Part shown: piece after piece, positions 1-32,000 of the stretch
How positions within the stretch are numbered: position 1 is the first letter of the stretch
How the letters are laid out: each line of letters opens with the position of its first letter
Source of the DNA: an uncultured Nitrososphaerota archaeon
Lineage (GTDB): Archaea; Korarchaeota; Korarchaeia; Korarchaeales; Korarchaeaceae
Reading direction: 5' to 3'
Length of the DNA stretch: 32,000 nucleotides
Assembly: GCA_964480775.1 (NCBI GenBank)
Contig: CAYZRF010000009.1
Location: forward strand, 1 to 32,000
Translations under genes and position numbers: made by a program
Notes under the pieces: model-generated
Databases searched by the model: none
Seen by the model: the letters and a program-made list of their open reading frames with translations, nothing else
What the model was told of the DNA's origin: nothing

Positions 1-361
1 AGACAGGAACGAATGTTGCTGTAGCAAGTCCATGATAGGCCCTTATGGCAGCTAGTTGGAAAGAGTTTCGTACGAATAAATAAAACAAAGGAGCAGTAGC
101 AAAAACAAAGCCGCCCGCCCTTAACAAGACCTTTCTCCCATATTTATCTGATAGAGATCCAGCGATCACGTTCGTAAATATTCCAACGAACGTGGATATT
201 GAGGCTATGAATCCGATTTCAGCTGTGTGTATGCCTAAGCTCTCAGCAAAAAGGGGAAGAGTGGGAGATTTGGACATAGTTGAACTTAGTATGGCAAAAA
301 AGCCAGCTATTGAGAGGGCGGTAAATAACCTTCTTGATCTAGAACTCAAATCCTCTTTCAC
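1..361 (-). CDS. MFS-type transporter, 5' part only (gene continues past the left window edge)
   Basis: Absent from the ORF track because it runs off the window edge. Reverse-strand reading from GTG (361-359) gives MKEDLSSRSRRLFTALSIAGFFAILSSTMSKSPTLPLFAESLGIHTAEIGFIASISTFVGIFTNVIAGSLSDKYGRKVLLRAGGFVFATAPLFYLFVRNSFQLAAIRAYHGLATATFVPV. The hydrophobic helices plus the G-x-L-S-D-K-Y-G-R-K loop match MFS motif A between TM2 and TM3. The start codon is uncertain: GTG or a downstream TTG or ATG. Confidence 0.6.
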   Translation of the reverse strand, partial: MKEDLSSRSRRLFTALSIAGFFAILSSTMSKSPTLPLFAESLGIHTAEIGFIASISTFVGIFTNVIAGSLSDKYGRKVLLRAGGFVFATAPLFYLFVRNSFQLAAIRAYHGLATATFVPV

Positions 362-660
362 CTCTTTTATCAGAAATTCAATTCTTTCTAACTAATTGAT
401 ACCCTTTAACAGCTCTTTATTCTCTTCTTTGAGCCTTTTTGCTTTAAAGTTAGCATATTGAATTCCTTGATTAAATAAGTATTTGATGTCCTACCAACAT
501 TAACGAAACTTCCGATCATCAAATTCATGATGTGTCTGTTTATTTTGAACCATCTAAAATAAAATCTATTATTTCATTTTATAGAAACGAGACCTTATGC
601 TAGAGCTGCGAAACCATTAAAGAATTTCTTACCAAAATAAGTTGCCAAAGAGGAGAGGGA

Positions 661-963
661 ATGCCAGAACAGGAGGAAATCTCCTTCAAGAGAGAAGTTG
701 GCTGGCTAGGATCCTTTGCAATGGGAATATGCTAACGTTGGAGCAAATGAGTTAAGAAAGGAGGGTTTTAACACGAGAGCGAAGGTTGCAGTTGCCAGAG
801 ATGTAGCCGGTGCCATAGTAGAGGATGTAAAAGAAGGAGATTACAACTTGGTGGTTATGCTGAAGAGAAAGAGGGAAAGTTAAGGAGGTTGATCTTAAAG
901 GGAGTTAGTGAGAGGGTTGCATCTGTAGTAAGAGTTCCGGTCATTACTTTGTTGATGGAGTGA
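661..963 (+). pseudogene. Decayed remnant: N-terminal stub of an APC-type amino-acid permease joined to the tail of a UspA-like domain, broken by two frame changes
   Basis: ATG 661 is preceded by aggagaggga. It reads MPEQEEISFKREVGWLGSFAMGIC and stops at 733-735. Shifting +1 at about 725 continues EYANVGANELRKEGFNTRAKVAVARDVAGAIVEDVKEGDYNLVVMLKRKRES, stopping at 881-883. Returning to the first frame at 883 gives RRLILKGVSERVASVVRVPVITLLME, stopping at 961-963. GDYNLVVM...LKGVSERV...VPVITL resembles the C-terminal half of universal stress protein domains. G-x-x-S-F-A-M-G-Y-A-N-V-G resembles permease TM1. Confidence 0.35.
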
Positions 964-1003
964 TTGTCAAACACCAAGCAAGCTTTGAGGGTTTGATCCC
1001 AAA

Positions 1004-2758
1004 CTATGCTGGGAACCACTCTATTTCCTTTGTTTTTTCAACATACGCAGATATTATGTCTGTCTTAGCGACAAATCCGACCAGTTTCTTTTTGTCTTTC
1101 CTATCCACAACTGGAAAATGGCTTCCTCTCCTTATGTCTATTCTCATTAGTGCTTCTCTTAATGTTTCCTCAGGATAGAGAGTTAGAGGATCTCTTATCA
1201 TAATTTTCTCCACGCTAATGTCCCAGAGGCCAGAAGTCATAGCATCATTTATCTCGTTATGAGTAACTAGGCCGATGAGCCTTCCTTTCTCATCTAAGAC
1301 TGGAAAGCCGTGGAACCCTTTCTTCTCCATAAGTTCATAAACTTCCTTTACTTTCATTTCTTTCGTTACAGTAACTAGATCATCTCCTTTCTTCATTATT
1401 TCTTTTATCAGCGTCATATCCAAAACATCTGGTGGCTTTTCTGGCTTCGCCTTTACTCCCTTTCTAATAAGCTTTTCGAGATATATGTTTCTACCAGAAA
1501 ATACGACTATGGCATCGCTTACAACGCAGGATAACAGTAGCGGTAGAATTATCTCATAGTCCCGGGTCATTTCAAAGAGTATTATTATTGAGGTCAAGGT
1601 AGCCCTACTTACTCCAGAGAAGAGGGCAGCCATACCTGCCAAGGCGTATGCACTCGAGCCAGCAGTTAAGTTTGGAAACAACAAGTTCATTACGTATCCA
1701 TATGCGCCTCCTAACATTCCGCCGATGAAGAGAGAAGGCGCAAAAACACCTCCAGAGCCCCCAGCCCCTAGAGTTATTGATGTAGCCAAAATCTTTGCGA
1801 AAACAAGCAGTATCATGAGTTTTAGTTCAAGTTTTTCCTCTATAACAGCTACTAATGCGTTCGTGAGAGGAGGTAGAAGATTTTCACCATAACCGACCCC
1901 TAAGACGTGGGGTAGAAATATTCCAACTATTCCAAGAATAAAACCACCTAGCGCAGGTATCAAATAAGGAGGAATTGCTTTTAGCTTTTCGAAAAAGTCT
2001 TCAAACCTATATAAAACATCTATTTCAAGTATTCCAACTAGACCAGCAATAACTCCAAGACCTAGATATAAAGGTAGTTCGCTGTAACTCCTCAAGGAAT
2101 AATTTAAAGGTCCTAGCGCCGGATAATCCCCTAGAAATCGTCTTGCAAGGGAAGTAGATGTTACTGTTGCTACAACTGCTGGTATAAATGATCTAGTCCT
2201 AAATTCTGCCAAGATAACTTCCATAGCAAAGAAAATGCCAGCTATCGGTGCGTTAAATGTTGCAGCTATTCCAGCGCCAGCACCACATGCCACCAAAACC
2301 CTAAGTTTTTCCGGAGAGATTCCAAGGATCTGTCCTATGGCGGAACCTGCAGACGCTCCTATTTGAGCTATGGGCCCCTCTCTCCCTGCAGAACCTCCAG
2401 ATCCTATGCATATGGCTGAAACTAATGGCTTAACTAACGCAACTCTCGGTCGGATCCTCCCTCCTCTTGTACGTACTGCTTCCATGATCTCTGGGACGCC
2501 ATGCCCCTTTGTTTCTGAGGCAGCAAGATATATGATTGGCCCTATAATTAGTCCGCCTATGGCTGGAGCAACTATATAGTAGCCTTTACCTAAGAACCCA
2601 AATATTCTCGGTCCCGCTCCGTAGAATATGTTTATGAAGAAATTGATTAGCCATCTGAAAAATATGGCTCCGATTCCAGATACAAGACCAACAAAAACAG
2701 CTAATAGAGTAAGAAAGAGATAGCTCTCCCTGAATCTCTGCAAGTCAATTGTTCTCAT
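1004..2758 (-). CDS. ClC-family chloride channel / H+-Cl- exchanger with a C-terminal CBS domain pair
   Basis: 584 aa. The ClC selectivity-filter motifs are present: GHGVPE, GSAGREGP (gating Glu present) and GGVFAPS. The N-terminal 430 aa are polytopic. The C-terminus carries two CBS-like repeats (GFHGFPVLDEKGRLIGLVT and GSHFPVVDRKDKKKLVGFVA). Confidence 0.9.
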   Translation of the reverse strand: MRTIDLQRFRESYLFLTLLAVFVGLVSGIGAIFFRWLINFFINIFYGAGPRIFGFLGKGYYIVAPAIGGLIIGPIIYLAASETKGHGVPEIMEAVRTRGGRIRPRVALVKPLVSAICIGSGGSAGREGPIAQIGASAGSAIGQILGISPEKLRVLVACGAGAGIAATFNAPIAGIFFAMEVILAEFRTRSFIPAVVATVTSTSLARRFLGDYPALGPLNYSLRSYSELPLYLGLGVIAGLVGILEIDVLYRFEDFFEKLKAIPPYLIPALGGFILGIVGIFLPHVLGVGYGENLLPPLTNALVAVIEEKLELKLMILLVFAKILATSITLGAGGSGGVFAPSLFIGGMLGGAYGYVMNLLFPNLTAGSSAYALAGMAALFSGVSRATLTSIIILFEMTRDYEIILPLLLSCVVSDAIVVFSGRNIYLEKLIRKGVKAKPEKPPDVLDMTLIKEIMKKGDDLVTVTKEMKVKEVYELMEKKGFHGFPVLDEKGRLIGLVTHNEINDAMTSGLWDISVEKIMIRDPLTLYPEETLREALMRIDIRRGSHFPVVDRKDKKKLVGFVAKTDIISAYVEKTKEIEWFPA

Positions 2759-2863
2759 TTTTTCATCTAAATCGCAAAATACTCAGAAGTAGGATAAAAT
2801 ATTTTTACTTTATACTAACTCACGAATGCCCAGCCCATTTTATATAATAACGCCCAAAGGTTT

Positions 2864-3259
2864 TTACAGTGTCTCAAAGGCAAACTCAGAAACAATTTTT
2901 GCGATTTTCTCTGATGCTCTCCTGAGTTCAAGCATGACAAGACCCATCTTAGCATTTTTGGGTAAAATTGCCATTACCATTACGTCTGGACCCGCCCCCA
3001 TAAGCATAGCATAGCCAGTTTCCCCTATTACTAGAACCCTTTCAACTCCTCCATGTCCAAACTCCATTGCTACTCTTTCTCCAATAGCTAGCATGGATGC
3101 ACTCATCGCACCAACTACTTCCTCTTCTGGCCCTTCTGATCTAAATTTGCTTGCTACTGGGAGACCATCCCTCGTCAATATTGCTACGCCAGAAACTTCT
3201 GGCACTTCACCTATGAAATCGTTCAGGATCTTTTCAAGTGCAATTCTTTTACTCATCAT
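2864..3259 (-). CDS. Roadblock/LC7 (MglB-like) domain protein
   Basis: 131 aa. EVPEVSGVAILTRDGLPVASKF followed by VGAMSASMLAIGERV fits the Roadblock/LC7 alpha-beta-alpha pattern. The size is typical for a single-domain archaeal member. Confidence 0.75.
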   Translation of the reverse strand: MMSKRIALEKILNDFIGEVPEVSGVAILTRDGLPVASKFRSEGPEEEVVGAMSASMLAIGERVAMEFGHGGVERVLVIGETGYAMLMGAGPDVMVMAILPKNAKMGLVMLELRRASEKIAKIVSEFAFETL

Positions 3260-3363
3260 AACACAGAATTTTGGAACTCAATAATCCATAAATCTTATGA
3301 GTGAATGAACCTAGTACTTCTTGAATTAGTTCCAGCATAGTAGTCCTAAGGAGTGGTTTTAGC

Positions 3364-4551
3364 TTGAATAAACTGAAACAAGAGCCGCTGAAGGATTTAG
3401 CATTGATTCCATGGTTTTTAAGATCGTATCTTTTGATTCCTAGTATTTATCTTGTGTACTTATCCATTGGTATTTTAGCTAGGTTCGTACCTCCACTATC
3501 AAAACTTCTTTCAAAGATGTTCCCCAGCTTCTGGTTTCCATCAGTAATCATCTGTTTTTTATCTATTTTTGTTTTGTATGTGTCTGGGAAGAGTTTATTT
3601 CCATTAAAAAGGGAGTTCAGATGGATAATACTGTTTTTTTCAATTCTATTGGATTCTCTCGGAAGCTTAGGTATCTCTGAATTTCTAGGCGTCATAGCCC
3701 AGATTGTAATAGTTCTTACGGTAGCAAAGTTCTGGAGATATGAAAGAAGCTTGCTTTGTGGAGCCCTGATAGGTTCTACAGTTTCATTCCTGTTTCTGAT
3801 TATAGGAGGAGTGCCTCTTCTTAATCCTAGATTAAGAGTCTCGATATCCTCTTCTCCTCTTAGAGCTAGCTTCCAAGTCAGTTCAATTTTTGCTGCGGCT
3901 TATTCCTCTTCTAAGTATGGAAAAAGAGGTCTTTATGTTCTTTTTCCTCTTTCTATCATGGCTATATTGCTAGGCTATAAAGGAAATCTGGCATCAATTG
4001 TGATAGCTGCACTCATTGCAGGAATGATATCTTCAGAAGTAAAAATCAAGGAAGCTCTTTCCATTTCTACAATTCTTGCTCTAATCCTGTTCTTTGTAGG
4101 AACCTTCGTAGCAAGGCTAAACTATGGATCCTGGATGGTTCCCTGGTTTCTTTACCTTGTATATAGGGCAGGATTGACCGTCCATGTCTTTCAGGAGGTA
4201 GCAAAAGCATCAGTTCCCTTTGGATTGACTCGTGGTTGGGCTATGCTTGATCCGACTAAAAAGGTCATAGCCGATATCATAGGTACGCCGAGGAATGTAG
4301 GGATAACAGCCACTCTTATAGGACCAGCTACACTAGATTTTGGCGTTTTAGGTGCGGTTTCTCTTTCGATTCTTTTAGGAATCTATATGAGAGCAATGCA
4401 CCCCTCAAGAAAATCTAACATTCAGGTTGCCTTGTATTCGGCATCTCTATCGAGAATCGTAACACTTATTGATATAGGCGTTAGTTTTGTGGATCTATCC
4501 TTTTTTCTCTCTCTCCTCTATTTGTCTCTGGAGTCAAGAGAAGAATCTTGA
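3364..4551 (+). CDS. Polytopic integral membrane protein of unknown function (about 10 predicted TM segments)
   Basis: 395 aa ORF with a TTG start. It is hydrophobic throughout and I recognise no catalytic motif. It loosely resembles polymerase or ligase-like membrane proteins, but I cannot support that call. The start is uncertain; the first in-frame ATG is about 50 codons downstream. Confidence 0.55.
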   Translation: MNKLKQEPLKDLALIPWFLRSYLLIPSIYLVYLSIGILARFVPPLSKLLSKMFPSFWFPSVIICFLSIFVLYVSGKSLFPLKREFRWIILFFSILLDSLGSLGISEFLGVIAQIVIVLTVAKFWRYERSLLCGALIGSTVSFLFLIIGGVPLLNPRLRVSISSSPLRASFQVSSIFAAAYSSSKYGKRGLYVLFPLSIMAILLGYKGNLASIVIAALIAGMISSEVKIKEALSISTILALILFFVGTFVARLNYGSWMVPWFLYLVYRAGLTVHVFQEVAKASVPFGLTRGWAMLDPTKKVIADIIGTPRNVGITATLIGPATLDFGVLGAVSLSILLGIYMRAMHPSRKSNIQVALYSASLSRIVTLIDIGVSFVDLSFFLSLLYLSLESREES

Positions 4552-4598
4552 GAGCTTTACCTTTTTAGAATTGAAAGATGTTACTTTCAAGATGAAAA

Positions 4599-5348
4599 AT
4601 GGGGATTCAACCATATATAATGTGTGGGCCAGGGGATGTTGCGAAATATGTTCTTCTTCCAGGAGATCCCAAGAGAGCTGAGAAGATAGCTAAGTTTTTT
4701 GATGAATACAGGTTAGTAGCGGAATATAGGCAGTACGTCACTTTCTCAGGGACTTACAAGGGAATATCTGTTTCGGTTACTTCAACGGGAATCGGGTGTC
4801 CTGCCGCAGCTATTGCTGTTGAGGAGCTAGCTAGAATAGGCGCGAAGTATTTCATAAGAGTAGGAACTACGGGCGCCATACAACCAGAAATAGAGATAGG
4901 AGACATTATAGTTGCTACAGCCGCTGTTAGAGCAGATGGAACAACAAGAGCGTATGTTCCATTGGAGTATCCGGCAGTAGCGAACTCTGAAGTCGTTAAT
5001 TCTCTCTTAATTGCTGCAGAAAGACAAGGCATTGATGTAAGATCTGGAATAATACTGACTGGAGACGCCTTTTATGCTGAGGACTTAAACGCTATGAAGA
5101 TGTGGGGTACATCAGGTGTGCTTTCAGTAGAAATGGAAGCGGCAGCCATATTTGTCTTATCTCAGATAAAAGGGCTGAAGGCTGGAGCCATTTTAGCTGT
5201 AGATGGAAACATAATAAAAGGAACAAAGAAAGGTGAATTTAAGAGAGGAGAGAAAAAAGGTGAATTAGATCCAAGAGTTCAGAAAGCTATTGAACTTGAG
5301 ACTAAGATAGCACTTGAAGCTATAAGAATTCTGGAGGAAAAGACCTAA
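4599..5348 (+). CDS. udp: Uridine phosphorylase-like nucleoside phosphorylase (PNP/UDP family 1)
   Basis: 249 aa. VLLPGDPKRAEKIA, STGIGCPAAAIAVEELARIGAKYFIRVGTTGAIQP and SVEMEAAAIF are colinear with E. coli Udp (STGIGGPSTSIAVEELAQLG..RIGTTGAIQP, EMESATL) rather than with DeoD. Confidence 0.85.
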   Translation: MGIQPYIMCGPGDVAKYVLLPGDPKRAEKIAKFFDEYRLVAEYRQYVTFSGTYKGISVSVTSTGIGCPAAAIAVEELARIGAKYFIRVGTTGAIQPEIEIGDIIVATAAVRADGTTRAYVPLEYPAVANSEVVNSLLIAAERQGIDVRSGIILTGDAFYAEDLNAMKMWGTSGVLSVEMEAAAIFVLSQIKGLKAGAILAVDGNIIKGTKKGEFKRGEKKGELDPRVQKAIELETKIALEAIRILEEKT

Positions 5349-5349
5349 A

Positions 5350-5778
5350 CTACACCTCGAGAGGAAGGGAAACCAAAACAGAGGACGCAACTCCTCTAAA
5401 CCTCTCGAATATTTGGGCTGCCCGTCTTGCACCTATCAGAATCCTTTCATACAATTCTTCAACAGTCAAACCAGCCATCTCTGCCTTCTCTCTATTTAGA
5501 TCATAGGGTCCTCTTATCCACAAAGATATCATTGTCCCGAAATTTCCAAGCCTTATATGCGGCAAACCTAGGACATCAGCGTTCTCACAAGGGAAAAGTG
5601 CGTGTCCCTCTGCTCTCCTTGATGGAATGAAGCCAACTGCCGTTAATTCATGAAGGATCTCCTCATAGAGTCTAGACGCAGGTTCCCCCGAAATCGAGGC
5701 AACGAGTTGGATCTGAGCCAATCTATCTCGCATATCTTGAATTCCTGGCATGATTACCATTATGTATAAACTTATCAC
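5350..5778 (-). CDS. Hypothetical protein
   Basis: 142 aa ORF with protein-like composition, unlike the Ser/Leu-rich antisense ORF 5427..5630. I recognise no motif. The start is ambiguous: GTG 5778, ATG 5760 or ATG 5751. Confidence 0.5.
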   Translation of the reverse strand: MISLYIMVIMPGIQDMRDRLAQIQLVASISGEPASRLYEEILHELTAVGFIPSRRAEGHALFPCENADVLGLPHIRLGNFGTMISLWIRGPYDLNREKAEMAGLTVEELYERILIGARRAAQIFERFRGVASSVLVSLPLEV

Positions 5779-5839
5779 ATTAATAGCTCTTTCCCTACTA
5801 ACAAAAGTCTAAGAATGGAAATGCTGGAAGTGGTGAACT

Positions 5840-6646
5840 TTGAAGAGACTTAAGCGTCAGTTCGAAGCTTATTCAGGGATCATTTTGGACTTAGATGGAG
5901 TAATTTGGGTGGGGAAAAGACCAATTTTAGAGGCTGTTGAAGCTGTCAAGGAACTAAGAACTTACGGAAAAAAGGTGCTTTTTGTCACAAATAATTCAAC
6001 AAGAAGCAGAAAGGACTATGAAAAAAGACTTAGAGATCTTGGTCTGAAGGTTAGCATAGAAGAAATTATGAACAGTGGTTATGCAACGGCCCTACTACTA
6101 AAGGAAAGGTATGGTGGCGGGAAAGCTTATGCCGTCGGTGAAAAAGGGCTCATTGAAGAGTTAGAGGGCCAAGGACTACGAGTTATCCATAAAGACGAAT
6201 GTTGGGAGAACGGCGCTGATTTCGTGGTAGTTGGCATGGATAGAAGTTTCGATTACTGGAAAATAGCAACAGCCATGAGAGCTATAAGACAAGGAGCTCT
6301 TTTCATAGCAACAAACGCTGACAAGACTTTTCCAAGTGAGAAAGGATTATTACCAGGAGCTGGCACCATGGTCGCTGCAATATCCACTGCATCAGGAAAA
6401 GAGCCAGACATCGTGGTTGGTAAGCCCAGCAGGCACATTTTTGAGATGGCTATCAGAAAGTTGAACTTGAGGAAAGAAGAGACTTTAGTAATAGGAGATA
6501 GGATCGATACTGACATAGAAGGAGCCCATAAGGCTGGAATCAAATCTTTGCTCATCTTAACAGGAGTAACAAGTAGAGAAGAGGTTGAAAAATCAAAGAT
6601 AAAGCCTGATTTCATTCTGAATTCAATGAAAGAACTCTTTGTTTGA
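5840..6646 (+). CDS. HAD superfamily subfamily IIA phosphatase (NagD-like sugar/nucleotide phosphatase)
   Basis: 268 aa. HAD motif I is ILDLDGV, motif II VTNNS, motif III GKPS and motif IV GDRIDTDI. Size and cap position are typical of subfamily IIA. TTG start. Confidence 0.85.
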   Translation: MKRLKRQFEAYSGIILDLDGVIWVGKRPILEAVEAVKELRTYGKKVLFVTNNSTRSRKDYEKRLRDLGLKVSIEEIMNSGYATALLLKERYGGGKAYAVGEKGLIEELEGQGLRVIHKDECWENGADFVVVGMDRSFDYWKIATAMRAIRQGALFIATNADKTFPSEKGLLPGAGTMVAAISTASGKEPDIVVGKPSRHIFEMAIRKLNLRKEETLVIGDRIDTDIEGAHKAGIKSLLILTGVTSREEVEKSKIKPDFILNSMKELFV

Positions 6647-6656
6647 AACTAACTTA

Positions 6657-7394
6657 CTACTCCCAATAAAGCAAGCTTTTCTTTCTACTAACTTTAATTT
6701 CTTTTGCCTCATCATAAGGAGTTGTAAACACCTCCACGATGTGTCTGGCTATCTTCTTTCCAATTCCTTTTACCTCTGCTAACTCCGCCAGATTTGCGTT
6801 TGCTACTCTTCTCAATGTTTTGAATCTCTCAATTATAGCTCTTGCCTTTACAATCCCGAGACCACGTATTGTACCAAGAACCTCAACTTGCTCATCTGCA
6901 AGCGTCTTACTCTTCTTTACTACTCTTAAACTAGGTTTAACCCCAGTTTCCATCTTTTTAGCAAGGAGATAAAGGGTTTTTGGTACAAGGTATTCGTCTG
7001 GAACCACTATCGTAGGAACTCCAGAAAGGGCTAGCTCGTTCTGTATTCCGAGGTAAACATTCCAAACTAAGCTTGGATCTCTTCCCATTGATCTAAACCT
7101 CCTCCACACCACTTTAGGATCTCCTGTTATCATTAGAGAGAAGGGCACCTCTTGGTGAGCCAAAGCGTCAAGTTGGTCGAAAAGCCTCTTAGATATCACG
7201 CTGTTCACTAGATCCAAAACGCTCTTTCTTTCGAGCAATAAAATGTGATCTCCCCCTTTCACCAAGAAGTCTCCCGCTTCTAACCATGAGATTTCTACTG
7301 TTACACCCATTTCTCTTATTTTTTCAGCCCATCCCTTTGACAGATTCTCCCTCTTGTCAACGAGTATTTTCATCGCTCTGTTTTCAATTACCAA
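6657..7394 (-). CDS. xpf: XPF/ERCC4-type structure-specific endonuclease, short form (nuclease domain + HhH2)
   Basis: 245 aa. The ERCC4 signature is GDF...LLLERKSVLDLVNSVISKRLFDQL. The C-terminus has tandem helix-hairpin-helix motifs (LGTIRGLGIVKA, LAEVKGIGKKIARHI). There is no helicase domain. Confidence 0.85.
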   Translation of the reverse strand: MVIENRAMKILVDKRENLSKGWAEKIREMGVTVEISWLEAGDFLVKGGDHILLLERKSVLDLVNSVISKRLFDQLDALAHQEVPFSLMITGDPKVVWRRFRSMGRDPSLVWNVYLGIQNELALSGVPTIVVPDEYLVPKTLYLLAKKMETGVKPSLRVVKKSKTLADEQVEVLGTIRGLGIVKARAIIERFKTLRRVANANLAELAEVKGIGKKIARHIVEVFTTPYDEAKEIKVSRKKSLLYWE

Positions 7395-7463
7395 TCACTC
7401 CAAATAACTCTTGATATACCAGTCTAGTCCTGTCAAGATAATTCCCAAAATTATATTCTGGGT

Positions 7464-8264
7464 TTGGCTATTATCATAGGTTCGGTGGTGGATTTGAGCA
7501 AAATCGTGTTCATTACAGCAATTTTCGGAGATATTTCCGTTGATGTCGATCATTTACTTCACGATCCTAGAGTTCAAGAGACTCTTTTGAGAATTGAGAG
7601 AGGAGAAGGGCAGGAATTAGAAGAAATCAACGGAGTTAAGGAGCTTAAAGAAATTGGTCTCATCGAAGAGAACTCGCTTAACTTTCCGCTGATTCTGAAG
7701 GAGAATTTCTCAGAAATGAACCCTGAAATTAGCTCACTAGCCAACGAGATAGCAGAGTTGGTTTATCATGGATTATCGGGGCTTGTTGGCAATTCTAAGA
7801 AATTGTTAAGCATTGCCGCACTAGGGGAACTGGATGTGACCTTGGATGATGTTCTCTTAGGAAGAATAAATGCCCTAGCAATCGATTCTGGGCAACTTAT
7901 TGTTTGTGGGTTTGAAGGAGCTGAGCCCATGGCTTATAGAAGTACATTTACCGATGTAGATGAAGGGCTCTCGTGCAAGATCGAGGTTGGAAAGCCCATG
8001 TCTGAGGTGAAATCTTCTTTAGATGCTAACTCACAAATCTTTGCTGGTAGTAGTTGGATGCTTGACCTAGCTGAAAGTATACTCGAGTGGTGCTTGCCAG
8101 AAGCAGAAACTTGGGCAGAAGACCTGAATTTTAAGGAGTTAAAGCTTGATATGTTCCTCTATGGTCTAATTAAGCTAGTTTACAACAGAGCCATGATGTT
8201 GCTCGGAAAGAAGGGAAAAATTCTCTGGGATGTAACTCTAAAGTATACTATCGTAGGACTATAA
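7464..8264 (+). CDS. Hypothetical protein
   Basis: 266 aa acidic soluble ORF, divergent from xpf. I recognise no motif. TTG 7464 lies only about 10 nt from a TATA-like aaaattatatt (7447..7457), so GTG 7485 or 7488 may be the true, leaderless start. Confidence 0.5.
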   Translation: MAIIIGSVVDLSKIVFITAIFGDISVDVDHLLHDPRVQETLLRIERGEGQELEEINGVKELKEIGLIEENSLNFPLILKENFSEMNPEISSLANEIAELVYHGLSGLVGNSKKLLSIAALGELDVTLDDVLLGRINALAIDSGQLIVCGFEGAEPMAYRSTFTDVDEGLSCKIEVGKPMSEVKSSLDANSQIFAGSSWMLDLAESILEWCLPEAETWAEDLNFKELKLDMFLYGLIKLVYNRAMMLLGKKGKILWDVTLKYTIVGL

Positions 8265-8373
8265 AGGCCTCAGTCCGCCCATCATTCTTCATTGATCCGC
8301 TGAAGGAATTTTCATCACAGGCCACTTTAGATTTTAAGGAGGTTGGATAAAAGATTATGTTCCTAAAGATAAT

Positions 8374-11130
8374 TTAATCTCGGCGATTTGGCGTCCATCT
8401 CATCTTGAACTTTCTCTCGAACAATTTTGGATAGAGTAGCAGACCTCCTGAAGATGCACCAAGTACAATAATCCACTCTTTGAGACCTAGACTAGAAGTC
8501 TCGAAGATTATTTGTAAGAACGGAACGTAAATTACTACAAGCTGAAGGAGTAGAGATATAGTTACTGCTAAAAACAACGTTTTATTTGCTATAAGTCTTT
8601 CTTTGGAGGCGAAAATATAGCGTTCTGGCGATCTACAGTTAAAGGAGAGGAACATCTCGAAGAAGACAGCAACAGTAAAGGCTACAGTTCTTGCAAGAGA
8701 AATGTCTCCTGTTGTTTTGTATAGATAGTAGAAGGGTAGTAAAGATGCTATAGCAGCTATAATTGCAGCAACAAGTATAAATTCGAACATTCCGTGATAG
8801 ATCTCCTCTTTGGGATCCCTGGGTGGCTTTTTCATCACATCTGGATCTGGAGGATCCATCCCCAAGGCAAGTGCAGGCAACCCGTCGGTGACTAAGTTTA
8901 TCCACAAAATCTGAACTGGAAGAAAAGGAACTGGAAGCTTGGCCAAGGCTGCTATGAACACTACCCCTATCTCATCCCAATTTGCTGAAAGTAGAAGTCT
9001 TATGAACTTTCTTATGTTTCCATATATCGTTCTACCCTCTTCAATGGCTGCTACAATCGTTGAGAAGTTATCGTCTGCTAACACCATATCTGCTGCCTCT
9101 TTTGTAACATCTGAGCCCCTAATTCCCATAGCTATCCCTATATCAGCTCTCTTTACTGAAGGAGCATCATTTACGCCATCTCCAGTCATTGCTACAATGT
9201 GATCCTTTCTTTTGAGGGAGTCAACTATTCTGAGTTTGTGTTTAGGAGATACTCTAGCAAAAACAGCTACTTTCTCTATCACTTCGTCAAGTTCCTCATC
9301 GCTCATATTTTCCAGCTCTTCTCCTGTGATGACCATGGAGTCTCCTTCCTCTATTATGCCTACTTCCCTTGCTATAGCCTCAGCAGTTAGTTTGTGATCT
9401 CCTGTGACCATTATGACTTTAAGACCTGCTTGTTTAGCTAGCTTAACGGCCTCTCTTACCTCTGCTCTAGGAGGATCTATCATCCCCACAATACCTAGAA
9501 ATATCATGTCCTTCTCGACTTCTTCCCGACCATATCCATCTTCTAATGCCTTAGACGCCATTGCCAGAACTCTCATCGCCTTTTTAGCCATATTTTCAAC
9601 TCTTGAGAGGATTTCTTTCTTAATATCCTCGTTTAACTGTTCTATCTTTCCGTTTATTAGAATTCTATTACATACTTTCAGTACAGCCTCCGGTGCCCCC
9701 TTAGAATAGGCAATCAGACCCTCTGATGTCTCATGTATTGTAGTCATCATTTTCCTAGTTGAGTCGAAGGGAACCTCGTCCACTCTTGGCTCTTTCTTCT
9801 CCAAAGATTCTTTCACTAATCCTCCCTTTGCACCAAGAACCAAGAGAGCTAATTCAGTCGGATCGCCACTTATGTGAAATTCTTCCCCAATGGAAACTAA
9901 AGAAGCGTCGTTACAGAGGATTCCTGTTTTCAAAAGCAATTTAAGGTGAGGCAGGTCCTCCGGGGATATCTCGCGTGAGGAGTTTCCTTCTTTTAGTATG
10001 AATTTTCCCTCTGGTATGTATCCTTCCCCGGTAACAGTTACGTCCCTGTCACAAATCCAGACCTCTCTTACAGTCATTTCGTTCCTAGTTATAGTTCCTG
10101 TCTTGTCGCTACATATTACGGTTGCACTCCCAAGTGTTTCTACGGCTGCAAGCCTTCTCACTATGGCTTTTCTTCTTGCCATCCTCCTCATTCCCATAGC
10201 TAATGTTACAGTTACAACAGCAGGTAGACCTTCTGGGACAGCTGAAACTGCTAGGCTTATTGACGTAAGAATGGCATCTTCAAGAACTCTGAGGCTGTGC
10301 AGCCCACCATACTCGATTATCTCGGATATTGCAACTATCGCGCATAACACAAGGATAAAAAGCCCTAGTTTCTTTCCGAATCTGTCCAAACGTTCTTGAA
10401 GCGGAGTTGCTCTTTCTTCTTCCTCTTTAAGCATCTCAGCTATTTTACCAACCTCTGTTTGCATGCCAGTTGCGACAACAACACCAAGACCATGACCATA
10501 TGAAACTGTTGTAGAGGAATAGACCATGTTTTTCCTTTCTGGAAGAGGAATCTCTTCATCGAGAATGATAGAAGGGTCTTTCTCTACGGGAACTGATTCT
10601 CCTGTTAGAATAGATTCATCAACTCTTAAATTGTAGGATTCTATGAGCCTGCAGTCGGCTGGGACTTTATCGCCTACTCTTAAGACTACAATGTCGCCCG
10701 GGACAAGCTCCCTAGCCGGAACCGTTATTTCTAGACCTTCTCTTATCACTTTTGCTTTTGGAGCTGCAAGTCTCTTCAATGCTTCAAGAGATTTCTCCGC
10801 TCTATATTCTTGAAAAGTTCCCAAGACTGCGTTAAGTAGTAGTATTGTAGCAATAGCTCCTGCATCGATATAGTCCTTCATAATCAAGGAAAAAACTATG
10901 GCAAAAAGAAGAATCCCAACAAGGAAGCTCTTAAACTGAGCTAGAAATATGCTAAAGGTAGTCTTCTTCTTTTTCTCCTCTATCTCGTTGTACCCATAAA
11001 TTTGAAGCCTTTTTTTGGCTTCTTCTTTGCTTAATCCTTTTCGAGATGAATCAAGTAATCTTAAGACTTCCTCGGAGCTTAACGTGTGCCATTTTACGTT
11101 TCTGGGGTTGGAGTTATCTCTTTGATTCAT
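8374..11130 (-). CDS. P-type cation-transporting ATPase, P2 (Ca2+-ATPase-like) type
   Basis: 918 aa. The phosphorylation site is CSDKTGTIT, the TM4 motif is PEGLP and the actuator motif is TGES. KGAPE and the hinge TGDGVNDAPS are also present. The N-terminal cation-ATPase-N helix reads WHTLSSEEVLRLL..GLSKEEAKKRL. About 10 TM segments. Confidence 0.95.
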   Translation of the reverse strand: MNQRDNSNPRNVKWHTLSSEEVLRLLDSSRKGLSKEEAKKRLQIYGYNEIEEKKKKTTFSIFLAQFKSFLVGILLFAIVFSLIMKDYIDAGAIATILLLNAVLGTFQEYRAEKSLEALKRLAAPKAKVIREGLEITVPARELVPGDIVVLRVGDKVPADCRLIESYNLRVDESILTGESVPVEKDPSIILDEEIPLPERKNMVYSSTTVSYGHGLGVVVATGMQTEVGKIAEMLKEEEERATPLQERLDRFGKKLGLFILVLCAIVAISEIIEYGGLHSLRVLEDAILTSISLAVSAVPEGLPAVVTVTLAMGMRRMARRKAIVRRLAAVETLGSATVICSDKTGTITRNEMTVREVWICDRDVTVTGEGYIPEGKFILKEGNSSREISPEDLPHLKLLLKTGILCNDASLVSIGEEFHISGDPTELALLVLGAKGGLVKESLEKKEPRVDEVPFDSTRKMMTTIHETSEGLIAYSKGAPEAVLKVCNRILINGKIEQLNEDIKKEILSRVENMAKKAMRVLAMASKALEDGYGREEVEKDMIFLGIVGMIDPPRAEVREAVKLAKQAGLKVIMVTGDHKLTAEAIAREVGIIEEGDSMVITGEELENMSDEELDEVIEKVAVFARVSPKHKLRIVDSLKRKDHIVAMTGDGVNDAPSVKRADIGIAMGIRGSDVTKEAADMVLADDNFSTIVAAIEEGRTIYGNIRKFIRLLLSANWDEIGVVFIAALAKLPVPFLPVQILWINLVTDGLPALALGMDPPDPDVMKKPPRDPKEEIYHGMFEFILVAAIIAAIASLLPFYYLYKTTGDISLARTVAFTVAVFFEMFLSFNCRSPERYIFASKERLIANKTLFLAVTISLLLQLVVIYVPFLQIIFETSSLGLKEWIIVLGASSGGLLLYPKLFERKFKMRWTPNRRD

Positions 11131-11346
11131 TTTATCACCTTAGAACTTCTCGAAGCATTATTGGAACCGCTTATTGACCCTTCCTTAGATCTATTTATTT
11201 GTGATGTTTCGGTCTAAGTCAAATTTCGTGGATAGACTACTATGTTTAAGGCGATCTAACATTTATGATGAATGGGACTTTGAGTTAAGTTAATAGCTGT
11301 TTCTTTCTTTATGAGATGATCTAATCATCAGGGCAAGGGTTGAAGG

Positions 11347-11859
11347 GTGGAATCCATTAACAGTGGAAATGAAAGGGAAAAACCAGGCGAAGTAATTAAA
11401 GATGATACAAAAAGAATAGAGAACATAGCGAGACGCCTTCTTAAGGAAACGAAGGGTTCAAAAGAAGAGATAATCAGGTGGATGCGTGAAGTTTTAGATA
11501 GAAAAGGTCTGGAAGTCTTAATAGATCTTCTTGAAGGGATGACTGACGCTTTAAGGATGTTAATACTCATAGTCAGCGGGGAAACCATCGAGTTCCTACC
11601 TACTTTGGGCGACGTCCACTATCTCAAAGTTATGACACATGAAGACGGCATGGAGAGAAAATTAGGCCCTAGAGGAGATATTGGAATATACAGTCTTCCT
11701 TTGCATGAGGGAAAGTCAAGCAAGAAGGTTGTTGGTCACATTTGCGTTGCACTTCACATTCCAACTGGAAAGGGAGTTTTGTGGCTCGTACCTAATGTAG
11801 TCTCTGCCGCAGCATCTATAGAGTCGGACTTGCTTGCTTGGAAATTTATGGAAACTTAA
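11347..11859 (+). CDS. Hypothetical protein
   Basis: 170 aa with a GTG start. It has a helical charged N-terminal half and a beta-rich C-terminal half (GHICVALHIPTGKGVLWLVPN). Its composition is more protein-like than the overlapping Ser-rich antisense ORF 11328..11588. Confidence 0.45.
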   Translation: MESINSGNEREKPGEVIKDDTKRIENIARRLLKETKGSKEEIIRWMREVLDRKGLEVLIDLLEGMTDALRMLILIVSGETIEFLPTLGDVHYLKVMTHEDGMERKLGPRGDIGIYSLPLHEGKSSKKVVGHICVALHIPTGKGVLWLVPNVVSAAASIESDLLAWKFMET

Positions 11860-11887
11860 TGGATTCAGTGAGTATTAGTTTTCAGTG

Positions 11888-12367
11888 TCAAAATTTCTCG
11901 GCAGATCCCACAGATGCTAACACAGCTACAGCGAATGCACCAACTATCCCGTCACCGTTTCCACCTAATTCGAGCAATTGGATTCCTGTTTGTTCTGACA
12001 CTTCTAAAACAAGTTTTTTAGGAATTTTCGAATTTAGGGATGCCTTTGCAAGCTTAACAGCCAAAGGAAACGCTCTATCCATAACTACCGCTAGGCCAGG
12101 ATCGCTTTCGTTCGATGAAAGATCCATCACCAGCCCACCCACAAAATCCATAGCCTCTCCTGGATCCATTCTCACCTTGATAGCGTATGCTGCATTATCG
12201 TTGTCAAACCCTATCTCTTTGAGCTTAGGAAGTTGTAATTTGAATATCTCCACGTTATATCCCTGCAAACGAAGTTGGTGTGCTATTTTGCTGGCTATAG
12301 AGCCAGTGTCCTCGGAATCTTCACCATCTAAGTCATCTAGTCCTATCCATAAGATGGGTACAGACAT
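11888..12367 (-). CDS. Hypothetical protein, last gene of the ferredoxin-AOR operon
   Basis: 159 aa, 56 nt downstream of aor on the same strand. The N-terminus ILWIGLDDLDGEDSEDTGSIA loosely recalls the IGIDDTDS start of the TiaS N-terminal domain, but I cannot confirm homology. The overlapping plus-strand ORF 11838..12371 is Ser/Pro-rich and looks like an antisense artefact. Confidence 0.55.
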   Translation of the reverse strand: MSVPILWIGLDDLDGEDSEDTGSIASKIAHQLRLQGYNVEIFKLQLPKLKEIGFDNDNAAYAIKVRMDPGEAMDFVGGLVMDLSSNESDPGLAVVMDRAFPLAVKLAKASLNSKIPKKLVLEVSEQTGIQLLELGGNGDGIVGAFAVAVLASVGSAEKF

Positions 12368-12423
12368 TTAAATCGCCTTTTTCCAGAGAAAAAATGAACC
12401 GTTCTTTCGAATTGTTTAGTAAT

Positions 12424-14184
12424 TTAAATGATATCCCACTCTTTCAGGGTGTTGCTGAAGTGTTTTAGACCACGTTCAAAATACTCTTCTTCAAGGATAC
12501 CATGAGGTGTGGGAACCTCCAAGATCCTTCTTGGAGCCTTTAGTTCTGTTGGATCGAACCCCATTTGAATCTTAAGGGAATATCTCTGTTTGTATATGTC
12601 TCTTCCAAGTCTATGGAGTTCTTCAGGAGGAACTGGTATGCCTAAGGGGTCTAGTGCTTCCGACACCGTCTCGACATCGTATATGCCTCTCGCAAACAGA
12701 CAAATTACTAGGCTGTTGAGAACCATTCTCCAACTCTCCTCCTTGATCAATTTTTCGACTAGCTCTTCTGGAGGTGGAAGCTCACTGATTTTTTGATCAA
12801 GGGAGTATCCAGCATTGTCAAGATGACTATGCCTGCCTCCGACAAGAAAGCCGAGGTAAGCTGCGGGTCCTGTGTGATATCCGGGCATTTCATTCCCACC
12901 GAAGAAAAGTGCAAATTCCTCTCCTCCAAAACGTTTAGATGCATTCCTAACTCCTAAAGCCAACTCTCTATAGAACTCGTTTGGCTGTTCTACGACCATT
13001 TTTACGGCCTTAATATATGACTCATAGTTGCCCCATTTTAGTCTAAGGAGAGTTTTTCTCTCGGAAATCAGCCCCCTTTCAAGGGCTTCTGTAGCCCAAG
13101 CAAGGCAAACACCAGTGCTTATGGCGTCTAATCCAACTGACTCGACAAAATGCAGAAGCTTCAAGAAGTCCTCTCTATTTCCTATGCCTAACATGCTGCC
13201 CAGGGCGTATGCCAGCTCATAGTCATACGAGATGAATACAGTCTTGTAGAAGAAGGGTTCATGTGGGTAGGGTTCCCTTAACGCTGCAAGATGAATGCAC
13301 GCAACTGGGCATCCTGAACAAGCAATTCTTCTTCCTAAAACCTTTGAAGCCATCTCTTCTCCGCTTATGTTCTCAGCCTGCTCAAATCTGCCTGATTTAA
13401 GGTTCATAGTTGGTAAGGCACCAAGCTCATTTAACGGCAAGACATTCATCGTGGTTCCTAGTTCGTGGTACTTTTTCATCAACCCAGATCTAACGGCTTT
13501 CTCGAAGATCTTATCGTAAACTTTCCTGTAAGCAACCTTATCTTCTACCTTTAAGGCCTTCCTTCCCGAGATAACGATGGCCTTTAGTTTTTTAGAACCA
13601 AACACGGCTCCCAAGCCTAGTCTTCCGAAATGTCTGAAAGATTCTACCATTACTGATGCGTACCTAACCAGCTTTTCTCCTGCGGGACCTATCCTAAGAA
13701 TGCTTCTGTAACCCGCACTTGGCTCCCTTTCAGCAATCACTCTTCCAACTGTAAAACTGCTTGTCATTCCCCACAATGCACTTGCGTCCCTGAAGTGAAC
13801 CCTGTCCTCGTGAATTGCTAAGTATATGGGAGTTTCGCTAGCCCCTCTTATTACAATAGCCATGTAGCCTGCAAGCTTGATCGAAACGCTACTCCTTCCA
13901 CCCGCATACGATTCGCCTAAGTTCCCAGTAAGAGGACTTTTGAAGAGGGCAACAGTCTTGGATCCAAGAGGATACGCTGCATTGAAGGGGCCTACTGCGA
14001 GTATTATGGAATTCTCTGGACTCAAAGGATCGACTGACGTCATGTTCTCTTCTTTCAGTAGTTGAATTCCTAAACCGATCCCTCCAAGCCATTCCTCTAC
14101 TAAGTCATCTCTCTCTTCGACCCAGCTCGTTCTTCTGTTTAGATCTATGTACAGAACTTTTGAGAAAGGCTTCGGTTCGTACAT
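12424..14184 (-). CDS. aor: Tungsten/molybdopterin aldehyde:ferredoxin oxidoreductase family protein (AOR family)
   Basis: 586 aa. The AOR N-terminal domain reads ILAVGPFNAAYPLGSKTVALFKSPLTGNLGESYAGGR. The cluster/pterin region is RIACSGCPVACIH. The start codon abuts the upstream stop (TGAATG) and is preceded by GGAGGTGA. Confidence 0.9.
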   Translation of the reverse strand: MYEPKPFSKVLYIDLNRRTSWVEERDDLVEEWLGGIGLGIQLLKEENMTSVDPLSPENSIILAVGPFNAAYPLGSKTVALFKSPLTGNLGESYAGGRSSVSIKLAGYMAIVIRGASETPIYLAIHEDRVHFRDASALWGMTSSFTVGRVIAEREPSAGYRSILRIGPAGEKLVRYASVMVESFRHFGRLGLGAVFGSKKLKAIVISGRKALKVEDKVAYRKVYDKIFEKAVRSGLMKKYHELGTTMNVLPLNELGALPTMNLKSGRFEQAENISGEEMASKVLGRRIACSGCPVACIHLAALREPYPHEPFFYKTVFISYDYELAYALGSMLGIGNREDFLKLLHFVESVGLDAISTGVCLAWATEALERGLISERKTLLRLKWGNYESYIKAVKMVVEQPNEFYRELALGVRNASKRFGGEEFALFFGGNEMPGYHTGPAAYLGFLVGGRHSHLDNAGYSLDQKISELPPPEELVEKLIKEESWRMVLNSLVICLFARGIYDVETVSEALDPLGIPVPPEELHRLGRDIYKQRYSLKIQMGFDPTELKAPRRILEVPTPHGILEEEYFERGLKHFSNTLKEWDII

Positions 14185-14619
14185 TCATCTCACCTCCTCA
14201 AGAGCTATCACATTGTAAGGGCAGTAGTTCGCGCAATAGCCACAGTACACGCAGATTATGGGCTTGTTTACCTCTTCATCCCAGAAGATTGCTCCAAAGG
14301 GACATGCTTCAACACAATAACCGCAAGCTATGCATTTTTCGGGCTTAAGGATGACGCCTCCCCCTTTTCTAGGCACGAGAGCATCTTCAGGACATACTTT
14401 TGCACATGGAGGCTCTGAGCAGGCTCTGCAAACCACTACGATAAAGCCTTTCTCCATGCCTCCGGCACTTTTAACGTGTATCGCTGACTTTCCATAACCA
14501 ACTTCAGCGAATCTTCTAGTGCAGGCAAGCATACATGAAGCGCAGCCTACGCATAAATCAGAATCTAGAACTGAGAGGCGTTTCGTCAAATATATCCCAA
14601 GTTTGATGTAAATCCTCAC
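14185..14619 (-). CDS. Polyferredoxin subunit with four [4Fe-4S]-type cysteine motifs (AorA-like electron-transfer subunit)
   Basis: 144 aa with 16 Cys arranged as CVGCASCMLAC, CRACSEPPCAKVCP, CIACGYCVEACP and CVYCGYCANYCP. It is translationally coupled to aor. GTG start; an alternative TTG lies 11 codons downstream. Confidence 0.85.
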   Translation of the reverse strand: MRIYIKLGIYLTKRLSVLDSDLCVGCASCMLACTRRFAEVGYGKSAIHVKSAGGMEKGFIVVVCRACSEPPCAKVCPEDALVPRKGGGVILKPEKCIACGYCVEACPFGAIFWDEEVNKPIICVYCGYCANYCPYNVIALEEVR

Positions 14620-14760
14620 TCAAAAACACATCTTTTACATTTGAAAAATAGTGGATTGCTTTCCTCCAGAAAATTAAGATATTATGTGCTGGAAAGGTTC
14701 CAGTCAGACAACTAAGGATCCTTTTAACAAACAATTGAGGACAGATTAAACGAGGAATCC

Positions 14761-14776
14761 TTTTTATTGAAAATTA
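14761..14776 (+). promoter_or_regulatory. TATA-like box upstream of tpiA (probably a leaderless or very short-leader transcript)
   Basis: tttttattgaaaatta is centred about 24 nt upstream of ATG 14792. There is no Shine-Dalgarno sequence in between. Confidence 0.3.
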
Positions 14777-14791
14777 ACGAGTTTTGTTGGA

Positions 14792-15496
14792 ATGAGAGAT
14801 AGACTTCCCGTAATTCTAGTGAACCTGAAGCTTTACGAACAGTCTATAGGTCAGAAAGCTTTTGAAATAGGCAAAGCGGCAGAGTCAGTTTGGAAGGAGA
14901 GTGGAGTTCTTATAGGGATTGCACCCAATGCTTTGGACGCCGCTACGCTAGCAGAGAAGCTGGAAATTCCAATTTTCGTTCAACACGTTGATTCTACCCC
15001 TTTTGGGGCTTTTACTGGTCATATAAGCCCACTACAACTTAAAAAATACGGAATAGCTGGAAGCCTATTGAATCACAGCGAAAAAAGGCTGAAATTAAGT
15101 GATATCTCTTGGATTAACCAAAAACTGGTGGAAGAAGGCTTAATTTCCATAATATGCGCCTCTACACCAAAAGAAACTCTCTCAGTCGCTCTACTGCAGC
15201 CTACTTCTGTTGCTATAGAGCCTCCAGAACTTATTGGAACTGGAATCCCGGTATCCAAGGCAAGACCAGAGACTGTAACCGAAACCTTAGATTTAGTTAG
15301 GTCGTTCGCTCCTGACGTCAAAGTATTGTGCGGTGCGGGTATTTCTACAGGAGAAGACGTTGAGAAGGCAATTAAGCTTGGAACAGACGGTGTCCTTCTT
15401 GCTTCTGCTGTGGCAAAACACCCAAATCCAAGGAAAAAGTTGATGGAGCTAGCTAATGGGGCTCTGAAGGCTTCAGATGCATGCTCTAAAAGGTAA
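14792..15496 (+). CDS. tpiA: Triosephosphate isomerase, archaeal short type
   Basis: 234 aa. It is colinear with Pyrococcus TIM as I recall it: the NLKLY Lys loop, LLNHSEKR catalytic His, AIEPPELIGTGIPVSKA catalytic Glu, and VLCGAGISTGEDVEKAIKLGTDGVLLAS. Confidence 0.95.
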   Translation: MRDRLPVILVNLKLYEQSIGQKAFEIGKAAESVWKESGVLIGIAPNALDAATLAEKLEIPIFVQHVDSTPFGAFTGHISPLQLKKYGIAGSLLNHSEKRLKLSDISWINQKLVEEGLISIICASTPKETLSVALLQPTSVAIEPPELIGTGIPVSKARPETVTETLDLVRSFAPDVKVLCGAGISTGEDVEKAIKLGTDGVLLASAVAKHPNPRKKLMELANGALKASDACSKR

Positions 15497-15578
15497 GTAT
15501 CTGCTACTGCTATTTCAGCATAAACAGATCATATCATGATACCATCGCCCTATACGTGTTTATCTTCAATATTCCATT

Positions 15579-16553
15579 CTAGAAAGACCTCGCTGCTTTC
15601 ATAAACGCGTGTATATTCTCCAGAGGTGCAAAATAGGGGACATCGCATCCTGTGCTTACTATTAAGTTTCTGAAATCAGACATTCGTTTCAACATGTCTC
15701 CAACTTCCGTCTCTACCACGCCTTGTGGTCTTGTAGCCAACTTCATAGGAGAGTAATTTCCGAACAGAATTACAGCTTCAGGAACTTTTTCGGCAGCAAC
15801 TCTAAGATCTATATTGTCATCAAAGCTCAGAATGTGCGCTCCTGTCTCTACCATATCTAAAAGCAGGTGATTTGCCCTGCCACATATGTGTAGAGCCCAA
15901 GTGGGCCCTACTTTCTCGATTATCCTCGAAATGTAGGGCTTGGAGAACCTTCTGAAGTCTTCATTTGAGATGGAACTTGACATGGGTTCTGCCAAGACCA
16001 AAAGGTCTGTGATGGGAGCTAGTTCCCTTGCATAGCTCAGAATAACATCTGTTGAAAAGGACATGATTTCATCCAAGAGATCGGGTTTTTTCCTAACCAT
16101 TCTCATCAATCTACCGAATCCAACAAGCTGGCCAGCAAGGGTAAAAGGTCCTGACACGTAGAACCCGACAAACGCGTTTCTTCTAAGTTTTTGCATTAGT
16201 TCAGCTGTTCTAATCATGAGAGGGAGCCTTCCGCTAGTTTTCGGATTGGGAACCTCTAATCCCTCAAGATCGGCGCTTGACTCTAGCTTCAAGTGCTCGA
16301 CCACAGTAGGGGCGCTGTTTTCCTTCATGGAAACTTTTACGCCAACTGATTCGGCTTCTACAGTTAGGTCCATGAGTGGAAATACTATATCAAGACCGAA
16401 TTCCTCAAAAGAAGCTTTCATAAGCTTCATATGGAGCTCTGGCTCTCCAAGACATTCGTTTGCCTTTCCATTTATTAACTTAAGGCTTGGATAAGCTACC
16501 AGCGGTGCTACTAACAACTTCTCGCCCGATAGGACCCGATCTACTATATCCAT
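15579..16553 (-). CDS. UroD-fold methylcobamide:thiol methyltransferase (MT2; MtaA/MtbA-like)
   Basis: 324 aa, uroporphyrinogen-decarboxylase-family fold pattern. The zinc/thiolate-activating triad is present: H-I-C at 15882..15890 (H222, C224) and C303 in STGCDVP (15645..15647). AGGAGGAGG lies 4 nt upstream of the ATG. The gene is 20 nt downstream of the MT1 gene. Confidence 0.8.
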   Translation of the reverse strand: MDIVDRVLSGEKLLVAPLVAYPSLKLINGKANECLGEPELHMKLMKASFEEFGLDIVFPLMDLTVEAESVGVKVSMKENSAPTVVEHLKLESSADLEGLEVPNPKTSGRLPLMIRTAELMQKLRRNAFVGFYVSGPFTLAGQLVGFGRLMRMVRKKPDLLDEIMSFSTDVILSYARELAPITDLLVLAEPMSSSISNEDFRRFSKPYISRIIEKVGPTWALHICGRANHLLLDMVETGAHILSFDDNIDLRVAAEKVPEAVILFGNYSPMKLATRPQGVVETEVGDMLKRMSDFRNLIVSTGCDVPYFAPLENIHAFMKAARSF

Positions 16554-16573
16554 GAAGCCTCCTCCTGATTAGA

Positions 16574-17953
16574 TTAAGGTTTACTTACGCCTAATTCCTC
16601 TAATTCCTTCCAAACCCTTTCATATATGGCGAGCCAGTCTGGAACTGGTTTAAGAGTTACCAGGTTAGTGAGCTCCTTAAAACTGCGTCCCTTTGGAGGA
16701 TCCCTTAACCTTCCCTCGTACTTTGGTAAGAGCTCCTTAACGACATAGTTAACATCGGAGAGCTTCATTCCGGCAGATGCTTTCAATATTTCTGCGCAGA
16801 ACTTATTCTCAAGCCCACTACAATAATTAGGATATTTACATGCAGCTGGTCTTGTTCCGATCACGATAGCAGCCCCAGATACTGCTTCGGCGAGGGAGAT
16901 GCAAGCTGTCTCATACAAGATCATATCAGTTCCTGGACCAGCCACCTGACTGGTTATTCCTAGAACCATTGAGCGGCTGTTTCTAGATTTGGCTTGATTA
17001 GCTACGCTCGTAGCCCAAAGAGCTTCCCTTCCGCAGTTTCCAAAGTATCTTCCATCTAATATTGTGCTCTCTATAACAGTTGGTTGCATTGATGCTGCCT
17101 GTAGGATGTGGGCTGCAATTGCGCCTAAGGCTGCCCCTTCAGGAGGGCCGAAATATCCACCTATAGTTGTCATGTGCCCTGCTTCAATTGAAGTACCTGT
17201 AATCAGGGCAACGGCTACTCTGTGCAATATCCTATGTGGTAGGGTGATGGGCTCAGGTATTAGACATATGGCAAGCGTGCACTCTGGCTCAAATCCCCCT
17301 GGTAGGAAACCTCCGAAGAAGCCATACTCTGTAGGTGCTCCTTCAACCCCAAACACAGGCATTCCAGGCCTTCCAGCCCTATGAAGGGCCTCTTTAACAA
17401 GCTTTGCCTCGTAAAATCCCGCCAGGGTCTCATAGGGCGTCCTTGATCTAACCTCCCTTCCGTGAAGCCTGTCTAGACAGGCACCTAGAAGCATGTCCAC
17501 AACCCTGTATTGGGCGATTGACTGACAGATTGGGACATAAAGCTCCTCTGAGACAGAGAGCCCTAGAGCAGACATGGCTGCTATAGGAGGACTCGGGTCC
17601 TCGGGCACCCTGACCTTGATAGTGATCCTATCCTTTCCCTTTCCCAATGAGACCTCGGATACTGCATTTTTTAGCGCTTCCTCTATCTCCTCTTCGGTGA
17701 ACTTGACAATTCTCTCAGTCTCAGGGCAGAACATTCCCAGCTCAACCGCAAGAGAGAAACCTGCCTCCCAGAACTCATCAGCTAAACTGAGATCCATGTT
17801 TATGGGATTGTTTGGATCGAACGTCCTCTCTAACCCGTGATCCTTTAATACCCTCATGGTTGTTCTGGGAACTAACTTGTAGTCCCACTCCTTTCTTGAG
17901 ATGGGAGGTCCTATTAGGGTCCTGTCCATAACCTCTAACAGCTTCGATACCAT
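16574..17953 (-). CDS. MtmB-family (monomethylamine methyltransferase-like) MT1 protein lacking a pyrrolysine codon
   Basis: 459 aa from ATG 17953, with GGAGGTGA at 17962..17969. The ORF track starts at GTG 17971 and gives 465 aa. The protein is colinear end to end with Methanosarcina MtmB as I recall it: KEWDYKL, CPETERIVKFTEEEIEEAL, HRAGRPGMPVFG, GGYFGPPEG, VAGPGTDMILYE, SGLENKF and KGRSFKELTNLVTLKP. There is no in-frame TAG. Confidence 0.8.
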   Translation of the reverse strand: MVSKLLEVMDRTLIGPPISRKEWDYKLVPRTTMRVLKDHGLERTFDPNNPINMDLSLADEFWEAGFSLAVELGMFCPETERIVKFTEEEIEEALKNAVSEVSLGKGKDRITIKVRVPEDPSPPIAAMSALGLSVSEELYVPICQSIAQYRVVDMLLGACLDRLHGREVRSRTPYETLAGFYEAKLVKEALHRAGRPGMPVFGVEGAPTEYGFFGGFLPGGFEPECTLAICLIPEPITLPHRILHRVAVALITGTSIEAGHMTTIGGYFGPPEGAALGAIAAHILQAASMQPTVIESTILDGRYFGNCGREALWATSVANQAKSRNSRSMVLGITSQVAGPGTDMILYETACISLAEAVSGAAIVIGTRPAACKYPNYCSGLENKFCAEILKASAGMKLSDVNYVVKELLPKYEGRLRDPPKGRSFKELTNLVTLKPVPDWLAIYERVWKELEELGVSKP

Positions 17954-17961
17954 TGAATTGG

Positions 17962-18651
17962 TCACCTCCACTCCCCAACTAGAACGGGCTTCTCAACCTC
18001 CTTTCCTCTTTCCTTCAATAGGTTACAGAGCTTTACAGCACCTTCCGCGTCCTTAGCCCATCCATCTGCCCCTATCTCCTTAGCCCACTCTGGATAGACT
18101 GCTGCTCCACCGACTATGACGTAATATTTGTCTCTGATTCCCATGTCCACTAGTCTCTGAATTACATCCCTCATGTAAAACATGGAAGGGCTCAATAGAC
18201 ACGAAATCGCAATGAAATCAGCCTCCGCCCTCTCAGCTTCCTCCACAAACTTCCTAGGTTCAACGTCAGATCCAAGGTCGAATACCTCATAGCCATTTGC
18301 CCTAAGCAAGGATGCTACTATGTTCTTCCCAATGTCGTGGATATCCCCGTAAATCGTCCCTATGACAACTTTTCCTTTCCTGAATTCCTGAGCTCTTTCA
18401 CTTAACTTTGGAATTATGATGTTTAAGGCTGCATAAGCTGTATCTGCTGCTAATACCAAATCAGGTAGGAATAGCTCTAACTTCTCGTATTTCTCCCCAA
18501 CTGTATCAAGGCCCTTCTTTAATCCCTCATTTATTATCTCTAGCGGGTCTATTCCTGCTTCAAGCGCTCTTTTAGTTGCTTCTTTTATGCCTTCTTCATC
18601 ACCATTAACAACCAAGTCTTTTAATCGATCTAGCAGTTCCTGCTTTCCCAT
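17962..18651 (-). CDS. Cobalamin-binding corrinoid protein (MtmC/MtbC/MtaC-like)
   Basis: 229 aa. It has an N-terminal helical cap domain and a C-terminal B12-binding Rossmann domain. The lower-ligand motif is D-I-H-D-I-G-K-N (18328..18345), followed by LG and GGA segments. Confidence 0.9.
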   Translation of the reverse strand: MGKQELLDRLKDLVVNGDEEGIKEATKRALEAGIDPLEIINEGLKKGLDTVGEKYEKLELFLPDLVLAADTAYAALNIIIPKLSERAQEFRKGKVVIGTIYGDIHDIGKNIVASLLRANGYEVFDLGSDVEPRKFVEEAERAEADFIAISCLLSPSMFYMRDVIQRLVDMGIRDKYYVIVGGAAVYPEWAKEIGADGWAKDAEGAVKLCNLLKERGKEVEKPVLVGEWR

Positions 18652-18670
18652 ATTCCCCTTATAGGCGGCT

Positions 18671-18684
18671 AAAAAATAAAAATA
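18671..18684 (-). promoter_or_regulatory. TATA-like A/T box upstream of the corrinoid methyltransferase operon
   Basis: The minus strand reads tatttttatttttt, centred about 27 nt upstream of ATG 18651. This is the only A/T-rich box in the 86-nt spacer after the upstream gene. Confidence 0.3.
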
Positions 18685-18737
18685 GGATTAAGTGCAGAAA
18701 CCGAGATATGAGCCTTCTTAATACCTTGATTTTCAAT

Positions 18738-19409
18738 TTAGATAGTTGGAAGGTAAATGGACCCTATCAGATAGATTAATGTGGGTATTGCGACAATAAA
18801 AGTCGCTTTATAGTAAGATAGATTGTGTTCTTCCTTAACAGCTAGGACAGAGAGAGCCAGAAACCAGATTAACATTACCAAACCGAAGATCCTGTTTATG
18901 GCCATGCCTACCTCGGTTGGCTTAGTAGCCATCAAGTTCTTTAAGAACTCAGCTTTTTCAGCAGAACTCATACTTTCAATAGGGATATCAGGAATTTTTG
19001 GAGAATACAGAGCCATAGCTAGCAAATTTGATGCTGAAGAGAAAATTTGGGGGGTGCGACACCAACCAATAAGTTCTAAAAGCTTTTCAAATGTACCTGA
19101 TCCCTTTATAGCCTTAGCAATTAGGTGAAAAACTCCAGAGATTACGAACCAAGCTGTAAATGAGAAAATAAGGGTTCCATACACAAGTCGGATTCCAGAA
19201 AAGCCCTCTAATCCAACTTCGCTTGGATCAATTTGCATTATATCGAGAATTTTCATAACAGAGATGAAGGTTGCCAGCCCAGTCAGCAGACCTTGAGATA
19301 GAATTATGACAAATGGCCCCAGGAGAGAGAGTTTCCCTTCCTTCATTTCCTTCAAAGTTGGTACAGGTCTTAGGATGATGCCCTTGATTTTCACCAAGAT
19401 CCTCAGCAT
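18738..19409 (-). CDS. Yip1-like integral membrane protein (5 TM)
   Basis: 223 aa. A short soluble N-terminus (ILRPVPTLKEM) is followed by five hydrophobic segments, the layout of Yip1-domain proteins. The family assignment is tentative. Confidence 0.5.
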   Translation of the reverse strand: MLRILVKIKGIILRPVPTLKEMKEGKLSLLGPFVIILSQGLLTGLATFISVMKILDIMQIDPSEVGLEGFSGIRLVYGTLIFSFTAWFVISGVFHLIAKAIKGSGTFEKLLELIGWCRTPQIFSSASNLLAMALYSPKIPDIPIESMSSAEKAEFLKNLMATKPTEVGMAINRIFGLVMLIWFLALSVLAVKEEHNLSYYKATFIVAIPTLIYLIGSIYLPTI

Positions 19410-19510
19410 CTCTCATAGTGAGTGAGGGGTGCTATTAATGGTTGCTCTTCCAGACTCGTGAGGTGATAAATGTTTATTCTGATCAAAGCTGTCATTGAGA
19501 ACTCGTTAGG

Positions 19511-21514
19511 TTACGTTTGGTAAGGAGATTTTGAGGGTTTTTTGTTGTATGTTCTAAGTTCGATTGCAGTTGGTATTGAAAAGACAAAAGCTACCAAAGC
19601 CAGCCATCCAGAGATGTTTGATTCAACAATCTCTGCATTGAGAATTTTTTCCCACGAAATCTCATTTATTTGGCCGTCTTTCCCTATTTTGATCGTTGCT
19701 ACATTCTCATAAACTCTCTCTTGCCAAGTTCCCAAATGATACAACCAGATTTTGAGGGAAATTCCTCCCTCTGTTATCCCGCTGTGACGCATAACCTCCT
19801 CTAAACTCTCTACATAAATGTTTGAAACTATCTGATCAGATTCCACCTCCGATTCTCCTGAGGAAATTTCAACCACGTCTACGCTCAAAACCCAACGGAC
19901 TTTGATCTCATGGGCTTCATCTCGCTGTTTAACCCAAATCTCAATGCTTGAAGGCCTTCCAACTACCCTCAAATTTGAGGGCTCAGTCCTATGACAGCCG
20001 CAGGAATATTGAGGAAACTCCACGAAAGTTCCGTCCGGCCATCTAACAACCACTTGAGCTTTCCAGCTTGGAATTGAGAGAGAAAACCAAAGTATGGACA
20101 TACAAGTTAAGGCAAAGAGAATGATCGCTAGATAACGCTTGCCTTTTGACCATATAGCTGCTGATACTAAGACAAATGGGAAGCAAAAGAAGGCCTTTAG
20201 AGGATCCGATCTCGCCAAACAAAGCGAGGCTATTGCTCCCATCGAAAATATTAAGGTGAGACGGGAATTGAATGACCTAACTTTTTCTAAATCCAAGAAC
20301 GGAATAATTACTCCTGCCGCTCCTAGAGAAGCTCTAATCAGCACAGGAGTGTCGTAACTAGTTGCTAAGAAATATGTCCCCAGAGACAATAGCAAGATGC
20401 CTGATATCAGGTCAATAATAGTTACCTTTGTTCCTATCCATCTCTTCATTGTTCTTGACTTTAATCCTGCCCAAACGCTAAGTAATATGGCAATTAAAGG
20501 CGAGATGAATACAGAGTTGTAAAGAATGAGTGCTAGAAAGGCTCTAGTCTTATTAATGCCGACTAAGAATGAGGAAGCAAGAAGATAAGGTCCCATGGAG
20601 CAAGGAAGTAATGTAAAGCTAACCAAGGCTCCTAAGGTAATTGCCTCAACGGAGCTTGCAGAACCCTCAAAGACCTCAAATCTTCTAATAGTGATTTTTC
20701 TCAGAGGCTTAGGCAAAGGAGCCCTATGAATCCCTGATTGAAAGTTTCTCAACTCGAAAACGCCTAGAGCTATGAGGGCAGCACTGAAGAGGGGGATGAG
20801 GGTCCTCAGAAGGGAGGCAATGGTCAGGAGCCCCAGACCCAGAAGGAAGTAACATAGATAAACTGTGGCGATAAAGGCAACACCTGACCTAAGCGCTCTT
20901 CTCCTTCCACCAGAAGCCATAGAGAGGACCAAAAGGGTAGCAAATACCACGAAAGTGCAGGGGTTCACTGAATCCGCAGCCGCTAAAATAAAGAACTCTT
21001 TAAGCTCAAATTGAATTGAAGATGGCTTTGATTTGAAAATTTCCTCTAATCTCTTAACTTCTTCTCCTTCTAGATATCTTAGCTCATGTTCTTTGTAAGA
21101 AACTAACACAGATCCAGGACTTATCCTTCCTTCTAGTGAACTTAGGAATTCTTGGTCATGATAACCAGCCAAGATTGCCACAAGACTGTCCTGAGAAAAG
21201 ACTACAACTAAAGGAGCTGCTCGAACCCCTTGAGGAAAGGCAAGTTCATAGATCTCATCTACTATGGCGGCTATTTCAGCTCCTTCTGGACCAGATAACT
21301 CATAGAAAACAATTGATTCATTTCCGAATAGTTCTGATATGGTTTTAAGCTCCGACCCGCACTCAGAGCATCCAATTGTTCCGTATACAACAAAAGTCAA
21401 ATTAGGCTGTGCATAAATGGAAGCCAGTTGTGTTGAAAAAACCATGGCTATTAGCAAAGCAACTAAGATCTTCATCAAGATTAAGCTTGCGATCCTTCTT
21501 TTTTTGCCTTTCAA
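19511..21514 (-). CDS. Multidomain membrane thiol:disulfide oxidoreductase: thioredoxin-like CxxC domain + DsbD/CcdA transmembrane core + extra TM segments and a C-terminal extracytoplasmic domain
   Basis: 667 aa. The signal/anchor is followed by a CxxC motif (YGTIGCSECG). The two DsbD-core half-motifs are ADSVNPCTFVVF and FTLLPCSMGPY. About 3 further TM segments follow, then a soluble region of about 160 aa, then a final TM. TTG start; an alternative ATG at 21475 gives MKILVALL. Confidence 0.75.
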   Translation of the reverse strand: MKGKKRRIASLILMKILVALLIAMVFSTQLASIYAQPNLTFVVYGTIGCSECGSELKTISELFGNESIVFYELSGPEGAEIAAIVDEIYELAFPQGVRAAPLVVVFSQDSLVAILAGYHDQEFLSSLEGRISPGSVLVSYKEHELRYLEGEEVKRLEEIFKSKPSSIQFELKEFFILAAADSVNPCTFVVFATLLVLSMASGGRRRALRSGVAFIATVYLCYFLLGLGLLTIASLLRTLIPLFSAALIALGVFELRNFQSGIHRAPLPKPLRKITIRRFEVFEGSASSVEAITLGALVSFTLLPCSMGPYLLASSFLVGINKTRAFLALILYNSVFISPLIAILLSVWAGLKSRTMKRWIGTKVTIIDLISGILLLSLGTYFLATSYDTPVLIRASLGAAGVIIPFLDLEKVRSFNSRLTLIFSMGAIASLCLARSDPLKAFFCFPFVLVSAAIWSKGKRYLAIILFALTCMSILWFSLSIPSWKAQVVVRWPDGTFVEFPQYSCGCHRTEPSNLRVVGRPSSIEIWVKQRDEAHEIKVRWVLSVDVVEISSGESEVESDQIVSNIYVESLEEVMRHSGITEGGISLKIWLYHLGTWQERVYENVATIKIGKDGQINEISWEKILNAEIVESNISGWLALVAFVFSIPTAIELRTYNKKPSKSPYQT

Positions 21515-21637
21515 AGGGTCCTCTGTTTGTTTTAGAGTTGGAAATAATATAGGGTTTTCCCATTAAGAGGGTCAAAGTGATAGGTCTTAAGAGTAAGCCC
21601 ATGTTAGATCTTAACTCGACAAAGGGAGGAATACCAC

Positions 21638-22456
21638 ATGTCTAGATTTGAAAGCTTTTACAAGCTATTTAACACAAAAAAGCCAATCATAGGAATGGTC
21701 CATCTGCCGCCTCTCCCAGGCTCACCCCGATACAACGGGGATATGGAAGGTTTGATCAAAAGGGCCGTCTCAGATGCTAGGGCTCTTGAGGATGGGGGGG
21801 TAAATGGACTGATTGTGGAGAACTATGGCGATAAGCCTTTTAGAAGAGATAAAGTCGGACCCGAAACAGTTTCTGCAATGACTTTAGTTCTGAAGAGCGT
21901 GTTAGAGGCAACATCTCTGCCAGTCGGAGTTAATGTGCTTAGAAGCGATTGTGTCTCTGCTCTAGCTATAGCTTCAGTAACTGGAGCAAAGTTCATCAGG
22001 TGTAATGTTTTTACCGATACCTTGGTCACGGATCAAGGCATTATTCAGCCCTGTGCATGGGAAGTCTTGAACTTAAGGGCGTTTCTCAAATCTAAGGTCA
22101 TGGTGTTCGCTGATGTTCTTAGCAAACATGCTAGGCCCTTAGTCCACCTGACAATAGAGGAATCAGCAAGAGCTGCCGCCTATAGAGGAATGGCCGACGC
22201 CATAATAGTAACTGGAACGGAGACCGGGGTTAGTCCGGATCCTGAGAGGGTTAAGAGGATTAAGGAGGCTGTTTCGGATGTTCCGCTCCTAATTGGAAGT
22301 GGTCTCAACCCAGATAACGCTGTAACACTGTTAAAACATGCAGATGGGGCTATCGTTGGCACATATTTCAAGGAAAAAGGTTTTGTAGAAAATAAAGTCG
22401 ACACGGAGAGGGTAAGAACCCTCATAAAAACCATAAAGATGCTCGATCATAGGTGA
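21638..22456 (+). CDS. BtpA/SgcQ-family TIM-barrel protein
   Basis: 272 aa. The family-typical N-terminus is KPIIGMVHLPPLPGSPRY. GLIVENYGD and the C-terminal GADGAIVGT-like segment (HADGAIVGTYFK) are also present. Confidence 0.8.
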   Translation: MSRFESFYKLFNTKKPIIGMVHLPPLPGSPRYNGDMEGLIKRAVSDARALEDGGVNGLIVENYGDKPFRRDKVGPETVSAMTLVLKSVLEATSLPVGVNVLRSDCVSALAIASVTGAKFIRCNVFTDTLVTDQGIIQPCAWEVLNLRAFLKSKVMVFADVLSKHARPLVHLTIEESARAAAYRGMADAIIVTGTETGVSPDPERVKRIKEAVSDVPLLIGSGLNPDNAVTLLKHADGAIVGTYFKEKGFVENKVDTERVRTLIKTIKMLDHR

Positions 22457-22460
22457 GTGA

Positions 22461-23816
22461 ATGGATCTCCTGAATGGAGACTGGTGGAAAGCTGGCGCTG
22501 GCCCTGGAGGTTTGTGTCTAAATGGTCTAAAGGCCATCATTACTATGGAACCCTCAAATCCGATTATTTGGAATGGTCACATTTGTGTCGAGGATGGATT
22601 GATAAAGAGCATAGGTGTTGGTAAGGGACCAAGGGCAGAGGTAGAAATAGAGACTCATGGGAAGGTAGCTATTCCTGGCATGATAGATCTCCACTCCCAT
22701 TCTACTCAATCTTTTCTAAGGGGTGTATTCGATGAGATATGCCTCATGGAGTGGTTAAACGAAACCGATGTATCCTATTCGAGAGCAAAAAGAGAATTGC
22801 TTGAAATATCATCTACGATCTCTTTTCTCGAAAGATTGAAGGGAGGAGTCACCACAGTAGTGGATATGGAGCCCTTTCCCGAGATAATTGCTCGAGCTTC
22901 TGAAAAGATTGGTTTGAGGACCGAAATCTCCGTTCTGATGGCTGATACCCCAGAACTTCCTAGTCAAGAGGTTTCATCGCTAGAACAGGAGTTGAAAAAG
23001 GCTAAAAGTGCTATACAAAAGTTTCAGAGAAATCAAAAGTTATGGGTATCTCTAGCTCCCGTAGGTTTTCCTGCAGCCTCAAATGAACTTTTTAAGAGAT
23101 CTGCAGAACTCGCAAAGGAAAAAGGACTAAGGCTCCATACTCATGTTGCTGAGAGCAGAATAAACGCAAACCTATGCAAGAGAAGAAATAGGAGGAGCGA
23201 AATTGAGCTTCTAGAGGATCTTGGATTCTTAGGTCCAAAAACTCAACTTGCCCATGCTATCTGGATAAGCGAGACGGATATCGAGACTCTTTCAAAATAT
23301 AGAACTGCAGTCGTTCATTGCCCTTCAAGCAACCTGAAGCTCGCAGCAGGCGTGTCGAAAGTACCTGAGATGATAAAAATGGGAGTTAAAGTTGGACTTG
23401 GGCTTGATGGAGCAGCTAGCAACTCCAGCCAAGATATGTTCCAAGAGATGAGAATCGCATCAACATTACATAAAGGGGTTAAAGGAAATCCAAAAGCCGT
23501 GAAAGCCGAAGAAGCACTTAATATGACGACTGTACAAGCTGCAAAAATACTTAGACTTGAAAAAACGTTAGGAAAGATATCTCCTGGCTATTGGGCTGAT
23601 TTTTCTCTAATTGATGTGTCACAACCCAGGTACTTACCAATAGAGGCCATAAGGTCGCACATAGTTTATTCAGCCCAAGCTTCCGATGTTTTCGGTGTAA
23701 TAGTTGGGGGAGAAGTTCTTGTTTGGGAAAGAACGCACACCAGTTTTGACGAAACTTCCCTCTTAAAGAGAGCAGGTGAACTTTTCTCAGAGTTCCTGAA
23801 CGGTGTGCTCCTTTGA
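22461..23816 (+). CDS. Metal-dependent amidohydrolase of the MtaD/SsnA/chlorohydrolase (nucleobase/nucleoside deaminase-like) group
   Basis: 451 aa. Metal ligands: IPGMIDLHSHS (HxH), RLHTHVAES, LAHAIW and GLDGAASN. It starts 4 nt after the btpA stop. Confidence 0.85.
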   Translation: MDLLNGDWWKAGAGPGGLCLNGLKAIITMEPSNPIIWNGHICVEDGLIKSIGVGKGPRAEVEIETHGKVAIPGMIDLHSHSTQSFLRGVFDEICLMEWLNETDVSYSRAKRELLEISSTISFLERLKGGVTTVVDMEPFPEIIARASEKIGLRTEISVLMADTPELPSQEVSSLEQELKKAKSAIQKFQRNQKLWVSLAPVGFPAASNELFKRSAELAKEKGLRLHTHVAESRINANLCKRRNRRSEIELLEDLGFLGPKTQLAHAIWISETDIETLSKYRTAVVHCPSSNLKLAAGVSKVPEMIKMGVKVGLGLDGAASNSSQDMFQEMRIASTLHKGVKGNPKAVKAEEALNMTTVQAAKILRLEKTLGKISPGYWADFSLIDVSQPRYLPIEAIRSHIVYSAQASDVFGVIVGGEVLVWERTHTSFDETSLLKRAGELFSEFLNGVLL

Positions 23817-24925
23817 TCTCAAGGAAAAAGTTTACGTCACTGTACATTTCGACTTTTCTATTGACAACAGGCGTGGGAGCAACTATTCCAGCCCTAGCTC
23901 AAAAGGTCTACCTAATATCTTCATCAGACGAACTTGTCTCGCTAGTGATTGGAACTTGGGGTCTCTCTTACACAATATTGAGCGCTCTTTCTGGTTATTT
24001 AATTAACTTTTTTGGAAGAAAAGGGGTTTCTTTCCTTGGTTTGCTAGGTGCGTCTGTTTCTGGTATTATAATGGAGTTATCTAACTCTGTATCTGCGCTT
24101 GCCTCATCAAGATTCCTTACAGGGGCTTCTGAAGCTCTTGTCCTTAATTCTTTCATCACTATAACCTCTTTTGAATCCTTAGAAAAGAGAGAAGGCTGTC
24201 TTGGTCTACTGTATGCTTCTATGGGTCTTGGATTGTTCTCGGGACCTTTTTTCTACTCTTACTTCTTGGGATCAGATCCCAAAAAAGGCTTTTTCTTGTT
24301 GATTCTTCTTCCTCTTATGTCAATACTCCTTCTTCCATCATATCAAGAGGGATTTTCAATGGATAGGTCGTCTCACCCTAACTTAAGAAAAGTAGCTATC
24401 CCTTTAACTGTGTCTCTACTAATAGGGGCATTGGAAGGATATTTTCAAGGGTCGGGAGTGAGCCTTGTTAGAGCTTGGGGGCATGATCCCTCGGATTTTG
24501 GAAAGATTTTGTCCCTCTATTTTGCGTTTAGCATTGTCGTCCAAGGCACGATGCCCTTCTTGACCAAAGTTTTTAGGGCGGATAGCTGGGCAGTTAGCTT
24601 TTCTATATGGACAATCTTCACATCGAGCCTGCTCATCGAGTTAAGGTCCAAAAAATTTCCTTTCTTATTCTCTGGCTTATTTGGGGCTTCTATTGCCGTT
24701 TGTAGCGTAGCTTTAACTTCATTATTATCTGAATTAACTACAGAGAAGGAAAGAGCATTTGCTATAGGGATGTCGAGTTCAACTTATTCACTGGGCTACT
24801 TTATTTCTCCTATTTTCGTCTTTATATTCAAAAATCAGGTTTTTGGAGTGTTCTTTATGTCTATACTACTTTTTCTCTTAGCAGCAATCATTAGATTTCC
24901 GTTAAGACCTTCTAACGAGATTTAA
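23813..24925 (+). CDS. MFS-type transporter
   Basis: 370 aa with 10-12 hydrophobic segments. The TTG start overlaps the amidohydrolase stop (TTGA). A motif-A-like loop is GYLINFFGRKG. Confidence 0.7.
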   Translation: MISRKKFTSLYISTFLLTTGVGATIPALAQKVYLISSSDELVSLVIGTWGLSYTILSALSGYLINFFGRKGVSFLGLLGASVSGIIMELSNSVSALASSRFLTGASEALVLNSFITITSFESLEKREGCLGLLYASMGLGLFSGPFFYSYFLGSDPKKGFFLLILLPLMSILLLPSYQEGFSMDRSSHPNLRKVAIPLTVSLLIGALEGYFQGSGVSLVRAWGHDPSDFGKILSLYFAFSIVVQGTMPFLTKVFRADSWAVSFSIWTIFTSSLLIELRSKKFPFLFSGLFGASIAVCSVALTSLLSELTTEKERAFAIGMSSSTYSLGYFISPIFVFIFKNQVFGVFFMSILLFLLAAIIRFPLRPSNEI

Positions 24926-25736
24926 GAAATTTCCGAATTACTTCTGCGGCCTCGTCAACCGTCAAGAACTTTTTTGGGAATTTCCCAACCTTGAGGTTTA
25001 GCTCCACAACCTGTGGAGGTCTTATGAAAGCCTTTCGCAAAGTCTCATAGTCATATAAGACTTCTTCTACCGATCCATCCTTCAAGATCCTACCATCTGC
25101 CATCAAAATAACTCTTTTAGCAGTTCTGGCAACGAATCTCATGTCATGAGTTATTACTACAACAGTTTTACCTTCTTCATTGAGTCTTATGCATAGATCG
25201 CTTAGAACCTTTCTTCCAACATGATCTTGACCTGTTGTTGGTTCGTCTAAAACGAACACCTCAGGATTCATCGACAATATTGAGGCAACCGTTAGAAGCT
25301 TCCTCTTTCCGAAATCTAAATCATAAGGATGCATTTCTTCAGTTCCTTCCAATCCAACAACCTTCAAAGCCTCTTTTACTCTTCTATCCACCTCTTCCTC
25401 ACTTAAGTCCAAGTTTCTAGGACCATATGCAACTTCTTCGTAAACAGTACTCATAAATATCTGGTGAGCTGGGTTTTGGAACACATATCCGACCTTCGCT
25501 ACTATTTTATGGGTTGGGGTCTCTTTAGTGTCCATTCCTGCAACAACAACTCTACCCTTCGTAGGTTTTAAGAGTCCATTGAAATGTTTCGCCAAAGTTG
25601 TCTTTCCTCCACCATTCTGGCCTATCAAAGCAAGGATCTCTCCAGGATGGATCTCTAGGTTAATCTCTTTTAACGCAACGACTTCTGGACTGTATTCGAA
25701 CCAAACGTCCTCAACCCTAATTATTGGTTCAGTCAT
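24912..25736 (-). CDS. ECF transporter ATPase subunit (EcfA2-like) with a degenerate ABC signature
   Basis: 274 aa. Walker A is GQNGGGKTT, the Q-loop VFQNP, Walker B VFVLDEPTTGQD and the H-loop ITHDM. The position of LSGGQ reads LDFGK (25305..25319). The start overlaps the upstream stop (TAATG). Confidence 0.9.
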   Translation of the reverse strand: MTEPIIRVEDVWFEYSPEVVALKEINLEIHPGEILALIGQNGGGKTTLAKHFNGLLKPTKGRVVVAGMDTKETPTHKIVAKVGYVFQNPAHQIFMSTVYEEVAYGPRNLDLSEEEVDRRVKEALKVVGLEGTEEMHPYDLDFGKRKLLTVASILSMNPEVFVLDEPTTGQDHVGRKVLSDLCIRLNEEGKTVVVITHDMRFVARTAKRVILMADGRILKDGSVEEVLYDYETLRKAFIRPPQVVELNLKVGKFPKKFLTVDEAAEVIRKFLKSR

Positions 25737-26590
25737 TAACTTAACGCCTCCTTATAGAGATCTATTGCTTCATCTAGCGTTATTGGGTAATCTTCTCTTG
25801 ATACCCCCAACTCATTTCTGAGAAGGTGCGTGAGTTCAGTTACCGAAGGCGGATCTACCCCTATCTCCTTAAGTTTCTCTACGCTTGACAAAACTCTCTT
25901 TCCCTCACCTTTTAATACCATTTCCCCATCATATAGCGCTATAATCTCATCTGCAAATGTTGCAAGTTCCTCTATCTCATGCTCAGCGACTACTATCGTT
26001 TGACCTCCAGCAGCAAGTTCCTTAACAGTTTCGAAAACCTCAAACTTTCCTATGGGATCTAGTTGGGCAGTTGGTTCATCAAGTACCAGTATCTCGGGTC
26101 TTACTGCTAAAACGGTTGCTATGGCTAGCCTTTGTTGCTGTCCTCCAGAGAGTTCGTAAGGTGATCTTCCCTCCAGACCTTTTAATCCAACCGTTTCTAT
26201 AGCTTCTTTGACCCTTTTATCAATCTCTTCTTTAGGAAATCCGAGCATGGCAAGACCAAAAGCAACTTCTTCCTCTAATGTAGTTGCAACTCCCGATAGC
26301 TGATCTAGTGGATCCTGAAATACGATTCCTACCTTCGTCGAGAGCTCCGCTATGGTGTGTTTAAGGGTATCCATTCCAGCGACGATAACTTTGCCAGACA
26401 TTCTGCCGCCAAAGAACTGAGGCACAATTCCGTTTAGAGAAAGGCATAAAGTTGTCTTTCCAGCTCCGTTTGGACCTATTATCCCTAAAACTCCTCCTCT
26501 CTTAACTTTGAAGGAGATGTGCTTAAGCACATTCTCCCTCGTAGGGTAGGAATAAGTGACATCTTCAACAATGACCGGATACTCTTCCAA
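25736..26590 (-). CDS. ECF transporter ATPase subunit (EcfA1-like)
   Basis: 284 aa. Walker A is GPNGAGKTT, the Q-loop VFQDP, the signature is a canonical LSGGQQQRL, Walker B is ILVLDEPTAQLD and the H-loop is AEHE. Confidence 0.9.
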   Translation of the reverse strand: MEEYPVIVEDVTYSYPTRENVLKHISFKVKRGGVLGIIGPNGAGKTTLCLSLNGIVPQFFGGRMSGKVIVAGMDTLKHTIAELSTKVGIVFQDPLDQLSGVATTLEEEVAFGLAMLGFPKEEIDKRVKEAIETVGLKGLEGRSPYELSGGQQQRLAIATVLAVRPEILVLDEPTAQLDPIGKFEVFETVKELAAGGQTIVVAEHEIEELATFADEIIALYDGEMVLKGEGKRVLSSVEKLKEIGVDPPSVTELTHLLRNELGVSREDYPITLDEAIDLYKEALS

Positions 26591-26613
26591 TCTAATCGCC
26601 TCTTCCCATAAAA

Positions 26614-27564
26614 CTATCTCCCATAAACAACTCTGGAAACTAGGAGATCAATGAAGGCCTTACCATCAAGGTCAACGCAGACATTGGCATTCGCAGGTCT
26701 CTTAAAGGATTCCGGAAGCCATTCTCTAAGATCTGCCAGAGTTTCGCCGCGCGTTAAAGTACCGCAGACTTCAACATCTACATGAAGCCTCTTAAACTTG
26801 AAGATTTCTGGCTTTATCATATAGCTTAGGGCCATTGGATCGTGCATAGGAACTGGTTCTATAAGATAGACGAATCTTCTCAGCATCTTTTGTATTAACT
26901 CTCCCGTCTTAGTTCCTGCCTTGCCTATCTCTTCATAGAGGGATTTGCTTATCCCCGCATCTGGCCTCATGGTAACATCAAGACCGAAGGCGTAGATCTC
27001 TGCTCCTGAATTAAAGACTATTTTCGCTGCCAAAGGATCTGTAGCAATGTTGAACTCGGCTCTTGGACTTTCATTTCCATATCCCCAAGGAGTTGTTGCA
27101 TAGGCTCCACCCATTATAACGATAGAAGACAGTTTATTGGCAATATTGGGTTCAAGAAGCAATGCCATTGCAACATTGCTAAGAGGTCCAGTTGCTACGA
27201 TACTTATCTCCTTTGGACCACTGTCCATAACTTTCTCTCTTATGAAGTCAACAGCATGGCCCTTCGCAGGTTTCATACGGGGTTCTGGGAGATTAACGTC
27301 TCCAAGTCCATCTTGGCCGTGAACAAATTCAGCTGTCCTAAGTTCTCCAAACATAGGTCCTTTCATACCAGCAAATACTGGGACTTTCTCTAATCCCATA
27401 AATTCAAGCATTTTGAGGGCATTTTTCGTGGTTAATTCAAGAGGAACATTTCCTCCTACCGTTGTGATTCCTAAAATCTCCAATTCTGGAGATCTGCAAG
27501 CAAGCATTATAGCGATAGCATCGTCTATTCCAGGATCCATGTCCAGAATTACTTTCTTACCCAT
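26614..27564 (-). CDS. Nucleoside hydrolase (inosine-uridine preferring, IUNH family)
   Basis: 316 aa. The N-terminal Ca-binding fingerprint is ILDMDPGIDDAIAI (DxDxxxDD). ATGPLSN and the overall length are typical of the family. Confidence 0.9.
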   Translation of the reverse strand: MGKKVILDMDPGIDDAIAIMLACRSPELEILGITTVGGNVPLELTTKNALKMLEFMGLEKVPVFAGMKGPMFGELRTAEFVHGQDGLGDVNLPEPRMKPAKGHAVDFIREKVMDSGPKEISIVATGPLSNVAMALLLEPNIANKLSSIVIMGGAYATTPWGYGNESPRAEFNIATDPLAAKIVFNSGAEIYAFGLDVTMRPDAGISKSLYEEIGKAGTKTGELIQKMLRRFVYLIEPVPMHDPMALSYMIKPEIFKFKRLHVDVEVCGTLTRGETLADLREWLPESFKRPANANVCVDLDGKAFIDLLVSRVVYGR

Positions 27565-27566
27565 AT

Positions 27567-28415
27567 TTATCCCGCTACCACATATTTGAGATGAACAATG
27601 GGTGAATTCCCGTATTTCAAATAGATATACACAACTAAAATGGTCAAAGCTGCCATTCCAGCCATGAAAACGAAATCTTCCATTTGAAAAGTTATCTCCT
27701 TCAAAGGAGTCTTTTTAGTGGGGGCGGTAAAACCTCTCGACTCTAAAGTTATTGCTCTCGTCTGAACTCTATTCAATGAAGACAGAGTTAAAGGAACTAC
27801 CAAAGCTATGTAATTCTTGAACTTCTTTACAAGACCCACATCGGTCTTAAGACCTCTAGACACTTGAGCCTGAAAGATTGTTCCAACCTCATCTGCTAAA
27901 ATTGGAATGAGTTGGACTGCTGCAGTAAACATGTAAGCCAGCTTATACGACATTTTCATTTTCGTTATGGTAGAAGTTATCTCCGCCAGTGGAGTAGTCA
28001 AGTAGAAAAGCATCGCTGAACCTATGCAAACTCCCACCCTTGCAGGCCAGGTTATTGCATACGCTAATCCTTCATAATAAAAGGAAAATTCTCTGCCAAA
28101 TAACTTAATCGTAAAGAGAACTGTTTCATTACCCTGAAAACCTGCTGAAGGTGACAAGATAATTATCCCAACTAATATCCACGGAATCACTATTACGGCT
28201 TCAGTTAGATAGATCTGTTTGTGTATCTTTGCAATTCTTGCGCACATAAGTAGTGCGACAAGCAGCACTGAGACAAGTACATAATCATAGAAAAGGTAGG
28301 CTATTATAGATATCCACCAGAAAAAGATGAATTTTGTCCTTCCATCGAGCCGATGAAAAAAGGTGTTGCCTGCTGTATAAGCTCTCTTCAATAATAAGCT
28401 TCCTACAGCACTCAA
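27567..28415 (-). CDS. ECF transporter transmembrane T component (EcfT/CbiQ family)
   Basis: 282 aa, polytopic. The two coupling-helix x-R-G motifs are FQAQVSRGL and TLESRGF. Its stop lies 2 nt before the nucleoside hydrolase ATG. Confidence 0.85.
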   Translation of the reverse strand: MSAVGSLLLKRAYTAGNTFFHRLDGRTKFIFFWWISIIAYLFYDYVLVSVLLVALLMCARIAKIHKQIYLTEAVIVIPWILVGIIILSPSAGFQGNETVLFTIKLFGREFSFYYEGLAYAITWPARVGVCIGSAMLFYLTTPLAEITSTITKMKMSYKLAYMFTAAVQLIPILADEVGTIFQAQVSRGLKTDVGLVKKFKNYIALVVPLTLSSLNRVQTRAITLESRGFTAPTKKTPLKEITFQMEDFVFMAGMAALTILVVYIYLKYGNSPIVHLKYVVAG

Positions 28416-28458
28416 CTACATCACCAAAAAAGAGGAAAGGGGGAATTTATATAAACAA

Positions 28459-29049
28459 TTATCTCTTTGCCAAGACGAAGCGCTTAGGAACCCTGCTTGC
28501 GACGATAAGAGCTAAGATCCATGAGATTGATTTGTCTATTAGCTCAGTCGCCACATTCTGAAGATAGTATGCCAGAAGCTGATTCCCGGTGGCACTCAAA
28601 ACACCAAAGTAAACTATTGCTGTTGGTTTCGCTAGAGGACCGGCACCAAACGTGTAGAGCCCTATTGCTGTACATTGGATTGAGTAAACAAAACCTAACC
28701 ATAGGAAGGCAGGAATGAGCTTCAATGGTTTCTTTAGGTCATCCCAACCGAGTTTCATGAACATAAAGGACCATATGGCTATTGCTATGTTACATGTCCC
28801 CCAGATCCAAGCTGGTAGACCCCACACAGTCATAGCCATAATAAGGTTGTAAAGGAAACCTCCTATTGCTCCAACCCACACACCCGAGATCAGTGTTCCC
28901 AACATCGTAGCCCAGGTGTCTCCCCAAATGGGTAGTTTGAGAGTCTCTACTATTACCCCTGTCACGTAGTTCAGTCCTGCAATTACTGGAATCATTACTA
29001 GAGCCATTATCTTTGCCCCAGTAGGCACAACTTCCCTACTTTCTGACAT
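28459..29049 (-). CDS. ECF transporter substrate-capture S component, substrate unassigned
   Basis: 196 aa with about 6 TM. LKLPIWGDTWATMLGTLISGVWVGAIGGFLYNLI matches the l-P-l-y-l-D-t-i-G-T...G...G...N pattern common to ECF S components. It lies immediately upstream of ecfT. Confidence 0.65.
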   Translation of the reverse strand: MSESREVVPTGAKIMALVMIPVIAGLNYVTGVIVETLKLPIWGDTWATMLGTLISGVWVGAIGGFLYNLIMAMTVWGLPAWIWGTCNIAIAIWSFMFMKLGWDDLKKPLKLIPAFLWLGFVYSIQCTAIGLYTFGAGPLAKPTAIVYFGVLSATGNQLLAYYLQNVATELIDKSISWILALIVASRVPKRFVLAKR

Positions 29050-29095
29050 ACCGCATCATCTTCCTCGTTTCGTTAGTTGGCTAACCTGTCGCCTG

Positions 29096-29107
29096 ATATA
29101 ATATTAA
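29096..29107 (-). promoter_or_regulatory. TATA-like box upstream of the ECF S-component gene
   Basis: The minus strand reads ttaatattatat about 50 nt upstream of ATG 29049. It is preceded by the run tttcttttttgg (oligo-T core at 29126..29135), which could terminate or attenuate transcription coming from udp. Confidence 0.25.
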
Positions 29108-29153
29108 GATTTCCCCTTTTTCACCAAAAAAGAAATGTAGGTGTGGTAAAAGG

Positions 29154-30044
29154 TTAAACTATCAAACCACCTTTGTCCAATAGAACAATAGCTTCTAAAG
29201 CCACTCTTATCATGTTCTTTTCCCCTGATATAGCCTTACCTTCTTTCGTTTCAGTTGCTTGAACCGCATATTCCCTAATTCCTTCGGCTGGTTCCTCTCC
29301 GAATTCATCAACAACATTTACTATGCATCCTGCCTTTATTCCTCTGAGCCTTCCTACCGTCATAAGTGTTGCTGCTTCCATTTCAGCAGCTATAACCCCC
29401 ATTTTGTGCCAAAATTGATCCATTTTTCTTATTTTACCTGAATAAAGCGCATCTTCACTTCTAGTGATTCCTACCCAGTATTTGAAGCCTATTTCGTCTT
29501 TGAGCGAATCTGCTGCTCTAACTAGAGCCACATATACTTCTGGATCTGGAACTGCTGGATATCGGACTGGAACGTACTGCTTGCTAGTTCCATCCTCTCT
29601 TACGACTCCTTGGGATATAACGAGGTCCCCTATTTTGATACCTGGCTGAAGAGCCCCACAGCTTCCTACACGAATTATTACTTTTGCCCCCACGTTTGCA
29701 AGCTCCTCTACTGCTATAGCGGTGCTAGGTCCACCAATTCCTGATGATGTGGCTGATACTCGAATTCCCTTGTACGTTCCAGTTATTGTTCTGAACTCCC
29801 TGTTGAATGCAATTTGCTTGTAATCATCTAACAGCTCACCTATCCTTAGCACCCTTCCTGGATCACCAGGCATCAACACGTATTTAGCGACATCTCCCTT
29901 CCTGCACAAAATATGTGGCTGAAGCGTTCCTTCCATAGATTCTGAAGGTTCATGTAATTCTAATAAACTTGTTTGAGATTCCAGATTATGAAATCTCTTT
30001 TCACGAAAAACTATAAACACCTCCTTGTTGCACTCACTCTCCAC
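29154..30044 (-). CDS. udp: Uridine phosphorylase (PNP/UDP family 1); N-terminal 36 codons doubtful
   Basis: VLMPGDPGRVLRIGELL, SSGIGGPSTAIAVEELANVGAKVIIRVGSCGALQP and AAEMEAATLMTV are colinear with E. coli Udp. The ORF-track start is GTG 30044. The conserved part begins right after ATG 29936 (MEGTLQPHILCRKGD). Confidence 0.85.
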   Translation of the reverse strand: MESECNKEVFIVFREKRFHNLESQTSLLELHEPSESMEGTLQPHILCRKGDVAKYVLMPGDPGRVLRIGELLDDYKQIAFNREFRTITGTYKGIRVSATSSGIGGPSTAIAVEELANVGAKVIIRVGSCGALQPGIKIGDLVISQGVVREDGTSKQYVPVRYPAVPDPEVYVALVRAADSLKDEIGFKYWVGITRSEDALYSGKIRKMDQFWHKMGVIAAEMEAATLMTVGRLRGIKAGCIVNVVDEFGEEPAEGIREYAVQATETKEGKAISGEKNMIRVALEAIVLLDKGGLIV

Positions 30045-30082
30045 CCCTCAGTTTCAAAGCATGATGGTGCGTCTTCGCATTT

Positions 30083-31021
30083 TTATCCACGAAAACTACT
30101 TTGTTTCTCCTTAAGAAAGGCCTCAAGCTCTTCCAAGGTTGGAAGGGCTTCTTGGGCTCCTATCTTAGTGGTTGCTAGAGCTCCAGCATGATTCGCCATA
30201 AAAACAGCTTCGTTTAGGTTTTTTCCTGAAGCCAAAGCAAATGCAAGAGCACCACAAAAGGCATCACCAGCACCTGTTGTATCAACGGCTTTAACACTAA
30301 CTCCTGGGATAATTTTATGCTCATTCTTATCAACAAGCAGGGCTCCTTTTTTCCCAAGCGTTATAACTACGGCGTTTATACCAAATCCTAATAATTTTCT
30401 TCCCGCCTCTATAGCAGAATCTAAATCTTTTACAGGTATTCCAGTGAGAATTTCTGCTTCTACCTCGTTTGGAACAATTACATCCACTGATTCTAATAGC
30501 TCCTTAGGTAAGGACCTTGCGGGGGCAGGATTCAGAATTACCCTAAGGCCAATCTGTTTTGCGAGCGTAGCAGCATATTGAACAGTTTCTGTTGGAATCT
30601 CTAATTGAAGAAGGAGCACAGATGTCCTTTTCATTAGATCCTTTATCCTATTAACATCTTCAGGTGAACACCGAGAATTGGCTCCAGAGGCTACAGCTAT
30701 CAAATTCTTTCCAGCCTGATCAACCATTATAAGAGCGACTCCTGTATGTGCATTTTTGTCAATTGTTAGATAATCCACATTTACGCCTTTATCCTTGAAG
30801 TTCTTCAGAAGTATTCTTCCAAAATCATCGTCTCCTACCCTACCAACAAAATAAGACTCTGCTCCCAACTTTGAAGCTGCGACTGCTTGATTTGCACCTT
30901 TTCCTCCTGGAGACATCTTAAATTTCCCGCCAATTACAGTTTCTCCAACTACTGGGAGTTTTCTTAGTTTTACAATGAGATCCATGTTAGCAGAACCTAC
31001 TACAACAATCCTAGGACCCAA
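30083..31021 (-). CDS. rbsK: Ribokinase (PfkB family)
   Basis: 312 aa with a TTG start preceded by GGTGG. It is colinear with E. coli RbsK: VVGSANMDL, GGKGANQAVAA, NPAPA, PNEVEAE and TTGAGDAF. Confidence 0.9.
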   Translation of the reverse strand: MGPRIVVVGSANMDLIVKLRKLPVVGETVIGGKFKMSPGGKGANQAVAASKLGAESYFVGRVGDDDFGRILLKNFKDKGVNVDYLTIDKNAHTGVALIMVDQAGKNLIAVASGANSRCSPEDVNRIKDLMKRTSVLLLQLEIPTETVQYAATLAKQIGLRVILNPAPARSLPKELLESVDVIVPNEVEAEILTGIPVKDLDSAIEAGRKLLGFGINAVVITLGKKGALLVDKNEHKIIPGVSVKAVDTTGAGDAFCGALAFALASGKNLNEAVFMANHAGALATTKIGAQEALPTLEELEAFLKEKQSSFRG

Positions 31022-31232
31022 GGAACCACCGGCATTCCTTTCACGAAGAACTCAAAAAAGTGTTGCAGTTTGAAATACTTGTTGACACAATCCGCATTTT
31101 AAACCTATTTGAAGCTCCTAAAGACAGTTTAATAGTAGTTTAGGCCCAAAATTCAGATTATTTTCAAGTCTAGAATGGAAACAATCTCACTAACCAAAGA
31201 GATTAATTAATTTCTCAAAAGTTGGAATTTAG

Positions 31233-32000
31233 ATGGCTGATATCCTTATCAGACGTGGAATTGTAGTTCCCATGACTGAGAGAAAGATCTTGAAAGAAAC
31301 TTCAATTGCGGTAAGAGAAGGAAGAATTGTTGCTATGGGACCAGACGACACCATTAGAAGGGAATTTCCATCGGATATAGAGATAGATGCGTCCGATCAC
31401 ATAGTAATACCTGGTCTCATCAATACTCACACCCATCTCGCAATGACATTATTCAGAGGGGTGATGGATGGAGTTTCAGGCATGGAATGGCTCGACAGAG
31501 CGTGGTCCATAGAATCAAATCTCACTAGAGACGATGTATACTGGGGATCCTTGTTAGGTTGCTTAGAGATGATAAAAGGAGGAACCACCTGTTTTGCGGA
31601 TCACTACTTCTTCATGGATACAGTGGTAGACGCTGTTAAGGAGTCCTTTATTAGAGCTGCCTTAGCTCAAGCAATAATTGAAGAAGGAGGGCCTATGGGC
31701 ATAGATACCACGCTTGAGGGAAGTTTAAACTTTGCAAAGCGATATGATGGAGCGGCAAAGGGAAGGATAACTTGCATGCTTGGTCCACACTCTGCTTACA
31801 CTTGTAGTCCGGATCTATTGAAGGAAGTAAGAGGACTATCAGAGGAAACAGGTCTAAGGGTTCACATACACTTATCTGAAGGTATGTCTGAGTTAAGGAT
31901 TGTAAAAGAAAAGTATAAAACAACTTCAATAAGGTTACTCAACCAAATAGGACTTCTTAACCCAAAATTGCTGGCAGCTCATGTAGTCTTTGCCGATAAA
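31233..32000 (+). CDS. MtaD/DadD-like amidohydrolase (MTA/adenosine-type deaminase family), N-terminal 256 codons; continues past the right edge
   Basis: Absent from the ORF track because it is open-ended. ATG 31233 reads MADILIRRGIVVPMTERKILKETSIAVREGRIVAMGPDD..HIVIPGLINTHTHLAMTLFRG..GGTTCFADHYF..RVHIHLSEG, with no stop before 32000. The HxH and HxxE metal-ligand motifs are present. Confidence 0.8.
   Translation, partial: MADILIRRGIVVPMTERKILKETSIAVREGRIVAMGPDDTIRREFPSDIEIDASDHIVIPGLINTHTHLAMTLFRGVMDGVSGMEWLDRAWSIESNLTRDDVYWGSLLGCLEMIKGGTTCFADHYFFMDTVVDAVKESFIRAALAQAIIEEGGPMGIDTTLEGSLNFAKRYDGAAKGRITCMLGPHSAYTCSPDLLKEVRGLSEETGLRVHIHLSEGMSELRIVKEKYKTTSIRLLNQIGLLNPKLLAAHVVFADK

Follow-up and report, generated by a model that had tools for sequence, protein, structure and literature searches.

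A pyrrolysine-free MtmB homologue in a corrinoid methyltransferase operon of a Korarchaeota-type archaeon: a candidate demethylation module for purine-like N-heterocycles

What does a member of the MtmB family demethylate when it lacks pyrrolysine (Pyl)? The question is raised by three co-directional genes on the minus strand of a 32,000-nt stretch of archaeal DNA (hereafter the window), encoding a corrinoid protein (C, 17962..18651), an MtmB-family methyltransferase (B or MT1, 16574..17971) and a UroD-fold protein (A or MT2, 15579..16553). All three open reading frames are present, and re-reading their junctions confirms the tight unit described in an original prediction made from the sequence. 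MT1 may start at GTG 17971 (465 aa), GTG 17965 (463 aa) or ATG 17953 (459 aa): the first gives the predicted 10-nt overlap with the corrinoid protein gene (a restart had been offered as the alternative), and the second, chosen by gene callers in sister contigs, a 4-nt GTGA overlap. The 20-nt spacer between MT1 and MT2 carries a Shine-Dalgarno-like AGGAGGAGG (16558..16566, minus strand), as anticipated. So does the region before the unit hold the expected A/T-rich TATA-like box, TATTTTTATTTTTT (18671..18684, minus strand), whose centre lies some 26 nt ahead of the ATG that opens the corrinoid protein gene; it is a putative promoter of the three genes, and its position would imply a leaderless or very short-leader transcript. 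Both the operon and its chromosomal surroundings recur in L001, a near-identical strain, and in L056/L057, from a sister species; the arrangement is therefore not due to chance, and the three genes form one operon.

The Pfam searches suggested by the original prediction (MtmB, B12-binding and URO-D models) were run, and place each product in its expected family. The 229-aa base-off/His-on corrinoid protein contains two B12 domains (B12-binding_2, 79.5 bits; B12-binding, 95.7 bits), with the predicted DIHDIG as its DxHxxG motif (residues 103-108, 18328-18345), SxL at residues 150-152 (18196-18204) and GG at 181-182 (within 18100-18114). Among NCBIfam models, TIGR02370 (pyl_corrinoid) gives 204.7 bits, just below its cut-off of 215.3, and the MtgC models give 200 bits, under theirs. 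MT1 matches Pfam MtmB (PF05369) with 268.8 bits over the full length of the profile (positions 4-449 of 450) and is colinear with the solved Methanosarcina barkeri MtmB (PDB 1L2Q/1NTH; residues 12-456, E=1.2e-54); it matches no equivalog in an NCBIfam profile search. The 324-aa MT2 scores 192.9 bits against URO-D and finds its best solved structure in MtaA (PDB 4AY7, E=7e-29), with whose zinc ligands its LHICG and GC motifs align. The ligands of the predicted HxC...C site, His222 and Cys224 (15882-15890) and Cys303 (15645-15647), are invariant in 122 of 122 aligned relatives. MT2 reaches no NCBIfam MtaA, MtbA or CmuA cut-off (149.6 bits against 235.4 for TIGR01463, mtaA_cmuA), and its relatives beyond its own genus, at most 48% identical, belong to Bathyarchaeia and uncultured bacteria, not to methanogens; the nearest of them (47-48%) sit in the same type of module as the MtmB relatives. 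Families, motifs and junctions make the predicted MT1-corrinoid-MT2 relay very probable at the level of architecture.

MT1 also proves to be free of pyrrolysine. The relevant position, residue 202 (UAG) in M. barkeri MtmB, was located by a HMMER alignment to 1L2Q and a MAFFT alignment of 119 sequences, and the two agree on Phe207 (465-aa numbering; TTT codon, 17351..17353, minus strand), which sits within GRPGMPVFG (17348-17374), a conserved GRPGM..G block. The MT1 reading frame has no in-frame TAG, the window holds no tRNA gene, and TAG ends six of its 29 genes (21%), including that of MT2 (TAG stop); for the host, TAG is an ordinary stop codon and is not read as Pyl. The original prediction of an uninterrupted, pyrrolysine-free MtmB homologue thus stands. 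Because Phe replaces pyrrolysine, MT1 cannot activate methylamine via a Pyl adduct, and its substrate must therefore bring its own activated N-methyl group. The residue at this position is Phe in P0001-P0003, Tyr in P0004 and Trp, Tyr or His in the clades neighbouring MT1, and the column is hypervariable across the family, with wide variation also in the branch associated with Bmp-type transporters (see below). Substrates across that branch are probably diverse, so that of MT1 cannot be read from its relatives.

The host is, as predicted, a TACK-type archaeon outside Methanosarcinales, proteins at least 90% identical to its own being labelled 'Thermoproteota / Ca. Korarchaeota archaeon'. Sister contigs originate from Guaymas Basin and hydrothermal-vent metagenomes, and the habitat is sulfidic hydrothermal sediment. 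All three proteins are under purifying selection, with dN/dS values against L056 of 0.09 (corrinoid protein), 0.06 (MT1) and 0.17 (MT2), and MT2 is diverging much faster than MT1 (79% versus 97% amino-acid identity between the sister species).

Proteins of this kind are more widespread, and better known, than had been supposed. Pyl-free MtmB homologues form 202 clusters at 50% identity (E<=1e-30), and papers on metagenome-assembled genomes (MAGs) routinely name them 'MtmB'. The original prediction held that Pyl-free relatives had been characterised essentially only in the MttB superfamily and that those of the MtmB family had no assigned substrate; both statements are superseded, since in 2026 a non-Pyl MtmB homologue, MtqB of Methanococcoides methylutens Q3c, was shown to demethylate tetramethylammonium and choline, with a trace of activity on monomethylamine (PMC13044021). 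MT1 itself belongs to a distant terminal clade; the Pyl clade (27% identity to Pyl-MtmB) and the Methanosarcinaceae-type Pyl-free homologue (25%) are at the other extreme of the tree.

The surroundings of these relatives were surveyed in 56 loci, which represent 30 independent lineages, by clustering every ORF in an unbiased way. By locus, the neighbours were a corrinoid protein (32), a Bmp binding protein (29), Bmp-ABC permeases (26), a COG0402 amidohydrolase (22), a UroD MT2 (14), RACo (12) and a xanthine-dehydrogenase-like (XDH-like) enzyme (7). By lineage, 17 of 30 have a Bmp gene within 8 kb (12 within 3 kb), 14 an amidohydrolase and six an XDH-like gene; just seven have a UroD gene within 8 kb, most relatives having a C-B pair without one. 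The amidohydrolases belong to the TRZ/ATZ-SsnA-guanine/8-oxoguanine/5'-deoxyadenosine deaminase group, and true adenine deaminases are found directly upstream of C-B in L061 and adjoining an MT2 homologue in L055; L061 also carries an MtrH homologue, which suggests a pterin route there instead. In the nearest non-self relatives of MT1 (74-75% identity), Bmp-type transporters flank the C-B pair on both sides. Five Bmp partners were tested, and every one matches AtzT (6PI5; E 1e-28 to 2e-62), which ranks first for four and second for the L008 partner, behind 7X0R 'Lbp'; 3S99, the Brucella Bmp, is the next-best match in every case, and the nucleoside binder TmpC scores only ~1e-8. The native ligand of AtzT is guanine (K_D 110 nM), with adenine at 2.5 uM and GTP not bound, and the 3S99 structure contains adenine (PMC6834077). 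The one Bmp partner whose site we examined retains the aromatic sandwich and has the guanine hydrogen-bonding residues replaced. Many MtmB paralogues occur within a single Hadarchaeota or Hecatella genome, each with its own adjacent Bmp and/or amidohydrolase, and the purine-type context is absent from the distant clades used as negative controls (Methanohalobium, Thorarchaeota). The recurrence of Bmp transporters, deaminases, XDH-like enzymes and RACo with this MtmB branch is new here.

In the window itself the context of the module is looser, because no Bmp transporter, adenine deaminase, XDH or activase lies within its 32,000 nt. Neither RamA/RACo nor any pyl or mcr gene is present, as the original prediction had noted; its description of the system as complete is not supported, the reductive activase being absent from the window; relatives have a RACo-type activase adjoining the C-B pair. 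Its statement that a substrate transporter is lacking also needs amending, for an MFS gene and, 6 kb off, an ECF transporter are encoded, with a putative link to the module. The former (23813-24925) is part of a plus-strand operon (21638..24925, Pfam and NCBIfam assignments) divergent from C-B-A, after genes for a BtpA/SgcQ-family protein (21638-22456) and a TRZ/ATZ-SsnA-type amidohydrolase (22461-23816). This operon is kept next to C-B-A in L001 and L056 and is possibly tied to it functionally. Its amidohydrolase is of the class adjoining MtmB homologues in those 14 lineages; at ~27-34% identity, the amidohydrolases of the window are at most putative orthologues of those adjoining B elsewhere. 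Beyond it lies a nucleoside-catabolism island (24912..32000, no single strand; Pfam and NCBIfam) with ECF transporter ATPases (24912-26590), a nucleoside hydrolase (26614-27564), ECF T (27567-28415) and S (28459-29049) components, a nucleoside phosphorylase (29154-30044) and a ribokinase (30083-31021; NCBIfam, 372 bits against a cut-off of 300). Its last gene, for a second TRZ/ATZ-type amidohydrolase, begins at 31233 and continues past the end of the window. Over its whole length the window has two TRZ/ATZ amidohydrolases and two nucleoside phosphorylases, together with a nucleoside hydrolase and a ribokinase. On the other side of the module, an aldehyde:ferredoxin oxidoreductase (AOR) family protein (12424-14184) and, beside it, a 4Fe-4S ferredoxin (14185-14619) are encoded on the minus strand (both Pfam); AOR recurs close to MtmB homologues in five of the 30 lineages, but these archaea carry multiple AOR copies, which leaves the relevance of the pair uncertain.

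Our preferred reading, to which as a whole we give somewhat better than even odds, is that the module takes the methyl group from an N-methylated, purine-like substrate and passes it to a thiol. MT1 would bind the substrate in its TIM barrel and transfer the methyl group to the Co(I) of the His-on corrinoid protein, a chemistry predicted from the family; the His-Cys-Cys zinc site of MT2 would then move it from methyl-Co(III) to a thiol, for which coenzyme M, sulfide or methanethiol and others are candidates. We know of no proven acceptor for UroD-type MT2 enzymes of non-methanogens. Cofactor oxidised to Co(II) would be reactivated, in an ATP-dependent way, by a RACo-type activase whose gene lies elsewhere in the genome, and the demethylated ring could be used by nucleobase deaminases and downstream purine fermentation. 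That the substrate is a methylated purine-type base or close N-heterocycle, scavenged from nucleic-acid breakdown, is suggested by the comparative context, and we hold this part of the reading tentatively, at rather less than even odds. Comparative context can thus narrow the substrate, called unknown in the original prediction, pointing to purine-like N-heterocycles.

For the clade as a whole, function is a prediction from sequence and gene neighbourhood, and a neighbourhood could come from genes being regulated together, or from an island for 'N-compound scavenging' in general, instead of from one pathway. Neutral N-methylpurines are poor methyl donors unless protonated or quaternised. The only characterised non-Pyl MtmB, MtqB, uses quaternary amines, not purines (PMC13044021).

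MT1 could accordingly be an MtqB-like methyltransferase for choline, tetramethylammonium or another small quaternary amine, with the nucleobase genes as unrelated neighbours. The gene order of MtqB is likewise C then B, and the aromatic side chain that MT1 (Phe) and its neighbouring clades (Trp, Tyr or His) carry at the Pyl site would suit cation-pi binding of a quaternary nitrogen. We nevertheless find this unlikely: the Pyl clade and the Methanosarcinaceae-type homologue occupy the other end of the tree (25-27% identity to MT1), neither the window nor the 56 related loci contain a BCCT or betaine/choline-type transporter or a choline- or ethanolamine-utilisation gene, and it is purine-base-type binding proteins and nucleobase deaminases that recur as partners.

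Purines (adenine, 2-methyladenine, guanine) also serve as lower ligands of cobamides. The purine context might then be real and have no bearing on the methyl donor, reflecting cobamide supply or remodelling, or a nitrogen-scavenging island, with MT1 acting on another methylated compound. Corrinoid methyltransferase systems need a cobamide supply, the literature found on corrinoids and methyladenine concerns purinyl lower ligands, and the recurrence of AOR, OTCase and HdrABC-like genes makes the islands metabolically mixed. This explanation seems to us improbable, since it does not account for the Bmp and/or amidohydrolase beside each Hadarchaeota and Hecatella paralogue, the recurrent deaminases and XDH-like enzymes are catabolic, and the distant MtmB clades lack the purine context despite requiring cobamide too.

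A relay running in reverse, in which the UroD-fold protein, in the manner of MtsA/MtpA-type enzymes, demethylates methanethiol, dimethyl sulfide or methylmercaptopropionate as its methylated thiol and the MtmB-like protein methylates a nitrogen acceptor for biosynthesis or detoxification, strikes us as very improbable. MtsA-type UroD-fold enzymes do operate in both directions, the habitat is sulfidic, and the faster-diverging MT2 may be the specificity-determining part; however, the C-B pair mostly lacks a UroD gene and occurs with importers and catabolic deaminases, fitting B as the substrate-facing enzyme, and to our knowledge every characterised MtmB/MttB/MtbB-type protein donates methyl groups to the corrinoid. 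There is even less room for a true monomethylamine methyltransferase working without pyrrolysine, in spite of the Pfam match, the 'monomethylamine:corrinoid methyltransferase' annotations in MAG databases and the trace activity of MtqB (PMC13044021): Phe at Pyl202 is unable to form the methylammonium adduct, identity to MtmB is 27% with no NCBIfam equivalog matched, and the hypervariable Pyl column argues for many different substrates. Finally, although neither an activase nor a dedicated transporter adjoins the operon in the window, dN/dS values of 0.06-0.17, intact frames, conserved catalytic motifs and a synteny kept in three genomes leave almost no chance that it is a functionless, decaying remnant.

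The operon can be compared with several known systems. With MtqB/MtqC/MtqA(MtbA), the tetramethylammonium- and choline:coenzyme M methyltransferase system of Q3c, it shares a Pyl-free MtmB-family MT1 of ~459 aa in a three-component relay with a UroD-fold MT2, the MT1 gene directly following that of a corrinoid protein of ~216-229 aa. It differs in its host, in its purine-type instead of quaternary-amine clade context, and in having the MT2 gene inside the operon, which in Q3c lies elsewhere in the genome; MtqB is moreover reported to adjoin the Pyl-MtmB clade in Methanosarcinales (PMC13044021), and on that description MT1, in its distant terminal clade, would stand apart from it. The MtmB/MtmC/MtbA monomethylamine:CoM methyltransferase system of M. 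barkeri has the same Pfam family, a whole colinear TIM barrel, the GRPGM block and the same partners (a His-on corrinoid protein and a zinc MT2), whereas the window has Phe (TTT) for Pyl202 (UAG), TAG as an ordinary stop, and no pyl genes, RamA or mcr. MT2 resembles the methylcobamide:CoM methyltransferases MtaA/MtbA (4AY7) in its UroD fold, His-x-Cys...Cys zinc ligands and position beside a corrinoid protein gene, but it falls below every NCBIfam cut-off, its relatives are non-methanogens and its acceptor thiol is a prediction. AtzT, Brucella Bmp 3S99 and the TRZ/ATZ amidohydrolases find their counterparts beside the MtmB branch in relatives, outside the operon itself; two such amidohydrolases, and no Bmp transporter, lie in the window. 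The Pyl-free MttB superfamily (among others MtgB for glycine betaine, MtpB for proline betaine, MtcB for carnitine) belongs to PF06253, not PF05369, and in its bacterial systems the MT2 is usually a pterin-binding MtgA/MtqA-type protein that passes the methyl group to tetrahydrofolate, not a zinc UroD-fold enzyme. Yet its corrinoid partners are likewise of MtxC type, and its evolution follows the same pattern: the Pyl-free members of a Pyl-dependent methylamine methyltransferase family have radiated far more widely, onto substrates that bring an activated nitrogen with them.

The three minus-strand genes are a genuine, selected operon encoding a corrinoid methyltransferase based on a Pyl-free MtmB homologue, in a Guaymas-type archaeon of the Thermoproteota/Korarchaeota. 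The reading frames lie exactly where the original prediction had placed them: a 229-aa corrinoid protein (17962-18651), the MtmB homologue or MT1 (16574-17971) and a 324-aa MT2 (15579-16553). Its account of the junctions also holds, with a 10-nt overlap of the first two genes when MT1 starts at GTG 17971, and a 20-nt spacer between MT1 and MT2 that contains AGGAGGAGG; the TATA-like box TATTTTTATTTTTT lies about 26 nt upstream of the operon's first ATG. Two other minus-strand starts are available to MT1: GTG 17965, which gives a GTGA overlap and is the start called in sister contigs, and ATG 17953, which yields a 459-aa form in line with homologues of about 460 aa. The operon and its context are kept in a near-identical strain (L001, a 116-kb ENA contig) and in the sister species (L056 and L057, from hydrothermal-vent and Guaymas Basin metagenomes). 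Against the sister species dN/dS is 0.09 for the corrinoid protein, 0.06 for MT1 and 0.17 for MT2, so all three are maintained by selection. Between the window and L056, amino-acid identity is 97% for MT1, 94% for the corrinoid protein and only 79% for MT2, and dS differs too (0.71 versus 0.28); MT2 may have been exchanged, or may be evolving under a different regime. A VapBC pair (PIN plus VapB antitoxin) sits between MT2 and a TIM gene in the sister species (L056:11077-11669, L057:2332-2924) and is absent from the window and L001. Directly upstream of the operon on the same strand (18738-21514) is a gene for a 223-aa Yip1-domain membrane protein, beside one for a 667-aa multi-pass membrane protein that has an N-terminal CSEC (CxxC) motif and no match in Pfam; both are kept in L001 and L056.

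Profile searches bear out the expected B12-binding, MtmB and URO-D domains. The corrinoid protein combines a Pfam B12-binding_2 cap with a B12-binding Rossmann domain and carries DIHDIG (residues 103-108), SxL (150-152) and GG; its score against the methyltransferase-cognate corrinoid model TIGR02370 (204.7 bits) is slightly below the cut-off of 215.3. MT1 matches Pfam MtmB (PF05369) over its full length, at 268.8 bits for a cut-off of 25 and covering positions 4-449 of the 450 in the profile, and none of the NCBIfam models claims it. Its residues 14-462 are colinear with residues 12-456 of the 1L2Q/1NTH chain (E=1.2e-54, HMMER), and the similarity to 1L2Q is decisive for a predicted MtmB TIM-barrel fold. 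That MT1 is free of pyrrolysine, as proposed, is upheld by a reading frame that contains no TAG and by HMMER and MAFFT alignments, which agree in placing Phe (GMPV-F-GVE) where Pyl202 stands in GMGV-X-GPE. The UAG that marks Pyl-MtmB in the strict sense is thus lacking at the residue-202 position. A TAG masked by a sequencing error can be ruled out, because the codon is TTT (17351-17353), no TAG is in frame and sister strains in independent assemblies keep the same residue. TAG ends 6 of the 29 genes in the window, the MT2 gene among them, a share typical of organisms that do not decode it as pyrrolysine (comparison figures in PMC12180501). Neither tRNA nor pyl genes, pylTSBCD included, are present in the 32 kb.

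MT2 scores 192.9 bits against Pfam URO-D, and among solved structures MtaA (4AY7) comes closest, at E=7e-29; in that alignment its LHICG and GC fall on the MtaA zinc ligands. The UroD fold would thus carry a putative His-x-Cys...Cys zinc site, whose predicted ligands (His222, Cys224 and Cys303) are invariant in 122 of 122 aligned relatives. It cannot be assigned to the MtaA/CmuA subfamily, as TIGR01463 (mtaA_cmuA) gives 149.6 bits for a cut-off of 235.4 and the MtaA and MtbA equivalog models all remain below their cut-offs. The nearest relatives of MT2 (47-48%) are found in EamA-MT2-Bmp-ABC-RACo-C-MtmB modules (Bmp, substrate-binding protein of an ABC transporter; RACo, reductive activase; C, corrinoid protein) or beside an adenine deaminase, which places this MT2 subfamily in the same functional neighborhood as the MT1 homologues.

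The MtmB family is a very large one. An exhaustive search from a deep-branching member, using 50%-identity representatives, returned 919 sequences at E<=1e-3 and 202 at E<=1e-30. Nearly all are full-length and therefore Pyl-free, and the residue at the Pyl column is hypervariable throughout the family, which argues for many different substrates. In a neighbor-joining tree of 158 members, MT1 belongs to a terminal clade represented by 7-9 sequences. The subclade of MT1 itself has Phe or Tyr at the Pyl position, a large sister clade from Caldarchaeales/Nitrososphaerota has His there, and the branches just outside have Trp, Phe or Gln.

It is the genomic context of these relatives that points to a substrate. 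We clustered all ORFs, without prior annotation, in 56 loci around MT1 and MT2 homologues. After MtmB itself, the neighboring families that recurred most were the corrinoid protein (32), Bmp-family binding proteins (29), BPD_transp_2 permeases (26), COG0402 amidohydrolases (22), double ABC ATPases (15), UroD MT2 (14), RACo-type activases (12), an MtaB-family protein (9), AOR (8) and xanthine-dehydrogenase-like (XDH-like) molybdoenzymes (7). When MT1 genes are collapsed at 70% identity, 30 lineages are left; in 17 of them a Bmp gene is found no more than 8 kb from the MT1 homologue (no more than 3 kb in 12), and the 8-kb range takes in an amidohydrolase in 14 and an XDH-like gene in six, all of which are lower bounds because many contigs are short. 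By chance, about 2% of lineages should have a Bmp gene as close as 3 kb, a rough estimate based on a handful of Bmp genes per genome and not a computed control. The arrangements are unlike between phyla, for instance Bmp-Amh-Amh-C-B-A in Bacillota and C-B-cyclase-MarR-Amh-Bmp in Chloroflexota (B, MT1 homologue; A, MT2; Amh, amidohydrolase), a sign that the coupling arose repeatedly and independently. Individual genomes of Hadarchaeota and Hecatella encode many paralogues, each with its own Bmp and/or amidohydrolase. In the nearest non-self relatives of MT1 (74-75%), C-B lies between two AtzT-type Bmp-ABC transporters, with amidohydrolases and AOR nearby. No MT2 accompanies C-B in these relatives, so that its presence in the operon is lineage-specific, shared by the window's lineage and a few others (L061 and some Bacillota). 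An AtzT/3S99-type Bmp and/or a nucleobase-deaminase-type amidohydrolase adjoins the genes in the nearest relatives (loci L050 and L058-61), and RACo adjoins C-B in relatives. The purine-type context was absent from both distant-clade homologues checked, those of Methanohalobium and a Thorarchaeota. Whether the Pyl site is aromatic shows no evident relation to the Bmp context, since Bmp-linked paralogues also have Thr, Ile, Gly or Asn there.

All five Bmp partners tested, among them the two that flank C-B in the relatives nearest to the window, match the purine-base binder AtzT (6PI5) with E values from 1e-28 to 2e-62. AtzT is the top match for four of them and second to 7X0R for the L008 partner; 3S99 comes next after AtzT in all five lists, and the nucleoside binder TmpC reaches about 1e-8. 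Guanine co-purifies with AtzT and is bound with a K_D of 110 nM; adenine is bound at 2.5 uM and GTP not at all, and 3S99 contains adenine (PMC6834077). One bacterial Bmp partner retains the aromatic sandwich (Tyr45 replaced by Trp, Trp194 unchanged) and has lost the residues that hydrogen-bond guanine (Glu165 to Ser, Asn218 to Gln, Asn220 to Ser), a combination that suits a flat heterocycle other than plain guanine. The partner amidohydrolases belong to the TRZ/ATZ-SsnA-guanine/8-oxoguanine/5'-deoxyadenosine deaminase group; none reaches an equivalog cut-off, and one resembles guanine deaminase (320 bits). In L061 a true adenine deaminase, with the Adenine_deam_C domain, directly precedes C-B, and in L055 another such enzyme is encoded next to the MT2 homologue. 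An allantoinase/dihydropyrimidinase-like enzyme is encoded in L050, OTCase-family genes in L050, L055 and L058, and purine-biosynthesis genes flank L052.

The modules themselves vary. The most complete one (L061:35-15248) comprises an ABC ATPase, two permeases, Bmp, adenine deaminase, the corrinoid protein, an MtmB homologue whose Pyl position is occupied by Trp, UroD MT2, a further corrinoid protein, RACo, an MtrH homologue and another UroD protein; with MtrH present, this organism may pass the methyl group to a pterin carrier. In the sister clade that has His throughout at the Pyl position (Caldarchaeales/'Ca. Terraquivivens'/Nitrososphaerota), C-B is followed after 0-20 nt by an MtaB-family gene and not by MT2 (L002-L007, L009, L010, L013 and L052, e.g. 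L052:5454-10742), giving two MT1-type enzymes for one corrinoid protein with no MT2 nearby; the MtaB-family gene is full-length (550 bits against Pfam MtaB) and preceded by a divergent RACo activase. MtmB paralogues number at least 10 in each of two Hadarchaeota MAGs (L011-L028, L045-L049) and at least five in Ca. Hecatella orcuttiae JdFR-11 (L008, L014, L021, L025, L029), often in tandem arrays, as in L015 with three in a row. In L020 the match to one gene spans 2,064 nt, and in L046 two partial matches overlap; insertions or frameshifts may account for both. Two Sporobacter MAGs, from gut/environmental Oscillospiraceae, have an 852-aa xanthine-dehydrogenase-type molybdoenzyme (Fer2 plus MoCoBD; L034:2584-5142, L044:2566-5124) and two amidohydrolases directly upstream of C-B-A, and in L032 two CobW-type metallochaperone genes follow MT2. 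Directly upstream of the MT2 homologues closest to that of the window (L053:294-6825, L054:2-6338) are HdrA-like, FlpD/MvhD-like, HdrC-like and HdrB-like (CCG) genes, together with a small CooT-like gene and an EamA permease, which hints at thiol/disulfide chemistry around the acceptor. Together with the MtrH and the additional corrinoid protein of L061, these HdrABC-like genes show that the fate of the methyl group may differ among relatives.

The window shows less of this context than its relatives do. The system had been called complete, which is an overstatement, as tblastn with two RACo proteins and Pfam searches reveal no reductive activase in the window; it may be encoded elsewhere in this genome. 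The same stretch contains no RACo/RamA, MtrH, MtaB, Bmp, BPD permease or EamA gene, and no adenine deaminase or XDH. Two TRZ/ATZ amidohydrolases lie 3.8 kb and 12.6 kb away. The first belongs to a divergent BtpA-amidohydrolase-MFS operon, which lies at 3.8 kb from the corrinoid gene and is kept in sister genomes. The second starts at 31233 in an island for nucleoside catabolism that also encodes ECF S/T/A/A' components, one nucleoside hydrolase, one nucleoside phosphorylase and a bona fide ribokinase. A further nucleoside phosphorylase lies at 4599-5348, and AOR with its ferredoxin is found two genes downstream of the operon. In the ECF-type transporter locus (24912-29049), the nucleoside hydrolase gene stands between the ATPase genes and the T component, and the S component falls, with a weak score, in the CD3073 family; this arrangement points to probable uptake of a riboside. 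As for the host, the idea of a TACK-like archaeon outside the Methanosarcinales gains support from the labels of its relatives and from a short-form XPF. Proteins at least 90% identical to MT1 and MT2 come from NCBI MAGs labeled 'Thermoproteota archaeon / Candidatus Korarchaeota archaeon', and the closest GTDB relatives of MT1 (62-64%) are hot-spring Caldarchaeales ('Ca. Terraquivivens'), Nitrososphaeria and one 'Methanomethylicia' MAG. The XPF nuclease (ERCC4 plus HhH2, no helicase domain; 6657-7394), a short form typical of TACK archaea, and a Roadblock/LC7 protein (2864-3259) both fit such a host.

Family membership, cofactor-binding and zinc motifs, operon structure, absence of Pyl and purifying selection are directly seen. 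By the model of established corrinoid methyltransferase systems, MT1 would transfer the methyl group of its substrate to the Co(I) of the corrinoid protein, a zinc-activated thiol on MT2 would take it from methyl-Co(III), and a RACo-type activase would repair Co(II). Lacking Pyl, MT1 should need a methyl donor that is activated by its own structure, as quaternary amines are. A positively charged methylated nitrogen is also present in some methylated nucleobases and nucleosides, such as m7G, m1A and m3C. From the gene context, the most likely class of substrate for MT1 is a purine-like N-methyl heterocycle, a choice we make tentatively and at somewhat less than even chances. That this Pyl-free branch as a whole, spanning the window's Thermoproteota lineage, Caldarchaeales, Bathyarchaeia/Hecatella, Hadarchaeota, Chloroflexota and Bacillota, consists of methylpurine (N-methylated nucleobase):corrinoid methyltransferases is a slightly bolder proposal, and a more doubtful one.

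The association of the clade with these transporters and deaminases gives a specific, testable substrate hypothesis. Searches of the literature for MtmB homologues together with purines, caffeine, methylguanine or methyladenine found no relevant link, with the exception of a preprint on anaerobic caffeine N-demethylation that names no enzyme; a paper on the 'mlp' methyltransferase cluster leaves MtmB unmentioned. The tie, across phyla, of this clade to purine-base transporters and nucleobase deaminases, the main new result here, is absent from the literature searched. It matters because Pyl-free MtmB homologues, simply entered as 'MtmB' in MAG studies (e.g. PMC10321748), are taken as evidence of methylamine use in metagenomes, when a substrate is known for one member only. 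If our reading is true, many calls of methylamine utilization in Bathyarchaeia, Caldarchaeales, Hadarchaeota and Chloroflexota would be wrong, and the genes would instead represent an undescribed anaerobic, cobamide-dependent demethylation of modified bases from nucleic-acid necromass, with dietary methylxanthines as an alternative source in gut bacteria. Every paralogue would then have a purine-type ABC importer and a deaminase to itself; a thiol or a pterin would receive the methyl group, and the ring would enter purine fermentation. In sediments, carbon and nitrogen cycling would gain a new anaerobic sink, which consumes modified nucleobases, and a new methyl source, which supplies thiols or C1 carriers. 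With its three catalytic genes in tandem, the operon is also a convenient construct for studying the donor and the UroD-type MT2 acceptor in non-methanogens.

Next in rank, and unlikely, comes a small quaternary amine of the kind used by MtqB of Methanococcoides methylutens Q3c, a non-Pyl MtmB homologue that methylates cob(I)alamin with tetramethylammonium and choline and shows mere traces of activity with monomethylamine (PMC13044021). Such a donor would be intrinsically activated. The MtqB clade is reported to branch close to Pyl-MtmB and to conserve Met/Cys and aromatic residues at the ligand (PMC13044021). MT1 shares 27% identity with M. barkeri MtmB and 25% with the Pyl-free homologue from Methanohalobium evestigatum, a cultured methanogen, which branches beside the Pyl clade; the common ancestor of MT1 with either spans 152-158 of the 158 leaves (neighbor-joining only). 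The MT1 clade, itself uncharacterized, thus appears distant from MtqB, the sole characterized member, as judged indirectly through these two proxies. Two candidates for an MtqB stand-in were discarded: P0401, the representative nearest the Pyl clade, turned out to be of the Methanomassiliicoccales type, and P0505, the Methanohalobium homologue, is not acceptable as an orthologue because no corrinoid gene adjoins it. Some other or unrelated substrate ranks third and is as unlikely or somewhat more so.

Two points of the original prediction need revision. Its statement that Pyl-free MtmB proteins have no assigned substrate is outdated (PMC13044021), and the rarity it implied is overstated; in a tree of 1,061 sequences, the authors of that study describe the remaining non-Pyl MtmBs as being of unknown function (PMC13044021). 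Such homologues have been recognized for years and one of them now has a function, so the module is of a known kind: like MtqB, MT1 is a Pyl-free MtmB homologue encoded beside its cognate corrinoid protein.

Follow-up and report, generated by a model that had tools for sequence, protein, structure and literature searches.

The 32-kb window (the whole stretch of DNA that was analysed) lies on a Korarchaeota contig and carries a tight cluster of three genes on the minus strand, in the order corrinoid protein, MtmB-like protein and MtaA-like protein. The middle gene (16574-17953, minus strand) encodes a 459-aa protein that is predicted to be a pyrrolysine (Pyl)-free substrate:corrinoid methyltransferase (MT1) of the MtmB family, based on Pfam, PDB 1L2Q, AlphaFold and Foldseek. 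It is a full-length member of this family with the MtmB fold. PF05369 matches residues 6-455 over profile positions 4-449 of 450 (268.9 bits, E = 1e-79; gathering cut-off 25 bits), and 1L2Q is matched with E = 1e-54. In Foldseek, the AlphaFold model (pLDDT 97.2) superimposes on PDB 1NTH with a TM score of 0.95 and an rmsd of 1.4 A over 453 columns. MtmB1 of Methanosarcina barkeri (1NTH/1L2Q/1TV2) has the same full-length PF05369 domain, equal length, a TIM-barrel and a corrinoid gene directly upstream, but is only 27% identical to the query. The search of the MtmB-like protein against NCBIfam gave no matches. The best start is ATG 17953, since a full GGAGGTGA Shine-Dalgarno sequence is located 8 nt 5' of it (17969-17962, minus strand). 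Its overlap with the TGA stop codon that closes the corrinoid gene suggests that the two genes are translationally coupled. With one of the alternative GTG starts, 17965 or 17971, the phenylalanine discussed below would become residue 205 or 207, respectively.

The corrinoid gene (17962-18651, minus strand) encodes the putative cognate corrinoid protein with the Pfam domains B12-binding_2 and B12-binding and a D-I-H-D-I-G motif. Compared to NCBIfam, it is pyl_corrinoid/MtgC/MtbC-like, with every score under the curated cut-off. Of 84 related loci, nearly all have a corrinoid gene directly 5' of the gene for the MtmB-like protein. The gene 20 nt downstream of the MtmB-like gene (15579-16553, minus strand) encodes an MtaA/CmuA-family methyltransferase with a URO-D fold (Pfam URO-D), predicted to act as a methylcorrinoid:thiol (CoM-like) methyltransferase (MT2). 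Its top PDB match is MtaA 4AY7 (7e-29), and its segments lHiCG and tGCd align with lHiCG and pGCg of 4AY7. The H-x-C...C pattern is kept; in MtaA, these residues are presumably the Zn ligands. The scores of the URO-D protein stay below the cut-offs of TIGR01463 (149.6 bits vs 235.4), the MtaA equivalog (119.8 vs 400) and MtbA (83.4 vs 600). Since the MtaA/CmuA family also includes MT1 and bifunctional enzymes (PMC8630106), these low scores leave it uncertain which enzyme of the operon has which role. A Yip1-domain membrane protein is encoded just upstream on the same strand (18738-19409), a link that was observed in this lineage alone. The Mto methoxydotrophy system was rejected as a description of the operon, with MtoA being MtrH-like instead of URO-D and MtoB being related to MtvB. 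No pyl genes or tRNA were found in the 32-kb window, whereas pylS/C/D are present at a Pyl-type locus. Most marine Korarchaeia are without MCR (PMC10667645).

Read on the minus strand, TTT at 17353-17351 is codon 201 counted from ATG 17953, in line with the earlier note, and encodes Phe201. The surrounding codons GCT GGA AGG CCT GGA ATG CCT GTG TTT GGG GTT GAA GGA GCA CCT ACA GAG are translated as A-G-R-P-G-M-P-V-F-G-V-E-G-A-P-T-E. They belong to a motif of the query's clade around the Pyl column, G-R-P-G-M-P-V-F-G-V-E-G-A-P-T-E-Y-G (residues 194-211; 17321-17374, minus strand; alignments). The MtmB1 motif given in the earlier note, with Pyl at residue 202, agrees with PDB 1L2Q, which reads AGRPGMGV-X-GPETS with X at position 202. 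X202 is placed opposite F201 without a local gap by phmmer, and Pyl202 and F201 share a single column in four separate MAFFT alignments, so that the proposed gap-free equivalence of Phe and Pyl is reproduced by both methods. The structural comparison with the MtmB crystal structure gives the same result. F201 is located within strand 200-202 of the AlphaFold model, the strand of Pyl202, which is anchored on a barrel beta-strand in MtmB (PMC9842639). MtmB1 and the query have in common the GRPGM-x-[VL] strand that precedes the key position, and E205 of MtmB1 is retained as E204. An insertion of 2-3 residues, which was thought to follow the site, is absent: F-G-V-E-G-A-P-T-E-Y-G pairs residue-for-residue with O-G-P-E-T-S-L-S-A-Q-G, and every alignment is free of gaps at this place.

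True Pyl-type genes are split at UAG into fragments of ~202 aa and ~244 aa, and their N-terminal halves terminate with '...AGRPGMGL' directly ahead of the UAG. An in-frame UAG after GRPGM-x-[VL] is not present in the query, where the codon is TTT. A sequencing error or hidden stop was ruled out: two of the three letters separate TTT from TAG, and eight clade sequences, the majority from other assemblies, carry Phe at the Pyl column.

The residue at the Pyl column was surveyed among the Pyl-free homologues, as had been suggested earlier. Among the 50 sequences of the clade to which the query belongs, it is His in 32, Phe in eight, Trp in seven, and Tyr, Cys and Gln in one each; H, F, W or Y is thus found in 48 of the 50. 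Across 261 homologues, almost any residue is found (H, L, I, G, Y, V, F, A, W, S and others). This spread within the clade and family-wide rules out Phe as a characteristic replacement of Pyl. Gln at the Pyl column in sequences P0314 and P0315 is probably an artefact of TAG read as Gln, since the same 90% cluster contains halves of 202 aa and 244 aa. A single genome encodes at least 21 MtmB-like paralogues with differing Pyl-column residues, which argues for many substrates and not one.

To characterize the pocket, residues with ≥95% conservation in 97 Pyl-type C-terminal fragments were compared with the 50 clade sequences. D226, H228, E229, S231, Q232, N234, E259, Q260, E273, H294, D296, H300, W303, N332, Q333, Y334 and Y335 are conserved in the Pyl-type set and differ in the clade. 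With respect to MtmB1 itself, E229, E259, Q260, H294, D296, H300, W303, N332, Q333, Y334 and Y335 are replaced in the query. Where Pyl-type proteins have E229, E259, Q333 and Y335, the query has A228, G259, I333 and S335; at these four sites, the clade is conserved as G/A, G, I and S. Hao et al. (2002/2004) reportedly described how E229, E259 and Q333 take part in Pyl chemistry; the present analysis covers the invariance of these residues. The clade has a conserved pocket set of its own, consisting of E204, E209, Y210, G259, H260, S296, T297, D300, Y303 and N306 and further of G332, T334, S335, Q336, R368, C372 and Y374. The codons for G259-H260 (17174-17179, minus strand; G in 96% and H in 92% of the clade) replace the Pyl-type E259-Q260. 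D300 (17054-17056, minus strand; 100% of the clade), at the C-terminal end of strand 293-300, replaces H300. At the C-terminal end of strand 363-368, the stretch from R368 to C372 (16838-16852, minus strand; R368 in 100% and C372 in 96%) replaces A368 and G372. By analogy with MtaB, a putative Zn site formed by H260, C372, D300 and E204 was considered. The query pocket also contains the aromatic residues F201, Y210, Y303, F304 and Y374 as well as acidic residues, and H-bonding residues are abundant.

The exchange of all Pyl-type conserved residues for the clade set indicates that the Pyl-imine chemistry is lost and not just substituted. Of the earlier proposal that Phe implies a different activation chemistry, the absence of a Pyl-imine mechanism is borne out by these replacements and by the precedent of MtqB, whereas the special part given to Phe was overstated. 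MtqB (ACT9XH_RS04775) of Methanococcoides methylutens Q3c demethylates tetramethylammonium and choline and was the first Pyl-free MtmB homologue for which a function was demonstrated, in 2026 (PMC13044021). Like the query, it is a Pyl-free MtmB-family MT1 that has a dedicated corrinoid partner and an MT2 of the MtaA/MtbA type, and the substrate is presumably held in the space of the Pyl adduct. The MtqB clade, with an active-site signature of conserved Met, Cys and aromatic residues, is found in Methanosarcinales and some bacteria and is reported to branch near the Pyl-type MtmBs (PMC13044021), so that membership of the query, with its 27% identity to MtmB1, appears unlikely. The query clade, in contrast, includes thermophilic and subsurface archaea with Bmp transporter and amidohydrolase genes in the neighborhood. 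A parallel is found in the MttB superfamily, a Pyl-dependent family in which most members are Pyl-free (MtgB for glycine betaine, MtcB for carnitine, MtpB for proline betaine) and use permanently charged methyl donors with the same corrinoid/MT2 logic. It differs in belonging to PF06253, with a Foldseek TM score of ~0.5 to the query model, and in the position of Pyl, which in MttB is found above the barrel instead of on a strand (PMC9842639). A further Pyl-free MtmB-family protein with a proposed role outside methylamine metabolism is Ga0180325_111810 from 'Ca. Formimonas warabiya' DCMF; it is bacterial, shares ~30% identity with other family members and shows the highest induction on dichloromethane (PMC9768040).

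The genomic context of the MtmB-like gene was compared across the 84 related loci, many of which are drawn from a few paralogue-rich genomes. In raw counts, a Bmp (PF02608) binding protein is encoded in 38 loci, an Amidohydro_1 protein in 36 and either of them in 57. Among loci of ≥12 kb, Bmp or amidohydrolase is found in 36 of 47, and the amidohydrolase gene is <400 nt from the MtmB-like gene in eight loci. The association is found in both Archaea and Bacteria. The top PDB matches of the Bmp proteins are 7X0R ('Lbp'), the atrazine binding protein 6PI5 and the Bmp lipoprotein 3S99, and those of the amidohydrolases are the MTA/SAH deaminase 4F0R, 8-oxoguanine deaminase, TM0936, triazine hydrolases and guanine deaminase; all amidohydrolase and Bmp matches are under the curated family cut-offs. 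A control Pyl-type locus, with mtmB split at UAG and adjoining pylS/C/D, is without Bmp or amidohydrolase neighbors. In the window, a divergent cluster of BtpA, amidohydrolase and MFS genes is located at 21638-24925. The deaminase-type amidohydrolase (22461-23816, plus strand) may be a functional partner, given that the two are associated across the family; it is encoded 3.8 kb from the MtmB-like gene on the opposite strand. The window further contains a nucleoside hydrolase, phosphorylase and ribokinase cluster. A Bmp transporter was not found in the window, nor was a betaine/choline transporter among the window genes scanned. A context of purine/triazine-like Bmp transporters and/or amidohydrolases hints at N-methylated heterocycles as substrates. 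Within the literature that was searched, no link between MtmB-family proteins and nucleobase metabolism was found, and MtmB is absent from the text of the mlp gene-cluster paper (PMC10418091).

Taken together, the encoded protein is likely a pyrrolysine-independent MtmB-family MT1 in a corrinoid/MtmB-like/MtaA-like module that does not operate by Pyl-imine chemistry and acts on a substrate other than free methylamine. Phe at the Pyl position places the gene among the Pyl-free MtmB homologues that are already known, though largely uncharacterised, and the query is a further member of this group. As an imine-forming side chain is missing, we infer that monomethylamine (MMA) is not activated covalently, and the enzyme probably demethylates something else. 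Judged from sequence and topology, the ring residue at this position, which is F in the query and H, W or Y in related proteins, probably lines the bottom of a pocket that is enlarged. This pocket may hold a methyl donor that is pre-activated, for instance an N-methyl compound of the onium type, or that residues of the pocket polarise. The Co(I) of the corrinoid protein would take the methyl group from this donor, and the MtaA-like enzyme would hand it to a thiol acceptor. The family-wide gene context favors N-methylated N-heterocycles, or related amines, taken up from outside over free methylamine.

As to the substrate, demethylation of N-methylated purine-like heterocycles (methylated nucleobases or nucleosides, cationic N-methyl aromatics) imported by Bmp, ECF or MFS transporters, with the amidohydrolase acting before or after and the ring residue stacking on the base, is possible, though doubtful. 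This reading would be consistent with the frequency of Bmp or amidohydrolase genes at the related loci of both domains, the atrazine-, purine- or triazine-type proteins that they match, the amidohydrolase, MFS and nucleoside-related genes of the window, and the lack of such neighbors at the Pyl-type control locus. The prevalence of ring residues at the Pyl column and the H-bonding-rich pocket fit as well. However, the argument is one of guilt by association, built on raw locus counts, paralogue-rich genomes and matches under cut-offs; the window is without a Bmp transporter, its amidohydrolase is distant and on the other strand, the literature search found no tie to nucleobases, and the amidohydrolase might instead free methylamine from a precursor. 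That a quaternary amine such as tetramethylammonium, choline or another betaine is the substrate, with its charge at the place of the Pyl-methylamine adduct, appears unlikely. MtqB as the sole characterised Pyl-free MtmB homologue favors this proposal, as do docking results that put the substrate nitrogen of MtqB within ~1 A of the Pyl-ammonium adduct position, amid residues with aromatic or sulfur side chains (PMC13044021), and the aromatic and acidic residues of the query pocket. The branching of the MtqB clade near Pyl-encoding MtmBs, set beside the low identity of the query to MtmB1, speaks against it, and so do the relatives of the query, which are proteins of Korarchaeota, Caldarchaeales, Hadarchaeota and Hecatella, and the lack of a betaine/choline transporter among the window genes scanned.

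A Pyl-free monomethylamine methyltransferase, perhaps supplied with methylamine by the nearby amidohydrolase from N-methylamino compounds, would match the public annotation as monomethylamine:corrinoid methyltransferase and the retained E204. Release of alkylamines is an activity found among COG0402-type amidohydrolases. MtqB shows trace MMA activity (PMC13044021), which leaves room for Pyl-free MMA turnover. However, the Pyl-site residues that are invariant in true MMA enzymes are all gone, cultured Thermoproteota that use methylamine encode Pyl machinery, e.g. Methanonezhaarchaeia (PMC12700198), and the paralogues of a single genome vary at the Pyl column, which makes such a function quite improbable. 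No more credible is a position of the MtmB-like protein on the acceptor side (from methyl-corrinoid to an amine or heterocycle) or as a non-catalytic partner, with the URO-D protein, or MtaB in relatives, as the true MT1. Loci of Terraquivivens, Caldarchaeales and Nitrososphaeria do share one corrinoid gene between an MtmB-like protein and an MtaB methanol methyltransferase with no MT2 nearby, the MtaA/CmuA family has MT1 and bifunctional members, and the Pyl-free MtmB-superfamily protein of strain DCMF was termed 'a likely MTII' (PMC9768040). Against this, the characterised MtmB and MtqB are MT1 enzymes, the URO-D protein of the window retains the cysteine and histidine pattern of MtaA, and the strong conservation at the barrel strand ends of the MtmB-like protein argues for catalysis.

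The reading as a Pyl-independent MT1 bears on the annotation of uncultured archaea. Genes of this kind are routinely labelled 'monomethylamine:corrinoid methyltransferase', and methylamine use or methylotrophic methanogenesis is concluded from them. With Pyl absent and the invariant residues of the Pyl site gone, neither conclusion is warranted from this gene. For the family at large, it is a tentative and rather improbable proposal that the Pyl-free branch found in Korarchaeota, Caldarchaeales, Hecatella, Hadarchaeota, Clostridia, Chloroflexota and Spirochaetes constitutes a corrinoid system for the demethylation of N-methylated purine-like heterocycles, with import by Bmp proteins, deaminase-type amidohydrolases alongside and a ring residue stacking on the base. 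Candidate compounds are modified nucleobases or nucleosides, e.g. 7-methylguanine or 1- and 3-methyladenine, and similar cationic N-methyl aromatics. If true, purine-like demethylation would represent an unrecognised anaerobic methylotrophic niche and would account for genomes with more than 20 paralogues. To date, the question of what Pyl-free MtmB homologues do has one answer, MtqB (2026). The conserved pocket, the three-gene module in one operon and the transporter and amidohydrolase context provide a concrete set of candidate substrates.

The sequence G-R-P-G-M-P-V-F-G-V-E-G-A-P-T-E-Y-G is encoded on the minus strand of the window from 17374 to 17321 and includes a TTT (Phe) codon at 17353-17351, around which the ORF (16574-17971) is uninterrupted. 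The MtmB-like ORF has three candidate starts: GTG 17971, GTG 17965 (in overlap with the upstream gene's TGA) and ATG 17953. Since the latter is preceded by a complete GGAGGTGA with a spacer of 8 nt, the numbering F201, counted from ATG 17953 in an earlier note, is the most likely one. The MtmB1 motif given in that note is correct: the sequence in PDB 1L2Q is AGRPGMGV-X-GPETS, residue 202 being X.

That F201 occupies the Pyl column, i.e. the alignment position of pyrrolysine 202 in M. barkeri MtmB1, is supported by five concordant lines of evidence. A phmmer search against the PDB places agrpgmPVFgvE opposite agrpgmGVXgpE (E 1.3e-54), and F201 and X202 share one column in four MAFFT alignments of differing composition. 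In public gene calls, genuine Pyl-type genes are broken in two at UAG; their N-terminal halves (202 aa) stop at '...AGRPGMGL' and their C-terminal halves begin at the first Met, 7-24 columns further on. At the Pyl-type control locus L085, halves of 201 aa and 244 aa adjoin pylS, pylC and pylD. In an AlphaFold model from 93 sequences (pLDDT 97.2, pTM 0.95), F201 lies within a short strand (200-202); for Pyl202, published work describes a beta-strand anchor within the TIM barrel (PMC9842639). Foldseek, which provides the structure-based comparison proposed earlier, superposes this model on the MtmB crystal structures 1NTH, 1TV2 and 1L2Q at a TM of 0.95 (rmsd 1.4 A, 453 columns), with MttB and MtgB next at a TM of ~0.5. 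The TTT/Phe observation is real and correctly placed, and the earlier alignment of Phe with Pyl is borne out. An insertion of 2-3 residues supposed to follow the Pyl site is absent, the alignment to 1L2Q being locally gap-free; in substance, the earlier interpretation stands.

The pocket was compared between 97 C-terminal fragments of Pyl-type MtmBs and the 50 sequences of the clade containing the query (52-98% identity). Conserved at ≥95% in the Pyl type are D226, H228, E229, S231, Q232, N234, E259, Q260, E273, H294, D296, G297, P298, H300, W303, N332, Q333, Y334 and Y335, all of which differ in the clade. At these places the clade conserves residues of its own, and its alternative pocket sits where the barrel strands end C-terminally: L231 (100%), P233 (98%), G259 (96%), H260 (92%), G273 (98%), S296 (94%), D300 (100%), Y303 (86%), N306 (98%), G332 (98%), T334 (94%), S335 (92%), R368 (100%) and C372 (96%). 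The query carries A228, G259, H260, I333 and S335, and retains E204, the counterpart of MtmB1 E205. E229, E259 and Q333 are said to touch the pyrroline ring, as described by Hao et al. in 2002/2004; these residues were tested for invariance in the Pyl type and replacement in the clade. Several exchanges in the clade replace a large residue by a small one (E to G/A, E to G, N to G, Y to T, Y to S); combined with the absence of the long side chain of Pyl, they suggest a larger cavity than in the Pyl type.

The Pyl column itself, whose survey in non-Pyl homologues the earlier note had recommended, holds mostly ring-bearing residues in the clade (H32, F8, W7, Y1, C1, Q1), the other pocket residues being constant, and is very diverse family-wide (H, L, I, G, Y, V, F, A, W, S, M, T, C, D and others over 261 homologues). 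Phe is therefore one solution among many, and within the clade a ring seems to be what is required. The His forms come chiefly from Caldarchaeales/Terraquivivens and other Nitrososphaeria MAGs. In one Hadarchaeota MAG (CAYUMT01), 21 or more MtmB-family paralogues are encoded, in which this column is occupied by F, N, H, L, S, I, Q, T, Y, V, E or A; Hecatella orcuttiae JdFR-11 encodes 7 or more. The paralogues of Hadarchaeota (loci L013, L015, L016, L018-L024, L028, L030, L031, L035) and Hecatella (L009, L017, L026, L029, L038) are nearly all without Pyl, and many have a Bmp transporter or amidohydrolase gene of their own next to them.

Gln at the Pyl column of the homologues P0314 and P0315 is probably a gene-calling artefact, with TAG read as Gln, since the protein also occurs as halves of 202 aa and 244 aa in the same 90% cluster. 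In a full-length MtmB homologue of a Methanomassiliicoccaceae MAG (L086, NCBI WQXR01000002.1, 3122-4510; 47% identity to M. barkeri MtmB1), the Pyl column is occupied precisely by Lys202 (GRPGMGI-K-GPDT), and likewise in P0318-P0320 and P0326. The Lys codon of L086, AAG, differs from TAG by one base; genes for a PylC-like protein and an ammonium transporter come next.

The MtmB-like protein is a full-length Pfam match to PF05369 (268.9 bits). Upstream of its gene lies a corrinoid protein gene (17962-18651), whose stop codon is located inside the MtmB-like Shine-Dalgarno sequence, and 20 nt downstream a MtaA/CmuA-family gene of URO-D fold (15579-16553), whose best solved relative is MtaA (4AY7, 7e-29). 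The H-x-C and C positions align with 4AY7; the protein resembles MtaA yet scores under curated cut-offs, and its family also contains MT1 (substrate:corrinoid methyltransferase) and bifunctional enzymes (PMC8630106). A Yip1-domain membrane protein gene (Pfam) precedes the trio, and a 98%-identical, fully syntenic copy of the region is found on one ENA contig. Cluster mates sharing ≥90% identity bear the labels Candidatus Korarchaeota / Thermoproteota archaeon. No tRNA, pyl or mcr genes are found within the 32-kb window; most marine hydrothermal Korarchaeia are without MCR (PMC10667645).

Further genes surround this trio. A 667-aa multi-pass membrane protein (19511-21514, minus strand), kept in the 98%-identical strain, has no match in Pfam or NCBIfam; by eye, it shows a CxxC (GCSECG) close to its N-terminus and, within one membrane stretch, an NPC, motifs that recall DsbD/CcdA-type thiol-disulfide transporters. 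An aldehyde:ferredoxin oxidoreductase, accompanied by a 4Fe-4S ferredoxin (12424-14619), is encoded at a distance of a few kb from the MtmB-like gene, and an AOR-family gene is similarly near in three unrelated loci (L078, L038, L012). A nucleoside-utilisation cluster (24912-31021) comprises two ABC ATPases with CbiQ/EcfT (ECF-type transporter), a RihC/UriH-like nucleoside hydrolase, a uridine-phosphorylase-like gene and a ribokinase; a second uridine-phosphorylase-like gene is found at 4599-5348.

By sequence and fold, the query belongs to the MtmB family. It is not a Pyl-dependent monomethylamine methyltransferase: of the two defining features tested, a UAG codon and the invariant residues of the Pyl type, it has neither. 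A published precedent is MtqB of Methanococcoides methylutens Q3c, a homologue of MtmB that lacks Pyl and takes methyl groups from tetramethylammonium and choline; its monomethylamine activity is no more than trace, and docking places the substrate nitrogen ~1 A or less from the Pyl-ammonium adduct position (PMC13044021). The query is a further member of these already recognised Pyl-free homologues; orthology to MtqB seems unlikely, since the query is 27% identical to MtmB1 and MtqB is reported to branch near the Pyl-type enzymes. The predicted mode of action resembles that of MtqB and of MtgB, MtcB and MtpB in the MttB superfamily. The protein has the fold of MtmB with Phe in place of Pyl, has lost the Pyl-type invariant residues and is encoded in tight linkage to corrinoid and MtaA-like genes. 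As a predicted MT1, it would bring a methyl donor to Co(I) with no imine adduct formed covalently, so that the donor would have to be activated in itself or else polarised by residues of the pocket. Methylation of a thiol by the MtaA-like enzyme would follow.

Recurrent neighbours of the corrinoid/MtmB-like pair in related loci are Bmp transporter genes (a Bmp-family binding protein, two PF02653 permeases and a tandem ABC ATPase) and/or an Amidohydro_1 gene. As raw counts, the Bmp binding protein is found in 38 of 84 loci, Amidohydro_1 in 36/84 and either in 57/84 (L001-L084), or 36 of the 47 loci of ≥12 kb; in 8 of the 84, the amidohydrolase lies ≤400 nt from the MtmB-like gene. The pattern is seen across Archaea and Bacteria (Caldarchaeales, Hecatella, Hadarchaeota, Clostridia, Peptococcaceae, Sporobacter, Spirochaetes, Chloroflexota), and neither gene occurs at the single Pyl-type control locus L085. 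Best PDB matches of the Bmp proteins are 7X0R 'Lbp', the atrazine periplasmic binding protein 6PI5 and the Bmp lipoprotein 3S99; those of the amidohydrolases are MTA/SAH deaminase 4F0R, 8-oxoguanine deaminase, TM0936, triazine hydrolases and guanine deaminase, with all NCBIfam matches under curated cut-offs. The 32-kb window contains no Bmp gene; its deaminase-type amidohydrolase gene (22461-23816) belongs to a divergent cluster (21638-24925) that also encodes BtpA and an MFS transporter. This context suggests that the branch may act on imported N-methylated N-heterocycles, e.g. modified purines, or else on amines set free from such compounds. A literature search returned no paper tying an MtmB-family branch to N-methylated heterocycles.

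Two other arrangements were observed among the related loci. Ten loci of Terraquivivens, Caldarchaeales and Nitrososphaeria MAGs (L002-L008, L010, L011, L014) share a conserved layout with, in this order, a RACo corrinoid activator on the opposite strand, a corrinoid gene, an MtmB-like gene with His at the Pyl column and an MtaB methanol methyltransferase, i.e. one corrinoid gene common to two MT1-type genes with no MT2 (methylcorrinoid:thiol methyltransferase) nearby; in seven of them (L002-L006, L011, L014), a Bmp ABC transporter follows. A distant Pyl-free member (L084, ENA ERZ27270735 k115_893799; 34% identity, Gly at the Pyl column) is encoded in the order corrinoid, MtmB-like, amidohydrolase and 455-aa URO-D protein, adjoined by hydantoinase A and an MttB-family gene.

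The Pyl-free proteins P0021, P0041, P0050, P0070, P0085 and P0091 and JGI entries are publicly named 'monomethylamine:corrinoid methyltransferase' or 'methylamine--corrinoid protein Co-methyltransferase', which is probably over-specific given the lost Pyl site. For the query's clade, 'monomethylamine methyltransferase' labels and the metabolic inferences drawn from them are unjustified, and the conserved pocket together with the transporter/amidohydrolase context offers a testable path to function.

Follow-up and report, generated by a model that had tools for sequence, protein, structure and literature searches.

Gene organization of the locus

The window, i.e., the whole stretch of 32,000 nucleotides analysed here, carries on its minus strand a series of ORFs encoding, in this order, an S component, a T component, a nucleoside hydrolase (NH) of the IUNH family and two ATPases, A1 and A2 (Table 1). 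The spacers that separate these genes are 43, 2, 23 and -1 nt. Read directly from the sequence, the stop codon of T (TAA) is followed by "at" and then by the ATG of the hydrolase gene, the stop codon of the latter (TAG) is separated from the TTG start of A1 by 23 nt including GGAAGAGG, and A1 and A2 overlap by TAATG. The order, span and spacers of the five genes given by the original prediction were all reproduced in this way. Its delimitation of the unit from S to A2 is too narrow, although the five genes themselves stand, since the same strand carries, immediately upstream, a ribokinase gene and a uridine-phosphorylase-like gene. The cluster is thus a seven-gene same-strand array whose first gene is that of the ribokinase, and deaminase-like amidohydrolases are encoded on both of its flanks.

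Table 1. Features of the gene cluster, its putative expression signals and its flanks.
Feature	Positions	Strand	Remarks
BtpA-family TIM barrel	21638-22456	+	Pfam and NCBIfam
Deaminase-like amidohydrolase	22461-23816	+	Pfam and NCBIfam
MFS transporter	23813-24925	+	Pfam and NCBIfam
ATPase A2	24912-25736	-	274 aa; PF00005
ATPase A1	25736-26590	-	284 aa; TTG start; PF00005
Group-I nucleoside hydrolase (IUNH family)	26614-27564	-	316 aa
T component (EcfT/CbiQ scaffold)	27567-28415	-	282 aa; TTG start
S-T spacer element: second TATA-like box and T6 run	28421-28455	-	Read from the sequence
S component	28459-29049	-	196 aa; substrate-capture subunit
GAGGA, Shine-Dalgarno-like	29066-29062	-	Upstream of S
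TATA-like element TTAATATTATAT	29096-29107	-	Upstream of S; putative promoter
Uridine-phosphorylase-like nucleoside phosphorylase (NP-I family)	29154-30044	-	PF01048, 141 bits
Ribokinase	30083-31021	-	PF00294; TIGR02152
Second deaminase-like amidohydrolase (TRZ/ATZ / MtaD-DadD type)	31233-32000	+	Partial, runs past the window end

The element TTAATATTATAT lies about 47-58 nt 5' of the S ATG, a placement that fits the TATA-like box and the leader of about 25 nt already proposed, and would be a promoter. The closest relative (L001) has this element unchanged, which says little as the two loci are about 90% identical overall. The S-T spacer, 96% identical in L001, includes another TATA-like box, TTTATATAAAT (28455-28445), and a T6 run (28431-28426). 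This spacer may act as an internal promoter and/or a partial terminator, splitting S from T-NH-A1-A2.

The BtpA-like, amidohydrolase and MFS genes form an operon (spacers of 4 and -4 nt; 21638-24925) that is convergent with the cluster. It is a probable accessory to it, most clearly for the deaminase; BtpA adjoins the hydrolase gene in two related loci (L004 and L006).

The ECF module

For the S protein, Pfam gives no family at E<=0.01. Its best NCBIfam match, NF045596 ("CD3073 family putative ECF transporter S component"), reaches 54.5 bits, below the cut-off of 180. Its AlphaFold model (pLDDT 88.7, pTM 0.85) has about six membrane-spanning helices, counted from the DSSP listing. Comparison of this model with the PDB by Foldseek gave S components as the only matches among real folds: ECF S components (ThiT, RibU, BioY) fill the first 11 ranks, with TM scores of 0.46-0.62 and probabilities of 0.80-1.00 but E-values of only 0.02-0.7. 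On the basis of this model, S is predicted to be an integral-membrane protein with the six-helix fold of ECF S components. The profile of its family shows no sequence similarity to ThiT, RibU, BioY, FolT or HmpT, even at E<=10. These vitamin-type S components of solved structure resemble S by the predicted six-helix fold and have the same types of T/A/A' partners, whereas the genomic context of S points to nucleosides and not to vitamins. S belongs to a family distinct from the characterised vitamin ones, for which a nucleoside cargo would be new.

The T component matches PF02361 (CbiQ) with 102.3 bits (cut-off 25) over profile positions 2-213 of 216, and its translation displays two SRG motifs, QVSRGL and LESRGF, at the positions expected for the coupling helices. 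The best NCBIfam models of the ATPases are TIGR04520 (ECF_ATPase_1) for A1 (241.7 bits, below the equivalog cut-off of 315) and TIGR04521 (ECF_ATPase_2) for A2 (255.2 bits, below that of 330). Because T matches CbiQ, the ATPases fit ECF ATPase models best and the S fold matches that of S components, the set S/T/A1/A2 is a complete, dedicated group I ECF module.

A1 has the canonical ABC signature LSGGQ. That of A2 is degenerate, LDFGK replacing LSGGQ, with Walker A, Walker B and H-loop intact; in the closest solved structure, EcfA2 4mki_B (1.6e-53), LSGGQ aligns with LDFGK. This degenerate signature is kept in all the archaeal loci and in the bacterial sister operons described below, which makes it a natural system for the study of asymmetric ATP use in ECF motors.

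The nucleoside hydrolase and the other enzymes of the cluster

The hydrolase matches PF01156 over almost the whole profile (positions 1-296 of 297; 315.3 bits, cut-off 34.2, E 7e-94). It matches general CU/IU nucleoside hydrolases best; among solved structures, it is closest to the CU-NH 6ba0 (8e-61), the Leishmania/Crithidia IU-NH (1ezr, 1mas) and RihA, and it scores below the cut-off of the NCBIfam equivalogs UriH, RihC and RihA. All of the 27 transporter-linked hydrolases retain the full group-I catalytic set, D8-x-D10-xxx-D14-D15, N39, H82, E170/N172 and H241-D242 being conserved at >=95%. These residues align with the motifs of the Crithidia IU-NH, i.e., the N-terminal DxDxxxDD calcium/ribose motif and the catalytic His-Asp pair, while the alignment of the base-pocket loop to the Crithidia enzyme is gapped. 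As the catalytic motif begins at residue 8, too close to the N-terminus for a signal peptide to precede it, the enzyme is predicted to be cytoplasmic.

The ribokinase passes the equivalog cut-off of TIGR02152 (372.2 bits for 299.65). The phosphorylase is a clear PF01048 member and thus a predicted nucleoside phosphorylase; it scores 214.2 bits against TIGR01718 (uridine phosphorylase), under the equivalog cut-off of 280.3. The true start of its gene is probably an internal ATG at 29936: the family match starts at residue 44 and the orthologous ORF of L001 is shorter. The second amidohydrolase gene is divergent from that of the ribokinase, as in L001. Its product has NF004701 (255 bits) as best NCBIfam match and reaches 171 bits for 5'-deoxyadenosine deaminase, all these scores being under cut-off because the protein is partial.

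Conservation of the hydrolase-transporter linkage in archaea

S has 66 homologues (47-94% identity), and the loci of its family were surveyed in 34 species-level archaeal genomes from Bathyarchaeia, Caldarchaeales, Nitrososphaeria, Thermofilaceae and Baldrarchaeota, all relatives being metagenome-assembled genomes. The hydrolase gene lies beside the transporter genes in 25 of the 34 genome loci, in at least five archaeal lineages and in five gene orders: (i) S-T-NH-A1-A2; (ii) NH divergent from S-T-A1-A2; (iii) NH upstream of S and co-directional; (iv) A2-A1 divergent from S-T-NH; (v) NH-A2-A1 divergent from S-T. A linkage that survives so much rearrangement indicates selection, and it goes far beyond chance. 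The linkage, for which a genomic survey had been suggested, is thus conserved across archaeal orders. By contrast, the insertion of the hydrolase gene between T and A is not conserved, being found only in the window, L001 and L003. Both objections anticipated by the original prediction, an S protein from a characterised vitamin family and a hydrolase linkage unique to this genome, fall away.

The neighbourhoods of 31 loci were compared. T adjoins S in 28 of them, and the recurrent partners revealed by neighbour clustering are solely nucleoside-related. The hydrolase is the commonest non-transporter neighbour (24 loci), followed by ribokinase/PfkB (15), uridine-phosphorylase-like enzyme (11) and deaminase-like amidohydrolase (10). 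Four loci have no adjacent hydrolase gene although enough of their flank is visible (L009, L014, L017 and L018). In the Thermofilaceae loci devoid of hydrolase (L005, L009, L018 and L020), phosphorylase and deaminase genes directly adjoin S. In Bathyarchaeia, the adjacent PfkB kinase, encoded next to a phosphorylase, matches ribose-1-phosphate kinase best, which fits a catabolism of the ribose moiety. Divergence of S and divergence of the hydrolase are correlated (rho 0.52, 0 of 2000 permutations), as simple vertical descent would also give.

A bacterial sister family

All 24 archaeal S members match NF045596 (E 1e-14 to 6e-18). This CD3073 family and the bacterial sister operons (P0066-like), found in Clostridia including Mediterraneibacter gnavus and in Treponema, include the nearest sequence relatives of the window S. 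The bacterial S proteins are distant (32% identity) and score 117 bits against NF045596. The sister operons resemble the window cluster in encoding their own ECF module together with an IUNH hydrolase and a PfkB kinase, and their A2 signature is degenerate in the same way; in one sister contig, which ends at the PfkB gene, the hydrolase gene falls outside the visible sequence. Beyond the set found in the window, they encode a PRAI-like isomerase, a HAD phosphatase and a LacI/GntR regulator.

Putative cargo of the transporter

ECF S components are known mainly for the capture of micronutrients, and import of bulk nutrients would be atypical for them. Nevertheless, a neighbourhood made of hydrolase, ribokinase, nucleoside phosphorylase and deaminases is most simply explained by a nucleoside cargo, as already proposed. 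We consider it probable, from this gene context, that the cluster encodes an ECF importer of group I, with a module of its own, that takes up ribonucleosides through its S component and feeds cytoplasmic cleavage and ribose/base salvage. S would bind ribonucleosides outside the cell and would topple in the T scaffold, powered by the A1/A2 pair, thereby delivering the nucleoside to the cytoplasm. There, the co-expressed group-I hydrolase would split it into ribose and base, and the upstream ribokinase would convert ribose to ribose-5-phosphate. The uridine-phosphorylase-like enzyme would provide a parallel phosphorolytic route to ribose-1-phosphate, while the flanking deaminase-like amidohydrolases could process amino-bases or amino-nucleosides. 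With such steps, the cluster would be a nucleoside scavenging or catabolic island, serving either carbon/energy supply or the salvage of bases.

It was initially thought that no nucleoside-specific ECF module had been characterised and that coupling of uptake to cleavage was undescribed for ECF systems. Both statements are contradicted by Clostridioides difficile, in which queuosine, a nucleoside, is taken up through the ECF S component QueT/QrtT, whose gene lies between queK, the gene of an IUNH-family queuosine hydrolase, and queL (PMC11130926; bioRxiv 10.1101/2023.12.05.570228). The window system is therefore a real, conserved variant of an already known pairing of ECF S component and IUNH hydrolase. 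In both cases, the S gene lies beside the hydrolase gene; uptake is coupled to cytoplasmic cleavage of the nucleoside in C. difficile and would be so in the window system. However, QueT uses a shared housekeeping module (group II) whereas S, T, A1 and A2 are encoded by one dedicated operon in the window. Furthermore, the C. difficile cluster includes a radical-SAM queuine lyase and serves tRNA modification, whereas the partners here are ribokinase, phosphorylase and deaminases; the S families differ and the hosts are archaea.

This precedent favours another reading, in which the cargo is a specialised micronutrient riboside, such as nicotinamide riboside, a 7-deazaguanine (preQ0/queuosine-like) nucleoside or 5'-deoxy/5'-methylthio-adenosine, from which the hydrolase frees a useful base as QueK does for queuosine. 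Such a cargo would belong to the class typical of ECF S components, and the flanking amidohydrolases match 5'-deoxyadenosine or MTA-type deaminase models best. Moreover, yeast enzymes of the IUNH and PNP families cleave nicotinamide riboside. This reading appears unlikely, as bona fide ribokinase and ribose-phosphate kinases recur in the neighbourhoods, which is sensible only if ribose flux matters. In addition, none of the 24 family members matches PF06177 (QueT), even at E<=10, and matches to PF12822 (QrtT) are marginal (8.2 bits for the window S, cut-off 30.7; best member E 3.7e-4). Rfam detected no riboswitch, including preQ1, in the window, which has no match at all, nor in 10 related loci, which gave two tRNAs only. 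The neighbourhoods of the 31 loci share no recurrent gene of the tgt-like, radical-SAM, nicotinamidase or NadR type. To our knowledge, archaea use archaeosine, not queuosine. Given the lack of PF06177, preQ1 riboswitch, tgt and radical-SAM neighbours, and the archaeal hosts, a queuosine-type cargo, which the original prediction included among its candidates, is unlikely here. Nicotinamide riboside, another of those candidates, is a conceivable cargo.

It could also be argued that the ligand of S is free ribose, a free nucleobase or some unrelated solute, and that shared regulation in a general pentose/nucleoside regulon accounts for the place of the hydrolase gene. Ribokinase, the most generic partner, would serve imported ribose equally, and some loci lack the hydrolase (L014 and L017). 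But an importer of ribose or base would have no use for an adjacent enzyme whose substrate must have its N-glycosidic bond intact, and this enzyme is precisely the commonest non-transporter neighbour, often encoded within the transporter operon at a 2-nt spacing; where it is missing, the phosphorylase, another nucleoside-cleaving enzyme, takes its place next to S. We thus regard this proposal as improbable. A functionless chance insertion of the hydrolase gene into the transporter operon, which the rarity of the exact T/A1 position could evoke, is effectively refuted by the survey, with its 25 linked loci in several archaeal orders and five arrangements, and by the same linkage in the distant bacterial sister family.

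Significance and relation to other nucleoside uptake systems

We know of no nucleoside transporter characterised in Thermoproteota, and detrital biomolecules are considered to be one of the food sources of lineages such as Bathyarchaeia, Caldarchaeales and Thermofilaceae. If ribonucleosides are indeed the cargo, the system would be a concrete, testable entry route for carbon and bases derived from nucleic acids into cells of these types. It would also widen the role of ECF systems, from the capture of micronutrients to the scavenging of nutrients, and add one more S family, devoid of a current Pfam model. More tentatively, and with considerable doubt, the archaeal and bacterial operons could represent an unnamed dedicated ECF subclass of Thermoproteota and gut Firmicutes/Spirochaetes that imports ribosides as bulk nutrients, not vitamins. 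This subclass would be defined by an S family outside Pfam and a built-in asymmetric ATPase pair (A2 without LSGGQ), and its S-like domain would recur, joined to K+-channel pores, as a ligand sensor of the membrane.

Nucleoside uptake for salvage is otherwise ensured by binding-protein-dependent ABC importers (BmpA/PnrA-type, RnsBACD/NupABC) and by the NupC/NupG carriers. These systems do the same job as that proposed here but rely on a soluble or lipoprotein receptor or on a secondary carrier, whereas the window system would use an integral-membrane S component; their architectures are unrelated. The ribose utilisation systems (RUS) of Bacteroides combine uptake functions, nucleoside hydrolases and ribokinases, ribose being scavenged from nucleosides (bioRxiv 10.1101/574913). 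They thus group uptake, nucleoside hydrolase and ribokinase genes as the window cluster does but, unlike it, belong to Bacteroidetes and have the outer-membrane SusC/D-type architecture of polysaccharide utilisation loci, with no ECF module.

Organisation of the Gene Cluster

The original prediction, made by a model from the sequence alone, placed an ECF importer with a nucleoside hydrolase gene inserted between its T and A genes. Five consecutive minus-strand genes sit exactly at the predicted positions, according to the ORF table and to a reading of every junction. They encode the substrate-capture subunit (S), the EcfT/CbiQ scaffold (T), an IUNH-family nucleoside hydrolase (NH) and two ATPases (A1 and A2). 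S and T are separated by 43 nt. The TAA stop of T is followed by "at" and then by the hydrolase ATG (gap of 2 nt), the hydrolase stop TAG by 23 nt including a GGAAGAGG element and then the A1 start TTG, and A1 and A2 share a TAATG overlap (spacing of -1). The predicted TATA-like element was also found in its place. It is identical in L001, the locus most closely related to the window, an identity that carries little power since the two loci are about 90% identical overall. About 35 nt ahead of the T start codon, the S-T spacer (96% identical in L001) contains a good archaeal TATA-like box (TTTATATAAAT), which is followed by a T6 run. This arrangement may allow separate expression of S and of T-NH-A1-A2. 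Two transcription starts are predicted, at about 29075 and about 28424. A similar string, CTTTTTTGGTGA, is also found 3' of the phosphorylase gene (about 29132-29121).

ORF and family scans of the window revealed that the gene unit extends beyond the predicted span, with a ribokinase gene and a phosphorylase gene directly upstream. In the ORF table the phosphorylase begins with a GTG codon and so carries 36 additional N-terminal residues outside the family models; translation more likely starts at the internal ATG at 29936. On one side, a partial deaminase gene, absent from the ORF list, is divergent from the ribokinase gene and exits the window end. On the other, a tight operon is convergent with A2, and its 3' end and A2 overlap by 14 nt. 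With the second amidohydrolase at 31233, deaminase paralogues thus lie on both sides of the cluster.

Genes and sequence elements of the window (NP-I, PF and TIGR names refer to families or family models)
Feature	Position	Strand	Remarks
S	29049..28459	-	196 aa; ORF table
T	28415..27567	-	282 aa; PF02361 CbiQ, 102 bits
NH	27564..26614	-	316 aa; PF01156, 315 bits
A1	26590..25736	-	284 aa; PF00005, best NCBIfam model ECF_ATPase_1
A2	25736..24912	-	274 aa; PF00005, best NCBIfam model ECF_ATPase_2
TATA-like element	29107-29096
S-T spacer with TATA-like box	28421-28455
Uridine-phosphorylase-like NP-I enzyme	30044..29154	-	PF01048; TIGR01718 below cut-off
Ribokinase	31021..30083	-	TIGR02152, 372 bits, above cut-off
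MtaD/DadD/TRZ-ATZ-type deaminase amidohydrolase	31233-32000	+	partial
BtpA - deaminase-like amidohydrolase - MFS operon	21638-24925	+	ORF and family scans
BtpA/SgcQ-family TIM-barrel gene	21638-22456
Second uridine-phosphorylase-like NP-I enzyme	4599-5348	+	TIGR01718, 229 bits
HAD-IIA phosphatase (NagD/phosphoglycolate-phosphatase type)	5840-6646	+
Aldehyde:ferredoxin oxidoreductase and ferredoxin	12424-14619
Methyl-transfer cluster	15579-18651	-	MtmB-like methyltransferase, corrinoid (B12-binding) protein, URO-D/MtaA-like methyltransferase

An Uncharacterised Family of S Components

The window S could not be assigned to any characterised vitamin family when it was compared with known S families. 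Pfam gave no match to the protein at E<=0.01, and its sole NCBIfam match, NF045596 ("CD3073 family putative ECF transporter S component"), reaches 54.5 bits for a cut-off of 180. The same model is matched by all 24 family members, none of them near the cut-off, PF12822 is marginal across these 24 (best E 3.7e-4), and none matches the QueT family PF06177. As the S-family profile matched no PDB sequence even at E<=10, fold comparison alone is informative on PDB structures. Built on the family alignment, an AlphaFold model reaches a confident pLDDT of 88.7 and pTM of 0.85, with about six membrane-spanning helices as read from the DSSP listing, and its best 11 Foldseek matches in the PDB are all ECF S components (ThiT, RibU, BioY; TM 0.46-0.62). 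The model and these matches show that the window S truly is an S component, from an as yet uncharacterised family. Residues invariant in S are N27, Y28, D44-T45-W46, Y67-N68, W76, W81, W83, N87, E169, D172 and K173.

A profile search of 1.84 billion representatives returned 549 relatives of S at E<=1e-3 and 18 at E<=1e-30, and the entire archaeal clade falls in one 50%-identity cluster. One protein of the family, P0055, is labelled "[Eubacterium] cellulosolvens" by its source. In its group (P0052-P0063) one member, P0054, was sampled, and the contig of P0054 is of archaeal type, apparently the Bathyarchaeia locus L028; the label is probably due to mis-binning or contamination.

Linkage with the Hydrolase across Archaea

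A survey covering 185,579 species, each represented by a single genome, returned 34 loci, from Bathyarchaeia, Caldarchaeales/"Ca. Caldarchaeum", Nitrososphaeria, Thermofilaceae/Infirmifilum, Baldrarchaeota and unclassified Thermoproteota. The closest relative, with 94% identity in the S protein, is a MAG from the Guaymas Basin. When the window proteins were mapped onto these loci, an IUNH gene adjoined the S, T and A genes in 25 of the 34, so that the linkage is not unique to this genome. Five arrangements are seen: S-T-NH-A1-A2 (the window, L001 and L003); NH divergent from S-T-A1-A2 (Caldarchaeales and Nitrososphaeria); (deaminase)-NH-S-T-A1-A2 (L015 and L021); A2-A1 divergent from S-T-NH (L023, L024 and L027); and NH-A2-A1 divergent from S-T, the latter sometimes followed by a phosphorylase or kinase gene (most Bathyarchaeia).

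Unsupervised clustering of all genes within 7 kb, in 31 non-redundant loci, gave recurrent partners that are all nucleoside-related: the hydrolase (24/31), ribokinase/PfkB kinases (15/31), phosphorylases (11/31) and deaminase-like proteins (10/31). In those Thermofilaceae loci that lack the hydrolase, phosphorylase and deaminase genes directly adjoin S. The neighbours are mostly unrelated genes in two other loci without hydrolase, L014 and L017. The gene cluster is real and strongly conserved. The divergences of S and of the hydrolase are also correlated (rho 0.52; 0/2000 permutations), which is weak evidence because shared vertical descent yields the same signal; the correlation fits co-inheritance and is not an independent proof.

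All 27 linked hydrolases carry the complete group-I catalytic set (DxDxxxDD, N39, H82, E170/N172, H241-D242). Since the catalytic motif begins at residue 8 and leaves no space for a signal peptide, the enzyme should be cytoplasmic. An assignment of base specificity from an alignment with the Crithidia IU-NH was dropped, the Y225/Y229/R233 loop being gapped.

Several other genes were observed around these loci. A BtpA/SgcQ-family TIM-barrel gene recurs beside a hydrolase or a deaminase, in the window and in the Bathyarchaeia loci L004 (14-631) and L006 (6129-6935), directly downstream of the hydrolase in the latter. In six Bathyarchaeia loci (L028, L030, L031, L035-L037), the phosphorylase and a second PfkB kinase flank a gene whose product, about 340 aa long, matches neither Pfam nor NCBIfam (e.g., L035 11817-12839, -). 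The Bathyarchaeota locus L017 carries a type I phosphodiesterase/nucleotide pyrophosphatase gene (PF01663; 12339-13736, -) about 1.2 kb beyond A2.

Bacterial Relatives and the ECF Module

A bacterial S family of at least 685 proteins (PF12822), 32% identical to the archaeal S, includes source-named members from Treponema and from Clostridia, among them Mediterraneibacter gnavus. It is encoded in dedicated ECF operons (loci L038, L041, L042, L043 and L044, with S genes P0066, P0181, P0169, P0088 and P0091) of the order regulator (LacI or GntR) - S - T - A - A - PRAI-like isomerase - PfkB kinase - IUNH hydrolase - HAD phosphatase. The link between this S lineage, an enzyme of the nucleoside hydrolase family and a sugar kinase is thus older than the archaeal clade. 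In the bacterial systems, the presence of a PRAI-like gene is a hint that an N-ribosyl or Amadori-type compound is involved.

A2 has an intact Walker A, Walker B and H-loop. Its ABC signature is degenerate: LDFGK in the window and LD[YF]G[KQ]MK in the family consensus, versus the LSGGQ of A1 and of EcfA2 in solved structures. Among L001-L033 and L038-L044, this form is kept in all archaeal loci, and the bacterial sister operons have another one, LT..EKK. As read from sequence, this implies that one ATP site of the pair is non-canonical. Furthermore, since a degenerate signature is common to the archaeal and bacterial groups, it suggests that all four genes of the module together form a distinct ECF lineage with one such site.

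The closest relatives of S outside the clade include proteins of 426-566 aa, with E values of 1e-31 to 1e-37 at best and about 1e-19 at the weakest. In five of them (P0192, P0193, P0195, P0200, P0201), Pfam scans show an N-terminal K+-channel pore domain (PF07885) joined to a C-terminal S-like domain; one of the five also carries STAS. The others (P0196, P0207, P0208, P0215, P0216, P0218) are of like length, with the S-like domain likewise C-terminal. These fusions may be ligand-gated channels. The context of two distant relatives is uninformative on cargo: the fusion P0195 (locus L047) lies on a short contig, and P0186 is an orphan S-like gene with no T or A genes nearby.

Proposed Cargo and Comparison with Queuosine Salvage

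Gene context points to a dedicated ECF importer for ribonucleosides, the most economical explanation and, in our judgement, a fairly probable one. The imported nucleoside would be split in the cytoplasm by the co-expressed hydrolase, and the ribokinase would phosphorylate the released ribose. The phosphorylase would offer a parallel path to ribose-1-phosphate; in Bathyarchaeia, the PfkB kinase adjoining it scores best against ribose-1-phosphate kinase. Amino-bases or amino-nucleosides could be processed by the deaminases. The main rival, that the cargo is a specialised riboside micronutrient, seems rather unlikely: ribose-phosphorylating enzymes recur beside the transporter, whereas no queuosine or NAD salvage partners occur among the neighbours in the 31 loci. 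Moreover, scanning with Rfam found no riboswitch in the window or in 10 related loci, which rules out evidence of the "queuosine-regulated" type.

The original prediction held that coupling of uptake to cleavage was undescribed for ECF systems, which is incorrect. In Clostridioides difficile, the S component QueT/QrtT takes up queuosine, a nucleoside, as well as preQ1 and queuine, and its gene lies between queK, encoding an IUNH-family queuosine hydrolase, and queL (PMC11130926; bioRxiv 10.1101/2023.12.05.570228). The window system would work alike, but it is no member of that system: it has a different S family, different partners, archaeal hosts and a dedicated energising module, while that of QueT/QrtT is shared. 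A full-text literature search turned up no account of an ECF importer for nucleosides in general, nor of the window S family or the CD3073 family; the window S family may bear an earlier name in the foundational catalogue of S families. The concept thus has a published precedent and the cargo is a predicted one: the window system combines a dedicated ECF importer, whose S family is new, with a salvage enzyme encoded alongside it, and its predicted cargo class is new as well. For several archaeal lineages that are poorly understood, it provides a candidate nucleoside uptake system that can be tested.

Other Genes of the Window

A second uridine-phosphorylase-like enzyme is encoded about 24 kb from the cluster, adjoined by the HAD-IIA phosphatase gene. 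A tRNA scan found none. The window also carries aldehyde:ferredoxin oxidoreductase and ferredoxin genes and a methyl-transfer cluster, and its GC content rises up to 0.50 at 17-18 kb.
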